A DNA stretch of 64,000 nt, from the NCBI GenBank assembly GCA_009392915.1, contig CP045477.1, positions 448,001-512,000 of the forward strand, written 5' to 3'. The notes under the pieces were generated by a model. It worked only from the letters and a program-made list of their open reading frames with translations, ran no database searches and was not told where the DNA came from. Source of the DNA: Candidatus Forterrea multitransposorum CG_2015-17_Forterrea_25_41 (GTDB taxonomy: Archaea > Iainarchaeota > Iainarchaeia > Iainarchaeales > CSSED10-239). Below are positions 1-64,000 of this stretch, piece after piece (positions within the stretch are counted from its first letter, which is position 1; every line of letters starts with the position of its first letter). The translations under genes and the position numbers were made by a program.

Positions 1-133
1 TTAATTCTTCAAGCATTTCTGTTGCATATTGTTTTAAGCCTTCAGGTATCTGTATAGCTAGAGGAGAATCTTTTTCTACAGCTAACTTTTCTTTTAATTT
101 TATTATTTCTTTTAATATTCTTTCTTCATACAT
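1..133 (-). CDS. N-terminal fragment of a Dph2-like diphthamide-synthesis protein; the gene continues past the left window edge
   Basis: Not in the ORF track because it runs off the window. Minus-strand ATG at 131-133 is preceded by a GTGAT SD-like motif. Translation MYEERILKEIIKLKEKLAVEKDSPLAIQIPEGLKQYATEMLEEL carries the 'QxPeGLk' N-terminal motif I associate with archaeal Dph2. Confidence 0.4.
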   Translation of the reverse strand, partial: MYEERILKEIIKLKEKLAVEKDSPLAIQIPEGLKQYATEMLEEL

Positions 134-309
134 ATAATTATCACTTTTTAATATATATTTAAGGGACAAAAATGTTTATAAATATATGATAATTAACTCA
201 TATATTCTTATACTGAAAGAATATTTTTAAGAAAGAAATAAATACTAAAATAATCTATATTATATAACACTTATAACAAAAAAATTAAAAAAAAAGAAAA
301 TGATAAACT

Positions 310-1395
310 ATGAAATCAATATTAATGATAATTACAATAATTTTAATATTCTTTGCAATATACTTTTTTGGACTTTATTTTTCAATAAACAAATTATATT
401 TTTATTTTAATATAAAGCCTCTTTTAAACCCATTAGTAATATCTTTAGTTATCTTTGGTTTAGTTTTTTTAAGTAATTTCTTGCAAGAAAAGTTTAGTAA
501 TTATTTAACACAAGGCCTATACAATGGTGCATATCTTTTATTTGCCTTAGCCTTGATGCTTGTTTTTGTAACTGTTATCTTAGAGGGAATAAAGTTTATC
601 TTTAAGATAAATATCTTAAACCAGACTTTTGGTTTTATAATAATTATAGTTACTTTATTGTTATTTATCTTTTCTTTTATAAATGCCTTAAGCTATAATC
701 AAAAGGAGATTGTTATTAAGAGTGATAAGATATTAGAAAATACAAAAATTATTCATTTATCAGACATTCATCTTTTTGGTATTAACTCTAAACATAGGTT
801 TGAAAATGTTTATAAAAAAGCAATTAAGAATAATCCAGACTATATTGTTATTACAGGAGATTTATTTGATAGACCAGGAAAAATATCTTTAGACACTTTA
901 GAGATTACAAATAAAAATAACATACCTGTTATCTATGCTCATGGAAACCATGACCTTATGTATGGAAAAGAAAAAGTTTTAGATATTTTAAAAGATAGTA
1001 AAGTTATAAATCTTGATACTGATATTTATATAGATGAACAAAGAAACATCACCTTTAGTGGTGTTAGGTATGATAGAGCAAATGACTTTTTAAAAAAAGA
1101 GCTTTCTAAAATAGAGATTGATGCAAATAATTATAATGTTTTATTATACCATGAACCAATTGATATTCCTGTAGCTTCTTCTAAAAAAATAGACTTAATG
1201 CTTTCAGGCCATACTCATGGTGGACAGGCTTTTCCAATAACTCTTTTAGTTAAAGCAATGTATCCTTACTATAGAGGACTTTATGAGTATCAAGATATGA
1301 AAATAATTGTAAGTCAAGGAACAAACTTTTGGGGTCCTAAAATACGTTTAGGAACAAGAAATGAGATAATAACTATTAAACTTGAGAAGATATGA
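310..1395 (+). CDS. Membrane-anchored metallophosphoesterase (calcineurin-like, YkuE/YaeI type)
   Basis: About 4 N-terminal TM helices, then phosphoesterase motifs: HLSDIHL, GDLFD, GNHD, and GHTHGGQ near the C-terminus. Confidence 0.75.
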   Translation: MKSILMIITIILIFFAIYFFGLYFSINKLYFYFNIKPLLNPLVISLVIFGLVFLSNFLQEKFSNYLTQGLYNGAYLLFALALMLVFVTVILEGIKFIFKINILNQTFGFIIIIVTLLLFIFSFINALSYNQKEIVIKSDKILENTKIIHLSDIHLFGINSKHRFENVYKKAIKNNPDYIVITGDLFDRPGKISLDTLEITNKNNIPVIYAHGNHDLMYGKEKVLDILKDSKVINLDTDIYIDEQRNITFSGVRYDRANDFLKKELSKIEIDANNYNVLLYHEPIDIPVASSKKIDLMLSGHTHGGQAFPITLLVKAMYPYYRGLYEYQDMKIIVSQGTNFWGPKIRLGTRNEIITIKLEKI

Positions 1396-1652
1396 ATGAA
1401 CATTTAACTGAAGTTAAAGATTATCCTAGAAGCTTAAAGGAACTTGCAAATGAGGTTGGTTTTCTAAGGTATAAAGAAACAGCTGAATTTTTAGAATATC
1501 TAAAAGAGAATATTAAGGAACAATCAATTGCTGATTTTAAAAAGGATAGAAAAAAGTTATCCCAAAGATTAGAAGAATGTTCTAAGCATTTAGAGAATGC
1601 AAGAAAAGAAATGGAAGAAGCTTGGAATATCTGCGAGCCTTATATGAAATAA
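1392..1652 (+). CDS. Hypothetical small helical protein
   Basis: 86-aa ORF whose start overlaps the upstream stop (ATGA), suggesting translational coupling. No family recognised. Confidence 0.45.
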   Translation: MNEHLTEVKDYPRSLKELANEVGFLRYKETAEFLEYLKENIKEQSIADFKKDRKKLSQRLEECSKHLENARKEMEEAWNICEPYMK

Positions 1653-1840
1653 TTTTAAAAGAGATTATCCAAATAATTTAACTAGTTCTTTTTTACTCAT
1701 TTTTTTAAAACCATATTTTTTAATATGTTTATTTTGAATATCATTAAGCTTTTGTATATATTCTTCTTTAGGAATAGTTTTAGACTTAATATTGTTTTTC
1801 ATAATTTACATCGGATACATATTATTTATTTTAATAAATT

Positions 1841-3403
1841 TTATTTTCTAATATCTTTCTTTCTTAAAAGCCTATTGTAAGTTATAGCAAACCTATGAGT
1901 CTCATCTCTTATCCTCTGTAAAAGCTTTAAAGCTTTTGATTTTCTTGAAAGCTTAAGAGGAATTAAATTATCTTCTAAAAAGATTTCTTCTTCTTTTTTT
2001 GCAAGAGAGATTAAATTTACTTTTTTATAAAGGTTTAAAGAATCAATTGCTTTCTTAGCAGAAGATAATTGCCCTTTTCCACCATCAATAACAATTAGAT
2101 CAGGAAAATCTTTACCTTCTTTTAAAAGTCTTAAATATCTTCTTTTAACAATCTCTTCAATTGCTAGAAAATCATTATTTCCTTCAAAAGATTTAATCTT
2201 AAATCTTCTATATTCTTTTTTATTTTCTCTTCCCTCTTTAAACTGAACCATAGAACCTACAGTAAACTTTCCTGAAAGATGAGAGATATCAAAACATTCA
2301 ATAACTTTTGGAATTTCTTTTAAAGATAAAGCATTTTTAAGTTCTTCTAAAGCAAAAGTGTTTTCTAAAAATTTAATCTCTATGTTCTTATATGCAAAAT
2401 CTAGAAGTTCTTTTTTTTCTCCAGTCTTTGGAACTATTAATTTTATTTTTTTATTTTTCTTTTTAAAATAATCAATAGTTGATTGTTCTGGAAGATAAGG
2501 TAAAATTATTTCAAGAGATTCTTTCTTTTCTAAATATTTATCTAAAATAAAATCATCTAAAATAGTTTCTTCTTCAAAAACATCTAAAGTATATTCTCTT
2601 TTGTTAACTAAGATTCCTTTTGAAATATTAAATATTACAAAATAAGCTTTATTCTTATGTAAAATATAATTAACTAAATCTTGATTATATGTTTTTGTTT
2701 TTTCAACATTTTGTTTTAAAGATAAATAATCAATGGCATTTATCTGATCTCTTAAAACTAAAGCAGACTCAAAATTATTTTCTTTTGAAAAAAATTCCAT
2801 TCTCTCTTTTAAACTTTTTAAAACATCTTCAGTTTTTCCTTTTAAAAGAGAAGAGATTGTTTCAATAGTTTGAAGATATTCTTCTTTTGATATTTTATTT
2901 ATGCAAGGAGCAGAACATTGTCCTATATGGTATCTTATACAAGGTGTTTTAGGTAAAGTTTTACATGTTCTTAGTTTAAAATATTTATTTATATATTTTA
3001 AAAGATTATCTCGTTTTTCAGCAGAAGTAAATGGTCCAAAAGCTATTTGATAATCTTTTGGTTTTTCTCTTAAAATAAATAATCTTGGGAAAGCTTCTTT
3101 GGTTAAGGAAAGATAAGAGTATTCTTTTGAGTCTTTAAAGATGATGTTGTACCTTGGTTTATGCTTCTTAATTAAATTGTTTTCTAAAAGAAGTGCCTCA
3201 AGTTCGTTTTTTGTAACTATAAAGTCAATTGAGGAGATGTTTTCAACTAAAGCCCTAGTCTTTGGGTCTAAATCTTCTTTTGTAAAGTAACTTGTAACTC
3301 TTTTTTTTAAGTTTTTAGCTTTACCTATATAGATTATCATGTTATTTTTATCTTTATAAAGATAACAACCAGGTTCTATAGGTATTTTTGATAGGTCAAG
3401 CAT
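1841..3403 (-). CDS. uvrC: Excinuclease ABC subunit C (UvrC), short form without the C-terminal (HhH)2 domain
   Basis: N-terminal GIY-YIG motif (GCYLYKDKNNMIIYIGKAKNLKKRVTSYF) and a UVR-like helical segment. The C-terminal endonuclease domain ends ...DETHRFAITYNRLLRKK directly at the stop. Confidence 0.9.
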   Translation of the reverse strand: MLDLSKIPIEPGCYLYKDKNNMIIYIGKAKNLKKRVTSYFTKEDLDPKTRALVENISSIDFIVTKNELEALLLENNLIKKHKPRYNIIFKDSKEYSYLSLTKEAFPRLFILREKPKDYQIAFGPFTSAEKRDNLLKYINKYFKLRTCKTLPKTPCIRYHIGQCSAPCINKISKEEYLQTIETISSLLKGKTEDVLKSLKERMEFFSKENNFESALVLRDQINAIDYLSLKQNVEKTKTYNQDLVNYILHKNKAYFVIFNISKGILVNKREYTLDVFEEETILDDFILDKYLEKKESLEIILPYLPEQSTIDYFKKKNKKIKLIVPKTGEKKELLDFAYKNIEIKFLENTFALEELKNALSLKEIPKVIECFDISHLSGKFTVGSMVQFKEGRENKKEYRRFKIKSFEGNNDFLAIEEIVKRRYLRLLKEGKDFPDLIVIDGGKGQLSSAKKAIDSLNLYKKVNLISLAKKEEEIFLEDNLIPLKLSRKSKALKLLQRIRDETHRFAITYNRLLRKKDIRK

Positions 3404-3437
3404 AAATATATAGTTAAGAGAAACATTATAAAAATAG

Positions 3438-4541
3438 TTATCTTGGTCTTTTTGGTCTCTTTATCATTGGGTAACCTTTTGAAGGTTTAATTCTTTTAAG
3501 TTTAAAATCTTTAGAAAATAATCTTTTAAGAAAGCTTTCTTTTTTAACTTTTTGTTTTTCTTTTTTTATTTTTTCTACTTTGTTATTTTCACTAACTTTT
3601 TCTTTTTTAACTTCTTCTTTTGGTCTTAATAATCTTAAATCTTTTTCTTTAATATCTAAAACTTTTTTATTTTTTGTTTTTCCTAAAAGATAATTAATTT
3701 CAATATAAAGACCAGCTTTATTTCTATTTGAAACATTTCTATGAAGATATAGTTCTAATTTTTCATTAGGTGCATAATAAAGAGCATAATTTCCAAAAGG
3801 AATCATTTTTCCATTTTTAGTATGTTCAAAACCAAATTGAACCATAGGCATAAATAAAACTTTTCCTTCTTTTATTTGTGTATGCCCTTGAATGGATAAA
3901 AATTGAGAGGATCTATTATTAGTGTATTTAAGACCAGAAGAATAAACTCCTTCTTGAAATTTAAAATCTAAAATTCCTTCATAACTTGTAATTTTTCCTT
4001 GATCTATTTTTATTGATGCTCCAGCACCTATTTTTTTAGAAGTAACTGAAGATTGTAAAGAGGTTTTATCTAAAGGTTTAATATCTTTTAAAACAAAATT
4101 TGAAATTTCTTTTGAAAAACCAAGTCTTACATCTAAAGGTGTTTTTAAAAGTTTTGATAAATAAAGAGTTGAATAGATTCTTGCAAAAGTTAACTCTGGA
4201 ACTAATTTTCCATTTAAATAAAGATTATTTTTCCCAACTTCAACTGCAAAATTATATTGATTATCTTTTTTAAATTTTTTTCCAAATCTATATTCAAATG
4301 CTTGTTCTATAAATTTTTTAGAAGAAGAATCTGCTTCAAAACCATATGTTTTTGAAGAAAAAACATGTCCTTCTTTATAGATTGTAGGATATAGTTCAGT
4401 TGGGCTTATAAACTGTAAAGATTGAGCAGATATTTTTTGAGAACCAACTATAAGAGATCCAGAAACAGCTAAAGCTGTTAAAATTTTCTTTGGATCTTTT
4501 AAAAAAGATTTAATAAATGTAACTGGTTCTTTAAATTGCAT
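3438..4541 (-). CDS. Exported beta-rich hypothetical protein with a Lys-rich C-terminal tail
   Basis: N-terminal hydrophobic signal-like segment (ILTALAVSGSLIVGSQKISAQS), alternating-polarity beta-strand-like body, and a highly basic tail (KKEKQKVKKE...KRPKRPR). Confidence 0.55.
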   Translation of the reverse strand: MQFKEPVTFIKSFLKDPKKILTALAVSGSLIVGSQKISAQSLQFISPTELYPTIYKEGHVFSSKTYGFEADSSSKKFIEQAFEYRFGKKFKKDNQYNFAVEVGKNNLYLNGKLVPELTFARIYSTLYLSKLLKTPLDVRLGFSKEISNFVLKDIKPLDKTSLQSSVTSKKIGAGASIKIDQGKITSYEGILDFKFQEGVYSSGLKYTNNRSSQFLSIQGHTQIKEGKVLFMPMVQFGFEHTKNGKMIPFGNYALYYAPNEKLELYLHRNVSNRNKAGLYIEINYLLGKTKNKKVLDIKEKDLRLLRPKEEVKKEKVSENNKVEKIKKEKQKVKKESFLKRLFSKDFKLKRIKPSKGYPMIKRPKRPR

Positions 4542-4724
4542 GATTAATTACTTATTTATATATTATATATAATATATAGAAACAGACATTTAAATATTTA
4601 ATGCTTTATTTTATTAAAAAATAGATATAAATCTTCAAAAATATAATAAATTTAGAAAAAAATAAGAATCAAAACCTTTAAACACTTTCTTACATAATAT
4701 AGTTATTAAGAAAAATTTAGAAGA

Positions 4725-5324
4725 ATGATAATTATGAAAAAAATTAAAGAAAAATTTAACCTAAAACATGAAACTAAAAAACATACGTTAAGAAAATTCA
4801 TTCTAGTTTTTTTAGTATTAATTACATATTTTTTAATAACTTCTTTAAAAATTGGTTTTAAAGAAGGAATTTCAATAACATTATTAACATGGTCTTTTTT
4901 TGTTTTGTCAACTCCGATTGCAGATGCTGGTTTTTTATTAGATTTTCCAATAAGATTAATTACAAAATTAAGAATGGTTTATTCAGAAATAATTGTATGG
5001 GTAATTGCAATAGCTTTAAATATTTTTTATTTTTTTACAAATCCTGAAAGTTATAATCAAACCATACTTCTATCTCTATTTAAACAAATATTATCTCAAC
5101 CATACCCTCTATGGATAATAATTATTCTATCGGGAATAGGAACTTTTCTATCAATAATATTTTTTGATGAACTAATGGATGTTAAGTATCATAAACATAG
5201 AAAAAAATATCACAAACACATTAGTAAATATCAATATATATTATTTGTATTCATTATTCTCTTAATAATTACAATATACTACTTTGTAATCAAACAACTA
5301 GGTATAAATATTCCTTTATTTTAA
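4725..5324 (+). CDS. Polytopic membrane protein, unknown function
   Basis: 199-aa ORF with about 5 hydrophobic helices. The start may be the MKKIKEK methionine a few codons in. Confidence 0.55.
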   Translation: MIIMKKIKEKFNLKHETKKHTLRKFILVFLVLITYFLITSLKIGFKEGISITLLTWSFFVLSTPIADAGFLLDFPIRLITKLRMVYSEIIVWVIAIALNIFYFFTNPESYNQTILLSLFKQILSQPYPLWIIIILSGIGTFLSIIFFDELMDVKYHKHRKKYHKHISKYQYILFVFIILLIITIYYFVIKQLGINIPLF

Positions 5325-5327
5325 AAA

Positions 5328-8150
5328 TTAAGAGAAAAGAGGTTTAAGATACTTTCCAGTATAACTTTTCTTTTCTTTTAAAATTTCTTTTACAGGGCCT
5401 TCAAAGATTATCTCTCCACCTTCATCTCCACCCTCAGGACCTAAATCAATTATCCAATCAGAAGCTTTAATAACATCTAAATTATGTTCAATTACTAAAA
5501 CACTGTTTCCCTTGTCAACAAGTTTATTTAAAACTTCAATTAATTTTTTAACATCATGGAAGTGAAGTCCAGTTGTAGGTTCGTCCAACAAATAAAGAGT
5601 CTTACCAGTATCTCTTTTAGATAACTCTTTTGTAATTTTTATTCTTTGTGCTTCTCCACCAGATAAAGTTACAGAACTTTGTCCAAGCTTAATGTATGAA
5701 AGACCAACATCCATTAATGTTTTTAATTTTCTTTTAAGAGAAGGTATATTTTCAAAGAAAGTATAAGCTTCTTCAACTGACATATCTAAAACATCAGCAA
5801 TTGATTTTCCTTTATATTTTACATCTAAAGTTTCATGGTTATATCTTTTACCTTTACATTCTTCACAATCAACATAAATATCAGGCAAGAAATTCATTTC
5901 AATCTTAATTTGTCCATCTCCAGAACATGCTTCACATCTTCCACCCTTAACATTAAAAGAAAATCTTCCTTGATCATACCCTCTTATTTTTGCTTCTTGA
6001 GTTTGTGCGAAAAGACTTCTGATATCATCAAAGACTTTTGTATATGTTGCAGGATTTGATCTAGGAGTTCTTCCAATAGGAGATTGATCAATAGAAATTA
6101 CTTTATCTATTTTATCTTTATAAATAATTTCTTTATGCTTACCAGGACTTTCTTTAGATTTATAAATATCATTCATTAGTTGTTTATATAAAATATCATA
6201 AATTAAAGTTGATTTTCCTGAACCTGAAACACCAGTAACAGAAGTTAAAACACCAGTTGGTATTTTTACAAAAATATTTTTTAAATTATTTTCTTCAGCT
6301 CCAACAATTTCTATAAAGTCTTTTGGTTTTCTAGTTTCTTTTTTAATTTCAACTTTAAGTTCTTTTGACAAATATTTTCCTGTTAAAGAATTTTTATCAT
6401 TTAAAATTTCTTTAGGAGTTCCTTTTGAAACTATATAACCTCCATGAACACCAGCTCCAGGACCAATATCAATTACATAATCTGCTTTTAAAATAGTTTC
6501 ATCATCATGTTCAACAACAATTACAGTGTTACCTAAATCTCTTAGTTTAAATAAAGTTTCAATTAATTTTTCATTATCTCTTTGGTGAAGTCCAATAGAT
6601 GGTTCGTCCAAGATATATAACACACCTGTAAGGTTAGTTCCTAAGTTGGTTGCAAGTCTTATTCTTTGTGCTTCTCCACCTGAAAGAGTTCCTGCCTTTC
6701 TTGAAAGAGTTAAATATCCTAAACCAACTTTTTCTAAAAATTCTAAACGAGAATTAATTTCTTTTAAAATATGTTTTGCAATTTCTTCTTGTTTTTTTGT
6801 AAGCTTTAAATTTTTAAAAAACAAAATTGCATTATTAACAGACATATCAGTAATATCAATAATTGATTTTCCAGAAATTTTAACAGCTAAGACTTTTCTT
6901 TTAAGTCTTTTTCCATGACATTTAGGACATGGTAAAGTTTTCATATATTTTTCCATTTCTTGTTTTCTATAATCAGACTCTGTTTGATGATAAAGTCTTT
7001 CTGTTTGTGGAATTAAACCCTCCCATACACCACTATATGAAAAGTTAGAAGTTCCATTCTTTCCAGAAAGATTAAAATCAATTGGATTTTCAGAACCATA
7101 CATTAAGATATTATATTGTTTTTTTGTAAAATCCTTAATTGGCATTAAAGGAGTAAAACCATATCTTCTTCCAACAGCACTTAAATGTTGTCCTCTCCAT
7201 CCATCAACAGCATTTCTATAAACAGCAATTGCACCATCTGCAATTGATTTTTCTTTATCAGGAATAATTAAATCAGGATCAAAAATCATTTTAATTCCAA
7301 GACCAGAACACTCTTCACAAGCACCAAATGGAGCATTAAAAGAAAACATCCTAGGTTCAAGTTCTTCAAAGGAAAGACCACATATAGGGCATGCCATTTT
7401 TGAAGAATATATTTGTTCTCTTTTTTCTTTTTGAGAATATATTTTTACAAGTCCATCAGGAGATTTTTTAATAGCATTTGTAACTGCTTCTATAAGTCTT
7501 GATTTTTCTTTTTCTTCAGAAGATATTTTATCAATAACTATTTCAATATCATGTTTTTTATATCTATCTAAAGTTATTGTTTCATCAGTTCTTTTTATTT
7601 CTCCATTAACTCTAACTTTAGTATATCCTTCTTTGTTTAGTTCTTCAAAAACTCTTTCATAAGTTCCTTTTTTTTGTCTAATGATTGGTGAAAGAATAAT
7701 TATTTCATCTTTAAAAGAATCTAAAATATTTTCTGTTAGCTTTTGAGGAGATTGATTTTCTATTTTTTGAGAAGGATGATCAGGACAAAAAGGAGTTCCA
7801 ACTCTTGCATATAATAATCTTAAATAATCATAAACTTCAGTAACTGTTCCAACAGTTGATCTTGGATTTTTAGAAGTTGTTTTTTGTTCAATTGAAATTG
7901 CTGGAGATAAACCATCTATAGAATCTACATCTGGTTTTTTCATCATCCCTAAAAATTGTCTTGCATATGCAGAAAGTGATTCAACATACCTTCTTTGCCC
8001 TTCAGCATAAATAGTATCAAAAGCTAAAGTTGATTTTCCTGAACCTGAAAGACCAGTAATAACAACTAATTTATCTTTTGGTATATTTATATCTATATTT
8101 TTTAGATTGTGCTCTCTTGCACCCTTAATAATAATATCTTTTAATGCCAT
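5328..8150 (-). CDS. uvrA: Excinuclease ABC subunit A (UvrA)
   Basis: 940 aa. Two ABC ATPase modules ([23 protein letters not shown]), signature LSGGEAQR twice, and zinc-finger Cys clusters ([13 protein letters not shown]...CEECKG). Confidence 0.97.
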
Positions 8151-8510
8151 GAATTATCTTTCTTTTTAGCTTTAAGTATTTTTATAAAATAAATATAAAT
8201 ATGATTTTTAAATCATATAAAAGTAGTAATATAATATAGAGAGAAAATATTTATAAAAGGATGCAAGGTGCCTGGCCAATAAAGAAAATAAGAAGTTTTA
8301 AAGAAAATCTTTAACTTAAAAGGAGTAGATAAACCCAATAATACATATAAAATTAAAAAATAAGCATAAAATACACTTAAAACCTAAAATATACTAAAAG
8401 TTAACTATTTATTATGTAGTGAATATTTAAAATAAGGTATAAAGATTTATAAAGAGAAAAATACTATTTAAAATATTAAAAGTTTAACAATAAAAATAGA
8501 AAACTATTAA

Positions 8511-8777
8511 GTGTACAGGCACTTACTGGTCGAAAAACAGTTCAAGAAAACATTTAGCTTTATAAAATCTCAAGTCCGCAACCCAAAAAGCATCAAACAC
8601 TTAGGATACTGCTGCTTCCTTCCGGATCTGACAGGGTTTACTAAGATATTCGATCTTAATGGACGAACCGTCAGCAATTTTACAAAGAGTGCCTCCTTGC
8701 TTATTTGCCTTCCAGTAATAATCACTCCGGCTATGTAGATTTCCGGTAACAGGAGACTACAACCCCCCCAGCTAGCC
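8511..8777 (-). ncRNA. Archaeal signal recognition particle RNA (7S/SRP RNA)
   Basis: GC-rich island in AT-rich DNA. The minus strand starts GGCTAGCTGGGGGGGTTGTAGTCTCCTGTTACCGGAAATC, the archaeal Alu-domain 5' pattern. It also contains the near-universal helix-8 motif CCTGTCAGATCCGGAAGGAAGCAGCAG. The 3' segment CCAGTAAGTGCC can pair with the 5' GGC...CTGG. Ends are uncertain by about 15 nt. Confidence 0.85.
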
Positions 8778-8803
8778 TATACAAGTAATTAAAGTGACGA
8801 TAC

Positions 8804-8812
8804 ATTTAAAAA
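8804..8812 (-). promoter_or_regulatory. Candidate TATA box for the SRP RNA gene
   Basis: Minus-strand TTTTTAAAT centred about 31 nt upstream of the inferred RNA 5' end. The background is AT-rich, so specificity is low. Confidence 0.3.
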
Positions 8813-8941
8813 CACTTTGGACAATATATATAACATAAAAATAATGTATTAATTCACTAAAAAACAAAAAAAGGTGTGTTAATACCTTATATACAAAAAA
8901 GAAGCTTAATTTAAGCTTATTTTAATAATGAGGTGGATTGG

Positions 8942-10054
8942 ATGAGATCAATTGTATCAAATGCAGTAGAGCACAAATCTGCAGCTGCTGAGAACATAAA
9001 CGTTAAAGACAGCGAATTTGCAGCCCCAAAGATCATGGTTATGGGAATTGGTGGTGCAGGAAATAATTCTGTAAATAGAATCTGTGCAATGGGTGTTGCA
9101 GGTGCACAACTTGTAGCTATTAACACAGATAGACAACACTTAGGTATCATTTCAGATGATATAACAAAATTATTAATTGGAAAATCAGTAACTAATGGTT
9201 TAGGTGCTGGTGCATACCCTGAAATAGGTGCAAAAGCAGCAGAAGTTTCAAAAGCAGCATTAGAAGAAATCTTAGATGGTGTTGACATGCTTTTCATTAC
9301 TGCCGGAATGGGTGGTGGAACAGGAACAGGTGCAGCTCCAGTAGTAGCTCAAATAGCAAAACAACAAGGTGCAATTGTAATGTGTATAGTAACTTATCCT
9401 TTCGCACTTGAAAGAGCACGTTTAATTAAAGCAGAAGAAGGAATTGACCTTTTAAAAGATATTTGTGACACAGTTGTTGTTATTGATAACAATAGACTTG
9501 TTGAATTAGTTCCAAACCTTCCAATGCAAGATGCTTTCAGAGTAGCTGATGAAGTAATTGCAAGAACAGTAAGAGGAATTACAGAAACAATTACTCAACC
9601 TTCATTAATCAACCTTGATTACGCAGACATAAGAACAGTAATGGGTGGTAAAGGATTATCAGTTATCGCTGTTGGTGAATCACAATCTGTTAACAAAGTT
9701 GAAGAAGTTGTTGAAGACACATTAAAGAATGCTCTTTTAGATGTTGATATAACTGGTGCAACAGGTTGTTTAATCCATATTACAGGTGGAACTGAATTAA
9801 CTTTAGGTGAAGCTAACGCTGTTGGTGAAATGTTAACTGACCAAACAGATTCAAATGCAGCTGTTATCTGGGGTGCAAGAATTGATCCTACTTTTGAGAA
9901 TAAAATAGAAGTAATTGCTATTTTCACAGGTGTAAAATCACCATTCATCAAAGGAAGTAAAATGTTTAGAGGAAAAGATTCACCACAAAGCTACAACGGA
10001 AGTGGCAAAGGTGGAAGATCTTACGATGACAACTATGGATTAGATGTTTTATAA
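8942..10054 (+). CDS. ftsZ: Cell division GTPase FtsZ
   Basis: Tubulin/FtsZ signatures GIGGAGNNSVNRI and GMGGGTGTGAAPVVA. I prefer the ATG at 8942, preceded by GAGGTG (8930-8935). The ORF-track start at 8933 is a GTG inside that SD. Confidence 0.95.
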   Translation: MRSIVSNAVEHKSAAAENINVKDSEFAAPKIMVMGIGGAGNNSVNRICAMGVAGAQLVAINTDRQHLGIISDDITKLLIGKSVTNGLGAGAYPEIGAKAAEVSKAALEEILDGVDMLFITAGMGGGTGTGAAPVVAQIAKQQGAIVMCIVTYPFALERARLIKAEEGIDLLKDICDTVVVIDNNRLVELVPNLPMQDAFRVADEVIARTVRGITETITQPSLINLDYADIRTVMGGKGLSVIAVGESQSVNKVEEVVEDTLKNALLDVDITGATGCLIHITGGTELTLGEANAVGEMLTDQTDSNAAVIWGARIDPTFENKIEVIAIFTGVKSPFIKGSKMFRGKDSPQSYNGSGKGGRSYDDNYGLDVL

Positions 10055-10090
10055 GTAAAACATCTTTTCCTTTTTTTCTTTTTTTTATTA
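10043..10090 (+). terminator. Hairpin plus oligo-T terminator after ftsZ
   Basis: Perfect 9-bp stem gatgtttta/taaaacatc (10043-10064) with loop taag, spanning the stop codon. It is followed by ttttcctttttttctttttttt. Confidence 0.4.
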
Positions 10091-10211
10091 TTTTTCTATT
10101 TCTTTAAAACACAACAATTTTTTATAAAAATACACTATTTTTATACATTTCTTTACACTATTATATTAGTACTTTTAACAAAAATTACAAAAAAAAGGAG
10201 TTTGAAAACAA

Positions 10212-12125
10212 ATGAAAATAAAAATAACATTTCCAGATGGTTCCATAAAAGAAATTGACTCTGGAAAAACAGCAGAAGAAGTAATAAGAGAAGAGATCGG
10301 TGAAGGTCTTTTAAACGCAAGCATAGCTGTAAAAATAAATAATGATATTAAAGACTTATCAACTCCAATAACGAACGATTGTGATTTTAAAGTACTTACA
10401 ACAAAAGATATAGAAGCAAAAGAAGTTTTATGGCATAGTTCAGCACATATCTTAGCTTATGCTATAGAAAAAATATATCCAGAAGTAAAACTAACTATTG
10501 GACCTGCTATTGAAAATGGTTTTTACTATGATTTAGATTTAGACACACCAATAACAGAAGAAGACTTTGAAAAAATAGAAAAAGAAGCTGAAAAAATAAT
10601 TTCAGAAAAACTACCTTTCATAAGAAAAGAATTTAGCTATCAAGAAGCAAAAGAAATGTTTAAAGATAACCCTTACAAAATAGAAATGATTGAAGATTTA
10701 GAAAAAGAAAATCAACCAATAACATACTATTCTTTAGGAGACTTTAAAGATCTTTGTAGAGGACCACACTTAAAACATTCAGGAAAGGTAAAAGCTTTTA
10801 AAGTTTTAAAAACATCAGGTGCCTACTGGAGAGCAAATTCTAAAAATAAACAATTAAAAAGAGTATATGGTATTTCTTTCTTTTCAAAAGAAGAAATGAA
10901 AGAATACTTAATAAAACAAGAAGAAATTGCAAAAAGAGATCATAGAAAAATAGGAAGAGAACTTGATCTTTATTCTTTCCAAGAAGAAGCACCAGGTATG
11001 CCTTTCTTCCATGATAAAGGTTCTTTTATCTGGAATAAACTAGTTGAGTTTGTTTCACAGATAATGGAAGATAGAGATTATGAAGTTAATAAAACTCCAT
11101 TAATCCTAAACAGAAGTTTATGGCTTCAATCAGGTCACTGGGATCACTATAAAGAAAACATGTATTTTACAAAAATAGATAACCAAGACTTTGCAGTAAA
11201 ACCAATGAATTGTCCAGGAAACATCTTAATCTATAAAGCACATCAATATTCATATAGAGATCTTCCTATAAGAGCAGGAGAGTTTGGTTTAGTTCATAGA
11301 CACGAACTTTCAGGAGTTCTTTCTGGTCTTTTCAGAGTAAGAGCTTTTACTCAAGATGATGCCCATGTCTTCTGTACTGAAGAACAACTAAAAAATGAAA
11401 TTAAAGATTTAATTGATTTCATGGATGTTGTTTATAAAACATTTAACTTCTCTTACAGCATGGAACTTTCAACAAAACCTGATAAAGCTATGGGTGACCC
11501 TAAGATATGGGAAATGGCAGAAAATACTTTAGAAGAAGTTTTAAAAGAAATGAAAAAAGACTTTAAGATAAACCCTGGTGATGGTGCTTTCTATGGTCCA
11601 AAAATAGATTTCCATTTAACAGATGCTATTGGTAGAAAATGGCAATGTGGAACAATACAACTTGATTTCCAAATGCCTGAAAAGTTTGATCTAACATATG
11701 AAGCTGCAGATAACACTAAAAAAAGACCAATTATGCTTCACAGAGCTGTTTTAGGCTCAGTTGAAAGATTTATGGGTATTTTAGTTGAGCATTTTGCAGG
11801 TAAATTTCCACTTTGGATCTCACCTATGCAAGTAATTATCCTTCCAATAGCTGATAGACATAACGAGTATGCAGAAAACCTAAGACAAGCACTTAAAAAA
11901 GAAGGTTTTAGAGCAAAGATTAACGATAAAGCAGAGACAATGAACAAAAAGATAAGGTCTGCTCAACTTGAGAAAATAAACTATATTTTAGTTATTGGAG
12001 ATAAAGAGCAAGAAAACCAAACAATAAATGTAAGAACAAGAGATGAAAAGATTTTAGGTGAGATGAAATTATCTGACCTTATTGAACAAATGAAACAAGA
12101 AATTTTAAAGAAAGAGATTAAATAG
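10212..12125 (+). CDS. thrS: Threonyl-tRNA synthetase, bacterial-type architecture (TGS + editing + class II core + anticodon-binding)
   Basis: 637 aa. N-terminal TGS (MKIKITFPDGS...), HSSAH editing-domain motif, class II core (FRVRAFTQDDAH..., GTIQLDF), and an AGGAG SD upstream. Confidence 0.95.
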   Translation: MKIKITFPDGSIKEIDSGKTAEEVIREEIGEGLLNASIAVKINNDIKDLSTPITNDCDFKVLTTKDIEAKEVLWHSSAHILAYAIEKIYPEVKLTIGPAIENGFYYDLDLDTPITEEDFEKIEKEAEKIISEKLPFIRKEFSYQEAKEMFKDNPYKIEMIEDLEKENQPITYYSLGDFKDLCRGPHLKHSGKVKAFKVLKTSGAYWRANSKNKQLKRVYGISFFSKEEMKEYLIKQEEIAKRDHRKIGRELDLYSFQEEAPGMPFFHDKGSFIWNKLVEFVSQIMEDRDYEVNKTPLILNRSLWLQSGHWDHYKENMYFTKIDNQDFAVKPMNCPGNILIYKAHQYSYRDLPIRAGEFGLVHRHELSGVLSGLFRVRAFTQDDAHVFCTEEQLKNEIKDLIDFMDVVYKTFNFSYSMELSTKPDKAMGDPKIWEMAENTLEEVLKEMKKDFKINPGDGAFYGPKIDFHLTDAIGRKWQCGTIQLDFQMPEKFDLTYEAADNTKKRPIMLHRAVLGSVERFMGILVEHFAGKFPLWISPMQVIILPIADRHNEYAENLRQALKKEGFRAKINDKAETMNKKIRSAQLEKINYILVIGDKEQENQTINVRTRDEKILGEMKLSDLIEQMKQEILKKEIK

Positions 12126-12178
12126 TTTCTCTTTATTCTCTTTTCTTTTTTTTTCTTTCGTTTTACTTTTTTTTAAAA
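12111..12178 (+). terminator. Weak hairpin plus long T-tracts between convergent thrS and the DUF134 gene
   Basis: aaagaga/tctcttt 7-bp stem around the thrS stop, then a T-rich run (ttttctttttttttctttcgttttactttttttt). Confidence 0.3.
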
Positions 12179-12181
12179 AAA

Positions 12182-12481
12182 CTATTCTTCAAAATAATAA
12201 TTATTATCATCTTCAAGCTTTATAGCTTTTCCATTTACTAAAGCAGAAGAAATCTTTTTTCTAGCATCAATTAAAAGTCTATGAAAAGTAGGTTGAGAAA
12301 TATTCATTCTTTCAGCACATTCTTTTTGCTCTAAACCTAAAAAATCTTTAAGCCTAATAGCTTCAATTTCAACAAAGCTTAATACTTCTTCTTCAATTTC
12401 TCTTAAAGGTATTCCAGCTGGTTTAAAATAATTAGAGGATGGTTTATGTGAAATATTTCTCATTCTTCTTTTTCTTGGCAT
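12182..12481 (-). CDS. DUF134 (UPF0251) family DNA-binding protein
   Basis: N-terminus MPRKRRMRNISHKPSSNYFKPAGIP matches the MPRxxKxR...FKPxGIP DUF134 signature. The C-terminal half is sigma-70 region-4-like HTH (ECAERMNISQPTFHRLL). Confidence 0.8.
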   Translation of the reverse strand: MPRKRRMRNISHKPSSNYFKPAGIPLREIEEEVLSFVEIEAIRLKDFLGLEQKECAERMNISQPTFHRLLIDARKKISSALVNGKAIKLEDDNNYYFEE

Positions 12482-12500
12482 ATTTTAAAACCTTTTTTTC

Positions 12501-12836
12501 TTAATGTTTACAAGGAGTATTTAAATCTTTTAAATCAGCTATATTTTCAATTACTTCTTTTAAGAAATTATAATCTCCTGTTTTAAGAATAATATTTTTT
12601 TCTACAAATAAATCAATTGCTTTTTTACCCATACCTTTACTAAAAACTGTATCTATATTATTTTCTAAAATTTGATCTACTGGAGATTTAGAACTATTAT
12701 GATCTAAATAATTTTTAATAATTTTTAATTCTTTTAAAACTGTATCATATATTGCAAAAAAATTACAAGTTCCAAAATGATTGCTTAATTTTGAATCTAA
12801 ATTATTATTATCTTCTAATGAAATTAAAATTTTCAT
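12501..12836 (-). CDS. NifX/NifB-like (dinitrogenase FeMo-cofactor-binding fold) protein
   Basis: HFGTCNFFAIYD... and ...GMGKKAIDLF..KNI pattern typical of this family. I prefer the second ATG (MKILISL), which follows a GAGGAT SD. The ORF track starts at 12857. Confidence 0.7.
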   Translation of the reverse strand: MKILISLEDNNNLDSKLSNHFGTCNFFAIYDTVLKELKIIKNYLDHNSSKSPVDQILENNIDTVFSKGMGKKAIDLFVEKNIILKTGDYNFLKEVIENIADLKDLNTPCKH

Positions 12837-12923
12837 AAATAAATCCTCTAGTATCATTTAATATTTTTAAAATTAAATATTTAATGAATATATATAAATA
12901 TATAAAGAAAAGAAATAAAAGAA

Positions 12924-12943
12924 CTACTCTTTTTAAAGAGTAG
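12924..12943 (-). terminator. Perfect hairpin overlapping the DUF5320 stop codon
   Basis: ctactcttt-tt-aaagagtag: 9-bp inverted repeat with a very short loop. Possible attenuator or terminator, function unproven. Confidence 0.25.
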
Positions 12944-13067
12944 CTCTTCTTCTAAGACCCCTTCCTTTTGTTTGAGAAACACTTTCTCTTTCAGGATTGC
13001 ATCTTCCTCTTTTCATTCCAGTCATTGATCCTTTTCCATCAGGACCAGTTCCGTCTTTATTCGGCAT
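12933..13067 (-). CDS. DUF5320-like small protein (44 aa), missing from the ORF track
   Basis: Minus-strand ATG at 13065-13067, 8 nt after GGAGG. Translation MPNKDGTGPDGKGSMTGMKRGRCNPERESVSQTKGRGLRRRATL matches the MPxxDGTGPxGxGxMTGxxxGxC signature. It is first in a three-gene string with the NifX-like and DUF134 genes. Confidence 0.6.
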   Translation of the reverse strand: MPNKDGTGPDGKGSMTGMKRGRCNPERESVSQTKGRGLRRRATL

Positions 13068-13228
13068 ATTAAATTCCTCCTTTTCTTTTATGAATCTATA
13101 TTCATAATCATGTTACGAACAGTTTATAAAGCTATTGAATATATATTCATTTAAATAAAATACAAATATTTATAAAGATAATTAACAACATTAATTTATT
13201 AACAATAATAAATATAGGTGATATTAAT

Positions 13229-14158
13229 ATGGGATTATTTAAAAGAAAAACACCAGTTGTTCAAGAAAAAAAATCAGAATATGGACCAATTAACAGACTT
13301 GTAAGAAATGCTAAAGCAAAATCACAAGCAAAACAAAAAGCAAGAACACTAAAAGAAGTTGCAGAAATTAAATTTAATAAAATAAAAAGTGCTTTAAGAC
13401 TAAGACCTGCAAAAGTAAAAATAACTTATGAAGTTTTATCTAAAGAATATTCTTCTGCAGAAATTAAAAAAATAGATCAAAAACTTGCAATGCTTGAAAA
13501 AAGAGCAGAAGAAAGTCATAAAAGAATACTTGAACTTAAAGGTAAAACATTAAAAGATAATACAAATATCGAAGTTATTAATAGAAAAAAAATTGCACAA
13601 CAACTTCTTAAAGGAGAAGAAGTTAAAAGTATACCTAAAAGAAACGCAATTAATCCTGAAAGCTTAGAGGCAAATAAAGGAACAAAAGCATCTACTAAAA
13701 CCTTAAAAGAAATTGAAGCAGGAGATAAAAAAGTTTTAAAAACAAGAGAACTTGACAAACATTTTACTTCAGAAAAGAAAAGAGCAATGGTTTCAAAAGA
13801 AATAAGAAAAGAAATTGAGAATGCAAGATTAATAAATAAAGAAATTGCAAGTATTCAATCAATAAAATTTAATGACATTATAAAAAATCAACTAAAATCT
13901 TTTGGAACAATAGCAGAAACTAAACAAGCAAGAGAAGAAATTATTAAATCTCTTTACAATAAATATGAAAAAGGAGCAATTAATTTATCTGGTTTAAGAG
14001 ATTTAATTAAATATTTATCTGTTGAAGTTGAGATTGGTAAAAAAATGAATATTATAAATTCTGTTGAAAATGCAAACACTTATCTTTTAGGAAATGCTCA
14101 ACTTATAAATGAAATAAAAGATATTTCTGAAATAAAAAAGAAATTTAAGTTTTTTTAA
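13229..14158 (+). CDS. Lys/Glu-rich coiled-coil hypothetical protein
   Basis: 309-aa ORF with an AGGTGAT SD 7 nt upstream. Low-complexity helical composition, no family recognised. Confidence 0.55.
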   Translation: MGLFKRKTPVVQEKKSEYGPINRLVRNAKAKSQAKQKARTLKEVAEIKFNKIKSALRLRPAKVKITYEVLSKEYSSAEIKKIDQKLAMLEKRAEESHKRILELKGKTLKDNTNIEVINRKKIAQQLLKGEEVKSIPKRNAINPESLEANKGTKASTKTLKEIEAGDKKVLKTRELDKHFTSEKKRAMVSKEIRKEIENARLINKEIASIQSIKFNDIIKNQLKSFGTIAETKQAREEIIKSLYNKYEKGAINLSGLRDLIKYLSVEVEIGKKMNIINSVENANTYLLGNAQLINEIKDISEIKKKFKFF

Positions 14159-14164
14159 AAAAAA

Positions 14165-14728
14165 TTAAAGTTTCTTTGAATAAATACCCCAAAGATAATC
14201 TTTTTTATCTTTGTGGGTTCCTATTTTTTTTAAATTAAAAGAAAGATGCTTATTAATTGATCTTTTATTTTTTATTGGACTTTCTAAAATCTCACAAATA
14301 TATAATGAAAAGTCTAAAGACTTTGCATGTTTAAACATCTCTTTATTTAAAGACTCTCCAATTTTTGGAAAACTTCTATTTGAGACTAACTGTTTACCAA
14401 AAAGAACTTTATTTTCTTTTAATAATTTTTCATCAACATCTATTTCTTCTAAAAAACTAGGATTAAGTTTAATATATTTCTTTAAACTATAAGCTAAAAA
14501 ATAACCAACAACTTCTTCTTTATTTTTTGCAACAAAAAGGAAAGTATTTTTACATCTTAAAGATTTTAAAAGATTTTCAATTGAGACTTCATAGACTAAA
14601 AAACCATTATCTGTAACTTCTTTTTTATTTATTTTTAAATTATATTCTAAAAGTTGAGATTTTTGTAAATTATATATTTGTAAAATATCGTTTTTTTTAG
14701 CTTTTGTAATATTTATTTCTGAATTCAT
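14165..14728 (-). CDS. Possible GNAT-family N-acetyltransferase
   Basis: 187 aa with a GNAT-like layout (..EVVGYFLAYSL.. strand followed by a helical segment), but the Q/RxxGxG/A motif is not clear. The CDS is solid; the functional call is weak. Confidence 0.35.
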   Translation of the reverse strand: MNSEINITKAKKNDILQIYNLQKSQLLEYNLKINKKEVTDNGFLVYEVSIENLLKSLRCKNTFLFVAKNKEEVVGYFLAYSLKKYIKLNPSFLEEIDVDEKLLKENKVLFGKQLVSNRSFPKIGESLNKEMFKHAKSLDFSLYICEILESPIKNKRSINKHLSFNLKKIGTHKDKKDYLWGIYSKKL

Positions 14729-14774
14729 AGGTTATTACCAATTAAAATTATATTTTTCTTTTTAAAAAAAAGAA

Positions 14775-14856
14775 TGCAGGGTACAGGATTCGAACCTGTG
14801 AAGCACTAAGCAATGGATTTTGAGTCCATCCCCTTTGACCGCTCGGGAAACCCTGC
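14775..14856 (-). tRNA. tRNA-Leu (anticodon CAA), long variable arm, no encoded CCA
   Basis: Minus strand GCAGGGTTTCCCGAGCGGTCAAAGGGGATGGACTCAAAATCCATTGCTTAGTGCTTCACAGGTTCGAATCCTGTACCCTGCA. It has a 7-bp acceptor stem, anticodon loop CTCAAAA and T-loop GGTTCGAATCC. Confidence 0.9.
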
Positions 14857-14920
14857 TATATAAATATATTAAGAGAAGATATGTTTTTAAAAAGAAGTTA
14901 AAAGAAAATAATATTTATTG

Positions 14921-15520
14921 TTACTTAAAAAGATTTAAAATTAATAAAAAAACAGACAAAGAAATAAAAAAGAACAATTCAAAGATACCAGTGAAACCAA
15001 ACAAAAATAACATTAAAAGAGAGCCTCCTAAAGTTATTAAAAACCAATTAAAAGATTTTAGATATATTTTCTTATTATAAGAAGAAAGATATTTAGAGAA
15101 TAAAAATAAAGAAAACATTAAGAACAAAGAAAACAAAAAAGCAAATATATTATGAAAATTAAAAAAAGAAGTATTTTTAATTTCATAATCAACAAACTCA
15201 TAATCATTTTCAACAAAAGTGTTATCAATGGTTGGAGTTAAAACAGTCAATACTAAAAAAAGTATTGAAAATAAAAGAAATTTAAAAGATTTTTTATCAT
15301 GATAATTATATTTTTTATAAATATTATATATAGTTATAAATAATAAAATACCAGTTATCAATCCCCAAACTATAAACTTAAGCTTATAATCAAATAGATT
15401 TCCTATCTTACTTAAAGTATACTCAAAAGGAGATTCATTAAAGCTAAACCATAAAGTAAACAAAGGTATGCTTATTATAAAATAAGTTAAAACAGTGTTA
15501 TTAAATTTAGTAAAATACAT
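14921..15520 (-). CDS. Polytopic membrane protein, unknown function
   Basis: 199 aa with about 6 hydrophobic helices rich in Phe/Leu/Ile. Confidence 0.55.
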   Translation of the reverse strand: MYFTKFNNTVLTYFIISIPLFTLWFSFNESPFEYTLSKIGNLFDYKLKFIVWGLITGILLFITIYNIYKKYNYHDKKSFKFLLFSILFLVLTVLTPTIDNTFVENDYEFVDYEIKNTSFFNFHNIFAFLFSLFLMFSLFLFSKYLSSYNKKIYLKSFNWFLITLGGSLLMLFLFGFTGIFELFFFISLSVFLLILNLFK

Positions 15521-15606
15521 ATATATTCTAATATAATATCATGCAATAATTATTAAAAATAGTATTATTTTTAAAATAAAAAAAAATAGAAAAATAATTC
15601 TAAAAA

Positions 15607-16038
15607 TTATTCTTCTAATGAAGTTCTACCTAGATTTTTATTTACACAAACTTTATTTTCACAAGTACAATCTTCTGGAGAGTAAGCTGCCTCATACATG
15701 AAAATCATTGTACAAATTTCTGGTTTTGTAAATTCAGATTCATATTCTTTGTTTATACAAGAAGTTGGATGACAATCAGAAGGCAAAGGAATACAGTCAT
15801 CATCTATTTGACATCCTTGAAATTGATCTAAAGAATCTATTTGTTTTGTAAAAATACCACCATCTTCTGCAATACATTTTTCAGGATAACTTTCTAATAT
15901 AGGATTTCCTGCAGCAACACATTCTTCAAAATTTGTAATTATTAGCTTATCTTTTACAAAAATAACAGGAAGTAAAATTCCAAGTAAAACAACAATAATT
16001 AATAATACAACTCCTAAAATAATATATTTTTTATTCAT
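15607..16038 (-). CDS. Small N-terminally anchored, cysteine-rich extracellular protein
   Basis: AGGTG SD upstream, an N-terminal TM/signal anchor (IILGVVLLIIVVLLGILLPVIFV), then 11 Cys in about 110 aa. Confidence 0.6.
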   Translation of the reverse strand: MNKKYIILGVVLLIIVVLLGILLPVIFVKDKLIITNFEECVAAGNPILESYPEKCIAEDGGIFTKQIDSLDQFQGCQIDDDCIPLPSDCHPTSCINKEYESEFTKPEICTMIFMYEAAYSPEDCTCENKVCVNKNLGRTSLEE

Positions 16039-16084
16039 AATTATACTACACCTTTTTATTTAAAAAAAAGAAAAAAAGAAAAAA

Positions 16085-16963
16085 CTATCTTTTCTTTGAA
16101 TTCTTTTTATTTCTTGAAACTAAATAAACTATCCAACCTAAAAATGCAAATGGAATTATTACAAATAAAAATTTCAATAATGCATTTACACTATTTACAA
16201 AAGATCTTACAAGATCAGATAATTTAACAAGTGCTATATTAGAATAACTGTATTTTTCAGAAATATTTAAATTAATTGTAGAATAATCAACTCTTTGATC
16301 CATGTTCTTTAATGAATCTTCTAAATATTTAATTGTTCTTTCTTGATTAAATATTCTATCATTTAATTCTATTTTATCTGAAATTTTTTCAGCACTATTA
16401 TACATTTCTTGATATCTTAAAAGTCTTTCTCTTTCAACTTCAAGTTCAATTTCTCTATTAGTATAACTTCCAGTTATATCATTTGAATTTTCAGTAAAAT
16501 AAGTAACTTTACCAATCTCTCTTAATTGAGAAACAACAGAATCAAGTTTTGAAGATTCAACTTTAATAGAGTAAGAACCATAATATTCTTCTTTATTACC
16601 ATTTTCTCTTGTATTTAAACTTTCATTTAAAACTATTGAATCAGAAGAAGAAACAATTGACTTTACTTTTGAATCTGCAAGTTTAAATTCTCCACCTTTA
16701 ACTTCTAAAGAAAGACTAGAATTTTTTGTAATTTTTCTATCTTCAACTTCTGGTGCAAAATCTTGACTATAGCTTAAACCATAACCACCAGCATATTCCA
16801 TAGATTTAGAATACATGGCACTATCATTCATTGCAAAAGAATCTCTTGCAGAATAACTAGTTCCATTTGAAACTAAAAAAGTTAAAACTAAGAATGCAAC
16901 AACAACTAAAAGAATTATTAACCAATTTTCTTTTAATCTTATTAATTGTTCTTTAAAGCTCAT
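16085..16963 (-). CDS. DUF4349-like membrane-anchored protein
   Basis: GAGGTG SD and an N-terminal TM. The central pattern (RKITKNSSLSLEVKGGEF..., ...DITGSYTNREIELEVERERLLRYQEMY..., ...RVDYSTINLNISEK) matches the DUF4349 layout, and a C-terminal TM follows. Confidence 0.65.
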   Translation of the reverse strand: MSFKEQLIRLKENWLIILLVVVAFLVLTFLVSNGTSYSARDSFAMNDSAMYSKSMEYAGGYGLSYSQDFAPEVEDRKITKNSSLSLEVKGGEFKLADSKVKSIVSSSDSIVLNESLNTRENGNKEEYYGSYSIKVESSKLDSVVSQLREIGKVTYFTENSNDITGSYTNREIELEVERERLLRYQEMYNSAEKISDKIELNDRIFNQERTIKYLEDSLKNMDQRVDYSTINLNISEKYSYSNIALVKLSDLVRSFVNSVNALLKFLFVIIPFAFLGWIVYLVSRNKKNSKKR

Positions 16964-17092
16964 TTTTTTTATTCACCTCGTAACTATAAGTTTAATTAAC
17001 TAATTATTATATAAAAAGATTTAAAAAGAGGAACAAATACTTAGGAAAAAACCTTAAAGAACATTTCTTTTAAAAAATAAAAAAGATTAAAG

Positions 17093-17175
17093 CGCAGAGG
17101 ACGGGATTCGAACCCGTGTAGTCGTGAGACTCTAGCTTAGCAGGCTAGCGCGTTTGACCACTCTGCCACCTCTGC
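17093..17175 (-). tRNA. tRNA-Ser (anticodon GCU), long variable arm, no encoded CCA
   Basis: Minus strand GCAGAGGTGGCAGAGTGGTCAAACGCGCTAGCCTGCTAAGCTAGAGTCTCACGACTACACGGGTTCGAATCCCGTCCTCTGCG. Anticodon loop is CTGCTAA. Confidence 0.9.
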
Positions 17176-17194
17176 TCTATTTGTTTTATTCTTC

Positions 17195-17201
17195 TTATAA
17201 A
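17195..17201 (-). promoter_or_regulatory. Candidate TATA box for tRNA-Ser
   Basis: Minus-strand TTTATAA lies about 20-26 nt upstream of the tRNA 5' end. Confidence 0.3.
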
Positions 17202-17247
17202 CAATTAGTAAATATTTATGCTTCTAAAAGTATTTAAAGGTATTTTT

Positions 17248-18150
17248 TTATTTTTTAGAGAAAACCTTTCCTAAAAAAACCTTTTTATTAACACCATACC
17301 TTTTAACATCAATATACCCTTTACCTTCTAATTTTTTAAGGTTTCTTGAAACAGTACCTTTTGGTAAAAAACATTCTTTTGAAAGATTTTTTTGCAAAAT
17401 ACCATTCTTTTCTAAAACAATTTTAATTATTTTTTGCTCATTTTCATTAAGTCCTAAAAGAAGATCTTCAGCTTCTATTTTTTCTTTATTTGAAGAAATT
17501 AAAGATTTTTTCTTTTTTAAAATAAACTTAACTAAAACAAAAAATACAAAAAAAGAAATAAAAAATATCATAAAAAACAAAAACCAATTAAATGGTTTTT
17601 TATCAATCATAGAAGAAAAATGAATTGAATAATTAATATCAAAATAAGAAATTGGCTCATTATAAGTTACTAAAAACTTATTATCTTGTATAGTTACATT
17701 TCTATAATCTAGAGAAAGAGAAATTATTTCTGTTTTTTTAGGTAAAATTAAAGAAAAACTATCCACATATTCTTTAAAAATAGGTAAATAACTAACAGAC
17801 CAAACATTTCCATTCTTAAAAGAATAAACATCAGTTAAATAAATTATTTCAAGAGTTAAAGAATTATCTAAAATACAGCAATTATTTAGATTAATTGTTA
17901 AAGTATTAAATGAATAATTATAATTAATATCTTTATTTGTATTCTTTATCTTAAGATCATAAACAGGAATAATTGGAAGAACAATAGAATCTCCTTTTTT
18001 AATTTCTGTAAATAAAACTATATCGTTTACTTGTAAAATACCATTCTCATTAACAGTAATAGAAGTATCTATTTTTTCTATATTATATGCAAAAGAATTA
18101 ACAGAAAATAAAACAATTAATAATAATAATAAAAAATAATAATTTTTCAT
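17248..18150 (-). CDS. Membrane-anchored transcription regulator: signal peptide + extracytoplasmic beta-rich domain + TM + C-terminal winged-helix HTH
   Basis: N-terminal signal (YYFLLLLLIVLFSVNSFA), a ~170-aa non-hydrophobic domain, one TM (WFLFFMIFFISFFVFFVLVKFIL), then an ArsR/MarR-like wHTH (NENEQKIIKIVLEKNGILQKNLSKECFLPKGTVSRNLKKLEGKGYIDVKR). Confidence 0.7.
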   Translation of the reverse strand: MKNYYFLLLLLIVLFSVNSFAYNIEKIDTSITVNENGILQVNDIVLFTEIKKGDSIVLPIIPVYDLKIKNTNKDINYNYSFNTLTINLNNCCILDNSLTLEIIYLTDVYSFKNGNVWSVSYLPIFKEYVDSFSLILPKKTEIISLSLDYRNVTIQDNKFLVTYNEPISYFDINYSIHFSSMIDKKPFNWFLFFMIFFISFFVFFVLVKFILKKKKSLISSNKEKIEAEDLLLGLNENEQKIIKIVLEKNGILQKNLSKECFLPKGTVSRNLKKLEGKGYIDVKRYGVNKKVFLGKVFSKK

Positions 18151-18229
18151 AATAATATATAGTATATTAAAATATTTAAAATGTATTATTTAATTTTTAT
18201 TAAAAAAAAAAGAAAAAGAAGAGAAATAA

Positions 18230-19753
18230 CTATTCAGTTATCTCTACATCTTCAGAAGCATTTAAAGAAACATACTTTTCTCTATGTCCAAAAGGAATAA
18301 AACCAAATAACTTTCTTTGTTCTTTAACCTTTAAAACATATTCAAGTTTGCTATCTACAGAAACAAGTTCAACATTTCCAATAACATTTTCTGTTTTAAT
18401 ATTATTTTCAATTAAAACATTGTTAATTGGTTTTATTTTTCTAACCTTTTCTTGATTTGAAATATACATTTCAGTCATACTTTCATCTGTAAATACTTCA
18501 TAGTCTTCTAAAGTCTCAATTAAAACATCATCACCTTTTTCTTTTCTAAGGTCTTTTTTAGCTTCAGCATTTATTGAAACATTAGATATCTTTACTTGTT
18601 CTTGAACAATCATTCTATTTTGAAGTTTTTCTTGAGCTTTTTCTGAAAGTGTATCAATTGGAGCAAAAGCTACAACAAAATTTTCAGAAACTATTGTTTT
18701 GTAAAGAGGATCTTGACTATCAACTATTCTTCTATTAACTAAACTTACTTCAATAGAATATTTGTTATCTCTAAATTCTTTCCCAAATACTTTTTCAATT
18801 AAATCTAGATTATTTTTTATAGATACTTGATAATTATAAGTATATACTCTTCTCATTTCAGGTAATACACTATTTGCTTGATTTCTAGTAGCAACTGATG
18901 TATTTGCTGAAACTGATCCAGAACCAGAATTATTTACTTGATTTGAAGCAGAAACAGATGCTCTTACTCTTTCAATATTCTTAATAGATTCTAAATTTTG
19001 TGATGAAGAAACTTGAGTATAAACTTCAGCTTTCACAGTTGAAACATCAATTTCAGAAGATTCATTTACAGAAACACTTGAATCAATTCTTTCTGTTGGA
19101 ACTGTTATACCACCTTCACGATCTACCATTAAATAAACTACTTTATCTGATGTTGATATATCAACTAAAGGAGTCATTTTAAAAACTAAATTATATTCTT
19201 CTTTTAAAAGTTCTTTTGAAGAGATTACTCTTGCATGGATTTTTGAATTATTATAGATAAATCCAGAATTATCGTTTACAACAGGAGTAAATTTAACACT
19301 TAAACCTAATTTATTTTCAGTTACTGGAGGTTTAGGTTTTTCTATAAATTTTTCAATACCAACTTTACATTCTTGTTCAGTTTCAAAAGATCTGATATTG
19401 TTAACTCCACAACCACTTCCACATTCTACAAACTCACAAGAATATTCTATTTCAGATTCTTGATTATAATTTGTTTTAGAATCTTCTTCTTGAACATCTA
19501 CATTAGTATGAACTTCAGAAGATATTACCCACATAGGAATACAAACAGCAGGACAGATTTCATCAATATTTCCTTGAGAATTATCAATTGTATCTATATT
19601 AATATTTGCATTCATATTAAGATTAGGAGTATTATCATCAACTACAATCATTTCTGTTACATAATCTGCATTTATTGGAGGAACAGCTAAAATTCCTACA
19701 GCAAATATAAAAGCTAACAGAATAACTGAAATTATTTTTTTTATAACATTCAT
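18230..19753 (-). CDS. Secreted hypothetical protein with an N-terminal Cys-containing module
   Basis: AGGTGG SD and signal peptide (IISVILLAFIFAVGILAVPPINA). Cys cluster (CPAVCIP...CEFVECGSGCG...CK), then a Ser/Asn/Val-rich body. Confidence 0.6.
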   Translation of the reverse strand: MNVIKKIISVILLAFIFAVGILAVPPINADYVTEMIVVDDNTPNLNMNANINIDTIDNSQGNIDEICPAVCIPMWVISSEVHTNVDVQEEDSKTNYNQESEIEYSCEFVECGSGCGVNNIRSFETEQECKVGIEKFIEKPKPPVTENKLGLSVKFTPVVNDNSGFIYNNSKIHARVISSKELLKEEYNLVFKMTPLVDISTSDKVVYLMVDREGGITVPTERIDSSVSVNESSEIDVSTVKAEVYTQVSSSQNLESIKNIERVRASVSASNQVNNSGSGSVSANTSVATRNQANSVLPEMRRVYTYNYQVSIKNNLDLIEKVFGKEFRDNKYSIEVSLVNRRIVDSQDPLYKTIVSENFVVAFAPIDTLSEKAQEKLQNRMIVQEQVKISNVSINAEAKKDLRKEKGDDVLIETLEDYEVFTDESMTEMYISNQEKVRKIKPINNVLIENNIKTENVIGNVELVSVDSKLEYVLKVKEQRKLFGFIPFGHREKYVSLNASEDVEITE

Positions 19754-19985
19754 ATGTTATTACCACCTTTTTATTTTTTGTATAAAATTATATAAAAGAT
19801 TATAACTTACTTTAATTAGCCTTTTAAAAATAATTAAAGCTACATTAAGTTATAAACTACAAAATACTTATAAACTTTATTATTTAAATAGAATAGGTGA
19901 AACATTGCGAAACTTTACGAAAAATAAGCTTAAAAACCAAAGAAAACTATATAATTTTAAAAGTTTTTTAAAAATTAGATAATAA

Positions 19986-20057
19986 GCGCCCCAGGCGGGA
20001 GTCGAACCCGCCCCACAACCTTGACAGGGTCGTATCCTAACCGATAGACTACTGGGG
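19986..20057 (-). tRNA. tRNA-Asp (anticodon GUC), no encoded CCA
   Basis: Minus strand GCCCCAGTAGTCTATCGGTTAGGATACGACCCTGTCAAGGTTGTGGGGCGGGTTCGACTCCCGCCTGGGGCG. Anticodon loop is CTGTCAA. Confidence 0.9.
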
Positions 20058-20074
20058 CTTTTTGTTAAAGATTT

Positions 20075-20083
20075 TAAATTTAT
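20075..20083 (-). promoter_or_regulatory. Candidate TATA box for tRNA-Asp
   Basis: Minus-strand TATAAATTT lies about 18-26 nt upstream of the tRNA 5' end. Confidence 0.3.
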
Positions 20084-20174
20084 ACTAAATAAAATAGTTA
20101 AACTATAAATAAATTAATGCACAAAAACATTTATATTTGTATCTTCTAACAAAATTACATCTAAAAACCATGTA

Positions 20175-20777
20175 TTATTTTATCTTTTTTAAAAAATACC
20201 AAAAAGCAATAAATAACACTACAAAACCAACTAAAAAAATCATTAAAACATTAAAATAATTTAAAACTGATTTTGAAATCTCTTCTCCAAGCTTATAACC
20301 AAGAATTGTTAAAAAAGAAACCCATAAAAAAGATCCTAAAAAAGTGTAAAAAATAAAATCTTTTAAAGGCATTTTTGAAAAACCAGCAGGAATAGAAATA
20401 TACTGTCTTACAACAGGTATTAACCTTCCAAAAAAAGTTGCTGATTTACCATATTTTTTAAAAAACAATTCTGCTTTTTCTAGATGAGAAATATTTATAA
20501 AGAATATTCTTTGGTGTCTTAAAAGATATCTCCTTCCTAAATAATAACCTATAGAATAATTTATTAATGCACCAAAAACAGAACCTAAAGTTCCTAAAAG
20601 AATTACAAGAAATATATTTAAATTACCTACATATGCAAAAGCACCTGCAGGAACCATTATGATCTCTGAAGGAAAAGGAATAAATGAACTTTCAATAGTC
20701 ATTAATAAAAACACCAATAAATGTCCAACAAATCCTGTTAAATAATCAGACAAAAATAAAATCATTTCTTCAAACAT
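20175..20777 (-). CDS. DedA family membrane protein
   Basis: 200 aa. Typical DedA N-terminal region (ESSFIPFPSEIIMVPAGAFA), ..GRLIPVVRQYISIPAG.., and 4-5 TM helices. Confidence 0.8.
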   Translation of the reverse strand: MFEEMILFLSDYLTGFVGHLLVFLLMTIESSFIPFPSEIIMVPAGAFAYVGNLNIFLVILLGTLGSVFGALINYSIGYYLGRRYLLRHQRIFFINISHLEKAELFFKKYGKSATFFGRLIPVVRQYISIPAGFSKMPLKDFIFYTFLGSFLWVSFLTILGYKLGEEISKSVLNYFNVLMIFLVGFVVLFIAFWYFLKKIK

Positions 20778-20805
20778 AAGTTTTCGTCATTTCTTTTTAA
20801 GATAT

Positions 20806-21510
20806 CTAAACTATATAACTAGATACAAAAAAGATTAAAAGACTTACTGGAAGTAAAAAACATAAATAAATCCAAACTTTCTTTGAATTACTATCAATCT
20901 GTGATAAATAAATTGAAGAAATTATAACATATTCAACTAAATATACAATTGCACAATAATAACTTACAATAAACAAACTAGAATTAGAAGTTAAACCAAC
21001 AACTGAAATATCAACAATTCCAGTTAAACTTTTAACCAAAGAAATTACAACCCCTAAAATCCCAGGAACAATAAAACCACCTGCAAAAAGAATAGTGTAT
21101 TTTTGCATTAAAAGAATTGAAGTTCTTTCATCAAACAATTCTCTTGATTTTAAAAAATCTTTAACTAAATTTTTATAATCTTTAGAAGTAACTGTTCCAG
21201 TAAAAACTGAATATTCTAAAAGATCTAAAAAATTTGAAAGAAAAGAAGAATTATATTTATTTTTTAAAATATTAAACACTTCTTTAGGGGTATGCCCTTT
21301 GTTTATTTTATTTAAAATTAATTTAAATTCAGAAGATATTAATTGATTACTGGAAGATGCAAGCTTTACTAAAATTACTTTTAGATCATTTGTTTTAACA
21401 AACCCAGAGATTCTTAAAACTTCATCAATTAAAGCATCTTCAAATTTCTTTCTCTTAATACTAAAAAAATAATCTCCAAATAAGTAATTTAAATACTTCA
21501 TTAATTTCAT
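20806..21510 (-). CDS. Type IV filament platform protein, TadC/FlaJ-half-like (locus A)
   Basis: Cytoplasmic helical T2SS-F-like domain followed by 3 TM helices. Sits directly downstream of a TadB-like gene and a secretion ATPase. Confidence 0.55.
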   Translation of the reverse strand: MKLMKYLNYLFGDYFFSIKRKKFEDALIDEVLRISGFVKTNDLKVILVKLASSSNQLISSEFKLILNKINKGHTPKEVFNILKNKYNSSFLSNFLDLLEYSVFTGTVTSKDYKNLVKDFLKSRELFDERTSILLMQKYTILFAGGFIVPGILGVVISLVKSLTGIVDISVVGLTSNSSLFIVSYYCAIVYLVEYVIISSIYLSQIDSNSKKVWIYLCFLLPVSLLIFFVSSYIV

Positions 21511-21533
21511 AATTAATTAACTCTCATTTTTAT

Positions 21534-22280
21534 TTATGGAAGATTAGCTTTCATTGTTAGGAATATAAACATATCAATTATTGGAAATAAAATAACAATT
21601 ATAAAAATAACAGATAAAGGTGTAAAAGATAATTCTAAAAAATTACTACCAACTAATAAAAACATTAAAAACAAAGCAGGAACAATTGCAGAAACAACAA
21701 TATAGATTAAAGATAAAAGACTTAATTTAGTGGAATAATTTTTAATTAAATAATTTTGTTTTTCAATAATACTTGAAGATAATGTTCTTAAAGATTCAGA
21801 TTTATTTAAAGAACCAGTAGATAAAACATCTTCAATCTGATAAAAAACTCTCTTTAAATCTGAGTTTTCAACACCCACAGAAATAAAAGATTCAGAAAGA
21901 GAATAACCTAAGACATTTACTTTATATAAAACTTTTTTAATAATTTGCCCAATTAAAGAAGAATCAACTCTATTTTCTAAAGCAATTTTTAAAGAAATAT
22001 TCTTATCTAAATCATTTGCAAGGTTATTTAAGAAAAAAGGAATTTCTTTATTTATTTGTCTTTGATGATTTTGAAGCTTAATCTTGTATTTAAAAAAAAT
22101 AATAAAAAAGAACATAAAGAAAAACATAATAAATAAATTAAATAAATAACTATAAGATAAACTAATAACCACTGAATCAATTAATAAAAAAATAATTAAA
22201 ATTATTAAATAGAGAATAATAAATAACAAAAAGTTCTTTCTTGTAAATATTTCTTTCTTTAAAAAAATATAATCAATCAT
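21534..22280 (-). CDS. Type IV filament platform protein, TadB/FlaJ-half-like (locus A)
   Basis: N-terminal TMs, a T2SS-F-like helical domain (EIPFFLNNLANDLDKNISLKIALE...GYSLSESF), and C-terminal TMs. Its start overlaps the ATPase gene by 8 nt. Confidence 0.6.
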   Translation of the reverse strand: MIDYIFLKKEIFTRKNFLLFIILYLIILIIFLLIDSVVISLSYSYLFNLFIMFFFMFFFIIFFKYKIKLQNHQRQINKEIPFFLNNLANDLDKNISLKIALENRVDSSLIGQIIKKVLYKVNVLGYSLSESFISVGVENSDLKRVFYQIEDVLSTGSLNKSESLRTLSSSIIEKQNYLIKNYSTKLSLLSLIYIVVSAIVPALFLMFLLVGSNFLELSFTPLSVIFIIVILFPIIDMFIFLTMKANLP

Positions 22281-24036
22281 AATCTTTTCTAATTAATATT
22301 TCATCAATTATTTTTTCTTGTTTCTTATAAACTTTAAGATAATCTTTTTTATTTTTAATATCAAATGCAAATTTTAATTTATCATAGATTTTAATAGAAT
22401 CATTAACTTTAATTAATTTATTTTTATAAATATCAAAATAAAATAAAACATTTAAAGAAATTTTTCCATCTTTATATATAACTTCACAGATTTCAGTAAT
22501 ATTTCTTAAATCAATAGATTTACCTTTTAAATATTTATTATATCTTCTTTGAGTTATAATTAAATCAATTACACCTAAATCAGTTTCTAAAACACCATAT
22601 GACTTAAACCTTAATAGAGCTTCATTAGCACTTTGAGAATGGAAAGTTGTATATGTACCTTTTGCTTGACCACAAAGCATAGATTCAATTAAATATTTTG
22701 ATTCTTCTCTACTTCTAATTTCTCCAATAACAACTCTATCAGGTCTCATTCTTAAAGTGTTTATAACTAAACTTTCAAGATTAATTCCAATCTCAGGATT
22801 TACAAGTGTAAAAACTTTATGTTTATGAGGGATATTTATCTCTCTAACTTCTTCAACAACAACAAATCTTTCATCTAAAGGAACAAAAGAAAGTAAAGTG
22901 TTTAAAGTGGTTGTTTTTCCAGAACCAGTATTTCCAACAACAATTATATTTGAATCTGTTAAAAAACAAAGACTTAAAAAAACTAAAGCTTCTTTTGAAA
23001 CTGTATTAAAAGAGATTAAATCTTTAATTGTAAATGGTTTTTGAGAAAATTTTCTAATAGTAATACAAGCACTTTCAGTTATTGGGTTTATAACTGCATT
23101 AAGTCTTGAATTATCTTTAAGATAAGTATCTAAAATTGGATTTTTTAAAGTAATATATTTATTTGAGTGCCAAGAAAGTTTATTAATTAAATCCCTTATT
23201 ACTTGAGAAGAAGAATAAGAAAGATTACTTTCAAGCCAACCATAATATTTATGATAAACATAAAGTGATTTTCCTTCTCCAATAATTACAATTTCTTCAA
23301 GATAAGGATCTTTTAATATTTCTGTTAATGGTCCATAATTATAAAGATTATTAAAAGAAATATCTATAATATAATTAAATTGATCTTCTTCAAGCTCTAT
23401 GTTATTAACATAACAATAATCAATTAATTCTTTTTCAATATCTTCTTTTATTCTTTCAGTTGAAACTTTTTCAATATATTCTGTTCTAGTTTTATAAGAA
23501 TCTAAAATAAAGTTAATAACTTCAATTTCTTGGATTGAAAGATTTTGATGAAAAATTAAATATCTTTTAGAAGAATCTTTCATTTCAAATACATTTTTAG
23601 AAATATTTCTTAAGATTTCTTTTTTTAAATCTAAAACAACATAACCTAAATATCTATTAAGAATATATTTCTTTTCATCATCAGTAAACTCATCCATTAT
23701 CTTTAATAAAGCAGGATTATTTTTATAACAAAACATAGAAAAAGAACTTAAAGCACATAAATCACATTTATAAGCTTTATTTTTTCTTAAGATAATAGCA
23801 TTATGTGGACAAGCTTTAAGACACTCACCACACCCATCACATTTTTCAGAATCAATTGCTACAACGCCTTTAGAAACATAATAAATAGCATTTTTTTTAC
23901 AAGCTTTAATACAAGGAGCATCTTTACAATTGGTACAATTGAATACACAAGAAGAGTCTTTTTTTGTAAAATTGTAAGGACAATTTAGAAAAACATCTGT
24001 ATCTTTGATAAAATCTTCTGTTTTCTTAAGATACAT
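22273..24036 (-). CDS. FlaI/VirB11-type secretion ATPase with an N-terminal 2x[4Fe-4S] ferredoxin-like domain (locus A)
   Basis: Cys motifs CTNCKDAPCIKAC and CDGCGECLKACP (residues ~34-77). Intact Walker A VVGNTGSGKTTT (nt 22909-22938), Walker B-like RPDRVVIGEIRSREE, and His-box ..TTFHSQSA. Confidence 0.85.
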   Translation of the reverse strand: MYLKKTEDFIKDTDVFLNCPYNFTKKDSSCVFNCTNCKDAPCIKACKKNAIYYVSKGVVAIDSEKCDGCGECLKACPHNAIILRKNKAYKCDLCALSSFSMFCYKNNPALLKIMDEFTDDEKKYILNRYLGYVVLDLKKEILRNISKNVFEMKDSSKRYLIFHQNLSIQEIEVINFILDSYKTRTEYIEKVSTERIKEDIEKELIDYCYVNNIELEEDQFNYIIDISFNNLYNYGPLTEILKDPYLEEIVIIGEGKSLYVYHKYYGWLESNLSYSSSQVIRDLINKLSWHSNKYITLKNPILDTYLKDNSRLNAVINPITESACITIRKFSQKPFTIKDLISFNTVSKEALVFLSLCFLTDSNIIVVGNTGSGKTTTLNTLLSFVPLDERFVVVEEVREINIPHKHKVFTLVNPEIGINLESLVINTLRMRPDRVVIGEIRSREESKYLIESMLCGQAKGTYTTFHSQSANEALLRFKSYGVLETDLGVIDLIITQRRYNKYLKGKSIDLRNITEICEVIYKDGKISLNVLFYFDIYKNKLIKVNDSIKIYDKLKFAFDIKNKKDYLKVYKKQEKIIDEILIRKDYD

Positions 24037-24140
24037 CTATAATTTAATTATAGAATAAAAAGATTAATAAATAGATCCTAAAATCTATAAAACAGGTTTT
24101 TTAAAAAGATATTTATATCTATCTATATTTAAATATAAGT

Positions 24141-25061
24141 ATGGAAGATGAATATATTATTATTTCAACAAACAAAGAAAAAGCCCAAGCAACAACAATT
24201 GCAAATAAACTAAATCTTACACTTGGAGATATTAATATAAAACAAGTTCAAGGTTCAGAAACAAGTGTTGATGTTAAAAGTTATGTAAATTATAAAAAAG
24301 TATTTTTAATATATAACATATCTCAACCAGTAAATGAATCAATAATGCAACTTTTATTTATAGCTGATGCCATAAGAAAAGAAGGTGCTGAAAAAATATA
24401 TTTAATTACTTCTTATCTTCCTTACACTAAAATAAAATATAGAACAGAATATAAATTAAATTTTAGTTTATTTTCAAGACTTTTACAAGAAACAAATATT
24501 GATAAAATATATACTTTTGGTCTTTATTCTCCAAAAATAAGTTTTTATCTTAAAATACCTCTTTACAATGTTCCTTTAATAAATCTTTTTTCAAAAGTTA
24601 TTGAAGATAATTTCACTAAAAATAAAAATCTAATAATAACTACAATAGATTATGAAATGCAAGAAACTTCAAAAGATATTGCTAAAAAAACAAAATCAGA
24701 AGTTATTTTTCCAACAAAAGACATAATTAACAATAAAATTAAATTTAATATCTCAGGAAATGTTAATGGAAAAGATATTTTAATAATTTCAGATTCAATA
24801 TTTACTGGAGAAAACATTATTGAATATTCAAACTATTTAACACTTAAGGGTGCAAAAAACATATCAGTTATAGCAACACATGGTATTTTAGATAAAAAAG
24901 CAATACCTCTAATTGAAAAATCTGTGATTAAACAAATATATGTAATTAATCATAATTATCAAAAATCAGAAAAAATAAAAATAGTTTCAACAACTAAGAT
25001 AATTGAAGAAATTATTAAAAGAACTGTAGATAAAAAGAACCTTAAAAACGTATTAAAATGA
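24141..25061 (+). CDS. Ribose-phosphate pyrophosphokinase (Prs)-like protein, divergent at catalytic motifs
   Basis: Collinear with Prs (..PVNESIMQLLFIADAIRKEGAEKIYLITSYLPY..; ..ILIISDSIFTGENI..). The YARQDRK, DLH and KRR motifs are replaced by YTKIKYR, GLY and TKDIINNK. Confidence 0.6.
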   Translation: MEDEYIIISTNKEKAQATTIANKLNLTLGDINIKQVQGSETSVDVKSYVNYKKVFLIYNISQPVNESIMQLLFIADAIRKEGAEKIYLITSYLPYTKIKYRTEYKLNFSLFSRLLQETNIDKIYTFGLYSPKISFYLKIPLYNVPLINLFSKVIEDNFTKNKNLIITTIDYEMQETSKDIAKKTKSEVIFPTKDIINNKIKFNISGNVNGKDILIISDSIFTGENIIEYSNYLTLKGAKNISVIATHGILDKKAIPLIEKSVIKQIYVINHNYQKSEKIKIVSTTKIIEEIIKRTVDKKNLKNVLK

Positions 25062-25132
25062 TTTAAATATCTTTCTATACTATATAATATATACTTGTTT
25101 TTGTAAACAATAATTAAAGGTTGTGATGAAAA

Positions 25133-25612
25133 ATGATAAAAAGTGGAATGAAAAACCAAAATGAAAATAATGATAATTATTTAACAATTATCCTTGATGA
25201 TGGGGATGAAGTTGTTTATTGTGTAGAATCTGCTTTTAAAGAAAACTCTATCAAGAAAGCTATATTAGTTTCTGCAGATGGAAAACTAAGAGATTCAAAA
25301 ATGGCAATCTCAAGAGCAGGAAACCTAAGACAAAGAATATATTCAGAACCTTTAAAGATTAAACAAGTTTCAGGAGAATTTAATAAAATAAATGATGATT
25401 ATTTTGGAGATGTTAACATCTCTCTTGAAAAAGACCCAATCCATACTGTAAGTGGAGCTTTACTTAAAGGAATTGCAGATGGAGAAGTAACAATTAGATT
25501 TAAAATAATTAAAGATCTTGATTATCAACCTAATAATACAAAAACAATGGTTAAAGAAAAAATAATACAAGAAACTGTTAAAAAAGAACCTAAGCCTATG
25601 ATTATAGCTTAG
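25133..25612 (+). CDS. Possible PPC/DUF296-domain protein
   Basis: 159 aa. Pattern LTIILDDGDEVVYCVESAFKENSIKKAILVSADGKL... resembles the PPC domain N-terminal half. Weak call. Confidence 0.3.
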   Translation: MIKSGMKNQNENNDNYLTIILDDGDEVVYCVESAFKENSIKKAILVSADGKLRDSKMAISRAGNLRQRIYSEPLKIKQVSGEFNKINDDYFGDVNISLEKDPIHTVSGALLKGIADGEVTIRFKIIKDLDYQPNNTKTMVKEKIIQETVKKEPKPMIIA

Positions 25613-26376
25613 TTTTTTTCTATTTTTTTATATATTTTTAAAATTATTTTTCTTATATTTCTTTTTAGTTTGTTTTTAAAATTTGGATTATTCTTACAAT
25701 AGTTATAAGAATATATTATAAAAAGCAAAAAAACAATTACAAAAAAATAAACTAAAGTATAATCTTTTTCTTCTTCTTTATAGACTACTATTTTTTCTAA
25801 CCTAAAGGGAAGATAACTTTGAGAAAAATCATCTGTTAAATAACTAAAGTTTCTATCAATAATATAAAATTTATTTAAAGATTCTGAAAATACACTATTT
25901 GTTTTAATTATATCTTTTGGAAAATCATAATAAACATTTAAATCATGTAAAGAATAAGTTACAAATAAATAATCTTGATAGTCTTTTTTAGAAATTACCC
26001 TTAAATGAATTTCTTTCTTTGAAATATTTAAAGAATCGTAAAGTTGAGTATAACCAGAAATATTTAAATCTTTTTTTAAAGAAATTTCTTTTTCAGAAAT
26101 AATTTTAAGTTCTGGAAGAGAATCATATTCTTTTAATATCTGCTCATATCTTAAAGAATCATTAGCATCTATTATGGAAAAATCAATTAATGGAAAATCT
26201 AAAAGATAATTATTAAATTCATTTTTTAAAAGATTATAATCTTTTTCTAAAAGATAAAGATTACTTTCAAAATCACTTGCATAAATAAAAGGTGTAAAAA
26301 ATAAGAAGAAGATAAATATTAAGATACAAAAGTAAGATTGTTTAAATAAAGAATTAAGTAAATCTTTATTATTCAT
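25609..26376 (-). CDS. Hypothetical protein with N-terminal signal/TM and C-terminal TM
   Basis: 255-aa ORF. Its 3' end overlaps the convergent upstream gene by 4 nt. No family recognised. Confidence 0.5.
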   Translation of the reverse strand: MNNKDLLNSLFKQSYFCILIFIFFLFFTPFIYASDFESNLYLLEKDYNLLKNEFNNYLLDFPLIDFSIIDANDSLRYEQILKEYDSLPELKIISEKEISLKKDLNISGYTQLYDSLNISKKEIHLRVISKKDYQDYLFVTYSLHDLNVYYDFPKDIIKTNSVFSESLNKFYIIDRNFSYLTDDFSQSYLPFRLEKIVVYKEEEKDYTLVYFFVIVFLLFIIYSYNYCKNNPNFKNKLKRNIRKIILKIYKKIEKN

Positions 26377-26415
26377 TATAAAAATATTAGTTATTAGAAA
26401 ACTATTTAATTATTA

Positions 26416-27180
26416 CTATTTTTTAAAACCAGATATAAAAAATAAAGTTTTCTTTTCAAAAACTTTAAATAACTCAAATCCCTTAAACTCAGGAGAATAT
26501 TTAAGAAGAGAAATATTTTCTTCTAAAAACCATTTTTTAACTTCTTTGATAGTATGGTAAGACTCAAAAGGAACTAAATATCTATCATAAATAGAATTTT
26601 TTGGAGCATTCTTTAATGGTTTTAATAAAAAAGAATGATTAAAATAATAATCTAGTTTTTTAGGATCTTTTGAAAAGAAAGTATGTAGTAAAAACCTAAT
26701 AATTCTATACCTTAATCTTGCAAATTTATGATAAAGTGCAATAGTTATGACACCATTTTTTTTTAAAAGAGAAGTTAGTTTTTTAAAACCTTTAAAAGCA
26801 TCTTCTGTATGATGTAAAACCCCTATTGAAAAAATATAATCAAATGTTCCTAAATCACTTAAATCATCATTTAAAATATCTTTTTGAAAAATTTTAATAT
26901 TTAATTTTTCATCAATTACTCTCTTTCTAAGAACAGACAACTGTCCAGAAGATAGATCAATTGAAGTAACCTTTGCCCCTTTTTTTGCAAGAAAAATAGA
27001 TTTTTCTCCAGTTCCACATCCAGCATCTAGTATTTTTTTACCTCTTAGGTCTTTTAAGTCTGCTTTAGAGTAAGAAATAATACCAGAAATTAGTTTATTA
27101 TGTTTTTTTCTTTGACGATTAGTATAAAGTTTAATTAAAGGATAATTATAGTTATCATAATAATTTTTTACTTCTTTCAT
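26416..27180 (-). CDS. Class I SAM-dependent methyltransferase
   Basis: Motif I ILDAGCGTGEKSIFLAKKGAKVTSIDLS and post-I/II motifs (FDYIFSIGVLHH). Confidence 0.8.
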   Translation of the reverse strand: MKEVKNYYDNYNYPLIKLYTNRQRKKHNKLISGIISYSKADLKDLRGKKILDAGCGTGEKSIFLAKKGAKVTSIDLSSGQLSVLRKRVIDEKLNIKIFQKDILNDDLSDLGTFDYIFSIGVLHHTEDAFKGFKKLTSLLKKNGVITIALYHKFARLRYRIIRFLLHTFFSKDPKKLDYYFNHSFLLKPLKNAPKNSIYDRYLVPFESYHTIKEVKKWFLEENISLLKYSPEFKGFELFKVFEKKTLFFISGFKK

Positions 27181-27836
27181 AATTTAATCAAAGACTTTAG
27201 TTTATTTAAAGTTATTTCTTTAGTACTTTTTACAATTAAAGAAGCTTTTAATTTTTTAAAATCAGAAACTGTAGTAAATTCTGATAACACACCTACAGAT
27301 TTTAGACCAGCTCTATGAATAGAAACAATACCTTGAAGAGAATCTTCTATTCCTACACATTCATTAGATGAAAGTTTTAAAAAAGTTAAAGGATTATAAA
27401 AAGCATCTTTGTAAGGTTTATGTCTTTTAATATCTTCAGAAGTTAAAATTAAATCAAAATAATCTAAAAGATTAAATTTATTAAGTAAAAACAAAATATT
27501 TTCTTTTTCATTTGAAGAAGAAATAACAATTTTAATATTATTTTTCTTTAATGTTTTTAAAAGATTAATTATACCTGGGTTAGGTTTTATTTCTTTTAAG
27601 AAAGAATAAAAAATATCATGTTTTTCAGAAATATAATCTGAAAGCTTTATTGAAAGATTATATTTTTTATTTACATATTTTAGAAAATCTTTAGTTGTTG
27701 TTGCAAGATTTTCTTTTTGTTCTTTTTTTGTAAATTTTATATTATATTTTTTAAAAAAAAGTTCTCTAGTCTTAAGATAATATTTAGCAGAGTTAAATAA
27801 TACTCCATCAAAATCAAAAATAACAGCTTTTAACAT
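27177..27836 (-). CDS. HAD-superfamily hydrolase (beta-phosphoglucomutase-like subfamily)
   Basis: Motif I AVIFDFDGVLFNS, motif II VISSS, and a C-terminal GIEDSLQG. The stop overlaps the next gene's start by 4 nt. Confidence 0.8.
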   Translation of the reverse strand: MLKAVIFDFDGVLFNSAKYYLKTRELFFKKYNIKFTKKEQKENLATTTKDFLKYVNKKYNLSIKLSDYISEKHDIFYSFLKEIKPNPGIINLLKTLKKNNIKIVISSSNEKENILFLLNKFNLLDYFDLILTSEDIKRHKPYKDAFYNPLTFLKLSSNECVGIEDSLQGIVSIHRAGLKSVGVLSEFTTVSDFKKLKASLIVKSTKEITLNKLKSLIKL

Positions 27837-27908
27837 AAATTTACACCTATAAAAAAAATGATTAATAATAAAAAAAAAGAAAAAAGAAAAAATGATTTTA
27901 AAAAAAAA

Positions 27909-28370
27909 TTATCTATCTTTCCATGCAACAAGACCTATTATTACTAAATATGCAATTCCAACAAAAATATTTACTATTGGAATAATAGCTAAAATAGGTA
28001 CTAAAGCAAGCCATCCAGGATACTTTCTTTTCTCAAAGATTCTCCACATGGATATTAAAGCTAGAACCATTACAGCAGCCCATCCTAAAACAGGAACTAA
28101 TAGTAAGAATATTAATGCCCAATGGAATCCACCAAGCTCTAAGATCATTGCATAATTTGCAATTGGGATCCATGCAAGCCAAGCTTTTTTATATTTTAAT
28201 TTTTTTCCAATAGTTTGGAATGCAAGTGCTGTATAAATATATAAAGCAACACCAACTATACCAGCTAATAAAGCCATACCAGCAATTAAAGCAATTATAC
28301 CACCTAATGCTTCAGGACTAGCTGTCATATTAGTGCTATCAACTGCAGCAAATAACATATTTGAAAACAT
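27909..28370 (-). CDS. Small polytopic membrane protein
   Basis: GGAGG SD upstream, 153 aa, 4 hydrophobic helices. Preferred over the overlapping plus-strand ORF 27892-28155. Confidence 0.6.
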   Translation of the reverse strand: MFSNMLFAAVDSTNMTASPEALGGIIALIAGMALLAGIVGVALYIYTALAFQTIGKKLKYKKAWLAWIPIANYAMILELGGFHWALIFLLLVPVLGWAAVMVLALISMWRIFEKRKYPGWLALVPILAIIPIVNIFVGIAYLVIIGLVAWKDR

Positions 28371-28475
28371 TTATTACGCCTCCGTTTTTAATTGTAATTT
28401 ATAACATATATAACATATAAAAGATTTATAAAGGTATTATTTTTAAAAATACCCTTAAATTTCTTTTAAAAACCC

Positions 28476-28937
28476 TTAAATTTCATCTACAGAATAAACA
28501 AAATCTAAATCTATTTTATCATATGAGAATAATTCTTCATCTTTAAAAAATCTTGCAATTTCAATATCTGAAGAAACTTGTGAATCTGAAGCATGTACAA
28601 CATTACATTGCCCACTTAAAGAATAATCTCCTCTAATAGTTCCAGCTTCTGCTTCATAACCTTTTGTAACACCTACAAGATTTCTTACAACAGTAATAGC
28701 ATTTACACCTTCAATTACAAGTAAAACAGAAGGAGCACTTTGCATAAATCTTTTTAAATGAGGGAAAAAAGGCTTATCTTTTAAATGAAAATAATGTTCA
28801 CCTATTAAGTCATCATTTAAGTGCATCATTTTAAGTCCTACAAGTTTTAGTCCTTTTCTTTCAAATCTATGTAGGATTTCTCCAACAAGACCTCTATTTA
28901 ATGAATCTGGTTTAAAAATAACTAATGTTCGTTCCAT
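28476..28937 (-). CDS. ndk: Nucleoside diphosphate kinase
   Basis: ERTLVIFKPD, ...RGDYS.....NVVHASDS (active-site His). I prefer the ATG at 28937, 6 nt after GAGGTG. The ORF-track start at 28946 is a GTG inside the SD. Confidence 0.93.
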   Translation of the reverse strand: MERTLVIFKPDSLNRGLVGEILHRFERKGLKLVGLKMMHLNDDLIGEHYFHLKDKPFFPHLKRFMQSAPSVLLVIEGVNAITVVRNLVGVTKGYEAEAGTIRGDYSLSGQCNVVHASDSQVSSDIEIARFFKDEELFSYDKIDLDFVYSVDEI

Positions 28938-28954
28938 ATTTGACACCTCTAAAT

Positions 28955-30145
28955 TTATTTTCTTTCTAAAATGTATATGTATCTATTGATTTTTGAATCG
29001 TTTGCAGCTGCATAAAAAATAGGATTTTCAATTGAAATTTGGTTTGTAATTTTTGATGTATCTAAATAATCAAAACCATTATTTAAAAATACAGAATCAG
29101 AGACTTTTAATAATTGATTATCATATGTCTTAAGTTCTGGTAAGATACAAACAATTCTTGTTTTTGGTTTTAAATTACTATAAAGATTTCTAAATAAATC
29201 AGAATAAAGTTTATTTAAAGAATCAACTATACTTTTAGCTCTTAAAAAATTTGGTAATTTAGAGATAAAAGGACCCATGTATGGTTCAAAAACAACTCCG
29301 TCTACAGAAAAATTAAGTTTAGATGAATCACCATGAAGTACAGTAAAATCATTTGTATATTTAAAATAAGAAACAGCCCAGGCTAAATTTTTCTTAGAGC
29401 TTATAACTTTTTCTCTTTCTTTGTCAATTCCTAAAACATTATATCCTTTAGATAAACCTTCTATTAAAAAATTTCCAAAACCACAAAAAGGGTCTAAAAT
29501 TCTTTTTCCTTTTTTAAGACCTAAAATATTTATCATTATTTTAATAAGTCTAAAAGAAGTTGAATATAATTTTTCTTGTTCAGGTCTTAAAGTATCTTTT
29601 TTAATTATATCTTTAGGAGAATAACAAACAACTGCATATCCTAAATAATATTTATTATCAACTTTTGTAAAAAAGATTTCAAAACCTTTATCTAAAGAAT
29701 AAGAAAAATAATTATTAGGATTAATAATTGTGTTTTCTTTTTTATCTTTAAACTTTTTTGCTTTTTTTAAAACACCTTTAACTTTCTCTAGTTTAAATTG
29801 TTCTTTAAAAGATTGTTTTAAAAAATCAAGATCATCTTGAGAAATAAATTTATGTGAGATTCCATAATTAAATTTATTTGAATAATCTTTATCAAAAAAA
29901 TTTAAAAAATCACTAGATAGTTTATTAGAACTATAAAAGACTTTATAGATCCTTGTAGTTCCACCTAAATCATCTATGATTTTTGAAAAATCTACTTTTT
30001 GTTTAAAATCAAAAATAGCATAAGTATCTGTACTTGTAATATAAGAAAAGGAAATATTATTTAGTTTAAAATAAGAAAATACCTCAAGTATTGATAATTT
30101 ATAATCCCTTCCAAATAAAAATAAGTACATATATTTCAAACACAA
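28955..30145 (-). CDS. Putative tRNA guanine-N2 methyltransferase (Trm11/Trm-G10-like, UPF0020 type)
   Basis: The N-terminal pattern ..LFGRDYKLSILEV.. resembles archaeal Trm11. SAM-binding motif ILDPFCGFGNFLIEG and ..VFEPYMG (NPPY-like) follow. Confidence 0.5.
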   Translation of the reverse strand: MCLKYMYLFLFGRDYKLSILEVFSYFKLNNISFSYITSTDTYAIFDFKQKVDFSKIIDDLGGTTRIYKVFYSSNKLSSDFLNFFDKDYSNKFNYGISHKFISQDDLDFLKQSFKEQFKLEKVKGVLKKAKKFKDKKENTIINPNNYFSYSLDKGFEIFFTKVDNKYYLGYAVVCYSPKDIIKKDTLRPEQEKLYSTSFRLIKIMINILGLKKGKRILDPFCGFGNFLIEGLSKGYNVLGIDKEREKVISSKKNLAWAVSYFKYTNDFTVLHGDSSKLNFSVDGVVFEPYMGPFISKLPNFLRAKSIVDSLNKLYSDLFRNLYSNLKPKTRIVCILPELKTYDNQLLKVSDSVFLNNGFDYLDTSKITNQISIENPIFYAAANDSKINRYIYILERK

Positions 30146-30190
30146 TTGTTTTTATTTTTTTTAAAAAAATGAAAAAATAAAAGAAGAAAA

Positions 30191-30919
30191 TTACTTCTTC
30201 TTTTTATCATCTTTTTTAGCAGCAGGAGCAGCTTTACCAGCTGGAGCTTTTGAATCTTTACCAGCAACAACTTTACCTTTTGCAGCTTTAAGTTCTTGAG
30301 CTTTTGCTTCTTCTGCTTTCTTTTCTTCTTCTGCCATAGCAGCAAGTTTTCTTCTCTTCTTTGTAGTTCCAACAGATTTTAAGTTGTCTTTATTTTCTTC
30401 AATTACAACTTTCATTCTACAAGGAAGTTTAGAATCAAGTCTTTCAAAGACTTTTTTTACAAATTCAACATTTGCTTCATCAACTAAAACACTAAATAAT
30501 TTTTGATTAGATTTAACTCTTGCAGCAACACCAACAACTTTTCCAAAAGGGCATTGACTCATACCTTGTTGAATTCTGTCGGCTTTAGCACCTTGAGCTT
30601 GTTTATTTTCTCTTAAGAAAAATTGAGGATATACTCTTAATTTCATATAGAAATTTTGAGCAGTTAATTTTTTATTTAAGTTTCTTACAACAGTTGTTCT
30701 TACAGATTCTAAAGCTGAATCTCTAATTTGTATTTTTTCAGAAGTTACATAATGAACTACATGAGAATATTGTTTTTCTCCAAAACCCATATGGTATTGT
30801 CTAACTTTAATACCTGGAGTTCCGCCTACATAGTTCTTTCTATGCACTCTTTTTGCAACTCTTGTATATGCTCTTTTATTTACTTTTGGATTATAACAAT
30901 GTCCTGGTCTAACACCCAT
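30191..30919 (-). CDS. rpl10e: Ribosomal protein uL16 (L10e) with a 56-aa Ala/Lys-rich C-terminal extension
   Basis: N-terminus MGVRPGHCYNPKVNKRAYTRV...GGTPGIKVRQYHMG is typical of archaeal L10e, with a GGTGA SD upstream. The tail is KKRRKLAAMAEEEKKAEEAKAQELKAAKGKVVAGKDSKAPAGKAAPAAKKDDKKKK. Confidence 0.9.
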   Translation of the reverse strand: MGVRPGHCYNPKVNKRAYTRVAKRVHRKNYVGGTPGIKVRQYHMGFGEKQYSHVVHYVTSEKIQIRDSALESVRTTVVRNLNKKLTAQNFYMKLRVYPQFFLRENKQAQGAKADRIQQGMSQCPFGKVVGVAARVKSNQKLFSVLVDEANVEFVKKVFERLDSKLPCRMKVVIEENKDNLKSVGTTKKRRKLAAMAEEEKKAEEAKAQELKAAKGKVVAGKDSKAPAGKAAPAAKKDDKKKK

Positions 30920-31290
30920 AAATACTCACCTATAATTTTAAATTTTTTTATAAATTAACTCCTTTATTTTAAAGTTTTACTTAGTAACAAAGAAATTGTC
31001 TAATATAATATATATATAGAAAAGTATATAAAGTAATATTTTAGAAGTAAAAATAAGATTAAAACTTAATTAAATTGAAAGTAAGAACAGGGATCTGTTA
31101 TATAGGATAACAGTGTGCTCTTACCTTCTTCTTTCTGCCTTTTTTTTCTATTTGTGAAATTAGGTAATAGATTACCGTAAATATTATTGATAAAACTCTT
31201 TTTATAGGTATGGGGGTTGTAAAAAAAAACTAAAATAAGAAAAAAGTTTAGAAAACTAAACTCTTTTATGTTGAAGATAAATTAATAAAA

Positions 31291-33081
31291 TCATCCATAA
31301 GTAGTTGCTTTAATACTTTTAACTACACCACTTACAAGAACCCAGCCACCCCATTGACCAGTATTTCTGGATGAATTGGTTACAGATAAAGTCCAACCAG
31401 GTTCACTGTCACCAACTTCCCAATATTTACATTTTTTAGAAGAACCAAAAGCTTCTACTTTAATATTATAATTACCAGCAGGAACTTTCCAAGATCCATC
31501 TTTATCAGTTGCAAGTTGTGAACCACCATATTTAAGATATAAACCATCATTTCCATAATCATTAGTTATTGAACAAACATATGAAGCACTTGTTGAAGAA
31601 TAATTAAAAGTGAGACCTGCTTGAGAAGTATCATTTTCAGAAGCTAAACTAACTACTCCTTCTAAAACTAAATTACCTTGTGTACTTAAACCCTGGTAAA
31701 AGAAACCTGCAGAAGACCAAAATTCATTTAATTTAACACCACCACCTGAGAACGCAGGCTGAGCTACAACTGTACCACCTGATTGCGACCAACCAGACAA
31801 ACTAGTAATACTAGTTTGATTTAATAAAACTACAGCAGGAGCTGATAGAACAAGATTAATACTTGAACTTGTTGCTGTTCTTGAAGCACCATCTGTTACA
31901 GTTACTCTAATATATTTTGTACCAGTAGTTGAAAATGAATAAGTTGGATTTGAAACTGAAGTTCCAAAAACAATCCAAGTACTTTGATTTGTACTATATT
32001 CCCAGGAATAATTAGATACTCCAGAAACTGCATTACTTACAGAAGAATTAAAACTTATTGTTTGACCAGTATCATAATTTGTACCAGTTGTTGGAGAAGT
32101 AACACTTACAGCTAAAGGATCACTAATTAAAATATTACTAACAGTATCAGAATAAACTTGATTAATAGGAGAAGGTCTTGAAGCATCTGTAACTAAAACT
32201 CTAAACTCATAAGTCCCACCTGTTGCAAAACCATTTGTTGTAGTATAACTATTAGAACCAAAGTTAGTCCAACCAGTACTGTTTCTATTATACTGCCATT
32301 GATAAGATTTAGTACCAATTGCATTTGAAACACCTACATCAAATATTATTCCTTCACTAAGATTATAAACATCACTTGCATCAGGAGTATAAATAGTTGC
32401 TGTTAATGGAAGAACAACTGTAAAATCTTCACTTGAAGTTGAAATATCTCCAGTTCCAGAATCTGTTACTTTATAATAAATAGTATAGCTTCCTGTTGAA
32501 GATAAAGTTTGAGATAAAGAAGCACAATTAGTACCAACTGCAGTATTAGTATCATTTGAGTTTAATATCCATTCACAAGAAACTGTTGAAACATTATTAT
32601 CATAATTTCCAGTAAATGAAATTGTTTCATTATTATTCCAAGTAGTTCTTGACATTGTAATACTTGAAGATAACAAATCTAAAATATTTATTCCAATTGT
32701 TTGAGAATCACTTGAAGAATCAAAATCATCTAAAGTATCTAATTTAATTGAATAATCATTAAATACTGAAAAAGAATAACTTGTATTACAATCAGTACTA
32801 AAAGATGTAAATGATGGTAAGTCAGCTCTCTTATGACTCCAATTACAAGTTACATTTCCAACATTATTACTATATGAAGAATTAAAATTAATTGTTTTTG
32901 TAACATTATAATTTGATTCTTCTGTTGGATTTAATATTGTTGATGAAAAATCATCAAAAATTTCAACAAATAAATCATCACTAAAAGTTCCTTCATCATC
33001 ATTTGCAATTACTAAAATTTCATAAATTCCAGGAGTTGTAAAAGTATAAGAAATATCACACAAGGTATCTGAAGGATTCAT
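31291..33081 (-). CDS. PKD-like-repeat plus lectin/jelly-roll-like surface protein; likely the distal part of a pilin-adhesin gene interrupted by an in-frame TAA
   Basis: Repeats share the pattern [ST]VSCEW.../...Y.F...G.Y.I.V.V.D..G and are Ser/Thr/Asn/Gly-rich. There is no signal peptide, and the annotated Met lies inside a repeat. The frame stays open for 46 more codons upstream, to the stop of ORF 33220-33744. Confidence 0.7.
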   Translation of the reverse strand: MNPSDTLCDISYTFTTPGIYEILVIANDDEGTFSDDLFVEIFDDFSSTILNPTEESNYNVTKTINFNSSYSNNVGNVTCNWSHKRADLPSFTSFSTDCNTSYSFSVFNDYSIKLDTLDDFDSSSDSQTIGINILDLLSSSITMSRTTWNNNETISFTGNYDNNVSTVSCEWILNSNDTNTAVGTNCASLSQTLSSTGSYTIYYKVTDSGTGDISTSSEDFTVVLPLTATIYTPDASDVYNLSEGIIFDVGVSNAIGTKSYQWQYNRNSTGWTNFGSNSYTTTNGFATGGTYEFRVLVTDASRPSPINQVYSDTVSNILISDPLAVSVTSPTTGTNYDTGQTISFNSSVSNAVSGVSNYSWEYSTNQSTWIVFGTSVSNPTYSFSTTGTKYIRVTVTDGASRTATSSSINLVLSAPAVVLLNQTSITSLSGWSQSGGTVVAQPAFSGGGVKLNEFWSSAGFFYQGLSTQGNLVLEGVVSLASENDTSQAGLTFNYSSTSASYVCSITNDYGNDGLYLKYGGSQLATDKDGSWKVPAGNYNIKVEAFGSSKKCKYWEVGDSEPGWTLSVTNSSRNTGQWGGWVLVSGVVKSIKATTYG

Positions 33082-33219
33082 TCTTACTTGTGATCCACCT
33101 GCAATTGTATGATACCATTCACAAGAAACACTTCCTCTTTGATAAAGTGTATCAGTTTCAAAAGAAACAGAAGTGTTTACTCTGAATGAATCAAAATTTG
33201 TAACATTTGAAAAGAAAAT

Positions 33220-33744
33220 TTAAGAAGATGGAAGTTCTACAGCACATTTTCTTAAATCAATTGTTTTTTTAGGACAAGTAGAGTTTGATAAAGTAAAAAC
33301 CTTTAAATCTAAAGGATCAATTATTTCTCCAGAATCAACATTAATATCAGAATTTACAATTGTAAAATCAGTTGTTGATTTTAATTTTTTAATTTCTCCA
33401 GATAAAATAGGATTATCAAAATTACCATACATTTTTAGAACATTTGAAGAATTTTGAGAAGTTCCTTGAATATTTAAAGAAAGATTATAAAAATCAATAG
33501 GGGTTGGGTTTCTTAATAAAACTTCAATATTTCCAGTAGTTGAATCAAGATTACAAGATTCTACAACTAAATTATACTTAATACAATCCATTCTAGAAAC
33601 TTCTTGTAATTGATCTTGTGAAACATCTAATTTTTCTCTAACAGATGTTTTTGACCAAGATAAAAATCCTGCAACTAAAACAGCTGTTACCAAGATTAAT
33701 AAAACTACAGAAATTATTGCCGAAATTGATTTTTTTCTATTCAT
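33220..33744 (-). CDS. Archaeal type IV pilin-like protein (class III signal peptide)
   Basis: N-terminus MNRKKSISAIISVVLLILVTAVLVAGFLSW fits the archaeal pilin N-terminal domain: basic residues, a small residue at -1, then a hydrophobic helix. It ends at a TAA in frame with the next ORF. Confidence 0.7.
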   Translation of the reverse strand: MNRKKSISAIISVVLLILVTAVLVAGFLSWSKTSVREKLDVSQDQLQEVSRMDCIKYNLVVESCNLDSTTGNIEVLLRNPTPIDFYNLSLNIQGTSQNSSNVLKMYGNFDNPILSGEIKKLKSTTDFTIVNSDINVDSGEIIDPLDLKVFTLSNSTCPKKTIDLRKCAVELPSS

Positions 33745-33830
33745 AAATATCTTTTTTAAAATATAATATAATTATAGATATTATAGAAACTATTTTAAAG
33801 GTATCTTTATTCTTTTAAAAAAATAAATAT

Positions 33831-34172
33831 TTAAAAAGAAATAATATCATTTATTTTTATAAAAGAAATATCTGTTTCAATTGGAAGTTCAATTATATAT
33901 TTAGCTTTCTTTTTTGGAGAATAAAAAGTAAAAGGTCTTAATCTTTTTTTAATATCAATAACTTTTTTATTTGAATCTAGAAAAAGAACATTTATTGAAT
34001 AGAAAACAAAAAGCATATGAATTGAAGAGCCTACAATAGATTCATATTCTCTTTTAAAAATAAGACCAAAATCAAATTTCTTTCTTGGAAAAAACATAAG
34101 TCCAAGTCCTTGTTTTAAAGGAGAAATTATTTTCTTTTTTTTAATTATTATTTTATTATTAACTTTTATCAA
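33831..34172 (-). CDS. DUF192 (COG1430) family protein
   Basis: GLGLMF...IHMLFVFYSINVLFLDSNKKVIDIKK...AKYIIELP follows the DUF192 GLM/...M...LD..F.d/...vLE pattern. Confidence 0.65.
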   Translation of the reverse strand: MIKVNNKIIIKKKKIISPLKQGLGLMFFPRKKFDFGLIFKREYESIVGSSIHMLFVFYSINVLFLDSNKKVIDIKKRLRPFTFYSPKKKAKYIIELPIETDISFIKINDIISF

Positions 34173-34178
34173 AAATAA

Positions 34179-35330
34179 TCACACTTTTTTTTTTAAACTT
34201 ACCCTATATAAAATAACAAAATCAATATCAGATTTTCTAATCTCAAAATCAAAAAATACAGCATCTGGTACAAAAATAGCATACTCTGCACAAGAAAGAC
34301 CACATTCACTTTGATCAAAAGGTAAAAAATATAGATTATTACTATATGTTTTATCTAGAATATATTTAGAACTAATAGATTTTAAAGCAATGACTTCAGA
34401 AATATTTACTTGTTCTAGCTGATTACGATTCATATAGGTAATAGTGTCAATTAAAACACTCTCAGCATCTGGTTTTGGAACAGCAATTTGAAAGATTAAA
34501 ATTGTAAATATAAAAAATATGAAAATATATTTGATAAAATTAAAACTACTTTCTTCTTTTATTGCAAACATTATAAAAGAAATAAAGATAGAAAGAACAA
34601 TTGCCATATAAAGAAGGAAATTATCAAAAAATATTCTTGTTATTAAATCTTGATCTGCATACCATAAAAAATTATTACCTAGTATAATATTTATGAATAA
34701 AATTACAACTAAAAAGATTACAAATAAAACAATGGATAAATAATATAAATTTAAAAAATATTTTTTCTTTTGTGTTTCTTCTTTAAAAATAGAAATATCT
34801 TTTGAAATATTTAAAAGAACTCTATCAAGAGGTATAGAACTTTCTTTAAAAGTCTTTAACAATATTAAAGTGTGAGTGATTATTGGACTTTTAATAGTCT
34901 CATTAATACCTGATAAAGCATTTTCAAAATCATCTCCCCAAGAAACTCTATTTGCTATTCTTTTTATTTCTGTATCAATTGAACCATAAACATTTGATGT
35001 TGTGATATTGTTTAATGATATTGATAAATTATTTGTAGATTTATACTCTCTCGATAAATCTTGTAAAAAGAATGTAAAAGAAGTTTCAATTGCTTTCTTT
35101 TTAAAGTGTTTTAAAACATATTCTAAAACAAAACCTAAAAAACTTACGAAAAAACCAAAAAAGAAAACTGCATAGTATAATTCAGTATGAAGAAAATATT
35201 TATTTGATAAATGAACAATTAAAAGACCAGATAAAATACTTGCAAGAATTAATATTTGGTATTCATAATTATAAATTAATAGTTTTAATTTAATATTCAT
35301 TTTATCTAAAAATTTATTTTTTTCTATCAT
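34179..35330 (-). CDS. Type IV filament platform protein, TadC/FlaJ-half-like with an extra C-terminal domain (locus B)
   Basis: N-terminal TMs, a T2SS-F-like helical domain (..IKRIANRVSWGDDFENALSGINETIKSP..), 3 TMs, then a ~90-aa extracytoplasmic tail. Confidence 0.6.
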   Translation of the reverse strand: MIEKNKFLDKMNIKLKLLIYNYEYQILILASILSGLLIVHLSNKYFLHTELYYAVFFFGFFVSFLGFVLEYVLKHFKKKAIETSFTFFLQDLSREYKSTNNLSISLNNITTSNVYGSIDTEIKRIANRVSWGDDFENALSGINETIKSPIITHTLILLKTFKESSIPLDRVLLNISKDISIFKEETQKKKYFLNLYYLSIVLFVIFLVVILFINIILGNNFLWYADQDLITRIFFDNFLLYMAIVLSIFISFIMFAIKEESSFNFIKYIFIFFIFTILIFQIAVPKPDAESVLIDTITYMNRNQLEQVNISEVIALKSISSKYILDKTYSNNLYFLPFDQSECGLSCAEYAIFVPDAVFFDFEIRKSDIDFVILYRVSLKKKV

Positions 35331-35346
35331 TTAAAAATCAATCTCT

Positions 35347-36189
35347 TCATTTATATAAAATCCCAATTAATACAAATTCAATTACTGCAAATATTATTGA
35401 AAAAATCAACAATGATTCTTTTAATAAAAAATAATCTGTAAAAGTTATAAAAAATATTATTAAAATAACAATAAAAAAGAAAAATAAAAATATTGACATT
35501 AAAAATAAAATATTAATTCTACTTTTCTTTTGTTCACTTAACTCTCTTTTAGATTGTTCTAAATTAGTTAAGAAATCAAGAATAACTTGATTTAAGTCTT
35601 CTTTTTGATCAATAACTTCAATTAATTTTCTAAAGAAGTTTTTTTCAACTTCAGAATATGTTTCAGAAATTATTGATTTAAAAGTATCTTTAAGATTATG
35701 ATTTCTTTTATTTAAAGCAATTATTTTCTTTGCTTCTCTGCTTAATATATCATTATTTTCTAAGTTTTCAAAAACATTCAATACATCTTTAATAGTTAGA
35801 TTTTCATCTCTTAAAACAGATAAATGTTTTATAGATCTTTGAAATTCACTACCAATTTCTTTTTTTATATTATTTAAAATAAAAAAAGGATATTTAAATA
35901 AAAGTAAAAAAATCATAAAAGCAAAAGTAAAAGAAATAAAAATAGTTATAAAAAAACTAAAAAGATTAAACAATATTCCAAGTCTAATCATTAAATAAAT
36001 AAAAGCAAACTCTATAACTATTAAAAAAAATATAGAAATAAAAGAAATATTTGAAATATAACTAATAGAATCTTCATTGATACCAGTATATTCTAAAACT
36101 CTATCAAAATTTTTAAAAGTACCTTTAAATTGCATAACAATATCTTTTAAGAAAAATAAAGATATACTTGTTAAGAATTTACTAAACAT
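35347..36189 (-). CDS. Type IV filament platform protein, TadB/FlaJ-half-like (locus B)
   Basis: TMs flank a helical cytoplasmic domain (..IKHLSVLRDENLTIKDVLNVFENL..). The gap to the upstream ATPase-like gene is 7 nt. Confidence 0.6.
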   Translation of the reverse strand: MFSKFLTSISLFFLKDIVMQFKGTFKNFDRVLEYTGINEDSISYISNISFISIFFLIVIEFAFIYLMIRLGILFNLFSFFITIFISFTFAFMIFLLLFKYPFFILNNIKKEIGSEFQRSIKHLSVLRDENLTIKDVLNVFENLENNDILSREAKKIIALNKRNHNLKDTFKSIISETYSEVEKNFFRKLIEVIDQKEDLNQVILDFLTNLEQSKRELSEQKKSRINILFLMSIFLFFFFIVILIIFFITFTDYFLLKESLLIFSIIFAVIEFVLIGILYK

Positions 36190-36196
36190 ATTTTTT

Positions 36197-39100
36197 TCAC
36201 TTTATATCGAGTCTTTTAAACAACTCGTCCTTTTCATAATTATATTGAGAGATAATACTATTAAAATCTTTGTAATTGTATACTTTTGAATCCTTCATCC
36301 ATCTCATAAGTTTCTTTTTCTTTAAAAAATCAACAACATTTATTGAAGAAGATAAAAGATTAATATTGTATTTATTTTCGGATATTTCTAAATCTACAAC
36401 TACACTTTCATTTTTATTAATTATTTCTTTAATATTTACAATTTGATAAGTTTCTTTAAAACCTTGTTTAATTCTTTTAATTTCTATTAGAATAGATTTT
36501 TGATTAACCATTTTTAATTGTTCAATAAATTTATCAGCAACATTTGGTTTTATTGAAAAGATATTTAAGTTATACCAAGAAACATCAAAAATATCTTCTC
36601 CAAACTCATCAATTGCAATAATATCTGGTTTCTGAGAAATTGTTTGTTCAATAATTAAACGTTTACTTAAATCTGCATTATTTGTAAAAATTCTATTAAT
36701 CCATTCTTTTTGAGGAAGTTTAAATCTATCGTATGCCTGAACAGTTATAATTTTCTGATCAGGATAAAATAAAAGTATAGAATTATAAATTACAAAAGAA
36801 TCATCAACATCATGTAAAATAACTTTATAGTTTTCTGAAATTGCAGACCAGATATATGAAAATACATCTACAGAACCAATAGATGTATTAACTAAAGCAA
36901 CAGGTGTTAATGGTTCATCAAGATATTTTTTAATTACAAAAGAAGAACCTTTACTACTAGTATCTCCTAAAGAATAAAGACCTTCAACTTTATAACCATT
37001 AGGTAAATATCCATCAATCACAGGATGTTCTGGAGTTATATAGATACCCATATTTTTAGTTAAAATAGTTACAAAGTTATTTAACTCAATAATATCTTTA
37101 AAACTAATATTTGTTTTTAAAACACCATACTCTACATGGTAAACTATAAGATTTGATTTTTCACCAGAACAACTAACTTCAATTATTTTTTTATCAAGTA
37201 AAAGATTAGTTAAAATACCTAACCCAAAAAATTCTCTTTGAATAAATTTAAGATAAAGTTTTTGTTGTAATTTACCTAAACTATAAGATAATTTTTCAAC
37301 AGAAATATCAAATATTTTTTGAATATATTTATCAAGACTATGTTTATCTCCATTAAAAGAATAATAGTTTTTATCGATTGTATTAAAAAATACTTTTTTT
37401 AATTGAATATATTCTTTTTCTTGTTCACTATTAAGTTCTGGTTGTACTAAATTATAGAAAAGACCTTTAGTATTATCATAATGTATTGTAACATATGTAA
37501 AATCATCTATAGAATATTTATCAAAAATATTTTTTATATTTTCTTCAAATGAAGCAATAGGATCTTGATACACTAAAGAAGAAAATAGAGAATTGTCAGA
37601 AGATAATTTTTCTTGATATATTTCTTTATTTATTTTAACAGGATTTTTTCCAGCATCTTTTGGAAGGATATAATCCATACCTTTTTCTCTTAAGTCTTTA
37701 AATTTTTCTGCAATTAAATCATTTTTAACTTTCGGAGTTAATTTTACTTCTTTGATAATTTTAATTTCTTGTTCTTTTGGTAATGATTCTTTTTTAATTG
37801 TTTTAGATATTTTTTCATCATCATTATCTTCATCAGAATAATTCTCTTTTGAAGTAACTTTTTCTTCTCTTATAGAAGGAGAAATATATTTTTTATTTTT
37901 GTTTGAAATTTTAGATTTATCTTTTTTATTTTTAGGAGAAGAAATTTCTCTCATACCTTTATATATTCTTTCATCATCTTCTTTAGATAAATCAACATCA
38001 GAAAATACTTTTTTAACATCTTCTTCATCTTTATCTATTTTCTCATTTAAAACATTAACATCAAATTTTTCTTTTTCTTTTTCTTCTAAAGTTTTTGATT
38101 TTTTTAATTTAGAAATATTATTTTCAATTTCAGAATTTAATTTTACTTGATTATTATCAATTACAAAATTTGGTGTTTTTTCAGAAGATTCATTTGTTTT
38201 AATTTCAGAAGATAAAGAAGAATCTTCATTTAAAACTTTTAAATCATTTTTTGAATCTTTATCATATACAGAAAACTTATCTTCAACAGTGTTAGATAAA
38301 TCTTTAACATCATCTTCAATTGCAAAAATATCTGGAACTTCAATTTCTTCAAATAAACCATTAGCCTCACCTAAAGAAGAATTATTTAAATGAGAACTAG
38401 AATTTTTAGAATCTATTTCTAAATTACCTGTGTTTTTAGGAAAATCATTTGAATTTGCTAAAGTTTCTTTATTTTGAGAATCTTTATTTTTATTTACAGA
38501 TAAATGATCTATTTTTGAATATAAATTTTTAACATCATACTTTGGAAAATCAATTTTACTTTTTTTAGGTTTATCATCTAAAAAAGAAAATGATTCTAAA
38601 TAAACTTCTTGATCAAGTTTACTTGCTTTTTTATTTAATTGATCTAATAAATCATCTACATTTTCATTTTTTGATTTTACTTCTGAAAAAATATCATTTG
38701 ATTCTTTACTTTCAGAATATTCTTTTGGTTTAGATACATTTTCTAAAATATCTTTCAAAAGAGACATGGTTTTTTTATTATTATTTGATTCATCAAAATT
38801 TATTTCTTTTTTAATTGAATTATCAATATGATCTATTTTAGGCTCACTTATTAAAAATGAATTTGAAGGTTTTATTTTTTTTTCAGAAGATGAATCCGAA
38901 AGTAGTAGTTCATGAGATGAATCAGGGAGTAATAATTCATTATTAATTTTTGATGAAATTAATTTATTAGATGTTGATTTTTTATCAACTTTATCTAAAG
39001 GAACTTCTTTTTTAAAAATATTAGAATTATCAACCTTATCTAAAGGAACTTCTTTTTTAGAAATATTAGAATTATCAACTTTATCTAAAGGAACTTCTTT

Positions 39101-39547
39101 TTTAGAAATATTAGAATTATCAACTTTATCTAAAGGAACTTCTTTTTTAGAAATATTAGAATTATCAACTTTATCTAAAGGAACTTCTTTTTTAGAAATA
39201 TCTAAATTATCAACTTTATCTAAAAGAATCTTTTTTTTTCTAAAAGGATTAAAATCTTTATATTTTTCTTCAATATCAGAAGTGTCAACTTTTAAGTTTA
39301 CTTTCTTAACATCATTATAATTTTTATTTAAAGAAAAATCATCTTTTTTAGTTTCTGGTAAAACTACATCAAATTTTTGTAATTTTTTAGAATTACTATT
39401 ATTTTTTAAAGAACTATCAATTTTATCTTCTTTTAAAGAACTATCAAATTTATTATTTTTTACAGAATCTGAAGCTTTAGATATAGATTTAGATAGAGGA
39501 ATTCTTTTAATAACCTTAAAACCAGAAAAATTATCCTCTCCACCCAT
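36197..39547 (-). CDS. FlaI/ArlI-like secretion-ATPase homologue without a Walker A P-loop, fused to a ~700-aa low-complexity repeat-bearing N-terminus
   Basis: The C-terminal ~400 aa align collinearly with the locus A ATPase and the FlaI pattern (GLGILTNLLLDKKIIEVSCSG...VYHVEYGVLKTNISF...SSFVIKKYLDEPLTPV...). GxxGSGKT is replaced by ILHDVDDSFVI (nt 36788-36814). A Walker-B-like PDIIAIDEFGED is retained. Confidence 0.8.
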   Translation of the reverse strand: MGGEDNFSGFKVIKRIPLSKSISKASDSVKNNKFDSSLKEDKIDSSLKNNSNSKKLQKFDVVLPETKKDDFSLNKNYNDVKKVNLKVDTSDIEEKYKDFNPFRKKKILLDKVDNLDISKKEVPLDKVDNSNISKKEVPLDKVDNSNISKKEVPLDKVDNSNISKKEVPLDKVDNSNIFKKEVPLDKVDKKSTSNKLISSKINNELLLPDSSHELLLSDSSSEKKIKPSNSFLISEPKIDHIDNSIKKEINFDESNNNKKTMSLLKDILENVSKPKEYSESKESNDIFSEVKSKNENVDDLLDQLNKKASKLDQEVYLESFSFLDDKPKKSKIDFPKYDVKNLYSKIDHLSVNKNKDSQNKETLANSNDFPKNTGNLEIDSKNSSSHLNNSSLGEANGLFEEIEVPDIFAIEDDVKDLSNTVEDKFSVYDKDSKNDLKVLNEDSSLSSEIKTNESSEKTPNFVIDNNQVKLNSEIENNISKLKKSKTLEEKEKEKFDVNVLNEKIDKDEEDVKKVFSDVDLSKEDDERIYKGMREISSPKNKKDKSKISNKNKKYISPSIREEKVTSKENYSDEDNDDEKISKTIKKESLPKEQEIKIIKEVKLTPKVKNDLIAEKFKDLREKGMDYILPKDAGKNPVKINKEIYQEKLSSDNSLFSSLVYQDPIASFEENIKNIFDKYSIDDFTYVTIHYDNTKGLFYNLVQPELNSEQEKEYIQLKKVFFNTIDKNYYSFNGDKHSLDKYIQKIFDISVEKLSYSLGKLQQKLYLKFIQREFFGLGILTNLLLDKKIIEVSCSGEKSNLIVYHVEYGVLKTNISFKDIIELNNFVTILTKNMGIYITPEHPVIDGYLPNGYKVEGLYSLGDTSSKGSSFVIKKYLDEPLTPVALVNTSIGSVDVFSYIWSAISENYKVILHDVDDSFVIYNSILLFYPDQKIITVQAYDRFKLPQKEWINRIFTNNADLSKRLIIEQTISQKPDIIAIDEFGEDIFDVSWYNLNIFSIKPNVADKFIEQLKMVNQKSILIEIKRIKQGFKETYQIVNIKEIINKNESVVVDLEISENKYNINLLSSSINVVDFLKKKKLMRWMKDSKVYNYKDFNSIISQYNYEKDELFKRLDIK
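38986..39228 (-). repeat. Near-perfect 45-bp tandem repeat (~5.4 copies) inside the ATPase-like gene
   Basis: Unit caactttatctaaaggaacttcttttttagaaatattagaattat starts at 38986, 39031, 39076, 39121 and 39166, with a partial copy at 39211. It encodes (DNSNISKKEVPLDKV)n in frame. Confidence 0.92.
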
Positions 39548-39630
39548 AAATATGCCTTCTTTAAAATATATTTTAATATATAGATATTAGTTCATTAGAT
39601 TTATAAATCTTTAGATATTTTTTAATAGCT

Positions 39631-40362
39631 TCAAATAACAAAAGAAATAATTTTTGGAATAATTTCAAAAACATATAAAAGAATTAGAAAGATATAACTT
39701 ACTAGGATTAATATAATAAATGGAATTAAAGGAGAAAACCACACCTTAGAAATATTATGATTTTTAGCAATAACTTTAATTTTTTTAATTTCATTTTCTG
39801 GTTCAATATTTGGCATAAAAACAATTTTTGAAATTAATTTATTATTTTCTACATACAATTTTTCTAAAGGAGTATAAAAATTATTTACTTTTTTTAAAGA
39901 TAAAGGAACCCCTAAAAACATTAGATATAATGATTTAAAAAAATTATATTTAGGAAAATTTCTTGAAAATAAATTATATAAAAATAAGAAAACAGGTATA
40001 AGTAAAGTTAAAACTAAAGCAAAAAAGAAAATAAACATTGGAAAATATATATCAAAAATATTTGTAAATGATATTGCAAAAATAGTATAAAGATCCCCTT
40101 CTCCTATATATGTAAAATAACTAATCTTTCCTAAAACATAAAAAATTAATAAAAATATAAAACTTACAGCAAGTTGTATTAAATAACCTTTCCATAAAAT
40201 AAAATCTGTTTTAAAAACAAAAATACCTAAATAAAGAATACTAAAGATGGCTAAGAAAAATAAAGACATTATATTTATTTCTCTATACTTAATATCTTGA
40301 TAAGTTACATACAATAAAATAATTATAGAAAAAATAATTATTGGTAAATAAATATAATCCAT
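39631..40362 (-). CDS. Archaeal prepilin/preflagellin peptidase (A24 family, FlaK/PibD/EppA-like)
   Basis: Polytopic membrane protein with two catalytic-Asp contexts at canonical spacing: YQDIKYREI (Asp23) and YIGEGDLY (GxGD, Asp~89). Confidence 0.8.
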   Translation of the reverse strand: MDYIYLPIIIFSIIILLYVTYQDIKYREINIMSLFFLAIFSILYLGIFVFKTDFILWKGYLIQLAVSFIFLLIFYVLGKISYFTYIGEGDLYTIFAISFTNIFDIYFPMFIFFFALVLTLLIPVFLFLYNLFSRNFPKYNFFKSLYLMFLGVPLSLKKVNNFYTPLEKLYVENNKLISKIVFMPNIEPENEIKKIKVIAKNHNISKVWFSPLIPFIILILVSYIFLILLYVFEIIPKIISFVI

Positions 40363-40369
40363 AAGTTAT

Positions 40370-41281
40370 CTATATTGATCTTTTTGTAAGATACATTAAA
40401 TCTTTATAAGCTTTAACTTTTGTTTTTCTTGCAGTTGATCTTTCAAAAAGATTATCAGTATAATTTCCAGGAGGTCCTACTGATTTAATTTTTTTATTTT
40501 TAATTTTATTTAAAAGAATCTTATTCTTTAAATTATCATCATCTTTATCAAAAAAAGAAGTATTTAGATCAATTGTTAAAATACCACTACCAATCTCAGA
40601 AACATTATAACTTCCAGAACCAGCTGTAATATAGTTTGACATTTTACCAAGCTTAATTGCTGCTTCAAATTTATAAACAACATCATAACTTTTTTGATCA
40701 ATTTTATGAGTTAAATATTCACTAAAACTTGAAAGTCCTAAAGTCTTAAAAAACCTATGAAGCTCTAAATAATCTAAAATATGTCTTAATTTTCTTAAGA
40801 AAAAAGAATCATGCATATAATAAGATAAATACCCAATTGTTCCAGTATATGCTTCAACACCAATTTTTTTTTCTTTAATAATTTTTTCTAATTTATCAAG
40901 TCCTAAAATATAAGTTGCAGAATTTGATATAAGTCCAAAAGGATGTGCAATTGTTATTAAATATCTTTTTTTATAACAAAAATCAATTAATCTTTTAAGA
41001 GAAACTTTATCTTCATAAAGTATAGAATAATTATAAATACTAGCATCTTCAGAAAAAACTAAAACTTCTCCAGAATCAGTTAATATTTTAATACCTGGAA
41101 TTAATAATTTATCTTTTGGTTTAAATTTTAAAAGTTCAAAATATGCTTTTCTAGGATCTAAATAATTATATTCAGTTATAGCTGTACCTAAAAGATTATT
41201 TTCAGAAACTACTTTCCAATATTTTTTTGCAGACTCTTTATTTTTAAAAAGATGAGTATGCATGTCAATATTATATAACAT
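40370..41281 (-). CDS. PHP-domain metal-dependent phosphoesterase
   Basis: N-terminal IDMHTHLF motif and later His-containing motifs (IAHPFG). Confidence 0.6.
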   Translation of the reverse strand: MLYNIDMHTHLFKNKESAKKYWKVVSENNLLGTAITEYNYLDPRKAYFELLKFKPKDKLLIPGIKILTDSGEVLVFSEDASIYNYSILYEDKVSLKRLIDFCYKKRYLITIAHPFGLISNSATYILGLDKLEKIIKEKKIGVEAYTGTIGYLSYYMHDSFFLRKLRHILDYLELHRFFKTLGLSSFSEYLTHKIDQKSYDVVYKFEAAIKLGKMSNYITAGSGSYNVSEIGSGILTIDLNTSFFDKDDDNLKNKILLNKIKNKKIKSVGPPGNYTDNLFERSTARKTKVKAYKDLMYLTKRSI

Positions 41282-41435
41282 ATATTAATATATGAACCTA
41301 TTAATATATATTTATTTTGCTTATATAATATATTACTTATGATGATTATTTAAAAATTTATATAAAAAATTACTATTTAAAATAATTTTTAAAAAAAAAT
41401 ATTAATTTTAAAAAAAACAAGGATGTGAATAAAAA

Positions 41436-42740
41436 ATGAAATTAAAATGTTTAGGAGCCGGAAATGAAGTTGGTAGAAGTGGTTTTTTACTTTACGGTTC
41501 TGATAAAATTTTATTTGATTATGGATTAAAATTAAATCCAAAATATCTAAATGAAAAATCTGAAAAAGTAGATTTTGAAGGAAATGTTGAAGAACCTATA
41601 AAAATAACAGAATACTTAGATGCAGTAATTCTTAGTCACGCGCACTTAGATCATTCTGGAGACATACCTTCTCTTTATAAAAAATATAATCCAAATCTTT
41701 TTTTAACTCAAGCAACTTTAGATTTATCTTCTCTTTTATGGAAAGATACTTTAAAAATTGCAAAATATGAACAAAAAACACCACCTTTTGAAAAAGAAGA
41801 TATGTATGCTGCACAAGATAGTGCTTTCTTTTTAAAACTTAATAAACCTACAGAAATTACAAAGAATTCAAAATTAACTTTTTATGATGCAGGACACATT
41901 ACTGGAAGTGTAATTTCAGTAATTGAAATGGATGGCAAAAAAGTAATGTATACTGGAGATTTTAGAGCTGAAGAAAGTTCATTATTTGCAGGATATGATA
42001 GAAATATACCAGAAGTAGATTATTTAATAATTGAAAGTACATATGGTTCTGAAAATCATATACCTAGAAAAAAAATAGAAGAAGATTTAATTAAAGAGAT
42101 TCAAGATACTTTAAAGAAAAGAGGAATGGTAATGCTTGCATCTTTTGCAATTGAAAGAAGTCAAGAACTAATAAGCCTTATGCATAAATATAAAATTAAA
42201 GCTCCAATATATGTTGATGGAATGGGAGTTAAAGCAACAGACATATTCTTAAACTACCCTGAATTTTTTAAAGATTATAAAGATTTTAAAAAATCAACTA
42301 AAGAAGTAAATTTTATAAGAAATAGCAAAATTAGAAAAAGTTTACTTAGAGAAACAAAACCATCAATTATTATAACTACAGCTGGAATGCTAGAAGGAGG
42401 ACCAATACTTCTTTATCTTAAAGAATTTGGTGATGATCCTAAAAACAAATTAATAACTACTGGATATCAAGTAGATGGTACAAATGGAAGTAGACTAAAA
42501 GAAACAGGTAAACTTTTCATTGATGGTGACTTATATCAACCAAGATGTGAAATTAAACATGCAAGTTTTTCAGGTCATCCAGGAAGAGATGAACTTATTA
42601 AATTTGTTAAAAAAGTAAAACCTAAGAAAGTAGTTTGTGTACATGGGGATCCATCCTCAATTGTAGATTTTAGAAAAACACTTGAAAAAGATGGTTTTGA
42701 AACTATTGCTCCAATGACTGGAGAAATAATTGATTTATAG
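41436..42740 (+). CDS. Metallo-beta-lactamase/beta-CASP ribonuclease (aCPSF2-like, no KH domains)
   Basis: HAHLDHSG motif, DAGH, ESTYG, beta-CASP segment, and C-terminal HGDP. Confidence 0.82.
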   Translation: MKLKCLGAGNEVGRSGFLLYGSDKILFDYGLKLNPKYLNEKSEKVDFEGNVEEPIKITEYLDAVILSHAHLDHSGDIPSLYKKYNPNLFLTQATLDLSSLLWKDTLKIAKYEQKTPPFEKEDMYAAQDSAFFLKLNKPTEITKNSKLTFYDAGHITGSVISVIEMDGKKVMYTGDFRAEESSLFAGYDRNIPEVDYLIIESTYGSENHIPRKKIEEDLIKEIQDTLKKRGMVMLASFAIERSQELISLMHKYKIKAPIYVDGMGVKATDIFLNYPEFFKDYKDFKKSTKEVNFIRNSKIRKSLLRETKPSIIITTAGMLEGGPILLYLKEFGDDPKNKLITTGYQVDGTNGSRLKETGKLFIDGDLYQPRCEIKHASFSGHPGRDELIKFVKKVKPKKVVCVHGDPSSIVDFRKTLEKDGFETIAPMTGEIIDL

Positions 42741-42756
42741 AAAAGTGATATATAAC

Positions 42757-43491
42757 ATGAAGAGATTTTGTCCAAAATGTGGAAAAGAAATAACTGAAGA
42801 TGAAATGATTGATAATTTTTGTATTGATTGTTACATGTCAGAAAATGAACTTATAAAAATACCAGAAATAGACATTTCTCTTTGTGTTAAATGTTTTAAA
42901 ATAAAGATGGGTAAAAAATGGTATAATAATTTTGAAGATCTTGAAGAAGATATTTCAAAAAGTATTAAATCAAATATTTTAATACAACCAAAAAAATCTA
43001 CAAAAGTAAATATCGATCTTGAAAATAACATTCATTTTGCAGAAATTACAGTAAACACCATTATTGGAAATAAATTTAAAGAATTAAAATATAATGTAAA
43101 TATTAATGTTAAGAAAGATACTTGTCTTACATGTTCTAGAATTGCTGGAAATTATTATACAACAATTATACAAATTAGGTTTAATGATAAGAAATTACAA
43201 AAACTTATTTTAGATAAACTAATTAAAGAAATTTATGAAATAATTAATGCAATAAATGAAAAAACAAGTAGACCTTCTGCAAATATAAATATCATAAAAG
43301 AAGTTCCTCAAAAAAATGGAATTGACTTTTATACAGATAATTTAAAGTACAGTAGAAATATTGGTATTCATTTAATGAAACATAAAAGCGCAATTGAAAG
43401 AAAATATTCCAAAAGTCTTGTAGGAATTGATAAAGACGGTAAAGATCTTACAAGAACAACTATTTGTATACACTTTGGAAATAAAGAATAA
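42757..43491 (+). CDS. NMD3-family protein (archaeal ribosome biogenesis/export factor homologue)
   Basis: N-terminal double Cys-pair zinc motifs MKRFCPKCG...FCIDC...LCVKC. I prefer the ATG at 42757, after an AGTGAT SD-like motif. The ORF-track start is 42730. Confidence 0.7.
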   Translation: MKRFCPKCGKEITEDEMIDNFCIDCYMSENELIKIPEIDISLCVKCFKIKMGKKWYNNFEDLEEDISKSIKSNILIQPKKSTKVNIDLENNIHFAEITVNTIIGNKFKELKYNVNINVKKDTCLTCSRIAGNYYTTIIQIRFNDKKLQKLILDKLIKEIYEIINAINEKTSRPSANINIIKEVPQKNGIDFYTDNLKYSRNIGIHLMKHKSAIERKYSKSLVGIDKDGKDLTRTTICIHFGNKE

Positions 43492-43492
43492 A

Positions 43493-44149
43493 TTATTTAA
43501 GTTTCCTTAACTGGGAAACTTTTCCTTTCATGGAAATTACTAATAATTTATCTTTTTTTTCAAGAACCATTTTATCTTCAGTAAATAAAAATTTTCCTTG
43601 TCTGTAAAGACCAATTGTTCTTGTATCTCCTGGAATTTTATCATTAAAAAATTTAACAGTCTGTCCAATATATCTTGAATTATCATCTAAAGCAATTTCT
43701 ACAATTTCAGCATCTCCTTTAGAAAAGAAAGATAAATCTAAAACATCAGGCTGAGTTACAAGTTGTGCAATGTATCCAGCAGCAGCAGCTTCTGGATGAA
43801 TTACAATATCAATACCTAGTTTTTTAATAATTGGACCATGATAATGAACTTTACTTAAAGAAACAGCAACTGTTTTAACTCCTAATTCTTTTGACATAAG
43901 ACCTATAATTAAATTTGTTTCATCAGTCTCTGTTAAAGAAATTAAAACAGCAGCTCTATCAATTCCTGCTTTTTCTAAAACAGAAGGTTCTGTACCGTCT
44001 CCAGTTATAGAAATAATATCTAAATCATTTGCAACTTTTTGACTTCTTAAAGTATCTTTTTCAACAACAACCACATCATGATTTTCAGAGATTAATAATT
44101 CTGTTACATAATAACCTAGATTACCACAACCAACAATTATAATATACAT
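43493..44149 (-). CDS. trkA: Trk/Ktr K+ uptake system, NAD-binding subunit TrkA
   Basis: Rossmann motif MYIIIVGCGNLGYYV, and RCK_N plus RCK_C organisation. Confidence 0.9.
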   Translation of the reverse strand: MYIIIVGCGNLGYYVTELLISENHDVVVVEKDTLRSQKVANDLDIISITGDGTEPSVLEKAGIDRAAVLISLTETDETNLIIGLMSKELGVKTVAVSLSKVHYHGPIIKKLGIDIVIHPEAAAAGYIAQLVTQPDVLDLSFFSKGDAEIVEIALDDNSRYIGQTVKFFNDKIPGDTRTIGLYRQGKFLFTEDKMVLEKKDKLLVISMKGKVSQLRKLK

Positions 44150-44215
44150 ATTTATTTCTTCTTTTTAATTTTTTAATATTAAATATAATAGATGTTTAGA
44201 TTTATAAATGTATTT

Positions 44216-45679
44216 TTAAATTAAATATTTTCTTGAAAAAATAATCCCTATTATTGATAATAAAGGAATAATTTCAAGTCTTCCAACCCACATATTAATA
44301 ATAAGCATAACTTTTAGAGCAGAAGGCATATAACTATTTGTAAGTCCAGTTGTTATACCAACATTGCTTTGTGCAGAAATAACTTCAAAAACACTTTCTT
44401 GAAGAGAATATCCATAAAAAGTAAACATTAAAACACCAATTAAAATAAAAATTATAAAAATAAATATTAAAAAATATACAGATCTTAATCTTGCATTATC
44501 TATAAGTTCCCCATTATATTTTTTTGAAAAATATGCAATATTTGGAAGATTAATTTGTCTTATTTTCCAAAAAATAGATTTTAAAGATAAAATTAATCTA
44601 TCAACTTTAATTCCACCAGTTGTTGAGTTTGTAGAAGCTCCTGTAAACATTAATATTAAAAAAATCACTAAAATAAAAGGTGAGAAAGATAAAATTTGTT
44701 CACTTGCAAAAGTTGAGAAACCCCCACAAGACATCATACCTACAACAGTTAAAAGTATTGTTACAAAATCAATTGAGCCATTTAATTTAAAAAAAATTAA
44801 TAAAGCAGCAATAAGCATAATTAAAAGCATATAAATAAATTGTTTATCATTTAAATAAACCTTAAAACTTTTCTTTAAATAAAATTTATAGTGTAAAATA
44901 AAAGAACTTGCACCTAAAATCATAATTATAATCAAAGTAATATATATTGGAACATTTCCAATTGATAAAAGACTTTGAGAATTAGATTGAGAACCTGTAG
45001 TTGAAACTGCAGACATTGAATAATTAAAAGAATCAAATAAAGACATTCCAAAAATATTTAAAAAAATAACTCCTAATAAAGTTACTACTAAATAAATTAC
45101 CCACATATTTATTATGGTATTTTTAAAACTTGGAGAAATTCTATCATGCCCTTCTGCAGAAATTAATTTTGAAGATCCTCTAGTACCTTTTACAATTCCA
45201 AAAAAAGCTAAAACTACAATTCCAAGTCCACCTATCCATGAAATAAAAGATCTCCAAAGAGAAAGACTTTTAAGAGAAGGAACTAAGTTATCATACATTG
45301 TAAGTCCAGTTGTTGTTAAAGAAGACATGGATTCAAAATAAGAATCAAGTAAAGATAATTCAGAAGATAAGAAATAAAATGGTAAAGATGCAAAAAAAGC
45401 ATAGATTATCCATACAAAAACAACAACTATTAAAGATTGTGTTAAAGTAATACTAAATAGATTATCATTTCCTAAGAAAACTTTTTTTTTAGTAGACTTT
45501 AATAAAAGATAACCTGTTAATAAAGCAAAAAAGAATATTAGTAAATATACAAAAGAAACTCTTAAACTTTCTTTTAAAAATAAAGAAAGAATAAATGGAA
45601 ACAGAAATGTAAAACTACTATAGAATAAAATTTGACCAGTAGAATTTAAAACATTCTTATAATTCCAATAATAACTCAT
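44216..45679 (-). CDS. trkH: Trk/Ktr K+ transporter membrane subunit (TrkH/KtrB family)
   Basis: 487-aa polytopic protein with repeated M1-P-M2 selectivity-filter-like motifs (SLTTTGL, VSTTGS, STTGG, NVGIT). Adjacent to trkA. Confidence 0.85.
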   Translation of the reverse strand: MSYYWNYKNVLNSTGQILFYSSFTFLFPFILSLFLKESLRVSFVYLLIFFFALLTGYLLLKSTKKKVFLGNDNLFSITLTQSLIVVVFVWIIYAFFASLPFYFLSSELSLLDSYFESMSSLTTTGLTMYDNLVPSLKSLSLWRSFISWIGGLGIVVLAFFGIVKGTRGSSKLISAEGHDRISPSFKNTIINMWVIYLVVTLLGVIFLNIFGMSLFDSFNYSMSAVSTTGSQSNSQSLLSIGNVPIYITLIIIMILGASSFILHYKFYLKKSFKVYLNDKQFIYMLLIMLIAALLIFFKLNGSIDFVTILLTVVGMMSCGGFSTFASEQILSFSPFILVIFLILMFTGASTNSTTGGIKVDRLILSLKSIFWKIRQINLPNIAYFSKKYNGELIDNARLRSVYFLIFIFIIFILIGVLMFTFYGYSLQESVFEVISAQSNVGITTGLTNSYMPSALKVMLIINMWVGRLEIIPLLSIIGIIFSRKYLI

Positions 45680-45880
45680 AATTTTTCTTTTTAATAATAT
45701 ATTTTATAATATATAGCAGATAGTAAAGATTTTTAAAGATATATTTTATATATACTAAAAAAAAGAAGAAGAAAAAAGGAGAAAATAAAGAGATGTTTTA
45801 TTTTTATAAAAAAATTAAATAAAACATCTAAGATATAACTTTATTTAAAATAACTAAGATTTCAAAAAAATAACTAAAAA

Positions 45881-45952
45881 CTATTTCTTTTTAGTTTTTT
45901 TTGCAGTCTCTTTAGCAGCTGGTTTTGCTTTAGCTTTAGCTTTTTGAGCCAT
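45881..45952 (-). CDS. Candidate 23-aa Ala/Lys-rich micro-protein
   Basis: Minus-strand ATG 8 nt after GGGGTGA (SD-like). Translation MAQKAKAKAKPAAKETAKKTKKK. Too short for the ORF track and has no homology support. Confidence 0.3.
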   Translation of the reverse strand: MAQKAKAKAKPAAKETAKKTKKK

Positions 45953-46002
45953 TTTTTAGTTCACCCCTTTTTTTAAAGAATCAATTAAAACGTAATTCCA
46001 TT

Positions 46003-46188
46003 TTAATAGTCATCATCATCGTCGAAATCATCATCGTCTTCTTCTTCATAACTTGGTTTCTTTGGTGAAGGTTGTTTTTTAAAATCATTAAGATCTTCTT
46101 CAAAATCTTCATCAAATTCTTCCTCGTCAAAATCCTCATCATCGTAACTTTTTCCCATTGTAATAAATGATTTATTCATAATGACCAT
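46003..46188 (-). CDS. Small extremely acidic protein
   Basis: ORF ending ...EEEDDDDFDDDDDY. GGAGG lies directly upstream of ATG 46188. The ORF-track start at 46197 is a TTG. Confidence 0.45.
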   Translation of the reverse strand: MVIMNKSFITMGKSYDDEDFDEEEFDEDFEEDLNDFKKQPSPKKPSYEEEDDDDFDDDDDY

Positions 46189-46450
46189 TTCCTCCAAATA
46201 ACTATCAATAAAAAATATGATTTATTGATATATATTTAAAAGAACAGACTTAGTTTTTAAACTTAATGCTAGTTGAAAAAGTAGAGTAAAGATTTAAATA
46301 CTTAACCATAGTATATTTAATCAAATATAATAAAATATTAAAAACCCTTATTTTAGAAATAGTTTAAAAAGAGAATACAAGAAATAAAGAAAAAAAGAAC
46401 TCTAAATACTTATTATTAAAGCATTTAAAGTTAATTGTTAAAGACAGATT

Positions 46451-47764
46451 TTATGGATTTAATCTATCTGTGTCCCTTGGAAGGAAAGTAACTTCACGTA
46501 CATTCTTCATATCAAGCATAAGCATTAAAAATCTTGTAGGACTAATAGCAAAACCACCATGAGGAGGACAACCATATCTAAAGAAATTTAAATAATCTTG
46601 TATTAAATCAAGATTAATTTTTTTCTCAATAGCTTGTTCTCTTAAAATATCTGTCCTGTGTTCTCTTTGAGCACCAGTAGTTACTTCTACACCTTTCCAT
46701 ATTAGATCAAAACTTTTTGTAAGCCCACCTTCTTTTTTCATATGGTAAAATGGTCTTGCAGAATATGGATAGTCTTTTATGAAAACAAATTCATGATTAA
46801 AAGTTTCTTTTACATATTCAAAAATTAATTTTTCACCATCAGCATCCAAATCATCTTCTGGTCCCTTATAACCTTTTTTTCTTACAATCTCTTGTGCTTC
46901 TTTCATTGTAAGTCTTGGAAAAGGAAGAGAAGGAACTATAACTTCCTGATTGAAAATATTTTTTATTTCTTCACCATATTCTTCTTTTATTCTTCCTATA
47001 AAATAATTTATCCAGGATTCTTCTAAATGCATTACATCTTCATGAGAATCAATATAAGATATTTCCATATCAATCATTGTAAACTCTGTATCATGTCTAG
47101 ATGTATGAGATGGGTTTGCTCTGAAAACTGGATTGATTTCAAAAATTTTTTCAAAACCAGCAGACATGGCCATCTGTTTATAAAATTGCGGAGATTGTGC
47201 AAGGTATGCTTTTTTTCCAAAATAATCTACAGAGAAAAGTTCTGCACCAGATTCACTTGGAGCACCCATAAACTTAGGAGTATGTATCTGTATAAAATCA
47301 TTCTTTGCCCAAAATTCTCTCATAGCCTTTTCCATGAAAGTACCTATCTTAAATATTAAAAGATTTTTAGGTTTTCTTAAATCAATCCATCTATAATCAA
47401 GTCTTTTTGATAGATCCGCAGAATCTTTTCCTAAAACAACTTGTATTGGAAGATTAACATCTGCAGTTGAAAGAATTTCTATATTGTTTACTAAAAGTTC
47501 AATTTTATTTTCAGTAACCTCTTGACCTTTTACATTTCCTTTTTGAACAATTCCTTTAACTGAAATTACTGATTCTCTTGTAATATTTTTAATTTCTTCA
47601 AAAGAAGGAGAATCACTAGTTACTACAAGTTGCACTATTCCGGAGTAATCTCTTAAAAGTAAAAAAGCTATTTTGCTTTGTGCTCTTATTTCATGTACAA
47701 AACCTTTAAGTAAAACTTCTTGTGAAACCTTATCATTTAACTGATTAATTTTTATTCTTTCCAT
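46451..47764 (-). CDS. aspS: Aspartyl-tRNA synthetase, archaeal/eukaryotic type
   Basis: OB-fold N-terminus and class IIb motifs (FRANPSHTSRHDTEFTMIDMEISY; GGFAISPTRFLM). I prefer the second ATG (MERIKIN). The ORF track starts at 47779. Confidence 0.93.
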   Translation of the reverse strand: MERIKINQLNDKVSQEVLLKGFVHEIRAQSKIAFLLLRDYSGIVQLVVTSDSPSFEEIKNITRESVISVKGIVQKGNVKGQEVTENKIELLVNNIEILSTADVNLPIQVVLGKDSADLSKRLDYRWIDLRKPKNLLIFKIGTFMEKAMREFWAKNDFIQIHTPKFMGAPSESGAELFSVDYFGKKAYLAQSPQFYKQMAMSAGFEKIFEINPVFRANPSHTSRHDTEFTMIDMEISYIDSHEDVMHLEESWINYFIGRIKEEYGEEIKNIFNQEVIVPSLPFPRLTMKEAQEIVRKKGYKGPEDDLDADGEKLIFEYVKETFNHEFVFIKDYPYSARPFYHMKKEGGLTKSFDLIWKGVEVTTGAQREHRTDILREQAIEKKINLDLIQDYLNFFRYGCPPHGGFAISPTRFLMLMLDMKNVREVTFLPRDTDRLNP

Positions 47765-47962
47765 TTTTAAAAACCTCATAAAACTATCTTTTATGTCAAA
47801 TATATATATTATAATTAAAATAATTTATATATGTTACTAATAAGATAAAATGTATAAGAAAATAGAAAAATAGAAGATTAAATTAAAAATTATTTTTTAT
47901 ATTTAGAAAAAAAACATTAATACCATTAAATAACAGTATCTTGCTTTTTTTCCAAATAAAAA

Positions 47963-48235
47963 TTATCTATTCTTAAATAAAACAACAAATTGTATAATTA
48001 CTAAAATTGCAATTACAGCCCACCAAATAATATTTACTAAATCAACATTTTTACAAGTATCTAATGCATTCATTACTGGTAAACTACAATTACTTATTTT
48101 TTCAACAAAAGTAATATAATTACTTCCAAAAAAACCATAATCAACATTAATTATTTTTACATACCTTAATGCAAAAAGTATAGCTGCAATAAACACCCAC
48201 ACAAAACTAAATACCTTTATTTTATTTTTATTCAT
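47963..48235 (-). CDS. Small membrane protein
   Basis: 90 aa with two hydrophobic helices. Confidence 0.45.
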   Translation of the reverse strand: MNKNKIKVFSFVWVFIAAILFALRYVKIINVDYGFFGSNYITFVEKISNCSLPVMNALDTCKNVDLVNIIWWAVIAILVIIQFVVLFKNR

Positions 48236-48304
48236 AATTTATTTTCCCCTTATTATTTTTTATTTTTTAAATTATTTAACAATAATTAATATTTTTAAAA
48301 ATAT

Positions 48305-48589
48305 TTAAACTAATCCAAAAAATTTTAAAATTAACATAATTCCTAAACCAGCAAGACCAAAGATACCTGATATAATTATTGTTAACCAGAAAGGTAGTTT
48401 AATACCTATAATTGTACAAAATATAAAACCTGCAATACCAATTATACTGTTCAATATAAAATTTTTAAAAAATACTAAAAATAAAATTGTTAATACTATT
48501 AAAACAATACCTATAATTAAACTAATAGGATTATTTACTAAATTATTAATACCAACACCAACACTTTGACTAATTATATTTGCATCCAT
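48305..48589 (-). CDS. Small membrane protein
   Basis: 94 aa with three hydrophobic Gly/Ile-rich helices. Confidence 0.45.
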   Translation of the reverse strand: MDANIISQSVGVGINNLVNNPISLIIGIVLIVLTILFLVFFKNFILNSIIGIAGFIFCTIIGIKLPFWLTIIISGIFGLAGLGIMLILKFFGLV

Positions 48590-48770
48590 ATTTATTTTCT
48601 CCTATATTCTTTAAATTTAAAATAAAAAAAGTTGTTATTAAAGTTATAATATTTTAAACAATATACATAAGATGTAATACAAACAGTGTATAAAGTGGCT
48701 TATTTTAAGAAAACAAACAAAAATTAGAAAATAATAAAATATTTAATATAAATTGTAAAATAAATTAAAG

Positions 48771-48845
48771 CAGACCGAGTGGGATTTGAACCCACGATCC
48801 CAAGCTTAGGAGGCTTGTGCGTTATCCTGACTACGCTACCGGCCT
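48771..48845 (-). tRNA. tRNA-Arg (anticodon CCU), no encoded CCA
   Basis: Minus strand AGGCCGGTAGCGTAGTCAGGATAACGCACAAGCCTCCTAAGCTTGGGATCGTGGGTTCAAATCCCACTCGGTCTG. The acceptor stem includes two G-U pairs and the anticodon loop is CTCCTAA. Confidence 0.88.
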
Positions 48846-48988
48846 TTTATTTTAAAGAAAAAAAGAATAAAATATAAAATACTAACCTTTTTAAATCATT
48901 GCAATATTACAAATATATAAGTATACTTAAATTTATATTATATTTGTTTTATATATTATTATAGAAAAATCAATCAAGATAGATATTT

Positions 48989-49552
48989 ATGGCAAAAAAC
49001 ATTCTTATTTTCCTAGGACCACAAGGAAGTGGTAAAAGTACTCAAGCAGAAATTGTTGCAAAAGAAAAAAAATATGTACACATCACAGAATCAGATCTTT
49101 TACATGAATTTGTTAAAAAAAATAACAAAGAATCAAAAATGGTAAAAGAAATGATGAAAAAAGGAGAAATGGTTCCTTTTGAGATAACATGTAAAATTAC
49201 TTTTGAAAAAATAGATAAAATTAAATCAAAAAATATTATTCTAGATGGTTTTCCAAGACTTTTAGATCAAACACATGTTCTTGATTATTATATCTATAAA
49301 GAAAATCATAATCTTTTAGGAATAGTATACATTGATTTACCTAAAAAAGAATGTGTAAAAAGATTACTTTTAAGAAAAAGAGAAGATGATACTTTAAAAG
49401 TAATAAATACAAGATTAAAAATTTATTTTGAAAAAACTAAAAAAGTACTTGACCATTATCAAGAAAAAAAGAAATTAATTAAAATTAATGGAAATCAAGT
49501 TATTGATAAAGTTTCAAAAGAAATATTTAAAAAATTAAAAAACATAGTGTGA
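48989..49552 (+). CDS. adk: Adenylate kinase, short (lid-less) bacterial/eukaryotic type
   Basis: P-loop GPQGSGKSTQA and the ILDGFPR motif. It is not the archaeal AdkA type. Confidence 0.85.
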   Translation: MAKNILIFLGPQGSGKSTQAEIVAKEKKYVHITESDLLHEFVKKNNKESKMVKEMMKKGEMVPFEITCKITFEKIDKIKSKNIILDGFPRLLDQTHVLDYYIYKENHNLLGIVYIDLPKKECVKRLLLRKREDDTLKVINTRLKIYFEKTKKVLDHYQEKKKLIKINGNQVIDKVSKEIFKKLKNIV

Positions 49553-49556
49553 AATT

Positions 49557-51170
49557 ATGTCAGATCAAAGAATTATTGAAAATATCAGAAAATTAAAATC
49601 ATTAGGAATGCCTGATAAAGAAATAATCGAGAATCTTGTAAACATAGGTTTATCCCCTGACGAAAGTGCAAAATTAATAAATGATTCTGGTAAAGAAAAA
49701 GAAGAAAGTGAACTTCAAACAAAAATTAAAGAAATAAAAGATAAACCTAAAAAAGAAAAAACAAAAGAAGTAACTCCAAAAAAGAAAGAAGAAATACCAA
49801 ATGATTTCTTTTCAGATGATCAAGGAGAAATAATTGATTCACCAATTAACAATGATACTGATGATGATATCTTAGAAGACGATACTTCAAAAGAATTAAA
49901 CAAATTAAAAAATATATCTTCAAAAGAAAAAAATGATGAGTTAAGTTTTGATATAGATTTAAAAGAAGATAAAAAAGAAGAACCTGATCTTTATAAGAAA
50001 TACAAAGAAGATGAAAATGAAGATTTATATAAAAAATATGTTACAACAAATGAAAAACCAAACCAAGTAGAAGTTAATAATACTGGAGATGTTTGGCAAA
50101 AAGGATTACTTGCAACCATTAACTCTAAATTAACAGAACTTGAAAATAAACAAAAATCTATTGAAGATGCAATTAAATTAAAAATAGAAAATGAAATGGA
50201 TAATATCCAAAAATATCAAGAAAAAACACAACAAGAAACAAAACAAATAACCAGTAAAATAATTTCATCTGAAACAGATAAATTAAATGCAAAAATTGTA
50301 ACAGAAGTTGCAAAACTAAAAATTGCAGAAGCAAAAATAAATAATAAAATACAAATAATTGAAGAAGATAAAGGAAAAATACAAGAACTTTCAAAAGATT
50401 TTGAATCATTAAAAAAAGATTTAAAAGATAATATTATAGAAACTAAAAAAAGAACAGACTCAATTGTATCTAGAACAGAAGAAAGTCTTTCAAAAATAAT
50501 TACAACAACAACAGTTAAACTTAATGAAAAAATTAAAGAAATCAATAGCACTTTAGCATTACAATCAAAAATAACAGAAGGACTTGTTAAAAATACTCAA
50601 AATACATTATCAACAGAAATTAAAAAATTAATAGAGTTCCAAAAAGATATAAAAACACAAATTGATCCTAAAAAAATATATGATAAAATTAGTGAACTTG
50701 AAGACTTTAAGATTAAACTTGCAAATAGATATGAAGAAAGATTTGAAACTGTTAAAACTGAATTTTTACATAAAGCAAAAATTGCAATAAAATCTGAAAT
50801 TGAAAACGATTTAAAAGAGTTAAACCAAATCAAAGAAGAAGTTGTTTCAAAAACAGATCCAGAAAGAATAGAAAAGAAACTTGTAGAACTTAGAAAACTT
50901 GAAGAAGAACTAGTAGCATCAGTTGATACAAAAATAGAACAATCTTTAAAAATATATCAAGCATCAATAACTAAAGAATTTAAAGATAAAATGGTTGAAA
51001 TTGATAACTATAAAAACAGTTTAGAAAAAAGCAAATTATTAGTTGACGAATTAAAAGATAAAATAAAAGAAATAGATAAATTTAAACAACAGTTTATTGC
51101 TGTAATTGATGAAAATATCGAAAAGATGAATCAAAATATGAAGATTCTTCTAGAACAAAAAAAAGGTTAG
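49557..51170 (+). CDS. Long coiled-coil protein with a small N-terminal helical module
   Basis: 537 aa starting 4 nt after adk. An N-terminal ~45-aa helical module, an acidic/basic linker, then ~350 aa of heptad-like Lys/Glu/Ile sequence. Confidence 0.55.
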   Translation: MSDQRIIENIRKLKSLGMPDKEIIENLVNIGLSPDESAKLINDSGKEKEESELQTKIKEIKDKPKKEKTKEVTPKKKEEIPNDFFSDDQGEIIDSPINNDTDDDILEDDTSKELNKLKNISSKEKNDELSFDIDLKEDKKEEPDLYKKYKEDENEDLYKKYVTTNEKPNQVEVNNTGDVWQKGLLATINSKLTELENKQKSIEDAIKLKIENEMDNIQKYQEKTQQETKQITSKIISSETDKLNAKIVTEVAKLKIAEAKINNKIQIIEEDKGKIQELSKDFESLKKDLKDNIIETKKRTDSIVSRTEESLSKIITTTTVKLNEKIKEINSTLALQSKITEGLVKNTQNTLSTEIKKLIEFQKDIKTQIDPKKIYDKISELEDFKIKLANRYEERFETVKTEFLHKAKIAIKSEIENDLKELNQIKEEVVSKTDPERIEKKLVELRKLEEELVASVDTKIEQSLKIYQASITKEFKDKMVEIDNYKNSLEKSKLLVDELKDKIKEIDKFKQQFIAVIDENIEKMNQNMKILLEQKKG

Positions 51171-51178
51171 AAGTAAAT

Positions 51179-53002
51179 TTAACTTCTAACACTACTTTTA
51201 TGTTTTGTTTTAATAACTCCTGTTGTAAAAAGAATTATTAAAAGTAAAGCTAAAAATATTATACCAAGTAAAATAGATTTAGATAATGTGAAAAAACCTG
51301 TTATAGGGTTTACATCGTCATCATCATATTTTACTAAAGCATCTTTAACTTTTAAAGTTACTGGTTTTGATGTAACAGCTCCAGAATTACTATAGAAAAC
51401 AAAACTGATTTCATATTCTTGAGCAGGTATGTCTCCTGAAATTATTTTTCCAGAAATAACTCTTGATGATTTTTTAGGAATATATGTATATTGATCAATT
51501 TCATAACTTATTTCTTGAGGAAGACCAACAATATCTATTCTTGAAATAGTTATATCTTTATCATCAAAGTTATAAATCTCAAATGAAAAATCTTTAGAAC
51601 CATTTACATCAACTGAAAGTTCTTTTGGGAATGATAAAAATTCAATTTTAAAAATGTCTTTTTGTCTAAAAGAAGTTACATTTAAAACAAATCTTTCAGA
51701 AAAGTTAGATTGATTAGATGCAATAAGTTCAATTTGAGAGCTTTTCTCAACAGTATTTCTACCAGCAGAAACATTAAATACAACAGTCATTGTTGTGTTT
51801 GGAGAAAGTGTTACTCTTTCACTCATATCATTGATTTTAATATCATTTGAAGAAATAAAATCAAAATATATAGTTTCTAAAACATCTCCTTTATTTTCAA
51901 CAACAGCAGTAATATTATAAGATTTACCAATCTCTAAAAGGAAAGAAGATTGTAAAAGTCTTATTTCAAGATTACTTTCTGGTTGTACTAAAAATCTTAA
52001 ATTTCTAGTAGTAGTTGTTCTTTCATCAAAGAAAGATAACTCAACAGGATAATCTCCTGAAGAAATTTCTTGAGTTGCTAAGAAAGTTATAGATACTTCT
52101 TTTAATTCATAAGGAGCAAGTTTAACTTCTCTATTTGAAAAAGAAATTTCTAAAGAATTATCTGATTCTTGAGATATAAAAATATGTTTATTTTTATTAG
52201 AAGTATTTTTAATTGTAAAATCTAAAGTATATTCTTCTCCTTTTGTAAGTAAATGAGTTGTTGATTGAACACCAACTACTGTAAAATCAGGAGTTAAAAC
52301 TTCTTGACAATCTGAAACATAAACATTAAATGTTTTCTTTGAAGTTATTTCATCATTTGAAATTGTTAAAGTAATTAAATGACTACCTGTGCTTGCATTA
52401 AAAGTTTCTATTTGAATAGGAATTTCTACATCGTCTTTTAAATATCTATTATTTCCACCTTTAATATTTGCAATAATAGTATCACTTGATAATGAAAGAT
52501 TATAGAAATCATTCATTGAAACATCTTCAAAAGTTAAAATTACTTCTTGAGCATTATTATTACAATAAGAAGTTCTTGATAAATCAACTTCAAATTTACC
52601 ATCTTCAGAATCATCATCAACATCTATTCTTAAAGAATAATCTCTAATACTGTTTGTTTTCATATCTTTTACAAAGAAAGTAACATCTGAAGATCCATCA
52701 TCTAAAGATTTAATAATAAATGAACTATCAATTGAAGAAAATTGATTAAATGTAAATACTTTTGAAAAATCACATTCAAGTTCATCTTCATCACAGAAAG
52801 TATATACTAATACTTCTTGAGATGTTGAATTATTATTTTCAATTGTAAAATTTATTTTTAAAGTATCATCATCCATCATAGAATAACTATTTTTTTCAAA
52901 ACTAACATTTATTTGGTCTATAGGCTCTGAAAAAACACCAACACTTAAAAGTGCTAAAACCACTAAAATTATTCCAAAAAATAAATAATATTTTTTATTC
53001 AT
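51179..53002 (-). CDS. Large cell-surface protein: signal peptide, several beta-sandwich-like modules, C-terminal TM anchor
   Basis: Signal peptide (YYLFFGIILVVLALLSVGVFS) and repeated ~100-aa modules of similar pattern. C-terminal TM (ILLGIIFLALLLIILFTTGVI) with a basic tail. Confidence 0.6.
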   Translation of the reverse strand: MNKKYYLFFGIILVVLALLSVGVFSEPIDQINVSFEKNSYSMMDDDTLKINFTIENNNSTSQEVLVYTFCDEDELECDFSKVFTFNQFSSIDSSFIIKSLDDGSSDVTFFVKDMKTNSIRDYSLRIDVDDDSEDGKFEVDLSRTSYCNNNAQEVILTFEDVSMNDFYNLSLSSDTIIANIKGGNNRYLKDDVEIPIQIETFNASTGSHLITLTISNDEITSKKTFNVYVSDCQEVLTPDFTVVGVQSTTHLLTKGEEYTLDFTIKNTSNKNKHIFISQESDNSLEISFSNREVKLAPYELKEVSITFLATQEISSGDYPVELSFFDERTTTTRNLRFLVQPESNLEIRLLQSSFLLEIGKSYNITAVVENKGDVLETIYFDFISSNDIKINDMSERVTLSPNTTMTVVFNVSAGRNTVEKSSQIELIASNQSNFSERFVLNVTSFRQKDIFKIEFLSFPKELSVDVNGSKDFSFEIYNFDDKDITISRIDIVGLPQEISYEIDQYTYIPKKSSRVISGKIISGDIPAQEYEISFVFYSNSGAVTSKPVTLKVKDALVKYDDDDVNPITGFFTLSKSILLGIIFLALLLIILFTTGVIKTKHKSSVRS

Positions 53003-53017
53003 ATCTAATCATTTTCC

Positions 53018-53827
53018 TTATTTTTTATTTATATGTCTTATGTATCTAGTTGAGAAAGATAAAACTAAAACAACTAAAAATACAACTAAAAGTATTTTAA
53101 AATATATAGAATCTAAAAAATCTCCTATAAATTTAAGAGAAAAATAACCTGACAAAGGATTATTTTCTAAAATATTAATTTCTTTATTAAATATTAAATT
53201 ATTACAAGTGTAGATAACATTTATTTTATTTTCATACTCTGAATATATAGTACTGTATAAATATTCTGAATTATTTGAAATACTTATTTCTTTTTCTTCA
53301 GTTAAATTAGCACCTATAATATCTGTAATTTTTACTAATTTTATATCATCAGAAGAATTTTTAAATAACATTTTTAAGTTAATAGAACCATCTTCTAAAT
53401 TATCATAAGATAAATCTAAAGATAAATCTTCACAATTTTTATTAAATACTTGATTTATTGTAAAATATTCAACAAATCTATTACCTGCAAAAGAAGTCTC
53501 TATACTTGCAGTATAAGTTTGAGATAAAGAATTATTCAAAGGATATAACTTATAAGTTATTGTTTTATACTCATTTGGAAGTAAAAGTACCTTTTCAACA
53601 GAAAGGTCTGAAGTAAATGGAGAAGTATTTAACTTTATATCAAAGTATACAGCTTCAGATAGAAAATTGTATAAAACAACCTCTTTTTCAATAGCTTCAT
53701 CAGTTAAGTACACGTTATTTTGAAGAGATATAACTGAATTTGAACCTTGAAGAGAGCTTGAGAAAACTAAAGTTATGATTATTGAAGATACTATAAAAAA
53801 CATTAAATTTTTTATATATTTTTTCAT
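53018..53827 (-). CDS. Cell-surface protein with signal peptide and C-terminal TM anchor
   Basis: Same topology as the downstream 607-aa protein, at a 15-nt gap. Confidence 0.55.
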   Translation of the reverse strand: MKKYIKNLMFFIVSSIIITLVFSSSLQGSNSVISLQNNVYLTDEAIEKEVVLYNFLSEAVYFDIKLNTSPFTSDLSVEKVLLLPNEYKTITYKLYPLNNSLSQTYTASIETSFAGNRFVEYFTINQVFNKNCEDLSLDLSYDNLEDGSINLKMLFKNSSDDIKLVKITDIIGANLTEEKEISISNNSEYLYSTIYSEYENKINVIYTCNNLIFNKEINILENNPLSGYFSLKFIGDFLDSIYFKILLVVFLVVLVLSFSTRYIRHINKK

Positions 53828-54212
53828 AATTCTTTAAATCTCCTTATATTTTTTTATTATTAAATTTTTTAAAAGTTTTTGGGGAAAAAGGTTAAAAAGA
53901 AGGTAAGATAGTCTTTGTTAAATGAAGTTAATTTTTTATTAACTTATTAACTGTAAGGATTTGTTATTATATATCTTAAGAAGAAAAAGATTTATAAAGG
54001 AATCTATTTATTATGTATAGTTAAATAATTACTTATATTTAAAAACCTTATTATATCTTTTATGATTAATAATAGATATTAAAAAAGACTATAACTTCTA
54101 GCTTTCCTCTCTGGATCTTAAAGTATATAGCATTCTCCAGAATAAAGATAACTATAATCTGTAAAGATTAATTATCTATATATTTAACATATCATATAAG
54201 AATCTAAAATAT

Positions 54213-57200
54213 TTATTTTAAATTTAAACCAATAACAGAAGTATGTTCCTTTAAAGTTACACCAATAATCTGATCTGCACCAGAAACAAAAGCACCATTG
54301 TGAGATACAGAGATAATAGTTGTATCTTTTGCAAGTTCTTTTACAAAATTAAGTAAAGTTCCTGCATTATAATCATCTAAAGCAGCATCAACTTCATCTA
54401 AAATATAGAAAGGAGCTTTTCTATAAGCATAAAGAGAGAAAATAAAAGCAAGAGCAGTAATTGTCTTTTCTCCACCAGACATTATATCTATATCTTTTGT
54501 TTTACCATTCTTTGTAATATTTATCAAAAGCTTAGAAGTTAAGATATCATCTCCTTCTAAAACAAGTTCACCAGATAAAAGTTTTGACATTTGTTTAATA
54601 ATATTTTTAAATTCTTTATTAATCTTATTAAAACAATCAATAAACACTGTTTTTTTCTTTAAATTTATTTCATTTAACATACTTTCAACTTCTTCTTTTT
54701 CTTTTGAAAGTATACTACATTTTTCTAAAATTTCATCATATTCTTTTGCAAGCTTTCCATAAGAATCAATTGCATTAAAATTAATATTTCCTAAAGCATT
54801 CTTATCTCTTTTAACTTTTCTTAATTCAGAACTAATTTCTTCAAGAGAGATTTCATCCATTAAAACCATATCTTCTTCTTTAAGATCTAAAAGTTTTAAA
54901 TTTTGTTCAATTTGGTTTGCTTTACTTTGGTTTGTTGAAATTAATATCTTTAAGTTATTTAAAGAAAGATTAAGATCTGATATTTGAGAATCATAAAGAT
55001 ATATCTTTTGTGAAATTTCAGTAATTCTTTTAGAAACATCTTGTTTTTCAGAATAAAGTTTATTTTTCTTAATATCTTCTTCTTCAAAATCATTTGAAAT
55101 TTTTATAAGTCTGTTTTCAATATCTTGTTTTCTATCTTCAAGAATTGTAATTTCTTCTTTAAGTTTTGATATTTTATTAGTATTTATTTCAATATAATCT
55201 TTTTTATTTAATATTTTTTCTTGTAAAATCTTTTCATCAGAAGATTTTGAAATAACGCTTTGTTCTAAAAGATTAATTTCTGAGATTAAATCATCATATT
55301 CATTTCTTAGAGAATCATTAATACTTACATTAAATTTTTTTAATTTAATTTCTAAAGATTCCTTTTTTTCTGAAATTTTAGAAATATCATTTTCAAGAGA
55401 AGAGATTTCATTTTCAAGAGAAGAGATGTCTGTTGAAACTCTTAAGATTGTTGTTTGGTTTGTTTTAGTTAAGCTTTCTTCGTTTAATTTTTCAGTTAAA
55501 TCTTGTTTAATTGCTTTTTTTGTGTTTATTGAAATATTTAAAGATTCTTTTTTATCTTTAAAAGAATTTATTTCTTTTAAAAGAGAAGAATTTTCTTCAA
55601 TTAAAGAAGCATATTCTTCTTTTTTATTTTTAAGATCAGATTCTATTTTTAAAATATCAGACTCAAGTTTAGAAGTATCTTTATAGAGAATCTTTCTAAA
55701 AGAAAAACCATCAAAATAATAATCTTTTAAAGAAAGAGAAGGTTTTTTAGAACCTAAGCTATTCTTAAAATAAGAAGCTAATTCTTTTTGTCCAAGATTT
55801 AAGGCACTTAATATTACAAAAGATAAATTATAATCAATATTTGAAAGTATTTTTTTAATTTCACTATCATCTTTTAAAACAACATAAGAAACATAAAAAG
55901 ATTTTTCTGAATCTGAAAGAGAAATTACTTCATCTAAAAAACCAATAAATGTTTTAAAGTCTGAAACTTTTTCTTTAATCTCTTTTCTTTTATCTGTTAT
56001 ATTTGAAGAAGAAGATAAATCTTTCTTTAAAGAAGATAAATCAATCTTTAAATTATTAAGAGTATTTTCTAATGTTTGTTTTTTAATTATATTATTTTCT
56101 AAATTTTTTTCTTTATCTTCAAGTTCTTTAAAAATTAAAGAGATTTCTTTTTCAAGAGAAGATATTTCTTCAGTTAGAGATTTTGATTTTTCTGTAAAAG
56201 ATTGAACTCTTGAAACAATTTCTTTATTTTGTTTTTCTAAATTTTCTTTTTGTAAAGAAAAAGCATTAAGTCTACTTTTTTTCTCAAAGAAAAGATCTTG
56301 TTTTTCATTTAAAGATTTATTTTCAAGAGATAATTTTTCATAAAGCTCTTCTTGCATAGCTTTAATCTCTTCAAATTCTCTTTTATTTTTATCTAAATCT
56401 ATTTTTAAAGCATCTTTAGTTTTTTGTTTTTCAGAAATTTTAGTTTTAATATTTGAAACAATTATTTTAATTTCATCAATTTCTTTTACAAAAGAAGATA
56501 GTTCTTGTGAAGCTTTATTATTTTCAGAAATTAAATAATTTAAATTATTTTTTGAAGAATTTAAAGAATTTGTAACTATTTCTTTAGAAGCATTAATTTC
56601 AGATAATTGTTTTCCAATGGTTGTTTGTACTTTTTCAGAATGAGCAATTAATTCTTGATTTATTTGTTCTAATTTTTCATCAAGTTCTTTTGTTTTTAAA
56701 TTACCATCTTGTTTTTCTATGGTCAAAAGATTAAGTTTTTCTTCTTTTTCTTCTAAATCATTTCCATAATCATTTATTTCTTGAGTATACAAATCAATTT
56801 GTTTTTTATAAAGATTATAATTATATTTATTTTCTAAAGTTTCAAGTTCTTTATACTTAATAGCATTATCTTTTTCTTCTCTTAATTGTTCAACATATGG
56901 CTTTCTTTCATTTAAAGCAATGTTTACTTTATCAAGTCTTTCTTTTACTTTTTTTAAATTAACTTCAGCTTCTTTTTTTCTAGCATCAAAAAGAGAAATT
57001 CCTGAAACATCATCAATGATTGTTCTTCTCTCTTCTGAATTAAGATTTATAATTTTTGTAACATCTCCTTGCTGTACTGTGTTAAAACCATCAGTATCAA
57101 GACCTAATTCGTTTAAATAAGACATTATTTCATGAAGAGCTTGTTTTTTACCATTTAGAGAAAAAATAGATTTACCTTCTTTATCAATCTCTCTTGAAAC

Positions 57201-57461
57201 TTCAATTTCTTGATCTTCGTTTTTTAAAACTGCTCTTACAAGAGCAGTATTTGCTTTTGTATGATGATTAATAAGGTTTGTAAGTTTATCAACTCTTAAT
57301 CTTTTAAGAGAAGTTGCTCCAAAAACAAAAAGTAAAGCATCTACTATATTACTTTTTCCAGAACCATTAGGCCCAACAACAATATGTAGTCCTTTATCAA
57401 AAGGTATTTTAGTATATTCAAAGGATTTGAAATTTTTAATAATAAGTTCTTTTAATTGCAT
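54213..57461 (-). CDS. smc: Chromosome segregation protein SMC
   Basis: N-terminal FKSF...GPNGSGKSNI Walker A, long coiled coils with a central hinge, and C-terminal LSGGEKT...LDEVDAALD. Confidence 0.93.
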   Translation of the reverse strand: MQLKELIIKNFKSFEYTKIPFDKGLHIVVGPNGSGKSNIVDALLFVFGATSLKRLRVDKLTNLINHHTKANTALVRAVLKNEDQEIEVSREIDKEGKSIFSLNGKKQALHEIMSYLNELGLDTDGFNTVQQGDVTKIINLNSEERRTIIDDVSGISLFDARKKEAEVNLKKVKERLDKVNIALNERKPYVEQLREEKDNAIKYKELETLENKYNYNLYKKQIDLYTQEINDYGNDLEEKEEKLNLLTIEKQDGNLKTKELDEKLEQINQELIAHSEKVQTTIGKQLSEINASKEIVTNSLNSSKNNLNYLISENNKASQELSSFVKEIDEIKIIVSNIKTKISEKQKTKDALKIDLDKNKREFEEIKAMQEELYEKLSLENKSLNEKQDLFFEKKSRLNAFSLQKENLEKQNKEIVSRVQSFTEKSKSLTEEISSLEKEISLIFKELEDKEKNLENNIIKKQTLENTLNNLKIDLSSLKKDLSSSSNITDKRKEIKEKVSDFKTFIGFLDEVISLSDSEKSFYVSYVVLKDDSEIKKILSNIDYNLSFVILSALNLGQKELASYFKNSLGSKKPSLSLKDYYFDGFSFRKILYKDTSKLESDILKIESDLKNKKEEYASLIEENSSLLKEINSFKDKKESLNISINTKKAIKQDLTEKLNEESLTKTNQTTILRVSTDISSLENEISSLENDISKISEKKESLEIKLKKFNVSINDSLRNEYDDLISEINLLEQSVISKSSDEKILQEKILNKKDYIEINTNKISKLKEEITILEDRKQDIENRLIKISNDFEEEDIKKNKLYSEKQDVSKRITEISQKIYLYDSQISDLNLSLNNLKILISTNQSKANQIEQNLKLLDLKEEDMVLMDEISLEEISSELRKVKRDKNALGNINFNAIDSYGKLAKEYDEILEKCSILSKEKEEVESMLNEINLKKKTVFIDCFNKINKEFKNIIKQMSKLLSGELVLEGDDILTSKLLINITKNGKTKDIDIMSGGEKTITALAFIFSLYAYRKAPFYILDEVDAALDDYNAGTLLNFVKELAKDTTIISVSHNGAFVSGADQIIGVTLKEHTSVIGLNLK

Positions 57462-57559
57462 TAATAATCAAGGATTTATAATTTTATATTTAGTAAATAT
57501 ACTAAAATATATTATACCAAAATATATTTAAATACTACAATAAAGAAAAAAAAAGAAAA

Positions 57560-58852
57560 TTAGAAGAAATTTTCATTCTTCTTAATTTCTGTCTTTCCAT
57601 ACATATAAGGAACTAAAACTTCAGGAACTTTTATGTTTCCTTCCTTTGTTTGGAAGTTTTCAATAATAGCAACTAAAGTTCTTTGAGTAGGTATAGCTGT
57701 ATTATTTAAAGTATGAACATAATACTTTTCCCCTTGCTTTGTTTTTCCTTTAATGTTAAGACCAATTGCTTGAGCTTCTGTAAGATTTGAACAAGAACCA
57801 AGCTCTATAAAACCATTTCTTCTTGGAGAATGTGCTTCTAAGTCTATTTGTCTGTATTTCATGTCACCTAAATCTCCAGAACAAATCTCTAAAATTCTTA
57901 TTGGAAGACCTAAGCCTTTAAAGATCTCTATAGAGTTATTTTTAAGTTCTTCAAATATTTTTTCAGATTCATCTGCTTTACAGATTACAACTTGCTCTAT
58001 CTTATCAAATTGATGAAGACGGAAAAGACCTCTTTCTTCAATACCATGAGCTCCAATCTCTTTTCTAAAACATGAAGTATAAGAGTAAAGTTTTAAAGGT
58101 AATTTTTCTTCAGGAATAGTCTTATCCATAAACATTGAGATTAATGGATGCTCTGAAGTTCCTATCATGTAAAGGTCTTCATTTTCTATTTTATAGACCA
58201 TATCTTTAAAGAAAGTAAAATCAATAACACCATCACATGCTTTTTTATTAATCATTAATGGTGGTAGGACGTATGTATATCCTTTCTTTGCTAAGATATC
58301 TTGAGCATACCTTATTAAAGCATTGTTAAGTAAAGCAAGATCTCCTAAAAGATAATAAAAGCCTTTACCAGAGTTATCTCTTGAAGAATCAAAGTCTACA
58401 ATGTTTAGTTTTTCTGCAATCTCAGCATGACCTTTTATTTCAAAATCAAAGTCTCTTATTTTCCCATACTCTTCAGTTACAACATTTTCTTTATCATCTT
58501 TACCTATTGGTGTTTCTTTACTTATAAGGTTTGGTATTTGATTTAAGAGCGTATCAATTTCTTCTTTTTGTGTTTTTAAAACAACATCCATTTCTTTTAT
58601 TTTTTCAGGTAAAGCTTTAACTTCAGCTAAGACATCGCTTGCATCTTGACCATTATGTTTTCTTTTTGCAACTTCTTCAGTTAAGATGTTTCTTTGATTT
58701 CTTAATTGATTTGCTTTTTTTAAAGTCTCTCTGTATTCTATATCTAAAGCAATTAATTTTTCTAGGGAAGAAACCTTATGCTCCTGGAATTTCTTCTTTA
58801 AGTTTTCAATAACTGCTTCTTTGTTTTCTCTTATATATTTTATGTCAAGCAT
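57560..58852 (-). CDS. serS: Seryl-tRNA synthetase (standard type)
   Basis: MLDIKYIREN start, N-terminal coiled-coil arm, class II core motifs, GGAGG SD. Confidence 0.95.
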   Translation of the reverse strand: MLDIKYIRENKEAVIENLKKKFQEHKVSSLEKLIALDIEYRETLKKANQLRNQRNILTEEVAKRKHNGQDASDVLAEVKALPEKIKEMDVVLKTQKEEIDTLLNQIPNLISKETPIGKDDKENVVTEEYGKIRDFDFEIKGHAEIAEKLNIVDFDSSRDNSGKGFYYLLGDLALLNNALIRYAQDILAKKGYTYVLPPLMINKKACDGVIDFTFFKDMVYKIENEDLYMIGTSEHPLISMFMDKTIPEEKLPLKLYSYTSCFRKEIGAHGIEERGLFRLHQFDKIEQVVICKADESEKIFEELKNNSIEIFKGLGLPIRILEICSGDLGDMKYRQIDLEAHSPRRNGFIELGSCSNLTEAQAIGLNIKGKTKQGEKYYVHTLNNTAIPTQRTLVAIIENFQTKEGNIKVPEVLVPYMYGKTEIKKNENFF

Positions 58853-58943
58853 AGTAATTTCCTCCTTTTACACTTTTTATGTTAAAATATATATATATTT
58901 ATTATATCAAAACAAATATAAATAGAAAATAAAAAGAAAAAAC

Positions 58944-61571
58944 CTAAGATTCTATTTTCCAGAATCTTTTAGATTTGTTTATTTTCTTTAATAAATCATA
59001 AATAATTACAAAAAATAAACCAATAGAAATAGCAACAACCCATTCAATAAACATTAAAGGAGTTGTTCCAAAAGATACATTTAATGGAGTATAAATAATT
59101 ATAACTGTTGCAGCAATAGAAATTAAGGATGCATAAAATAAATATTTGTTAACTAATGGAGATCTATTTAAAACTCCTTTTCTAAAAGACCTAAAATTAA
59201 AAGCACCTAATATCTCAAGCATAATTAAAGTTAAAAGTGCAGTTGTTGCTGCATGAACTTGATTTAAACCTAAAATATTAAAAGTTATATAGTATACAGT
59301 TAAAGTAAATAATGTCATTAAGATACCAGAAAAGAAAAGTAAAATTAATAGATTTTTAGTTAAGATTTGTCTTTTAATTGGTTTCTCATTCATAATATCA
59401 TTTGAAGATGGATTAAACCCTAAAGCTATTGCTGGAAGATTATCAGTTACAATATTCATAAATAAAATTTGAAGTGGTAAAAGAATAGGTATTGGCCATC
59501 CAAAATTACTAGCAAGCAAAACACCAAAGATAACTATAAATAATTCAGAAAAATTACAAGAAAGTTGATAAGTCATAAACTTTCTAATATTTGTAAAAAT
59601 TGTTCTTCCTTCTTTTACAGCATAAACAATTGTTGCAAAATTATCATCCTTTAAAGTTAAATCAGCAACAGATCTTGAAACATCAGTTCCTGCAATACCC
59701 ATTGCAACTCCAACATGTGCTTCTTTTAAAGCAGGAGCATCATTTACACCATCTCCTGTCATGGTTACAATTTCTCCATTTTCTTTTAAAGCTTTAACAA
59801 TTCTTAATTTATGTTCAGGTCTTACTCTTGCAAAAACAGAAACATCTTTTATAATTTGTTTTAATTCTTCATCTGAAAAATCATCAATTTGAAAACCTTC
59901 TAAAACTTTTCCATCTAAAAGTCCAATTTCTTTTGCAATTGCAATTGCTGTTTCTTTATTATCACCAGTAATCATTTTAACATTTATACCAGCTCTTCTA
60001 CAAAGAGAAATTGTATCTTTAACTTCTTCTCTTGGAGGATCTTCCATTCCAACAAAACCAATAAATATTAATTCTGATTCAAGATCATTATAATTCTTAT
60101 CTTTATAAGCAAACGCTAAAGTCCTTAAAGCTCTTTTTGTCATTTCTTGGTTTTCTGCTAATATTTTTTTAACATCTGATTCTGTTATTTTATAGACTTT
60201 TTCATTTTTTAGAATATGTGTACATTTCTTTAAAACATATTCAATCGCACCCTTAACATACACTTCTTTATTTTCATCTTTAGAAATTAAAACACTCATC
60301 ATTTTTCTTTCAGAAGAAAATGGAATTTCTTCATCTCTAACAATATTAAAATCTTCTTTATAAATACCTGCTTTTGAAGCTAAAACTAAAAGAGAAGCTT
60401 CTGTTGGAGTTCCTGTAATTTTAAAATAATTTTCATTTTCAATTTCTGAAATATAAGAATCATTACAAAGAACTGAAGATTTTAAAAGAAGAGATAAATC
60501 TTTTTCTTTTACAAGATCAATTTCTTTTTTATTATTTAAAAATAAACCATGTTTTTCATAACCAACACCAGTAACATCAAATAATTTGTTATCAATATAT
60601 ATTTTTCTTACAGTCATTTCTCCTTTTGTAATAGTTCCTGTTTTATCTGAACAAATAACTGTTGTTTCTCCTAAAGTTTCAATGATTGACATTCTACTTA
60701 CAACTGCATTCTTTTGTGCCATTCTATAAGCACCTGAAGAAAGAGTAGTTACTAAAACAACAGGAAGACCTTCTGGGAAAGATGCAACTGAAATTGCAAT
60801 AACAAGTATCAATACTTCAACTATAACTTCACTTGTAATAACTGGAGACTTTAATAAAACTAGAATACCTGTTAAGATAGATAAAGAGAGACCAATAAAT
60901 GCAAGAACTTTTGTGATTTTATTTATTTTTTTCTGTAACAATATTTCTTTTTCGGTTCCAGAAATTAATTTTGCAATCTTTCCAAACTTTGTATTCATTC
61001 CTGTATGTGTAACTTTTAAAATAGCTTTTCCTGAAACTACAAAAGATCCCATAAAAGCTTTATTTTCATCAGTTAATTCTTTTTCAGTTGAGATTGTTTT
61101 TCTAACTTCTTTAGATTCTCCTGTAAGAATAGATTCATTTAAAGAAATATTTTTTTCACTTATCAAAACACCATCAGCAGGAACTCTTTCTCCTGTTCTT
61201 AAAATTAAATAATCTCCAGGCACAATTTCACTTGAAGGTATTTCTATTTCTTTTGAGTCTCTAATAACTAAAGAAACAGAAGTTATCATTTTTTTAAGAG
61301 CAGAAACTGCTTTTTCAGCTCTGTATTCTTGGAAAAAACCTACCCCCACAACTAAAAGGATAACTGCTATAACTGTATAACCAGTTGCTGTTTTTCCAAC
61401 TAAAAAAGATAAAAAAGAAGCTGCAAGTAAAAGATAAACTATAAAGTTTGATTTAACTTGTCTTAAAAGAATATCATACCATTTAATTTTATTTACTTCT
61501 ATGATTTCATTAAGACCATATTGTTTTAAATTTTCTTTAGCTTCCTTTGTAGTTAACCCTGTATACTTCAT
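58944..61571 (-). CDS. P-type cation-transporting ATPase (P2, Ca2+-ATPase-like)
   Basis: Cation_ATPase_N (GLTTKEAKENLKQYGLNEI), TGES, phosphorylation site DKTGTIT, and TGDGVNDAPAL. I prefer the ATG at 61571. The ORF-track start at 61592 is a TTG. Confidence 0.93.
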   Translation of the reverse strand: MKYTGLTTKEAKENLKQYGLNEIIEVNKIKWYDILLRQVKSNFIVYLLLAASFLSFLVGKTATGYTVIAVILLVVGVGFFQEYRAEKAVSALKKMITSVSLVIRDSKEIEIPSSEIVPGDYLILRTGERVPADGVLISEKNISLNESILTGESKEVRKTISTEKELTDENKAFMGSFVVSGKAILKVTHTGMNTKFGKIAKLISGTEKEILLQKKINKITKVLAFIGLSLSILTGILVLLKSPVITSEVIVEVLILVIAISVASFPEGLPVVLVTTLSSGAYRMAQKNAVVSRMSIIETLGETTVICSDKTGTITKGEMTVRKIYIDNKLFDVTGVGYEKHGLFLNNKKEIDLVKEKDLSLLLKSSVLCNDSYISEIENENYFKITGTPTEASLLVLASKAGIYKEDFNIVRDEEIPFSSERKMMSVLISKDENKEVYVKGAIEYVLKKCTHILKNEKVYKITESDVKKILAENQEMTKRALRTLAFAYKDKNYNDLESELIFIGFVGMEDPPREEVKDTISLCRRAGINVKMITGDNKETAIAIAKEIGLLDGKVLEGFQIDDFSDEELKQIIKDVSVFARVRPEHKLRIVKALKENGEIVTMTGDGVNDAPALKEAHVGVAMGIAGTDVSRSVADLTLKDDNFATIVYAVKEGRTIFTNIRKFMTYQLSCNFSELFIVIFGVLLASNFGWPIPILLPLQILFMNIVTDNLPAIALGFNPSSNDIMNEKPIKRQILTKNLLILLFFSGILMTLFTLTVYYITFNILGLNQVHAATTALLTLIMLEILGAFNFRSFRKGVLNRSPLVNKYLFYASLISIAATVIIIYTPLNVSFGTTPLMFIEWVVAISIGLFFVIIYDLLKKINKSKRFWKIES

Positions 61572-61658
61572 AAATATCTTTATTTTAAACAAAAATCAGT
61601 TGTTATAATATATGTTGTATATTATATTTATAAAGATATCTTTTAGAAATTATAAAAA

Positions 61659-63359
61659 TTAAACCTCTTCAAAATGAAGGTCTTCTCTGTTTTCAAAAGA
61701 AGAAATATGTTTAAACTTTTCTTCTAAAAATTTCTTTTTATTAAAACCGTGTTTTTCAATCATTGAAGAAATATGCTCTCCACCTAAAAGATCAGGCATA
61801 ATAACATGAGTTGCACCTTCTTTATAAAGACTAAAAGTATTCTCTACATTATTAGAAGTTACAATAATTATTAAATCTTTATTAATCTCTTTTATTTTAT
61901 TAATAAACATTATATTTGATTCATAACTAGAAATAATAGATATAACCATCTTAGTTTCTTTTAGATTAAGATCATCTAAAAGTTCCATGTTTGTAACATC
62001 CCCATAGATACATGGAATTCTTCTTCTTGTAAGTTTTTGAATAGTTAAAGGATCATAATCAACTATTAAAAAATTAATATTATTTCTTTTAAAATGTTTT
62101 AAAAGATCATGGCCTACTCTATCATAACCAAAGACAATAACATCGTGAGGTTTATCTTGATTGTAAGATGCATCATCAACTTTCTTTCCTTGTTTTTCAA
62201 ATATTTTTAAATATTTTGAAATATATGGAAAGATCTTATCAGCATAAATAATCATGTAACTTGAACCAGCCATTGTTATTAAACCAACAGCAGTAACTAA
62301 AGAAAGAATAGTAGTATCAACATGTCCTACAGTTACACCAAGAGCAACTAAAATTAAAGAAAATTCACTAATCTGTGCAACAGTTAAACCTGCTAAAAAA
62401 CCATTTCTTCTTGAATATCCTAATTTACCCATTAGAATAATAACAATTAAAGGATTTCCAATTAAAACAAATAAAGATAAAAGAATAATTGGTACAATGT
62501 ATAAACCTACACTTGAAAAATTCATTTGGTATCCTAAAAGTATAAAGAAAATTACAATAAAGAAATCTCTTATAGGTCTCATTCTAGAACTAATCTCATG
62601 CCTGTAAGGAGACATTGAAAGAGTCATTCCTGCTAAAAAAGCTCCAACTTCAATTGAGAAATTAAAAAAATGAAATACAGCAGATAAAATTAAAGCCCAA
62701 CTTATTGAAAAAAGAATTAAAAGTTCTTGAGATTTTGCTAAAAATTTTGTAAATCTTGGAAGAACATATAAACCTATTAAAAAGAAAATTACAACTAGTA
62801 AAATACCTATTAAAACAGTTTTTATAATTTCAAAAGTAATATTTGTTCCTTGAGAACCTGCAATTGAAGATACAACCATTAATATTAATACAGCTAAGAT
62901 GTCTTGAACTATTAAAAAACCAATAGAAATTTTACCATATAGTCTATTTGTATCTCCTCTATCAGAAAGAAGTTTCATAATAATAATAGTACTACTAAAG
63001 GTAAGAGCTATTGCAATATAAATAGAAATTACTGTTGAAAAACCTAAAAGTATAGATACTAAAAAACCTATTACAGAAGTAAAAATAACTTGACCTAAAC
63101 CAGTAATTAAAGAAACCTTTCCAACTTCTTTTATAATTTTTGGATTTAAGTGAAGCCCTACAACAAACAATAAAAGAGCAATACCAATTTTTGAAAATAA
63201 TTCAATTGTTGATATGTTTGATAAGATATTTAAAGCAGAAACAATAATTCCAGTAACAATATACCCTATAAGTAAAGGTTGTTTTAATTTTTGCATAATT
63301 AAACCAACTAAGGTTGCAATTCCGATAATAAGGGCAATTTCAAAAAATACTTGAATCAT
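61659..63359 (-). CDS. CPA2-family cation/proton antiporter with a C-terminal RCK/TrkA-N domain (KefB/YbaL-like)
   Basis: About 12 TM helices with Kef-like motifs, then a Rossmann-type VIVFGYDRVGHDL. Confidence 0.9.
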   Translation of the reverse strand: MIQVFFEIALIIGIATLVGLIMQKLKQPLLIGYIVTGIIVSALNILSNISTIELFSKIGIALLLFVVGLHLNPKIIKEVGKVSLITGLGQVIFTSVIGFLVSILLGFSTVISIYIAIALTFSSTIIIMKLLSDRGDTNRLYGKISIGFLIVQDILAVLILMVVSSIAGSQGTNITFEIIKTVLIGILLVVIFFLIGLYVLPRFTKFLAKSQELLILFSISWALILSAVFHFFNFSIEVGAFLAGMTLSMSPYRHEISSRMRPIRDFFIVIFFILLGYQMNFSSVGLYIVPIILLSLFVLIGNPLIVIILMGKLGYSRRNGFLAGLTVAQISEFSLILVALGVTVGHVDTTILSLVTAVGLITMAGSSYMIIYADKIFPYISKYLKIFEKQGKKVDDASYNQDKPHDVIVFGYDRVGHDLLKHFKRNNINFLIVDYDPLTIQKLTRRRIPCIYGDVTNMELLDDLNLKETKMVISIISSYESNIMFINKIKEINKDLIIIVTSNNVENTFSLYKEGATHVIMPDLLGGEHISSMIEKHGFNKKKFLEEKFKHISSFENREDLHFEEV

Positions 63360-63434
63360 GTTTTATACACTATTAATAACTTTTTATAAATATATAAAAA
63401 TATAATATAAAACATTTAAAAACAGAACTAATTA

Positions 63435-64000
63435 TTAGTTTTTAAAAATAAGAAACCTTCTTTTTTCAAGGAAAATATTTTTTTTAAAATAAAGATATAA
63501 ACCAAAAAATAATATTGAAAAACCAAGAAAATAACCAGCTAAAACATCTGTAAACCAGTGAATATTAATTATTATTCTTGAAAATCCCATAAAAATAAAT
63601 AATAGTAAAGAAATAATTGAAATAAATTTGTTATTTTTATAAAACAAGAAAAAAATAAAACCAAAAAGAACAACACCCATAGTTGCATGTCCACTTGGAA
63701 AACTTAAAGTTGTAAGAAAAAGATTATCAGGTCTAATTCTTCCAATAATGTGTTTTAAAGAATAAACTATTAAAAGATCTAAAAAAACTAAAACATAGAG
63801 AAGATTAATTTCTTTATGTTTATTTAATAAACTTAAATAAATAGTTAATAGAATAACAATTATTAAAACACCATAAACAGAACCAATTGCAGAGATTATT
63901 TTTGCAAAAGAATAAGTAAAAGTATTTGTTAAATCAACTGTGCTACTGCTTACAAAATTATCTAATGAATTTGTAAGATTTATTTTAAATAAAACTAATA
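63435..64000 (-). CDS. PAP2-family membrane phosphatase; the 5' end lies beyond the right window edge
   Basis: The ORF track starts at an internal Met (63680), but the frame is open to the window end. All three PAP2 motifs are present: KHIIGRIRP, PSGH, SRIIINIHWFTD. Confidence 0.75.
   Translation of the reverse strand, partial: LVLFKINLTNSLDNFVSSSTVDLTNTFTYSFAKIISAIGSVYGVLIIVILLTIYLSLLNKHKEINLLYVLVFLDLLIVYSLKHIIGRIRPDNLFLTTLSFPSGHATMGVVLFGFIFFLFYKNNKFISIISLLLFIFMGFSRIIINIHWFTDVLAGYFLGFSILFFGLYLYFKKNIFLEKRRFLIFKN

Follow-up and report, generated by a model that had tools for sequence, protein, structure and literature searches.

Does a gene that is divided by one stop codon still yield one long protein, two separate proteins or only its front half? 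This question is raised by a locus of the Iainarchaeota (DPANN), in which a frame for a short pilin-like protein runs, across a single TAA, into a much longer frame for a protein of extracellular character. We analyzed this locus within a 64-kb stretch of DNA, which as a whole is referred to here as the window, and compared it with related loci. The reading we favor is that the window probably carries a young allele of an archaeal modular pilin in which the adhesin has been switched off, at a locus that evolves fast, recombines and has been inactivated repeatedly.

A pilin and an adhesin in one reading frame

Read on the minus strand, the frame opens at ATG 33744, closes at the TAA at 33222-33220 after encoding a 174-aa protein (C-terminus ...AVELPSS) and then stays in frame and stop-free for another 642 codons, which gives 817 codons with a single internal stop between 33744 and 31291 (Table 1). 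At the window's G+C content of 24%, a random frame meets a stop every ~11 codons, and by this composition the chance of 46 stop-free codons, the number lying between the two annotated ORFs, is ~0.014, and that of 642 is ~2e-26. The initial annotation had described this layout, and the 174-aa pilin, the TAA, the 46 open codons and ATG 33081 were all confirmed in one frame. The 46 codons are also conserved at the protein level in all orthologues. No second split of this kind was found elsewhere in the 64-kb window.

Table 1. Features of the split gene and of the neighboring assembly genes, in window coordinates
Feature	Positions	Strand	Remarks
Predicted C-terminal concanavalin-A-like domain (L-type lectin / CBM66-like beta-sandwich)	31294..31839	-	aa 636-817
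Annotated 596-aa ORF P0002	31291..33081	-	Met is an internal PKD1 residue (QVRMNP), not a true start
Mosaic, recombining distal adhesin	31350..32400	-	74-94% identity to L021 vs 98-100% in flanks
Five PKD/Ig-like repeat units	31840..33234	-	aa 171-264, 265-356, 357-446, 447-542, 543-635
"Intergenic" codons, n = 46 (IFFSNVTNF...GGSQVR)	33082..33219	-	N-terminal half of PKD repeat 1; open, in frame
In-frame TAA, codon 175	33220..33222	-	from CAA (Gln) via a single C>T at window position 33222
Pilin module ORF, 174 aa + TAA	33220..33744	-	class III-type N-terminus, hydrophobic helix, beta-rich head
DUF192 gene	33831..34172	-	between platform genes and pilin in every related locus
T2SSF/TadC-like membrane platform genes, n = 2	34179-35330, 35347-36189	-	Pfam T2SSF E = 2e-8, 2e-9
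FlaI/PilB-type secretion ATPase, 1116 aa	36197..39547	-	NCBIfam FlaI E = 1.9e-30, residues 668-955
Archaeal prepilin peptidase, A24 family	39631..40362	-	Pfam Arc_PepC_II E = 5.8e-10; Peptidase_A24 E = 2.2e-4

Gene callers annotate two ORFs here, and L001 has the same layout, as would be expected if the locus held a pilin gene and, beside it, an independent gene starting at the Met at 33081. We consider this very improbable. That Met (M222 of the full-length frame) lies inside the first PKD repeat and is conserved without exception in the interior of the fused orthologues, and the 46 codons upstream of it are themselves conserved coding sequence. The Pfam PKD model, scoring slightly under threshold (E = 1.3e-4), aligns to the read-on of 642 aa at residues 12-86, a range that spans both the inter-ORF codons and the Met, and the five repeat units align with one another, including the unit that begins at the stop, which bears out the earlier remark that the Met falls in mid-repeat. 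The downstream product, which would begin MNPSDTLCDISY..., has no hydrophobic signal sequence of its own, as had also been noted, even though all of its folds are of extracellular type. When the fused-versus-split comparison that had been suggested was run, six orthologues from related Iainarchaeota proved to be contiguous single proteins of 811-934 aa with a sense codon at the site, not consistently two genes, in agreement with the original reading of one ~817-codon pilin-adhesin gene with one nonsense codon. For annotation, the lesson is that what databases list as a 596-aa "hypothetical protein" corresponds to the rear part of a truncated gene and lacks a start of its own.

The upstream module has a short basic leader (MNRKKS) and a hydrophobic N-terminal helix of ~20 residues (ISAIISVVLLILVTAVLVAGF), as expected of archaeal type IV pilins, followed by a beta-rich head with two Cys (C54/C64 region; TCPKK...C167). 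It is the only pilin gene in the 64-kb window and is linked, all on one strand, to the prepilin peptidase, ATPase and platform genes; the ATPase carries a long, repetitive N-terminal extension (a 45-nt repeat x5.7 at 38982-39239). Judged by its sequence, the ORF is probably an archaeal type IV pilin, a class III signal peptide protein, and is predicted to assemble into filaments. Its match to NCBIfam UpsA (E = 0.052) is far below the cut-off, a Pfam search with the module returned no family above threshold, and the matches of family members P0046, P0034, P0039 and P0057 to Pilin_N (PF07790) stay under the gathering score (E = 2e-4 to 0.09). Many stand-alone archaeal pilins of 165-180 aa are homologous to the module, and they terminate 3-6 residues past the last Cys, at the very point where the window has its TAA. 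The AlphaFold2 (AF2) model of orthologue P0001 (the L017 protein, with CAA at the site) has helices at 2-31 and 43-56, strands at 60-162, a low-confidence linker at 169-171 and a first PKD strand from 175, which would place the stop in the first strand of PKD1, just past the pilin-module linker.

Beyond the linker, Pfam recognizes PKD_4 (E = 1.9e-9) in addition to PKD in the read-on, and the P0001 model contains five beta-sandwiches at pLDDT 80-95. With the full-length model as query, Foldseek retrieved nothing but generic tandem-Ig proteins, and the C-terminal domain had to be modeled separately for an informative fold search. Modeled alone (AF2 pLDDT 92), it resembled CBM66, ERGIC-53, VIP36 and legume lectins in the PDB (E ~ 1e-6, TM 0.57-0.73). 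The models thus suggest an added module of binding-type fold, made of five PKD domains and a concanavalin-A (ConA)-like lectin. The tip module has been exchanged between strains, being ConA-like in one version and Cadherin-like plus Gly_rich_2 in another. A pilin joined by a short linker to another module occurs in P0001, P0003, P0004, P0005, P0006 and P0008; the protein encoded by the window allele stops at the linker, and the allele is therefore a former member of this modular group.

Origin and age of the stop codon

Relatives show what the stop replaced. The junction reads TCT TCT CAA ATT TTC in L007, L011, L013, L017 and L021 and TCT TCT TAA ATT TTC in the window, and other sense codons occupy the site in L012 (ACA) and L020 (AAA); measured against intact orthologues, the disabling mutation is CAA>TAA at codon 175. 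Over the 790 nt of 5' sequence that the window shares with its nearest relative, L021, there are 6 differences, the stop among them, so the stop is younger than ~0.8% divergence. Recent pseudogenisation, one of the possibilities first raised for the locus, is supported by this comparison with a near-identical strain. As it stands, the gene encodes a 174-aa pilin of normal stand-alone family size, and the 642 codons beyond are otherwise intact.

No secondary lesions were found 3' of the stop, and none are expected at <=0.8% divergence. Of random substitutions in the remnant, 5.3% would make a stop, and by our computation 0.66% divergence would leave half of all neutral remnants without a stop and 2.8% would leave 5% of them so; the intactness of the remnant therefore needs no selection to explain it. 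Polarized substitutions on the window branch in PKD1-3 number 6 synonymous (S) to 4 nonsynonymous (N), numbers too small, with outgroups too distant (70-80% nucleotide identity), to date a relaxation; they point, against the pseudogene reading, to purifying selection over most of the branch that cannot be placed in time relative to the stop. Counts on the L001 branch (15 S to 40 N) do not differ significantly from those on its sister (25 S to 44 N). Within the gene, no differences separate the contigs that share a given stop, and hence they offer no substitutions that post-date it. The only differences in the compared stretches are a 19-nt indel in the promoter region of L002 and one unlocated base in L006.

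Could the stop be an artefact of sequencing or assembly, the true genome having a sense codon? Beyond the general error rate of metagenome assemblies nothing speaks for this, and we regard it as having almost no chance of being right. The same TAA with 100% identical flanks is present in JGI 3300007985, JGI 3300008094, Ga0210028 and NCBI GCA_009993835.1, the 596-aa ORF is listed in 92 blocks of the index, and no 817-aa revertant of the window strain appeared among the 5.8 billion proteins searched; the initial suggestion of a sequencing or assembly error fails against this identity of the DNA across independent JGI and NCBI assemblies. Population heterogeneity, suggested at the same time, holds between samples (CAA in L021, TAA in the window) but not within one, where both alleles were not seen together. 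No more credible than an artefact is the idea that a suppressor tRNA or a variant genetic code makes TAA a sense codon here, and we found no supporting evidence for it: TAA terminates 26 of the 46 long ORFs in the window, no other window gene is split by an in-frame TAA, and the four window tRNAs are all ordinary. Genome-wide stop suppression was rejected as well, given that TAA is the main stop and no other split genes lie in the window.

Recurrent lesions and the possibility of readthrough or switching

The window strain belongs to one of several lineages in which the adhesin has been interrupted. L001, L002 and L003 carry a TTA>TAA change two codons downstream of the window's stop, and the two TAA codons, two alignment columns apart, have separate origins. 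In L009 a 1-nt insertion, again at the junction, leads to an immediate TGA, and this lineage also has an additional stand-alone pilin copy; slippage at an upstream A7 run was considered as a rescue for the L009 frame and rejected, as that frame meets a TAG at once. L021 has a 7-nt deletion in PKD2 and L015 a 2-nt deletion in an A6 run of the lectin domain, indels that could be assembly errors, as both lineages are single short metagenomic contigs. Altogether the family holds at least five independent lesions, that of the window included, all of which hit the adhesin part, and none of the 11 lineages has a damaged pilin module. Three of the five fall within 4 codons of the module boundary, which would have a probability of ~8.5e-4 if lesions were uniformly placed, and none of the three junction-split lineages has a secondary lesion. 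Homologue searches with the pilin alone and with the profile of alignment A1 brought in no further lineages; the pilin-adhesin gene family is small.

Such clustering at one junction is also how a recoding site would look, and the absence of secondary lesions in the junction-split lineages is also a prediction of continued translation. One possibility is thus a dual-product gene, in which a slightly leaky junction stop or, in L009, a +1 shift of ribosomes at GCC-UGA-A would give an abundant short pilin and a rare full-length pilin-adhesin, with a yield of the latter sufficient for about one tip adhesin per filament. Three independent interruptions within 4 codons of the boundary, each followed by a fully open frame, fit this idea, as do a linker position that, judging from the model, would accept any inserted residue and a single pilin gene at the locus that would have to supply both filament and tip. 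In bacteria, in-frame stops under purifying selection have been reported to be widespread (Belinky et al. 2021, PMC7918605). Nevertheless, we consider a dual product improbable. A programmed stop should be conserved, and the closest relatives have CAA or TTA, with sense codons at 99% (L021), 95% (L017 clade) and 90-94% (L015 vs L001) identity. Genuine stops in the window most often have the context TAA-A (12 of 46, including TAAATT), in line with the initial statement that UAA-AUU is not a known readthrough signal, and the same context in fused relatives means that nothing has evolved around the stop. No conserved or significant RNA structure was found 3' of the stop (folding z = -1.84 and +0.72, nothing shared). 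The out-of-frame deletions of L021 and L015 are beyond rescue by readthrough and imply that strains can do without the adhesin, at least for a short time. According to two published accounts, recoding in Archaea is established solely for Sec/Pyl and one -1 frameshift (PMC8037382, PMC8211752). The low-level readthrough floated in the initial annotation therefore gains no positive support, the stop being unconserved, in an ordinary TAA-A context and free of conserved RNA structure. A bolder form of the idea, which we rate as slightly less probable still, would make the junction interruptions a recurrently evolved stoichiometry device and not losses: basal UAA readthrough, or the +1 shift in L009, would produce full-length pilin-adhesin and short pilin in a ratio of about one to a thousand, fitting a need for one tip per filament in a pilus with a single pilin gene at its locus. 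If true, this would give Archaea their first readthrough product that involves neither Sec nor Pyl, and it would be a first among pili as well.

Somewhat less remote, though still unlikely, is a contingency locus, where recurrent mutation, reversion or recombination with intact cassettes toggles the adhesin ON and OFF in the population under fluctuating selection, for example from host availability or from viruses that use the pilus tip. Five of about 11 lineages are OFF by different lesions and none has a second lesion, suggesting short-lived OFF states; the L015 lesion falls in an A6 run, the distal adhesin is a mosaic with an exchanged tip module, and near-identical strains differ in junction state. 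But the window site has no simple-sequence repeat, let alone a hypermutable tract of the kind found at phase-variable switches, and the mutation there, TCTTCT[C>T]AAATT, is a single-base substitution, which reverts only at the base mutation rate. The 7-nt deletion is effectively irreversible, no sample holds both alleles together, and plain repeated loss under relaxed selection predicts the same pattern.

We therefore return to the young adhesin-off allele. The locus would encode an archaeal modular type IV pilin, whose pilin module the products of the adjacent peptidase, ATPase and platform genes would assemble, with a grafted adhesin of five PKD/Ig-like domains bearing a ConA-like lectin at the tip. 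A very recent C>T change (CAA Gln175 > TAA) appears to have fallen exactly at the module boundary, where truncation is the cleanest form of adhesin loss because a correctly ending pilin remains. The cell would now make plain pili without adhesin, and the downstream part would be an untranslated remnant, too young to have decayed. At least five lesions that spare the pilin, together with a mosaic distal adhesin that swaps its tip, suggest a fast-evolving gene for host or surface recognition in which loss of the adhesin has repeatedly been tolerated or favored.

Significance and comparison with known systems

Attachment to other cells is thought to be the way of life of DPANN archaea, and to our knowledge the machinery behind it is almost unknown. 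The locus offers a concrete candidate, a type IV pilus subunit with a predicted PKD stalk and lectin tip; we found no description in the literature of the locus or of pilin-PKD fusions in Iainarchaeota. Between very close strains, the adhesive part has been swapped, recombined and repeatedly knocked out and the filament subunit has been kept, a signature of fluctuating selection at a cell-cell or virus-cell interface that marks alleles worth comparing in the field.

Stand-alone archaeal pilins (P0013, P0024, P0026, P0034, P0046 and others) match the truncated product in length (165-180 aa), N-terminus, two-Cys C-terminal region and end point. Their natural stop is followed by noncoding DNA, however, whereas in the window 642 codons of intact adhesin lie behind the stop. 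Young pseudogenes and truncation alleles of surface adhesins are known, as are phase-variable pilus adhesins such as Neisseria pilC, and they resemble the locus in that the adhesin is lost, the filament is kept and lesions recur across lineages. The window site differs from the pilC type in having a point nonsense mutation and no homopolymer switch; in the pilin-adhesin family, moreover, three of five lesions lie at the module boundary. Read-through extension of coat proteins, as in Q-beta A1 and luteovirus CP-RTD, is similar in that the gene of a structural subunit is followed by a long in-frame extension needed in small amounts. Those stops are conserved, as a rule they are UGA or UAG placed in a leaky context, and RNA signals often follow them, in contrast to the lineage-specific UAA-A of the window, which lacks such structure and is missing from its closest relatives.

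Among the closest parallels are also bacterial modular type IV pilins, namely, Streptococcus sanguinis PilB, with a vWA module, and PilC, with a ConA-like lectin module, and CofB of ETEC (Raynaud et al. 2021, PMC8179133; Shahin et al. 2023, PMC9934059). As at the locus described here, they join a pilin module through a short linker to a bulky adhesion module, and their genes adjoin the assembly machinery; the adhesion module of PilC even belongs to the same concanavalin-A-like fold class as the modeled tip. Unlike them, the present gene is archaeal (Iainarchaeota, DPANN), has a class III N-terminus in place of the IPR012902 motif, places a predicted stalk of five PKD domains between pilin and lectin and is the sole pilin gene seen at its locus, and in the window strain its modules have been uncoupled by a stop.

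One frame across the pilin and adhesin

The 174-codon pilin frame ends in a TAA, and the 46 codons after it contain no stop, share the frame of both flanking ORFs and run into the ATG of a 596-aa ORF, confirming the coordinates and frame given in the initial annotation. At the window's extreme composition (24% G+C), a random frame meets one stop per ~11 codons, and the computed chance probability of an open run is ~1.4% for 46 codons and ~2e-26 for 642. The alignment to the Pfam PKD model spans both the "intergenic" codons and Met 33081, and the read-on sequence forms five units of ~92 aa, the first of which opens at the stop codon and can be aligned to the rest (LPSS*IFF, DFSSTIL, and LLSSSIT). 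The Met thus lies inside a repeat unit, as had been proposed, and the downstream ORF indeed lacks a signal sequence. The 64-kb window contains no further gene split in this manner.

In the 174-aa product, the only protein of its type in the window, a basic leader is followed by a hydrophobic helix (MNRKKS/ISAIISVVLLILVT...). By exhaustive HMMER search, residues 3 to 170 are homologous to many stand-alone archaeal pilins of 165 to 180 aa and also to proteins of 315 to 1063 aa with other C-terminal modules. Stand-alone pilins stop 3 to 6 residues past their last cysteine, and the window TAA falls at the equivalent place.

Features of the pilus gene cluster and of related contigs (window positions unless a contig is named)
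Feature	Coordinates	Strand	Size
303-aa ORF	40370-41281	minus	303 aa
A24 prepilin peptidase	39631-40362	minus	
FlaI-like ATPase	36197-39547	minus	1116 aa
ATPase tandem repeat	38982-39239		5.7 copies of 45 nt
Two T2SSF/TadC-like platform proteins	34179-36189	minus	
DUF192 (COG1430) gene	33831-34172	minus	
Pilin ORF	33744 to TAA 33222-33220	minus	174 aa
Open codons after TAA	33219-33082	minus	46 codons
Downstream adhesin ORF	33081-31291	minus	596 aa
Mosaic distal adhesin (PKD3 end to lectin domain)	31350-32400	minus	
L10e/uL16 homologue	30191-30919	minus	242 aa
Extra stand-alone pilin gene	L009:2977-3504		175 aa
Second pilin gene	L015:4403-4626		
Adhesin part with alternative tip	L009:4163-6463		tip ~300 aa
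Indel upstream of pilin	L001:2172-2190		19 nt

Several neighboring genes have features of their own. In all loci examined, the DUF192 gene separates the platform genes from the pilin; it may be an uncharacterised accessory of the pilus system. The FlaI match of the ATPase is confined to residues ~668 to 955; its N-terminal ~650 residues are low-complexity, with a tandem repeat of a 15-aa unit (KKEVPLDKVDNSNIS; 96% identity). The ORF heading the cluster has a weak CehA/McbA metallohydrolase-like match (E=1e-3) and no Pfam family. The L10e/uL16 homologue, probably longer than archaeal L10e, ends in ~70 lysine/alanine/glutamate-rich residues (..KKRRKLAAMAEEEKKAEEAKAQELKAAKGK..KKDDKKKK), a tail kept in the L009 lineage.

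Relatives, repeated lesions, and a mosaic tip

Protein and contig searches recovered about eleven lineages, all Candidatus Iainarchaeum-type DPANN archaea. The junction is read straight through in L017 (protein P0001), L011, L013 (P0005), L012 (P0004), L020 (P0003), and L016 (P0008), as it is in the end-truncated contig L007, and the five closest relatives, including L021, have TCT TCT CAA ATT TTC where the window has TCT TCT TAA ATT TTC. Orthologues are therefore mostly fused rather than two separate genes, supporting the earlier view of one gene with one nonsense codon. L021, from another JGI sample, matches the window at 99 to 100% identity over two-thirds of the gene, counted from the 5' end, as well as in the ribosomal protein gene downstream. 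Before the L021 lesion, 6 of 790 aligned nucleotides differ, one being the C/T at 33222; on these counts the TAA is, as judged from aligned sequence, a single CAA-to-TAA transition that arose within ~0.8% divergence, in line with the suggestion of recent pseudogenisation.

Other lineages carry lesions of their own. L001, L002, and L003 (known from an NCBI MAG, a JGI metagenome, and an SRA run assembled by Logan), at 55 to 60% protein identity, share a single in-frame TAA (NLPDFET*ILSP) two alignment columns downstream of the window stop; their relative L015 has TTA at that site. In L009, one nucleotide inserted at this junction (CCT GCC T GAA ATA TTT) creates an immediate TGA, with 766 adhesin codons fully open in the +1 frame. 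PKD2 has lost 7 nt in L021, and an A6 run in the lectin domain has lost 2 nt in L015. The adhesin is disabled in 5 of ~11 lineages, by a different lesion in each, whereas all ~11 retain an intact pilin module. Three of the five lesions fall within four codons (P ~8.5e-4 if lesions are uniform over 642 adhesin codons). There is nothing unusual in the nonsense mutation as such; what stands out is that one module boundary has been hit repeatedly and independently.

Pilin genes are tandemly duplicated in L009, where a stand-alone copy (ending KRCFVE*) lies upstream of the frameshifted gene, and in L015, where the first pilin-adhesin gene is followed directly by the start of a second pilin gene that shares its promoter region. 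L001 and L002, contigs from different datasets, differ solely by a 19-nt indel (TTTTGTTGTTATCTATATC) ~30 to 50 nt upstream of the pilin start codon, which may affect the promoter.

The distal adhesin is mosaic, with only 74 to 94% identity to L021. Compared with L021, L011, L012, and L020, window PKD4-5 is closest to L012 (87%) and the tip to L020 (85%), which disagrees with the phylogeny obtained from the 5' part and suggests cassette-like recombination. In L013, L016, and L009, another C-terminus of ~300 aa (Pfam Cadherin-like PF12733 plus Gly_rich_2 PF21722) stands in place of the ConA-like tip, even though the 5' part of L013 is 95 to 99% identical to lectin-tipped relatives.

A probable young adhesin-off allele and its alternatives

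Pairwise dN/dS of the adhesin is 0.22 to 0.47 in most comparisons, whether or not a partner is split. Polarised changes on the window branch in PKD1-3 (6 synonymous to 4 nonsynonymous, against a neutral expectation of ~1 to 3.6) show selection over most of that branch, undatable relative to the stop. Contigs sharing either TAA have no within-gene differences, and hence no post-stop evolution to measure. By calculation, 5.3% of random substitutions in the remnant create a stop, and half of neutral remnants are still open at 0.66% divergence. Given a stop younger than ~0.8% divergence, the intact frame is expected and is not evidence of translation.

The best-supported reading, which we consider probable, is that the window gene is a young adhesin-off allele. 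On this reading, a single transition converted a modular pilin to a plain one whose size is normal for the family, leaving the tail 3' of the stop undecayed. The recurrence of lesions and their clustering at the boundary argue that they were filtered by selection: truncation at the linker would yield a correctly ending, assembly-competent pilin, and subunits broken inside a domain would probably carry a misfolded appendage. Loss of the adhesin may be advantageous, for instance by evading whatever recognises the tip or when cells live away from a host, or it may simply be tolerated.

Contingency-type switching of the adhesin between ON and OFF is possible but unlikely. Functional low-level readthrough, raised in the initial annotation, would be attractive because the locus has a single pilin gene while a pilus needs only one tip, but we regard it as a little less likely still. 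The stop is not conserved among relatives, and fused ones have identical bases around the site. TAA ends 26 of 46 long ORFs in the window (TGA and TAG, 10 each), TAA-A occurs more often than any other context (12 of 46), and several genuine genes end in TAAATT, in agreement with the statement that UAA-AUU is not a known readthrough signal. Folding of 159 nt around and after the stop found no RNA structure common to the window (z = -1.84) and L001 (z = +0.72), and the out-of-frame deletions in L021 and L015 indicate that the adhesin can be lost outright. According to PMC8037382 and PMC8211752, the established cases of recoding in Archaea are limited to Sec/Pyl and a single -1 frameshift. A sequencing or assembly error, which had also been considered, is contradicted by contigs from JGI 3300007985, JGI 3300008094, Ga0210028, and GCA_009993835.1 (NCBI), identical through the gene, and by the 596-aa ORF being listed in 92 blocks of the index, and protein searches found no 817-aa revertant of the window strain; artefact, two true genes, and a code change are each highly improbable.

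Relation to known modular pilins

AlphaFold modelling of P0001, a fused orthologue (mean pLDDT 78.6), gives an N-terminal helix (residues 2 to 31), a beta-rich head (60 to 162), and a low-confidence linker (169 to 171), followed by five Ig-like sandwiches and a C-terminal sandwich; the first PKD strand begins at residue 175, the stop position. When the C-terminal domain was modelled separately (pLDDT 92), Foldseek matched it to concanavalin-A-like lectins and CBM66 (E~1e-6, TM 0.57 to 0.73). This lectin-type domain, with the pilin and PKD parts of the model, identifies the predicted ancestral product as a modular type IV pilin sensu Raynaud et al. (PMC8179133). The architecture thus belongs to a known kind.

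That pilins of archaea, DPANN included, evolve rapidly has been remarked on in a general way (PMC6393860); we found no literature description of this archaeal pilin locus with its PKD stalk and lectin tip. The ancestral window product has the fold class of its tip in common with Streptococcus sanguinis PilC. Modular type IV pilins have been catalogued for bacteria, via a bacterial motif (PMC8179133), whereas the window locus is archaeal (DPANN) and combines a PKD stalk with a lectin tip.

Follow-up and report, generated by a model that had tools for sequence, protein, structure and literature searches.

A very likely dead GspE/FlaI/PilB3-type ATPase is kept in a pilus operon of the Iainarchaeia

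Results

The open reading frame of 1116 codons studied here very likely encodes a catalytically dead type-IV-filament ATPase of the GspE/FlaI/PilB3 type that is under strong purifying selection in the Iainarchaeia lineage (Diapherotrites, DPANN). Every family member has lost Walker A, the conserved glutamate of Walker B and both the Asp and His boxes. With similarly high confidence, we regard the protein as a selected pseudo-ATPase that belongs to a pilus module; its lack of nucleotide binding is inferred from homology. The gene is intact and starts with ATG. Features of the gene and its surroundings within the window (the whole 64-kb stretch of DNA that was analysed) are collected in Table 1.

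Table 1. Positions of the pseudo-ATPase gene, its parts and neighbouring genes in the window
Feature	Position	Strand	Remarks
Locus A	20806..24036	-	intact ferredoxin-fused T2SSE ATPase 22273-24036; T2SSF genes 21534-22280 and 20806-21510
PKD-domain surface-type protein	31291..33081	-	Pfam PKD_4 1.6e-9; syntenic in L004 and L005
Pilin-like protein	33220..33744	-	MNRKKSIS/AIISVVLLILVTAVLVAGF...; class III signal-peptide-like N-terminus, read from sequence
DUF192 protein	33831..34172	-	conserved last core operon gene; Pfam DUF192 2.9e-9
Platform protein 2	34179..35330	-	single T2SSF domain; Pfam T2SSF 2e-8
Platform protein 1	35347..36189	-	single T2SSF domain, TadB/TadC-like; Pfam T2SSF 2.1e-9
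Pseudo-ATPase ORF	36197..39547	-	1116 aa, intact; exact sequence on 26 public contigs
RecA-like C-terminal domain of core, aa 881-1116	36200..36907	-	four catalytic motifs all lost; dN/dS 0.025
His-box region	36545..36580	-	SWYNLNIFSIKP; seven-residue deletion; His absent 50/50
Walker-B-like motif	36593..36628	-	PDIIAIDEFGED; Gly of GE(V/I)RG is Asp/Glu 50/50; Glu position variable; Phe invariant
Asp-box equivalent	36722..36748	-	ITVQAYDRF; Glu to Gln 50/50; new Asp 49/50
Degenerate Walker A position, aa 912-920	36788..36814	-	HDVDDSFVI; loop 2-3 aa shorter than P-loop
GspE/FlaI-type N-terminal domain of core, aa 673-880	36908..37531	-	dN/dS 0.047
N-terminal extension, aa 1-672	37532..39547	-	K/S/D/N/E-rich, mostly predicted disordered, fast-evolving
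Conserved island D, aa 623-633	37649..37681	-	GMDYILPKDAG; P and D invariant in alignment
Island C, aa 458-495	38063..38176	-	PNFVIDNNQVKLNSEIENNI...; moderate conservation
Conserved island B, aa 398-416	38300..38356	-	LFEEIEVPDIFAIEDDVKD; conservation
Conserved island A, aa 299-350	38498..38653	-	DLLDQLNKK...FSFLDDKPK...LYSKIDHL; conservation profile
45-nt tandem repeat	38982..39239	-	5.7 copies of KKEVPLDKVDNSNIS units; TRF score 463
Class III signal (prepilin) peptidase, A24 family	39631..40362	-	Arc_PepC_II 5.8e-10 and Peptidase_A24 (Pfam)
PHP-like metallohydrolase	40370..41281	-	MLYNIDMHTH...; weak NCBIfam CehA/McbA match 1.1e-3

The secretion-ATPase fold is complete

The C-terminal ~445 aa of the protein form a complete GspE/FlaI-type secretion-ATPase fold. 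A phmmer search of the PDB with this part gave E=1.1e-30 for A. fulgidus GspE (2OAP) and E=5e-22 for S. acidocaldarius FlaI (4II7). The AF2 model (pLDDT 79) contains the two-domain arrangement of PilT/VirB11-like secretion ATPases, N2D plus a RecA-like CTD. In Foldseek comparisons it matched 2OAP (E=8e-30, TM 0.72, 497 columns) and FlaI with TM up to 0.67, while CpaF, VirB11 and PilT scored lower. Additionally, BLASTP against the intact locus A ATPase returned E=2e-13 with 23% identity over 212 aa. The most conserved block, GYKVEGLYSLGDTSSKGSSFVIKKY (nt 36923-36997), is found inside the N-terminal domain of the core.

The curated family models are not met. There is no Pfam match at all, with T2SSE failing even at E<=10, and the NCBIfam FlaI model gives 108 bits, far under its equivalog cut-off of 550; the homology is visible only by phmmer against the PDB. 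Public records carry the protein as 'hypothetical' (NCBI: hypothetical protein) or as 'ATPase', and in all likelihood both labels mislead.

All four nucleotide motifs are lost across the family

We tabulated the motif residues in 50 family sequences (locus translations included) and 10 active sequences. The AfGspE and FlaI alignments made with phmmer place GETASGKTT opposite HDVDDSFVI, and all 10 active relatives keep the P-loop Gly-Lys, which is deleted in each of the 50 family sequences. A regex scan of the 1116 aa found no Walker A, strict or relaxed, and no family member (35 database sequences; 50 with locus translations) has a functional GxxxxGK[ST]. At this position the AF2 model has a strand-helix loop of only ~4 residues (strand 908-913, helix 918-925), and acidic residues take the phosphate-binding position.

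The Asp box (IEDTxE) is likewise unmet, reading VQAYDR in the window protein; its Asp is replaced by S, A, P or T in 47/50 sequences and D/E is retained in the remaining 3. Similarly, the window copy reads IAIDEF where a Walker B with catalytic Glu (hhhhGE) would stand, and the Glu position varies across the 50 sequences (N17/E16/T4/Q3/D3 and others). The replacements are not random, as the old active site has acquired new invariant residues: Gln, Asp (in all but one sequence) and Phe. The catalytic residues are thus gone in all orthologues while the fold is retained, as a pseudoenzyme requires.

The dead domain is under purifying selection

Using the NG86 method, we obtained a core dN/dS of 0.040 (dS 0.19) against the closest relative (L004) and 0.14 against the next (L005). 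The CTD value in Table 1 is also from the L004 comparison by NG86. Neighbouring genes range from 0.04 to 0.23, and the core is equal to or below the beta-CASP, NMD3 and platform genes. Purifying selection on the dead domain, a second mark of a pseudoenzyme, is therefore present.

The protein has 24 close homologues; clustering at 50% left 16 representatives above 600 bits, followed by a sharp fall to 277 bits. The family occurs in about 18 species, the 18 GTDB species loci being named Iainarchaeum, ainarchaeum or Diapherotrites. Its core is only about 26% identical to active relatives, which are about 44% identical among themselves. Because the orthologues also lack P-loops, core dN/dS is low and no GxxxxGK[ST] exists elsewhere, we conclude that this is a selected pseudo-ATPase and not a product of decay.

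These results bear on a preliminary description of the gene. Its coordinates, its intact 1116-codon frame and its placement of HDVDDSFVI held exactly, and its argument that an intact frame speaks against decay is now supported by dN/dS and the orthologues. The C-terminal homology to the locus A ATPase that it described is likewise far beyond chance. The absence of P-loop Gly, Lys and Thr was confirmed, and the loss is wider than claimed, extending to the Asp and His boxes. The statement that a Walker-B-like motif is kept held only in part, being true of the window copy but not of the Glu position in orthologues. Two outcomes that would have refuted the description, a functional P-loop elsewhere in the protein or family and intact P-loops or relaxed selection in orthologues, were both looked for and neither was seen. 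Lastly, its 'FlaI/ArlI-like' label is loose, since the closest proteins are pilus ATPases of the AfGspE/PilB3 type and archaellum genes are missing from the operon.

The pseudo-ATPase occupies the ATPase slot of a pilus operon

The operon runs from an A24 prepilin peptidase through the pseudo-ATPase, two T2SSF platform genes and DUF192 to pilin-like genes, an order kept in 16/18 loci. Gaps of 6-16 nt separate the pseudo-ATPase, platform and DUF192 genes. The first platform gene begins 7 nt downstream of the pseudo-ATPase in a conserved adjacency, and the platform pair shows the same clade restriction as the pseudo-ATPase. The peptidase gene lies 83 nt upstream and adjoins in every related locus that reaches that far. 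Nearest active relatives show the same ATPase-T2SSF-T2SSF arrangement; here the functional assembly ATPase is missing and the pseudo-ATPase fills its slot. A distant P-loop-less relative (P0044) has the same order, peptidase-X-T2SSF-T2SSF, in a different genomic neighbourhood. One lineage (P0022; loci L001, L002 and L019) retains the pseudo-ATPase without an adjacent platform pair, so its role is perhaps not strictly dependent on that pair.

The pilin-like 174-aa ORF, in which MNRKKSIS is followed by a hydrophobic stretch, has no significant model match (weak UpsA match, 0.052), and homologous N-termini occur downstream in five other loci (L005, L009, L010, L015 and L020). The PKD-domain protein could possibly be the adhesin of the locus. 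Archaellum genes (archaellin, KaiC-like ArlH, ArlX/CDE) are absent from the neighbours of the pseudo-ATPase in the operon. The PHP-like gene is syntenic in at least 14 loci with a dN/dS of 0.042, and its link to the pilus system is unknown.

The N-terminal extension is variable but holds conserved islands

The extension is 18% K, 13% S, 11% D and 10% N, and is also Glu-rich. AF2 pLDDT drops to about 30 in aa 1-295 and 515-649, and dN/dS is 0.40 against L004 and about 0.9 against L005. Strain variants of 1116, 1101, 1086 and 1071 aa correspond to 5, 4, 3 and 2 copies of the tandem repeat, always in frame (15-aa steps). Within the extension, island A is predicted to form a helix and a beta-hairpin (helix 297-311, strands 316-321 and 328-333; AF2 pLDDT 56-71) and island C a beta-hairpin and a helix (pLDDT 74-85). 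The preliminary description had put the extension at ~700 aa; about 620-670 aa is the better figure. Its account of a Lys/Asp/Ser/Asn-rich, disordered region mostly held, yet it missed the Glu content and the conserved islands.

An intact ATPase lies nearby at locus A

The intact locus A ATPase is 12 kb from the pseudo-ATPase. In L011 such a ferredoxin-fused (Fer4) ATPase lies directly downstream of the pseudo-ATPase operon, and both occur together on a 57.6-kb contig of another species (JAQVTI010000004.1). The Fer4-ATPase, with its own platform pair, co-occurs with the pseudo-ATPase wherever this could be checked, which is only three genomes. The Fer4-ATPase family is far more widespread, commonly occurring without the pseudo-ATPase. 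The locus A ATPase also scores strongly on TadA and VirB11 models. Further ATPases are possible elsewhere in the genome, outside the 64 kb analysed.

Discussion

Comparison with known systems

AfGspE (PDB 2OAP) and the Haloferax PilB3 type are the best match in both sequence and structure, covering both domains (N-terminal and RecA-like) as well as the C-terminal helices typed as archaeal. The nearest active relatives of the pseudo-ATPase have faint PilB3_N and PilB3_C matches and precede two T2SSF genes. Unlike AfGspE/PilB3, the pseudo-ATPase has lost all four nucleotide motifs, bears a ~670-aa disordered extension and fails Pfam T2SSE. FlaI/ArlI (PDB 4II7/4IHQ) shares the fold with significant similarity; however, archaellin, ArlH, ArlX and ArlCDE genes are lacking from the operon, the platform is split into two genes and the protein is dead.

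Archaeal type IV filament (TFF) 'System 1'/Epd-like pili and bacterial Tad systems (TadA/CpaF with TadB and TadC) similarly have an ATPase slot followed by two single-domain platform genes, and the dedicated class III peptidase and pilin-like genes extend the likeness. The locus fits System 1/Epd-like pili in having a pair of platform genes together with its own class III signal peptidase, and this trait is conserved. System 1 with two platform genes has been reported in DPANN, and archaeal TFF ATPases are said to keep functional ATPase motifs (Sivabalasarma & Albers 2026, bioRxiv 10.64898/2026.04.22.720090). Unlike those surveyed ATPases, the protein in this slot is a pseudo-ATPase.

NTPase folds kept for assembly, regulation or scaffolding are familiar from F1/V1 alpha/B subunits, ArlH, TadZ/CpaE and GspL. 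The likeness in how they work is by analogy only. Those proteins are from other families and nucleotide is still bound by several of them, whereas the pseudo-ATPase belongs to the motor family proper and lacks a P-loop altogether. No comparable protein was described in the literature we searched.

The minimum equipment assumed for a type IV filament machine is pilins with their prepilin peptidase, a platform protein and a hexameric ATPase that works. This lineage keeps a complete operon whose ATPase-slot protein apparently cannot use ATP, an inference, and is constrained like ribosome-biogenesis genes. The structural and catalytic roles of the ring are thereby separated in a natural system, which gives a way to study what a ring does besides hydrolysis, be it gating the platform, locking the filament or recruiting partners. 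For contact with their hosts, DPANN archaea are believed to rely on surface appendages, so the unusual pilus base of this uncultured DPANN class also bears on how the cells attach.

Proposed function

The reading that we prefer, by a modest margin, is a ring or scaffold without catalytic activity that sits on its own platform, with the energy coming from another source; ring formation, platform binding and the absence of nucleotide binding are inferred from homology. The pseudo-ATPase would still form a ring and dock on its cognate platform pair, and the docked ring may serve as a nucleotide-independent scaffold or lock of the pilus base. The disordered extension would recruit partner proteins through its four conserved islands. 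ATP-driven pilin insertion would be delegated to another ATPase, most plausibly the ferredoxin-fused one of locus A. That particular mechanism, a scaffold or lock with energy from locus A, is more tentative, and we judge it slightly more apt to be wrong than right. Against a pure scaffold, the polar and acidic residues that are newly invariant in the former active site might conceivably signal binding of a new ligand.

A bolder reading, which is no more than possible, is that the Iainarchaeia build type IV filaments with a machine of two modules. In the first, the platform pair would bear a ring that never holds nucleotide, a genuine stator or lock descended from the motor, with acidic residues filling its old phosphate site and a hypervariable disordered N-terminal arm recruiting partners. 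The second pair would bear the only motor that works, an ATPase fused to an Fe-S protein (ferredoxin) and possibly gated by redox state. If true, this would be the first TFF machine with a cognate 'motor' subunit that is structurally essential yet catalytically inert.

Alternative explanations

The dead ring could instead be a brake or placeholder that takes the place of the ferredoxin-fused motor, either on the dead ring's own platform or on that of locus A. Much as PilB and PilT replace each other at the T4P base, it would block extension or spontaneous retraction and be swapped for the motor when assembly is needed. This remains possible: the dead and active loci are linked (adjacent in L011, and sharing a contig both in the window and in JAQVTI010000004.1), no platform pair accompanies the pseudo-ATPase in the P0022 lineage, and the domain is strongly conserved. 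However, a dedicated platform pair follows immediately in 16/18 loci, and its equal clade restriction favours a dedicated complex over competition on another platform.

The preliminary description had offered a scaffold, a mixed hexamer and a stator as roles, all of which remain proposals. The mixed hexamer, in which the pseudo-ATPase would be a non-catalytic partner of the locus A ATPase as in F1-ATPase alpha/beta, looks least likely of these given the low identity, the different subfamilies and the separate platform pairs. In its favour, both genes are in the same genomes, the overall fold is the same, and other RecA-like hexamers offer precedent for non-catalytic subunits. Against it, the two proteins share only 23% identity over 212 aa, the pseudo-ATPase is nearer the AfGspE/PilB3 type, the locus A ATPase also gives strong scores with TadA and VirB11 models, and each has its own platform genes. 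Additionally, the Fer4-ATPase family widely occurs without the pseudo-ATPase, indicating that it does not need this partner to assemble.

Recruitment outside pilus assembly, with a new ligand or substrate bound at the remodelled pocket or via the extension and only the old genomic address retained, is also doubtful. The new invariant Gln, Asp and Phe, the islands in the extension, the lineage without adjacent platform genes, and the conserved PHP-like and DUF192 genes of unknown role would fit. Against this stand the tight operon coupling to peptidase, platform and pilin-like genes in nearly all species and the recurrence of the same module around P0044 in a different neighbourhood.

It is very improbable that the protein is still an ATPase with a non-canonical nucleotide site. 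The Walker-B-like hhhhDE of the window copy, and the fact that conservation peaks in the NTD block which faces the nucleotide in active relatives, could be cited in support. However, a strict or relaxed P-loop is lacking throughout, the strand-helix loop of the model has only about four residues, neither the Asp-box nor the His-box residues remain, conservation of the Walker-B Glu is lost and the phosphate-binding position is acidic.

Finally, a decaying pseudogene or an assembly or annotation artefact, which the missing Pfam match, the low-complexity repeats and the NCBI label of hypothetical protein might suggest, is all but ruled out by an ORF intact in dozens of independent assemblies and in 18 species, and decay is refuted by the dN/dS of 0.04, the family-wide residue table and repeat-number variants that always stay in frame.

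Results

The core of the pseudo-ATPase is a complete GspE/FlaI-type fold

The protein under study, here termed the pseudo-ATPase, is encoded by a single ORF in a very AT-rich window (GC 0.20–0.32). A Pfam scan of the full-length protein returned no match, and a scan of its C-terminal 502 aa gave no T2SSE match even at E<=10; homology was therefore established by phmmer against PDB sequences and by fold search. Using phmmer, the pseudo-ATPase was matched to A. fulgidus GspE (2OAP) at E=1.1e-30, to S. acidocaldarius FlaI (4II7/4IHQ) at about 1e-21 and to CpaF at about 5e-5, with HDVDDSFVI (aa 912-920) aligned opposite GETASGKTT of the solved ATPases. BLASTP additionally aligned 212 aa with the intact ATPase of locus A in the same window (E=2e-13, 23% identity). 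An AlphaFold2 model of aa 625-1116, generated with 14 family sequences as input, reached a pLDDT of 79 and a pTM of 0.71. In a fold search this model matched 2OAP over 497 columns (E=8e-30, TM 0.72) and FlaI with TM up to 0.67, and CpaF, VirB11 and PilT ranked after these. Therefore, the last ~445 residues comprise a complete GspE/FlaI-type N-terminal domain, a RecA-like domain and archaeal C-terminal helices. The preliminary description, made from sequence alone, had reported an ATPase homologue with its Walker A replaced by HDVDDSFVI; homology, fold and motif searches confirm this, and the coordinates it assigned to the replacement hold exactly.

The segment GYKVEGLYSLGDTSSKGSSFVIKKY, in the N-terminal domain of the core, is more conserved among orthologues than any other part of the pseudo-ATPase, which is compatible with, and may reflect, a preserved inter-domain or inter-subunit interface. 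The IRKF motif in this domain, whose Arg could serve as an arginine finger, has changed to IKKY. We make no claim that such a finger was lost, since the Arg persists in one or more members of the family (P0033).

Features of the pseudo-ATPase operon and of locus A (window coordinates)
Feature	Coordinates	Strand	Remarks
PHP-like metallohydrolase	40370-41281	minus	MLYNIDMHTH...; 7 nt gap to peptidase
A24 prepilin peptidase	39631-40362	minus	83 nt gap to pseudo-ATPase
Pseudo-ATPase	36197-39547	minus	ATG start; 1116 aa
45-nt repeat	38982-39239		5.7 copies; in frame
HDVDDSFVI	36788-36814		at former Walker A
T2SSF protein (platform protein 1)	35347-36189	minus	7 nt gap after pseudo-ATPase
T2SSF protein (platform protein 2)	34179-35330	minus	16 nt gap after platform protein 1
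DUF192 (COG1430)	33831-34172	minus	6 nt gap after platform protein 2
Pilin-like ORF	33220-33744	minus	after DUF192; PKD protein next
Locus A ATPase	22273-24036	minus	ferredoxin-fused
Locus A T2SSF gene	21534-22280
Locus A T2SSF gene	20806-21510

All catalytic motifs are lost across the family

Neither a strict nor a relaxed Walker A pattern occurs anywhere in the 1116 aa of the pseudo-ATPase. Searching its C-terminal part against 5.8 billion proteins identified 24 close relatives (40-73% identity; 757-879 aa when full-length), none with a precomputed Pfam domain, and next in the same search were intact T2SSE ATPases at 23-28% identity. When a core profile was run against 1.84 billion cluster representatives, 16 of them scored above 600 bits, and the scores then fell steeply to 277 bits. 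A pattern scan of these profile-search matches found G....GK[ST] in no family member, and almost all next-tier matches contain GGTASGKT-type loops.

We compared the motifs of 50 family sequences with those of 10 of the nearest active relatives. While GxxxxGK[ST] is present in 10/10 active proteins, the Gly-Lys of Walker A is deleted in 50/50 family sequences, and the shortened loop carries an Asp in 42/50. In the full-length model the old P-loop site is a strand-to-helix loop of only about four residues (E908-913/H918-925). The Asp box, IEDTxE in active proteins, has Glu replaced by Gln in 50/50 family sequences and a new Asp in 49/50, giving the pattern IQ[SA][YF]D. Walker B, GE(V/I)RG in active proteins, reads D-x-F in the family, with the ex-catalytic Glu position occupied variously (N17/E16/T4/Q3/D3 and others). 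Lastly, the His of the His box is found in 10/10 active proteins and is absent from 50/50 family sequences, where it falls inside a 7-residue deletion. Rather than eroding at random, the former active site has become fixed for new, invariant residues. A Walker-B-like motif had been described as kept, which is true of this copy but not as a conserved catalytic feature. Two findings would have refuted the preliminary reading: a functional GxxxxGK[ST] elsewhere in the domain, or orthologues with intact P-loops together with relaxed selection on this copy. The first is excluded by the empty pattern search of the whole protein, and the second by the low dN/dS and the absence of Gly-Lys from all 50 sequences.

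The core is under strong purifying selection

In one scan of GTDB species genomes, 18 loci carried the pseudo-ATPase; where the title gives a taxon, it is Candidatus Iainarchaeum, 'ainarchaeum' or Diapherotrites (DPANN class). Using the Nei-Gojobori method against the closest related locus, L004 (98% identical core, dS 0.19, unsaturated), dN/dS was 0.040 for the core, 0.025 for the dead RecA-like domain and 0.40 for the N-terminal extension. Against L005, the next closest, the values were 0.14 for the core and about 0.9 for the extension. Neighbor genes in the same comparisons gave 0.04-0.23, and against L004 beta-CASP, NMD3 and platform protein 1 gave 0.077, 0.134 and 0.052, respectively. Comparisons with L007-L009 were not relied on, being saturated or having a poorly aligned extension. 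The pseudo-ATPase is under strong purifying selection.

Core identity is ~53% within the family, ~26% between the family and active relatives, and ~44% among the active relatives, themselves drawn from several DPANN lineages. From these identities, without a tree-based test, we infer as a possibility a burst of change on the clade stem followed by constraint. As a separate observation, the L004 orthologue seemingly consists of two ORFs; the break coincides with a 100-N scaffold gap and involves no frameshift (5155-5255, 9122-9222).

The N-terminal extension is variable with conserved islands

The extension (aa 1-672) is K/S/D/N/E-rich and mostly predicted to be disordered, with a pLDDT of ~30 over aa 1-295 and 515-649. 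Thus far the low-complexity disorder described earlier largely held, and the orthologue alignment additionally revealed conserved islands at aa 299-350, 398-416, about 458-495 and 623-633, two of which are predicted to form a small helix or hairpin element (pLDDT 56-85). Outside the islands the extension is hypervariable, and in orthologues it is shorter (about 300-650 aa). Among strains of one 90% cluster, 5, 4, 3 or 2 copies of the 45-nt repeat correspond to proteins of 1116, 1101, 1086 or 1071 aa, always in frame; in one strain the core motif segments are identical and the repeats quite different.

The pseudo-ATPase occupies the ATPase slot of a conserved operon

When the operon proteins were mapped by BLASTP onto 21 related loci, the same gene order was found in 16/18 species. 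DUF192 directly follows the second platform gene in 17/18 species-level genome loci and 4/4 metagenomic loci. The nearest active relatives, among them a Diapherotrites protein whose GATATGKT loop is intact, share the ATPase-T2SSF-T2SSF layout. Thus, the pseudo-ATPase stands at the ATPase position in a Tad/Epd-like module of the 'System 1' type, which has two platform genes and has been reported in DPANN (Sivabalasarma & Albers 2026, bioRxiv 10.64898/2026.04.22.720090).

In the P0022 lineage (L001, L002, L019) the pseudo-ATPase is kept between the peptidase and DUF192 without an adjacent T2SSF pair. Relaxed constraint in this lineage was considered and dropped, as it shows 3 private substitutions at otherwise invariant columns, compared with 0-12 elsewhere. 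The PHP-like metallohydrolase gene immediately precedes that of the prepilin peptidase in at least 14 related loci and has a dN/dS of 0.04; it gave no Pfam match, no PDB sequence match and only a weak NCBIfam match.

An intact ferredoxin-fused ATPase co-occurs

The locus A ATPase, 12 kb from the pseudo-ATPase, has all motifs intact (GNTGSGKT, VEEVRE, VVIGEIRS, TFHS) and carries an N-terminal two-cluster 2x[4Fe-4S] ferredoxin domain. Downstream of it lie two T2SSF genes of its own and one for a VTT/DedA protein. In another species, one 57.6-kb contig (JAQVTI010000004.1) holds both the pseudo-ATPase locus and the locus A equivalent, and at L011 (4173-13475) the peptidase, pseudo-ATPase, two T2SSF genes, DUF192, ferredoxin-fused ATPase and two further T2SSF genes are contiguous. 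The ferredoxin-fused family, with >100 clusters from MAGs of Iainarchaeum, Diapherotrites and Micrarchaeota, far exceeds the pseudo-ATPase family in size and hence does not require the pseudo-ATPase. The 2026 survey of archaeal type IV filament machineries mentions neither ferredoxin nor 4Fe-4S, its sole Fe-S item being a separate Aap accessory protein.

Discussion

The closest solved and named relatives of the pseudo-ATPase are AfGspE, PilB3-type pilus ATPases and FlaI, and its locus is of the System 1/Epd/Tad-like type. Judged as a member of the secretion-ATPase superfamily, it meets the tests of fold and gene context and fails those of the Pfam model and all four catalytic motifs. The FlaI/ArlI-like label given to it earlier held only in part: the homology is real, but the archaellum partners of FlaI/ArlI are missing from the locus. 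The protein should therefore be filed neither as FlaI/ArlI nor as an ATPase; current database labels for the family are 'hypothetical protein', 'type II/IV secretion system ATPase subunit' and 'FlaI'. Core ATPase domains of archaeal type IV filament machineries are reported to retain functional motifs (bioRxiv 10.64898/2026.04.22.720090), and inactivated ATPases go unmentioned in the 2016 census of archaeal T4P. In the literature searched, including two key archaeal T4P surveys, we found no account of a conserved pseudo-ATPase in the GspE/FlaI family. Very likely, the type IV filament motor itself gave rise to this protein, a real and conserved pseudo-ATPase specific to the lineage. By analogy, its functional counterparts would be the non-catalytic paralogues known from other NTPase rings. 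It naturally separates the structural from the catalytic role of the motor ring, which makes it of interest to the pilus/archaellum and DPANN fields, although the mechanism itself is inferred.

Our data demonstrate a retained fold without its catalytic motifs, strong purifying selection, a conserved operon position and the co-occurrence of a second, intact ATPase. In PilB/GspE/FlaI/CpaF hexamers, each subunit packs its N-terminal domain against the RecA-like domain of its neighbor, and the assembled ring contacts the platform protein. By inference from these hexamers, the pseudo-ATPase would still form a ring on its cognate platform pair and serve there as a scaffold or lock that needs no nucleotide. 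Partners may be recruited by conserved islands in the flexible arm, and ATP-driven steps would be supplied by another ATPase, most plausibly that of locus A. We put forward this scaffold/lock mechanism, energized by locus A, as a working proposal that we consider slightly more doubtful than probable.

Among the rivals, a brake remains possible, in which the pseudo-ATPase competes with the motor; an intact ATPase is present in the same window. A mixed alpha/beta-like hexamer with the locus A ATPase is unlikely, because the two proteins share 23% identity, belong to different subfamilies and have separate platform pairs. Both this role and a scaffold had been suggested from the outset, and only the scaffold is retained, as an inference. 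It is also considered unlikely that the remodelled pocket, where new invariant residues are found, has taken on the binding of a new ligand. Residual non-canonical ATPase activity is very unlikely in a protein failing all four motif tests. Decay, against which the intact reading frame had already been argued, is refuted by the strong purifying selection and all but excluded.

Distant relatives and origin

A search with platform protein 2 found no active-ATPase sister system in the same syntenic slot, all matches being at least 46% identical; the origin of the pseudo-ATPase is thus unresolved. P0044 (231 bits) is a far more distant P-loop-less relative in a peptidase-X-T2SSF-T2SSF arrangement with a different neighborhood (L027, 8001-10475). 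It is about 28% identical to both the family and the active relatives, an equidistance that does not discriminate between an early family member and an independent inactivation, and we favor neither. Other archaeal relatives have degenerate P-loops (GTGRTS in P0101, SGKHL in P0113), and P0157 is seemingly interrupted directly after GSGK by a Cys-started, intein-like insert. Additionally, the locus of one active relative (L023, 7001-12588) encodes an ATPase, two T2SSF proteins and then another T2SSE ATPase; related DPANN-type systems thus include modules with two ATPases.
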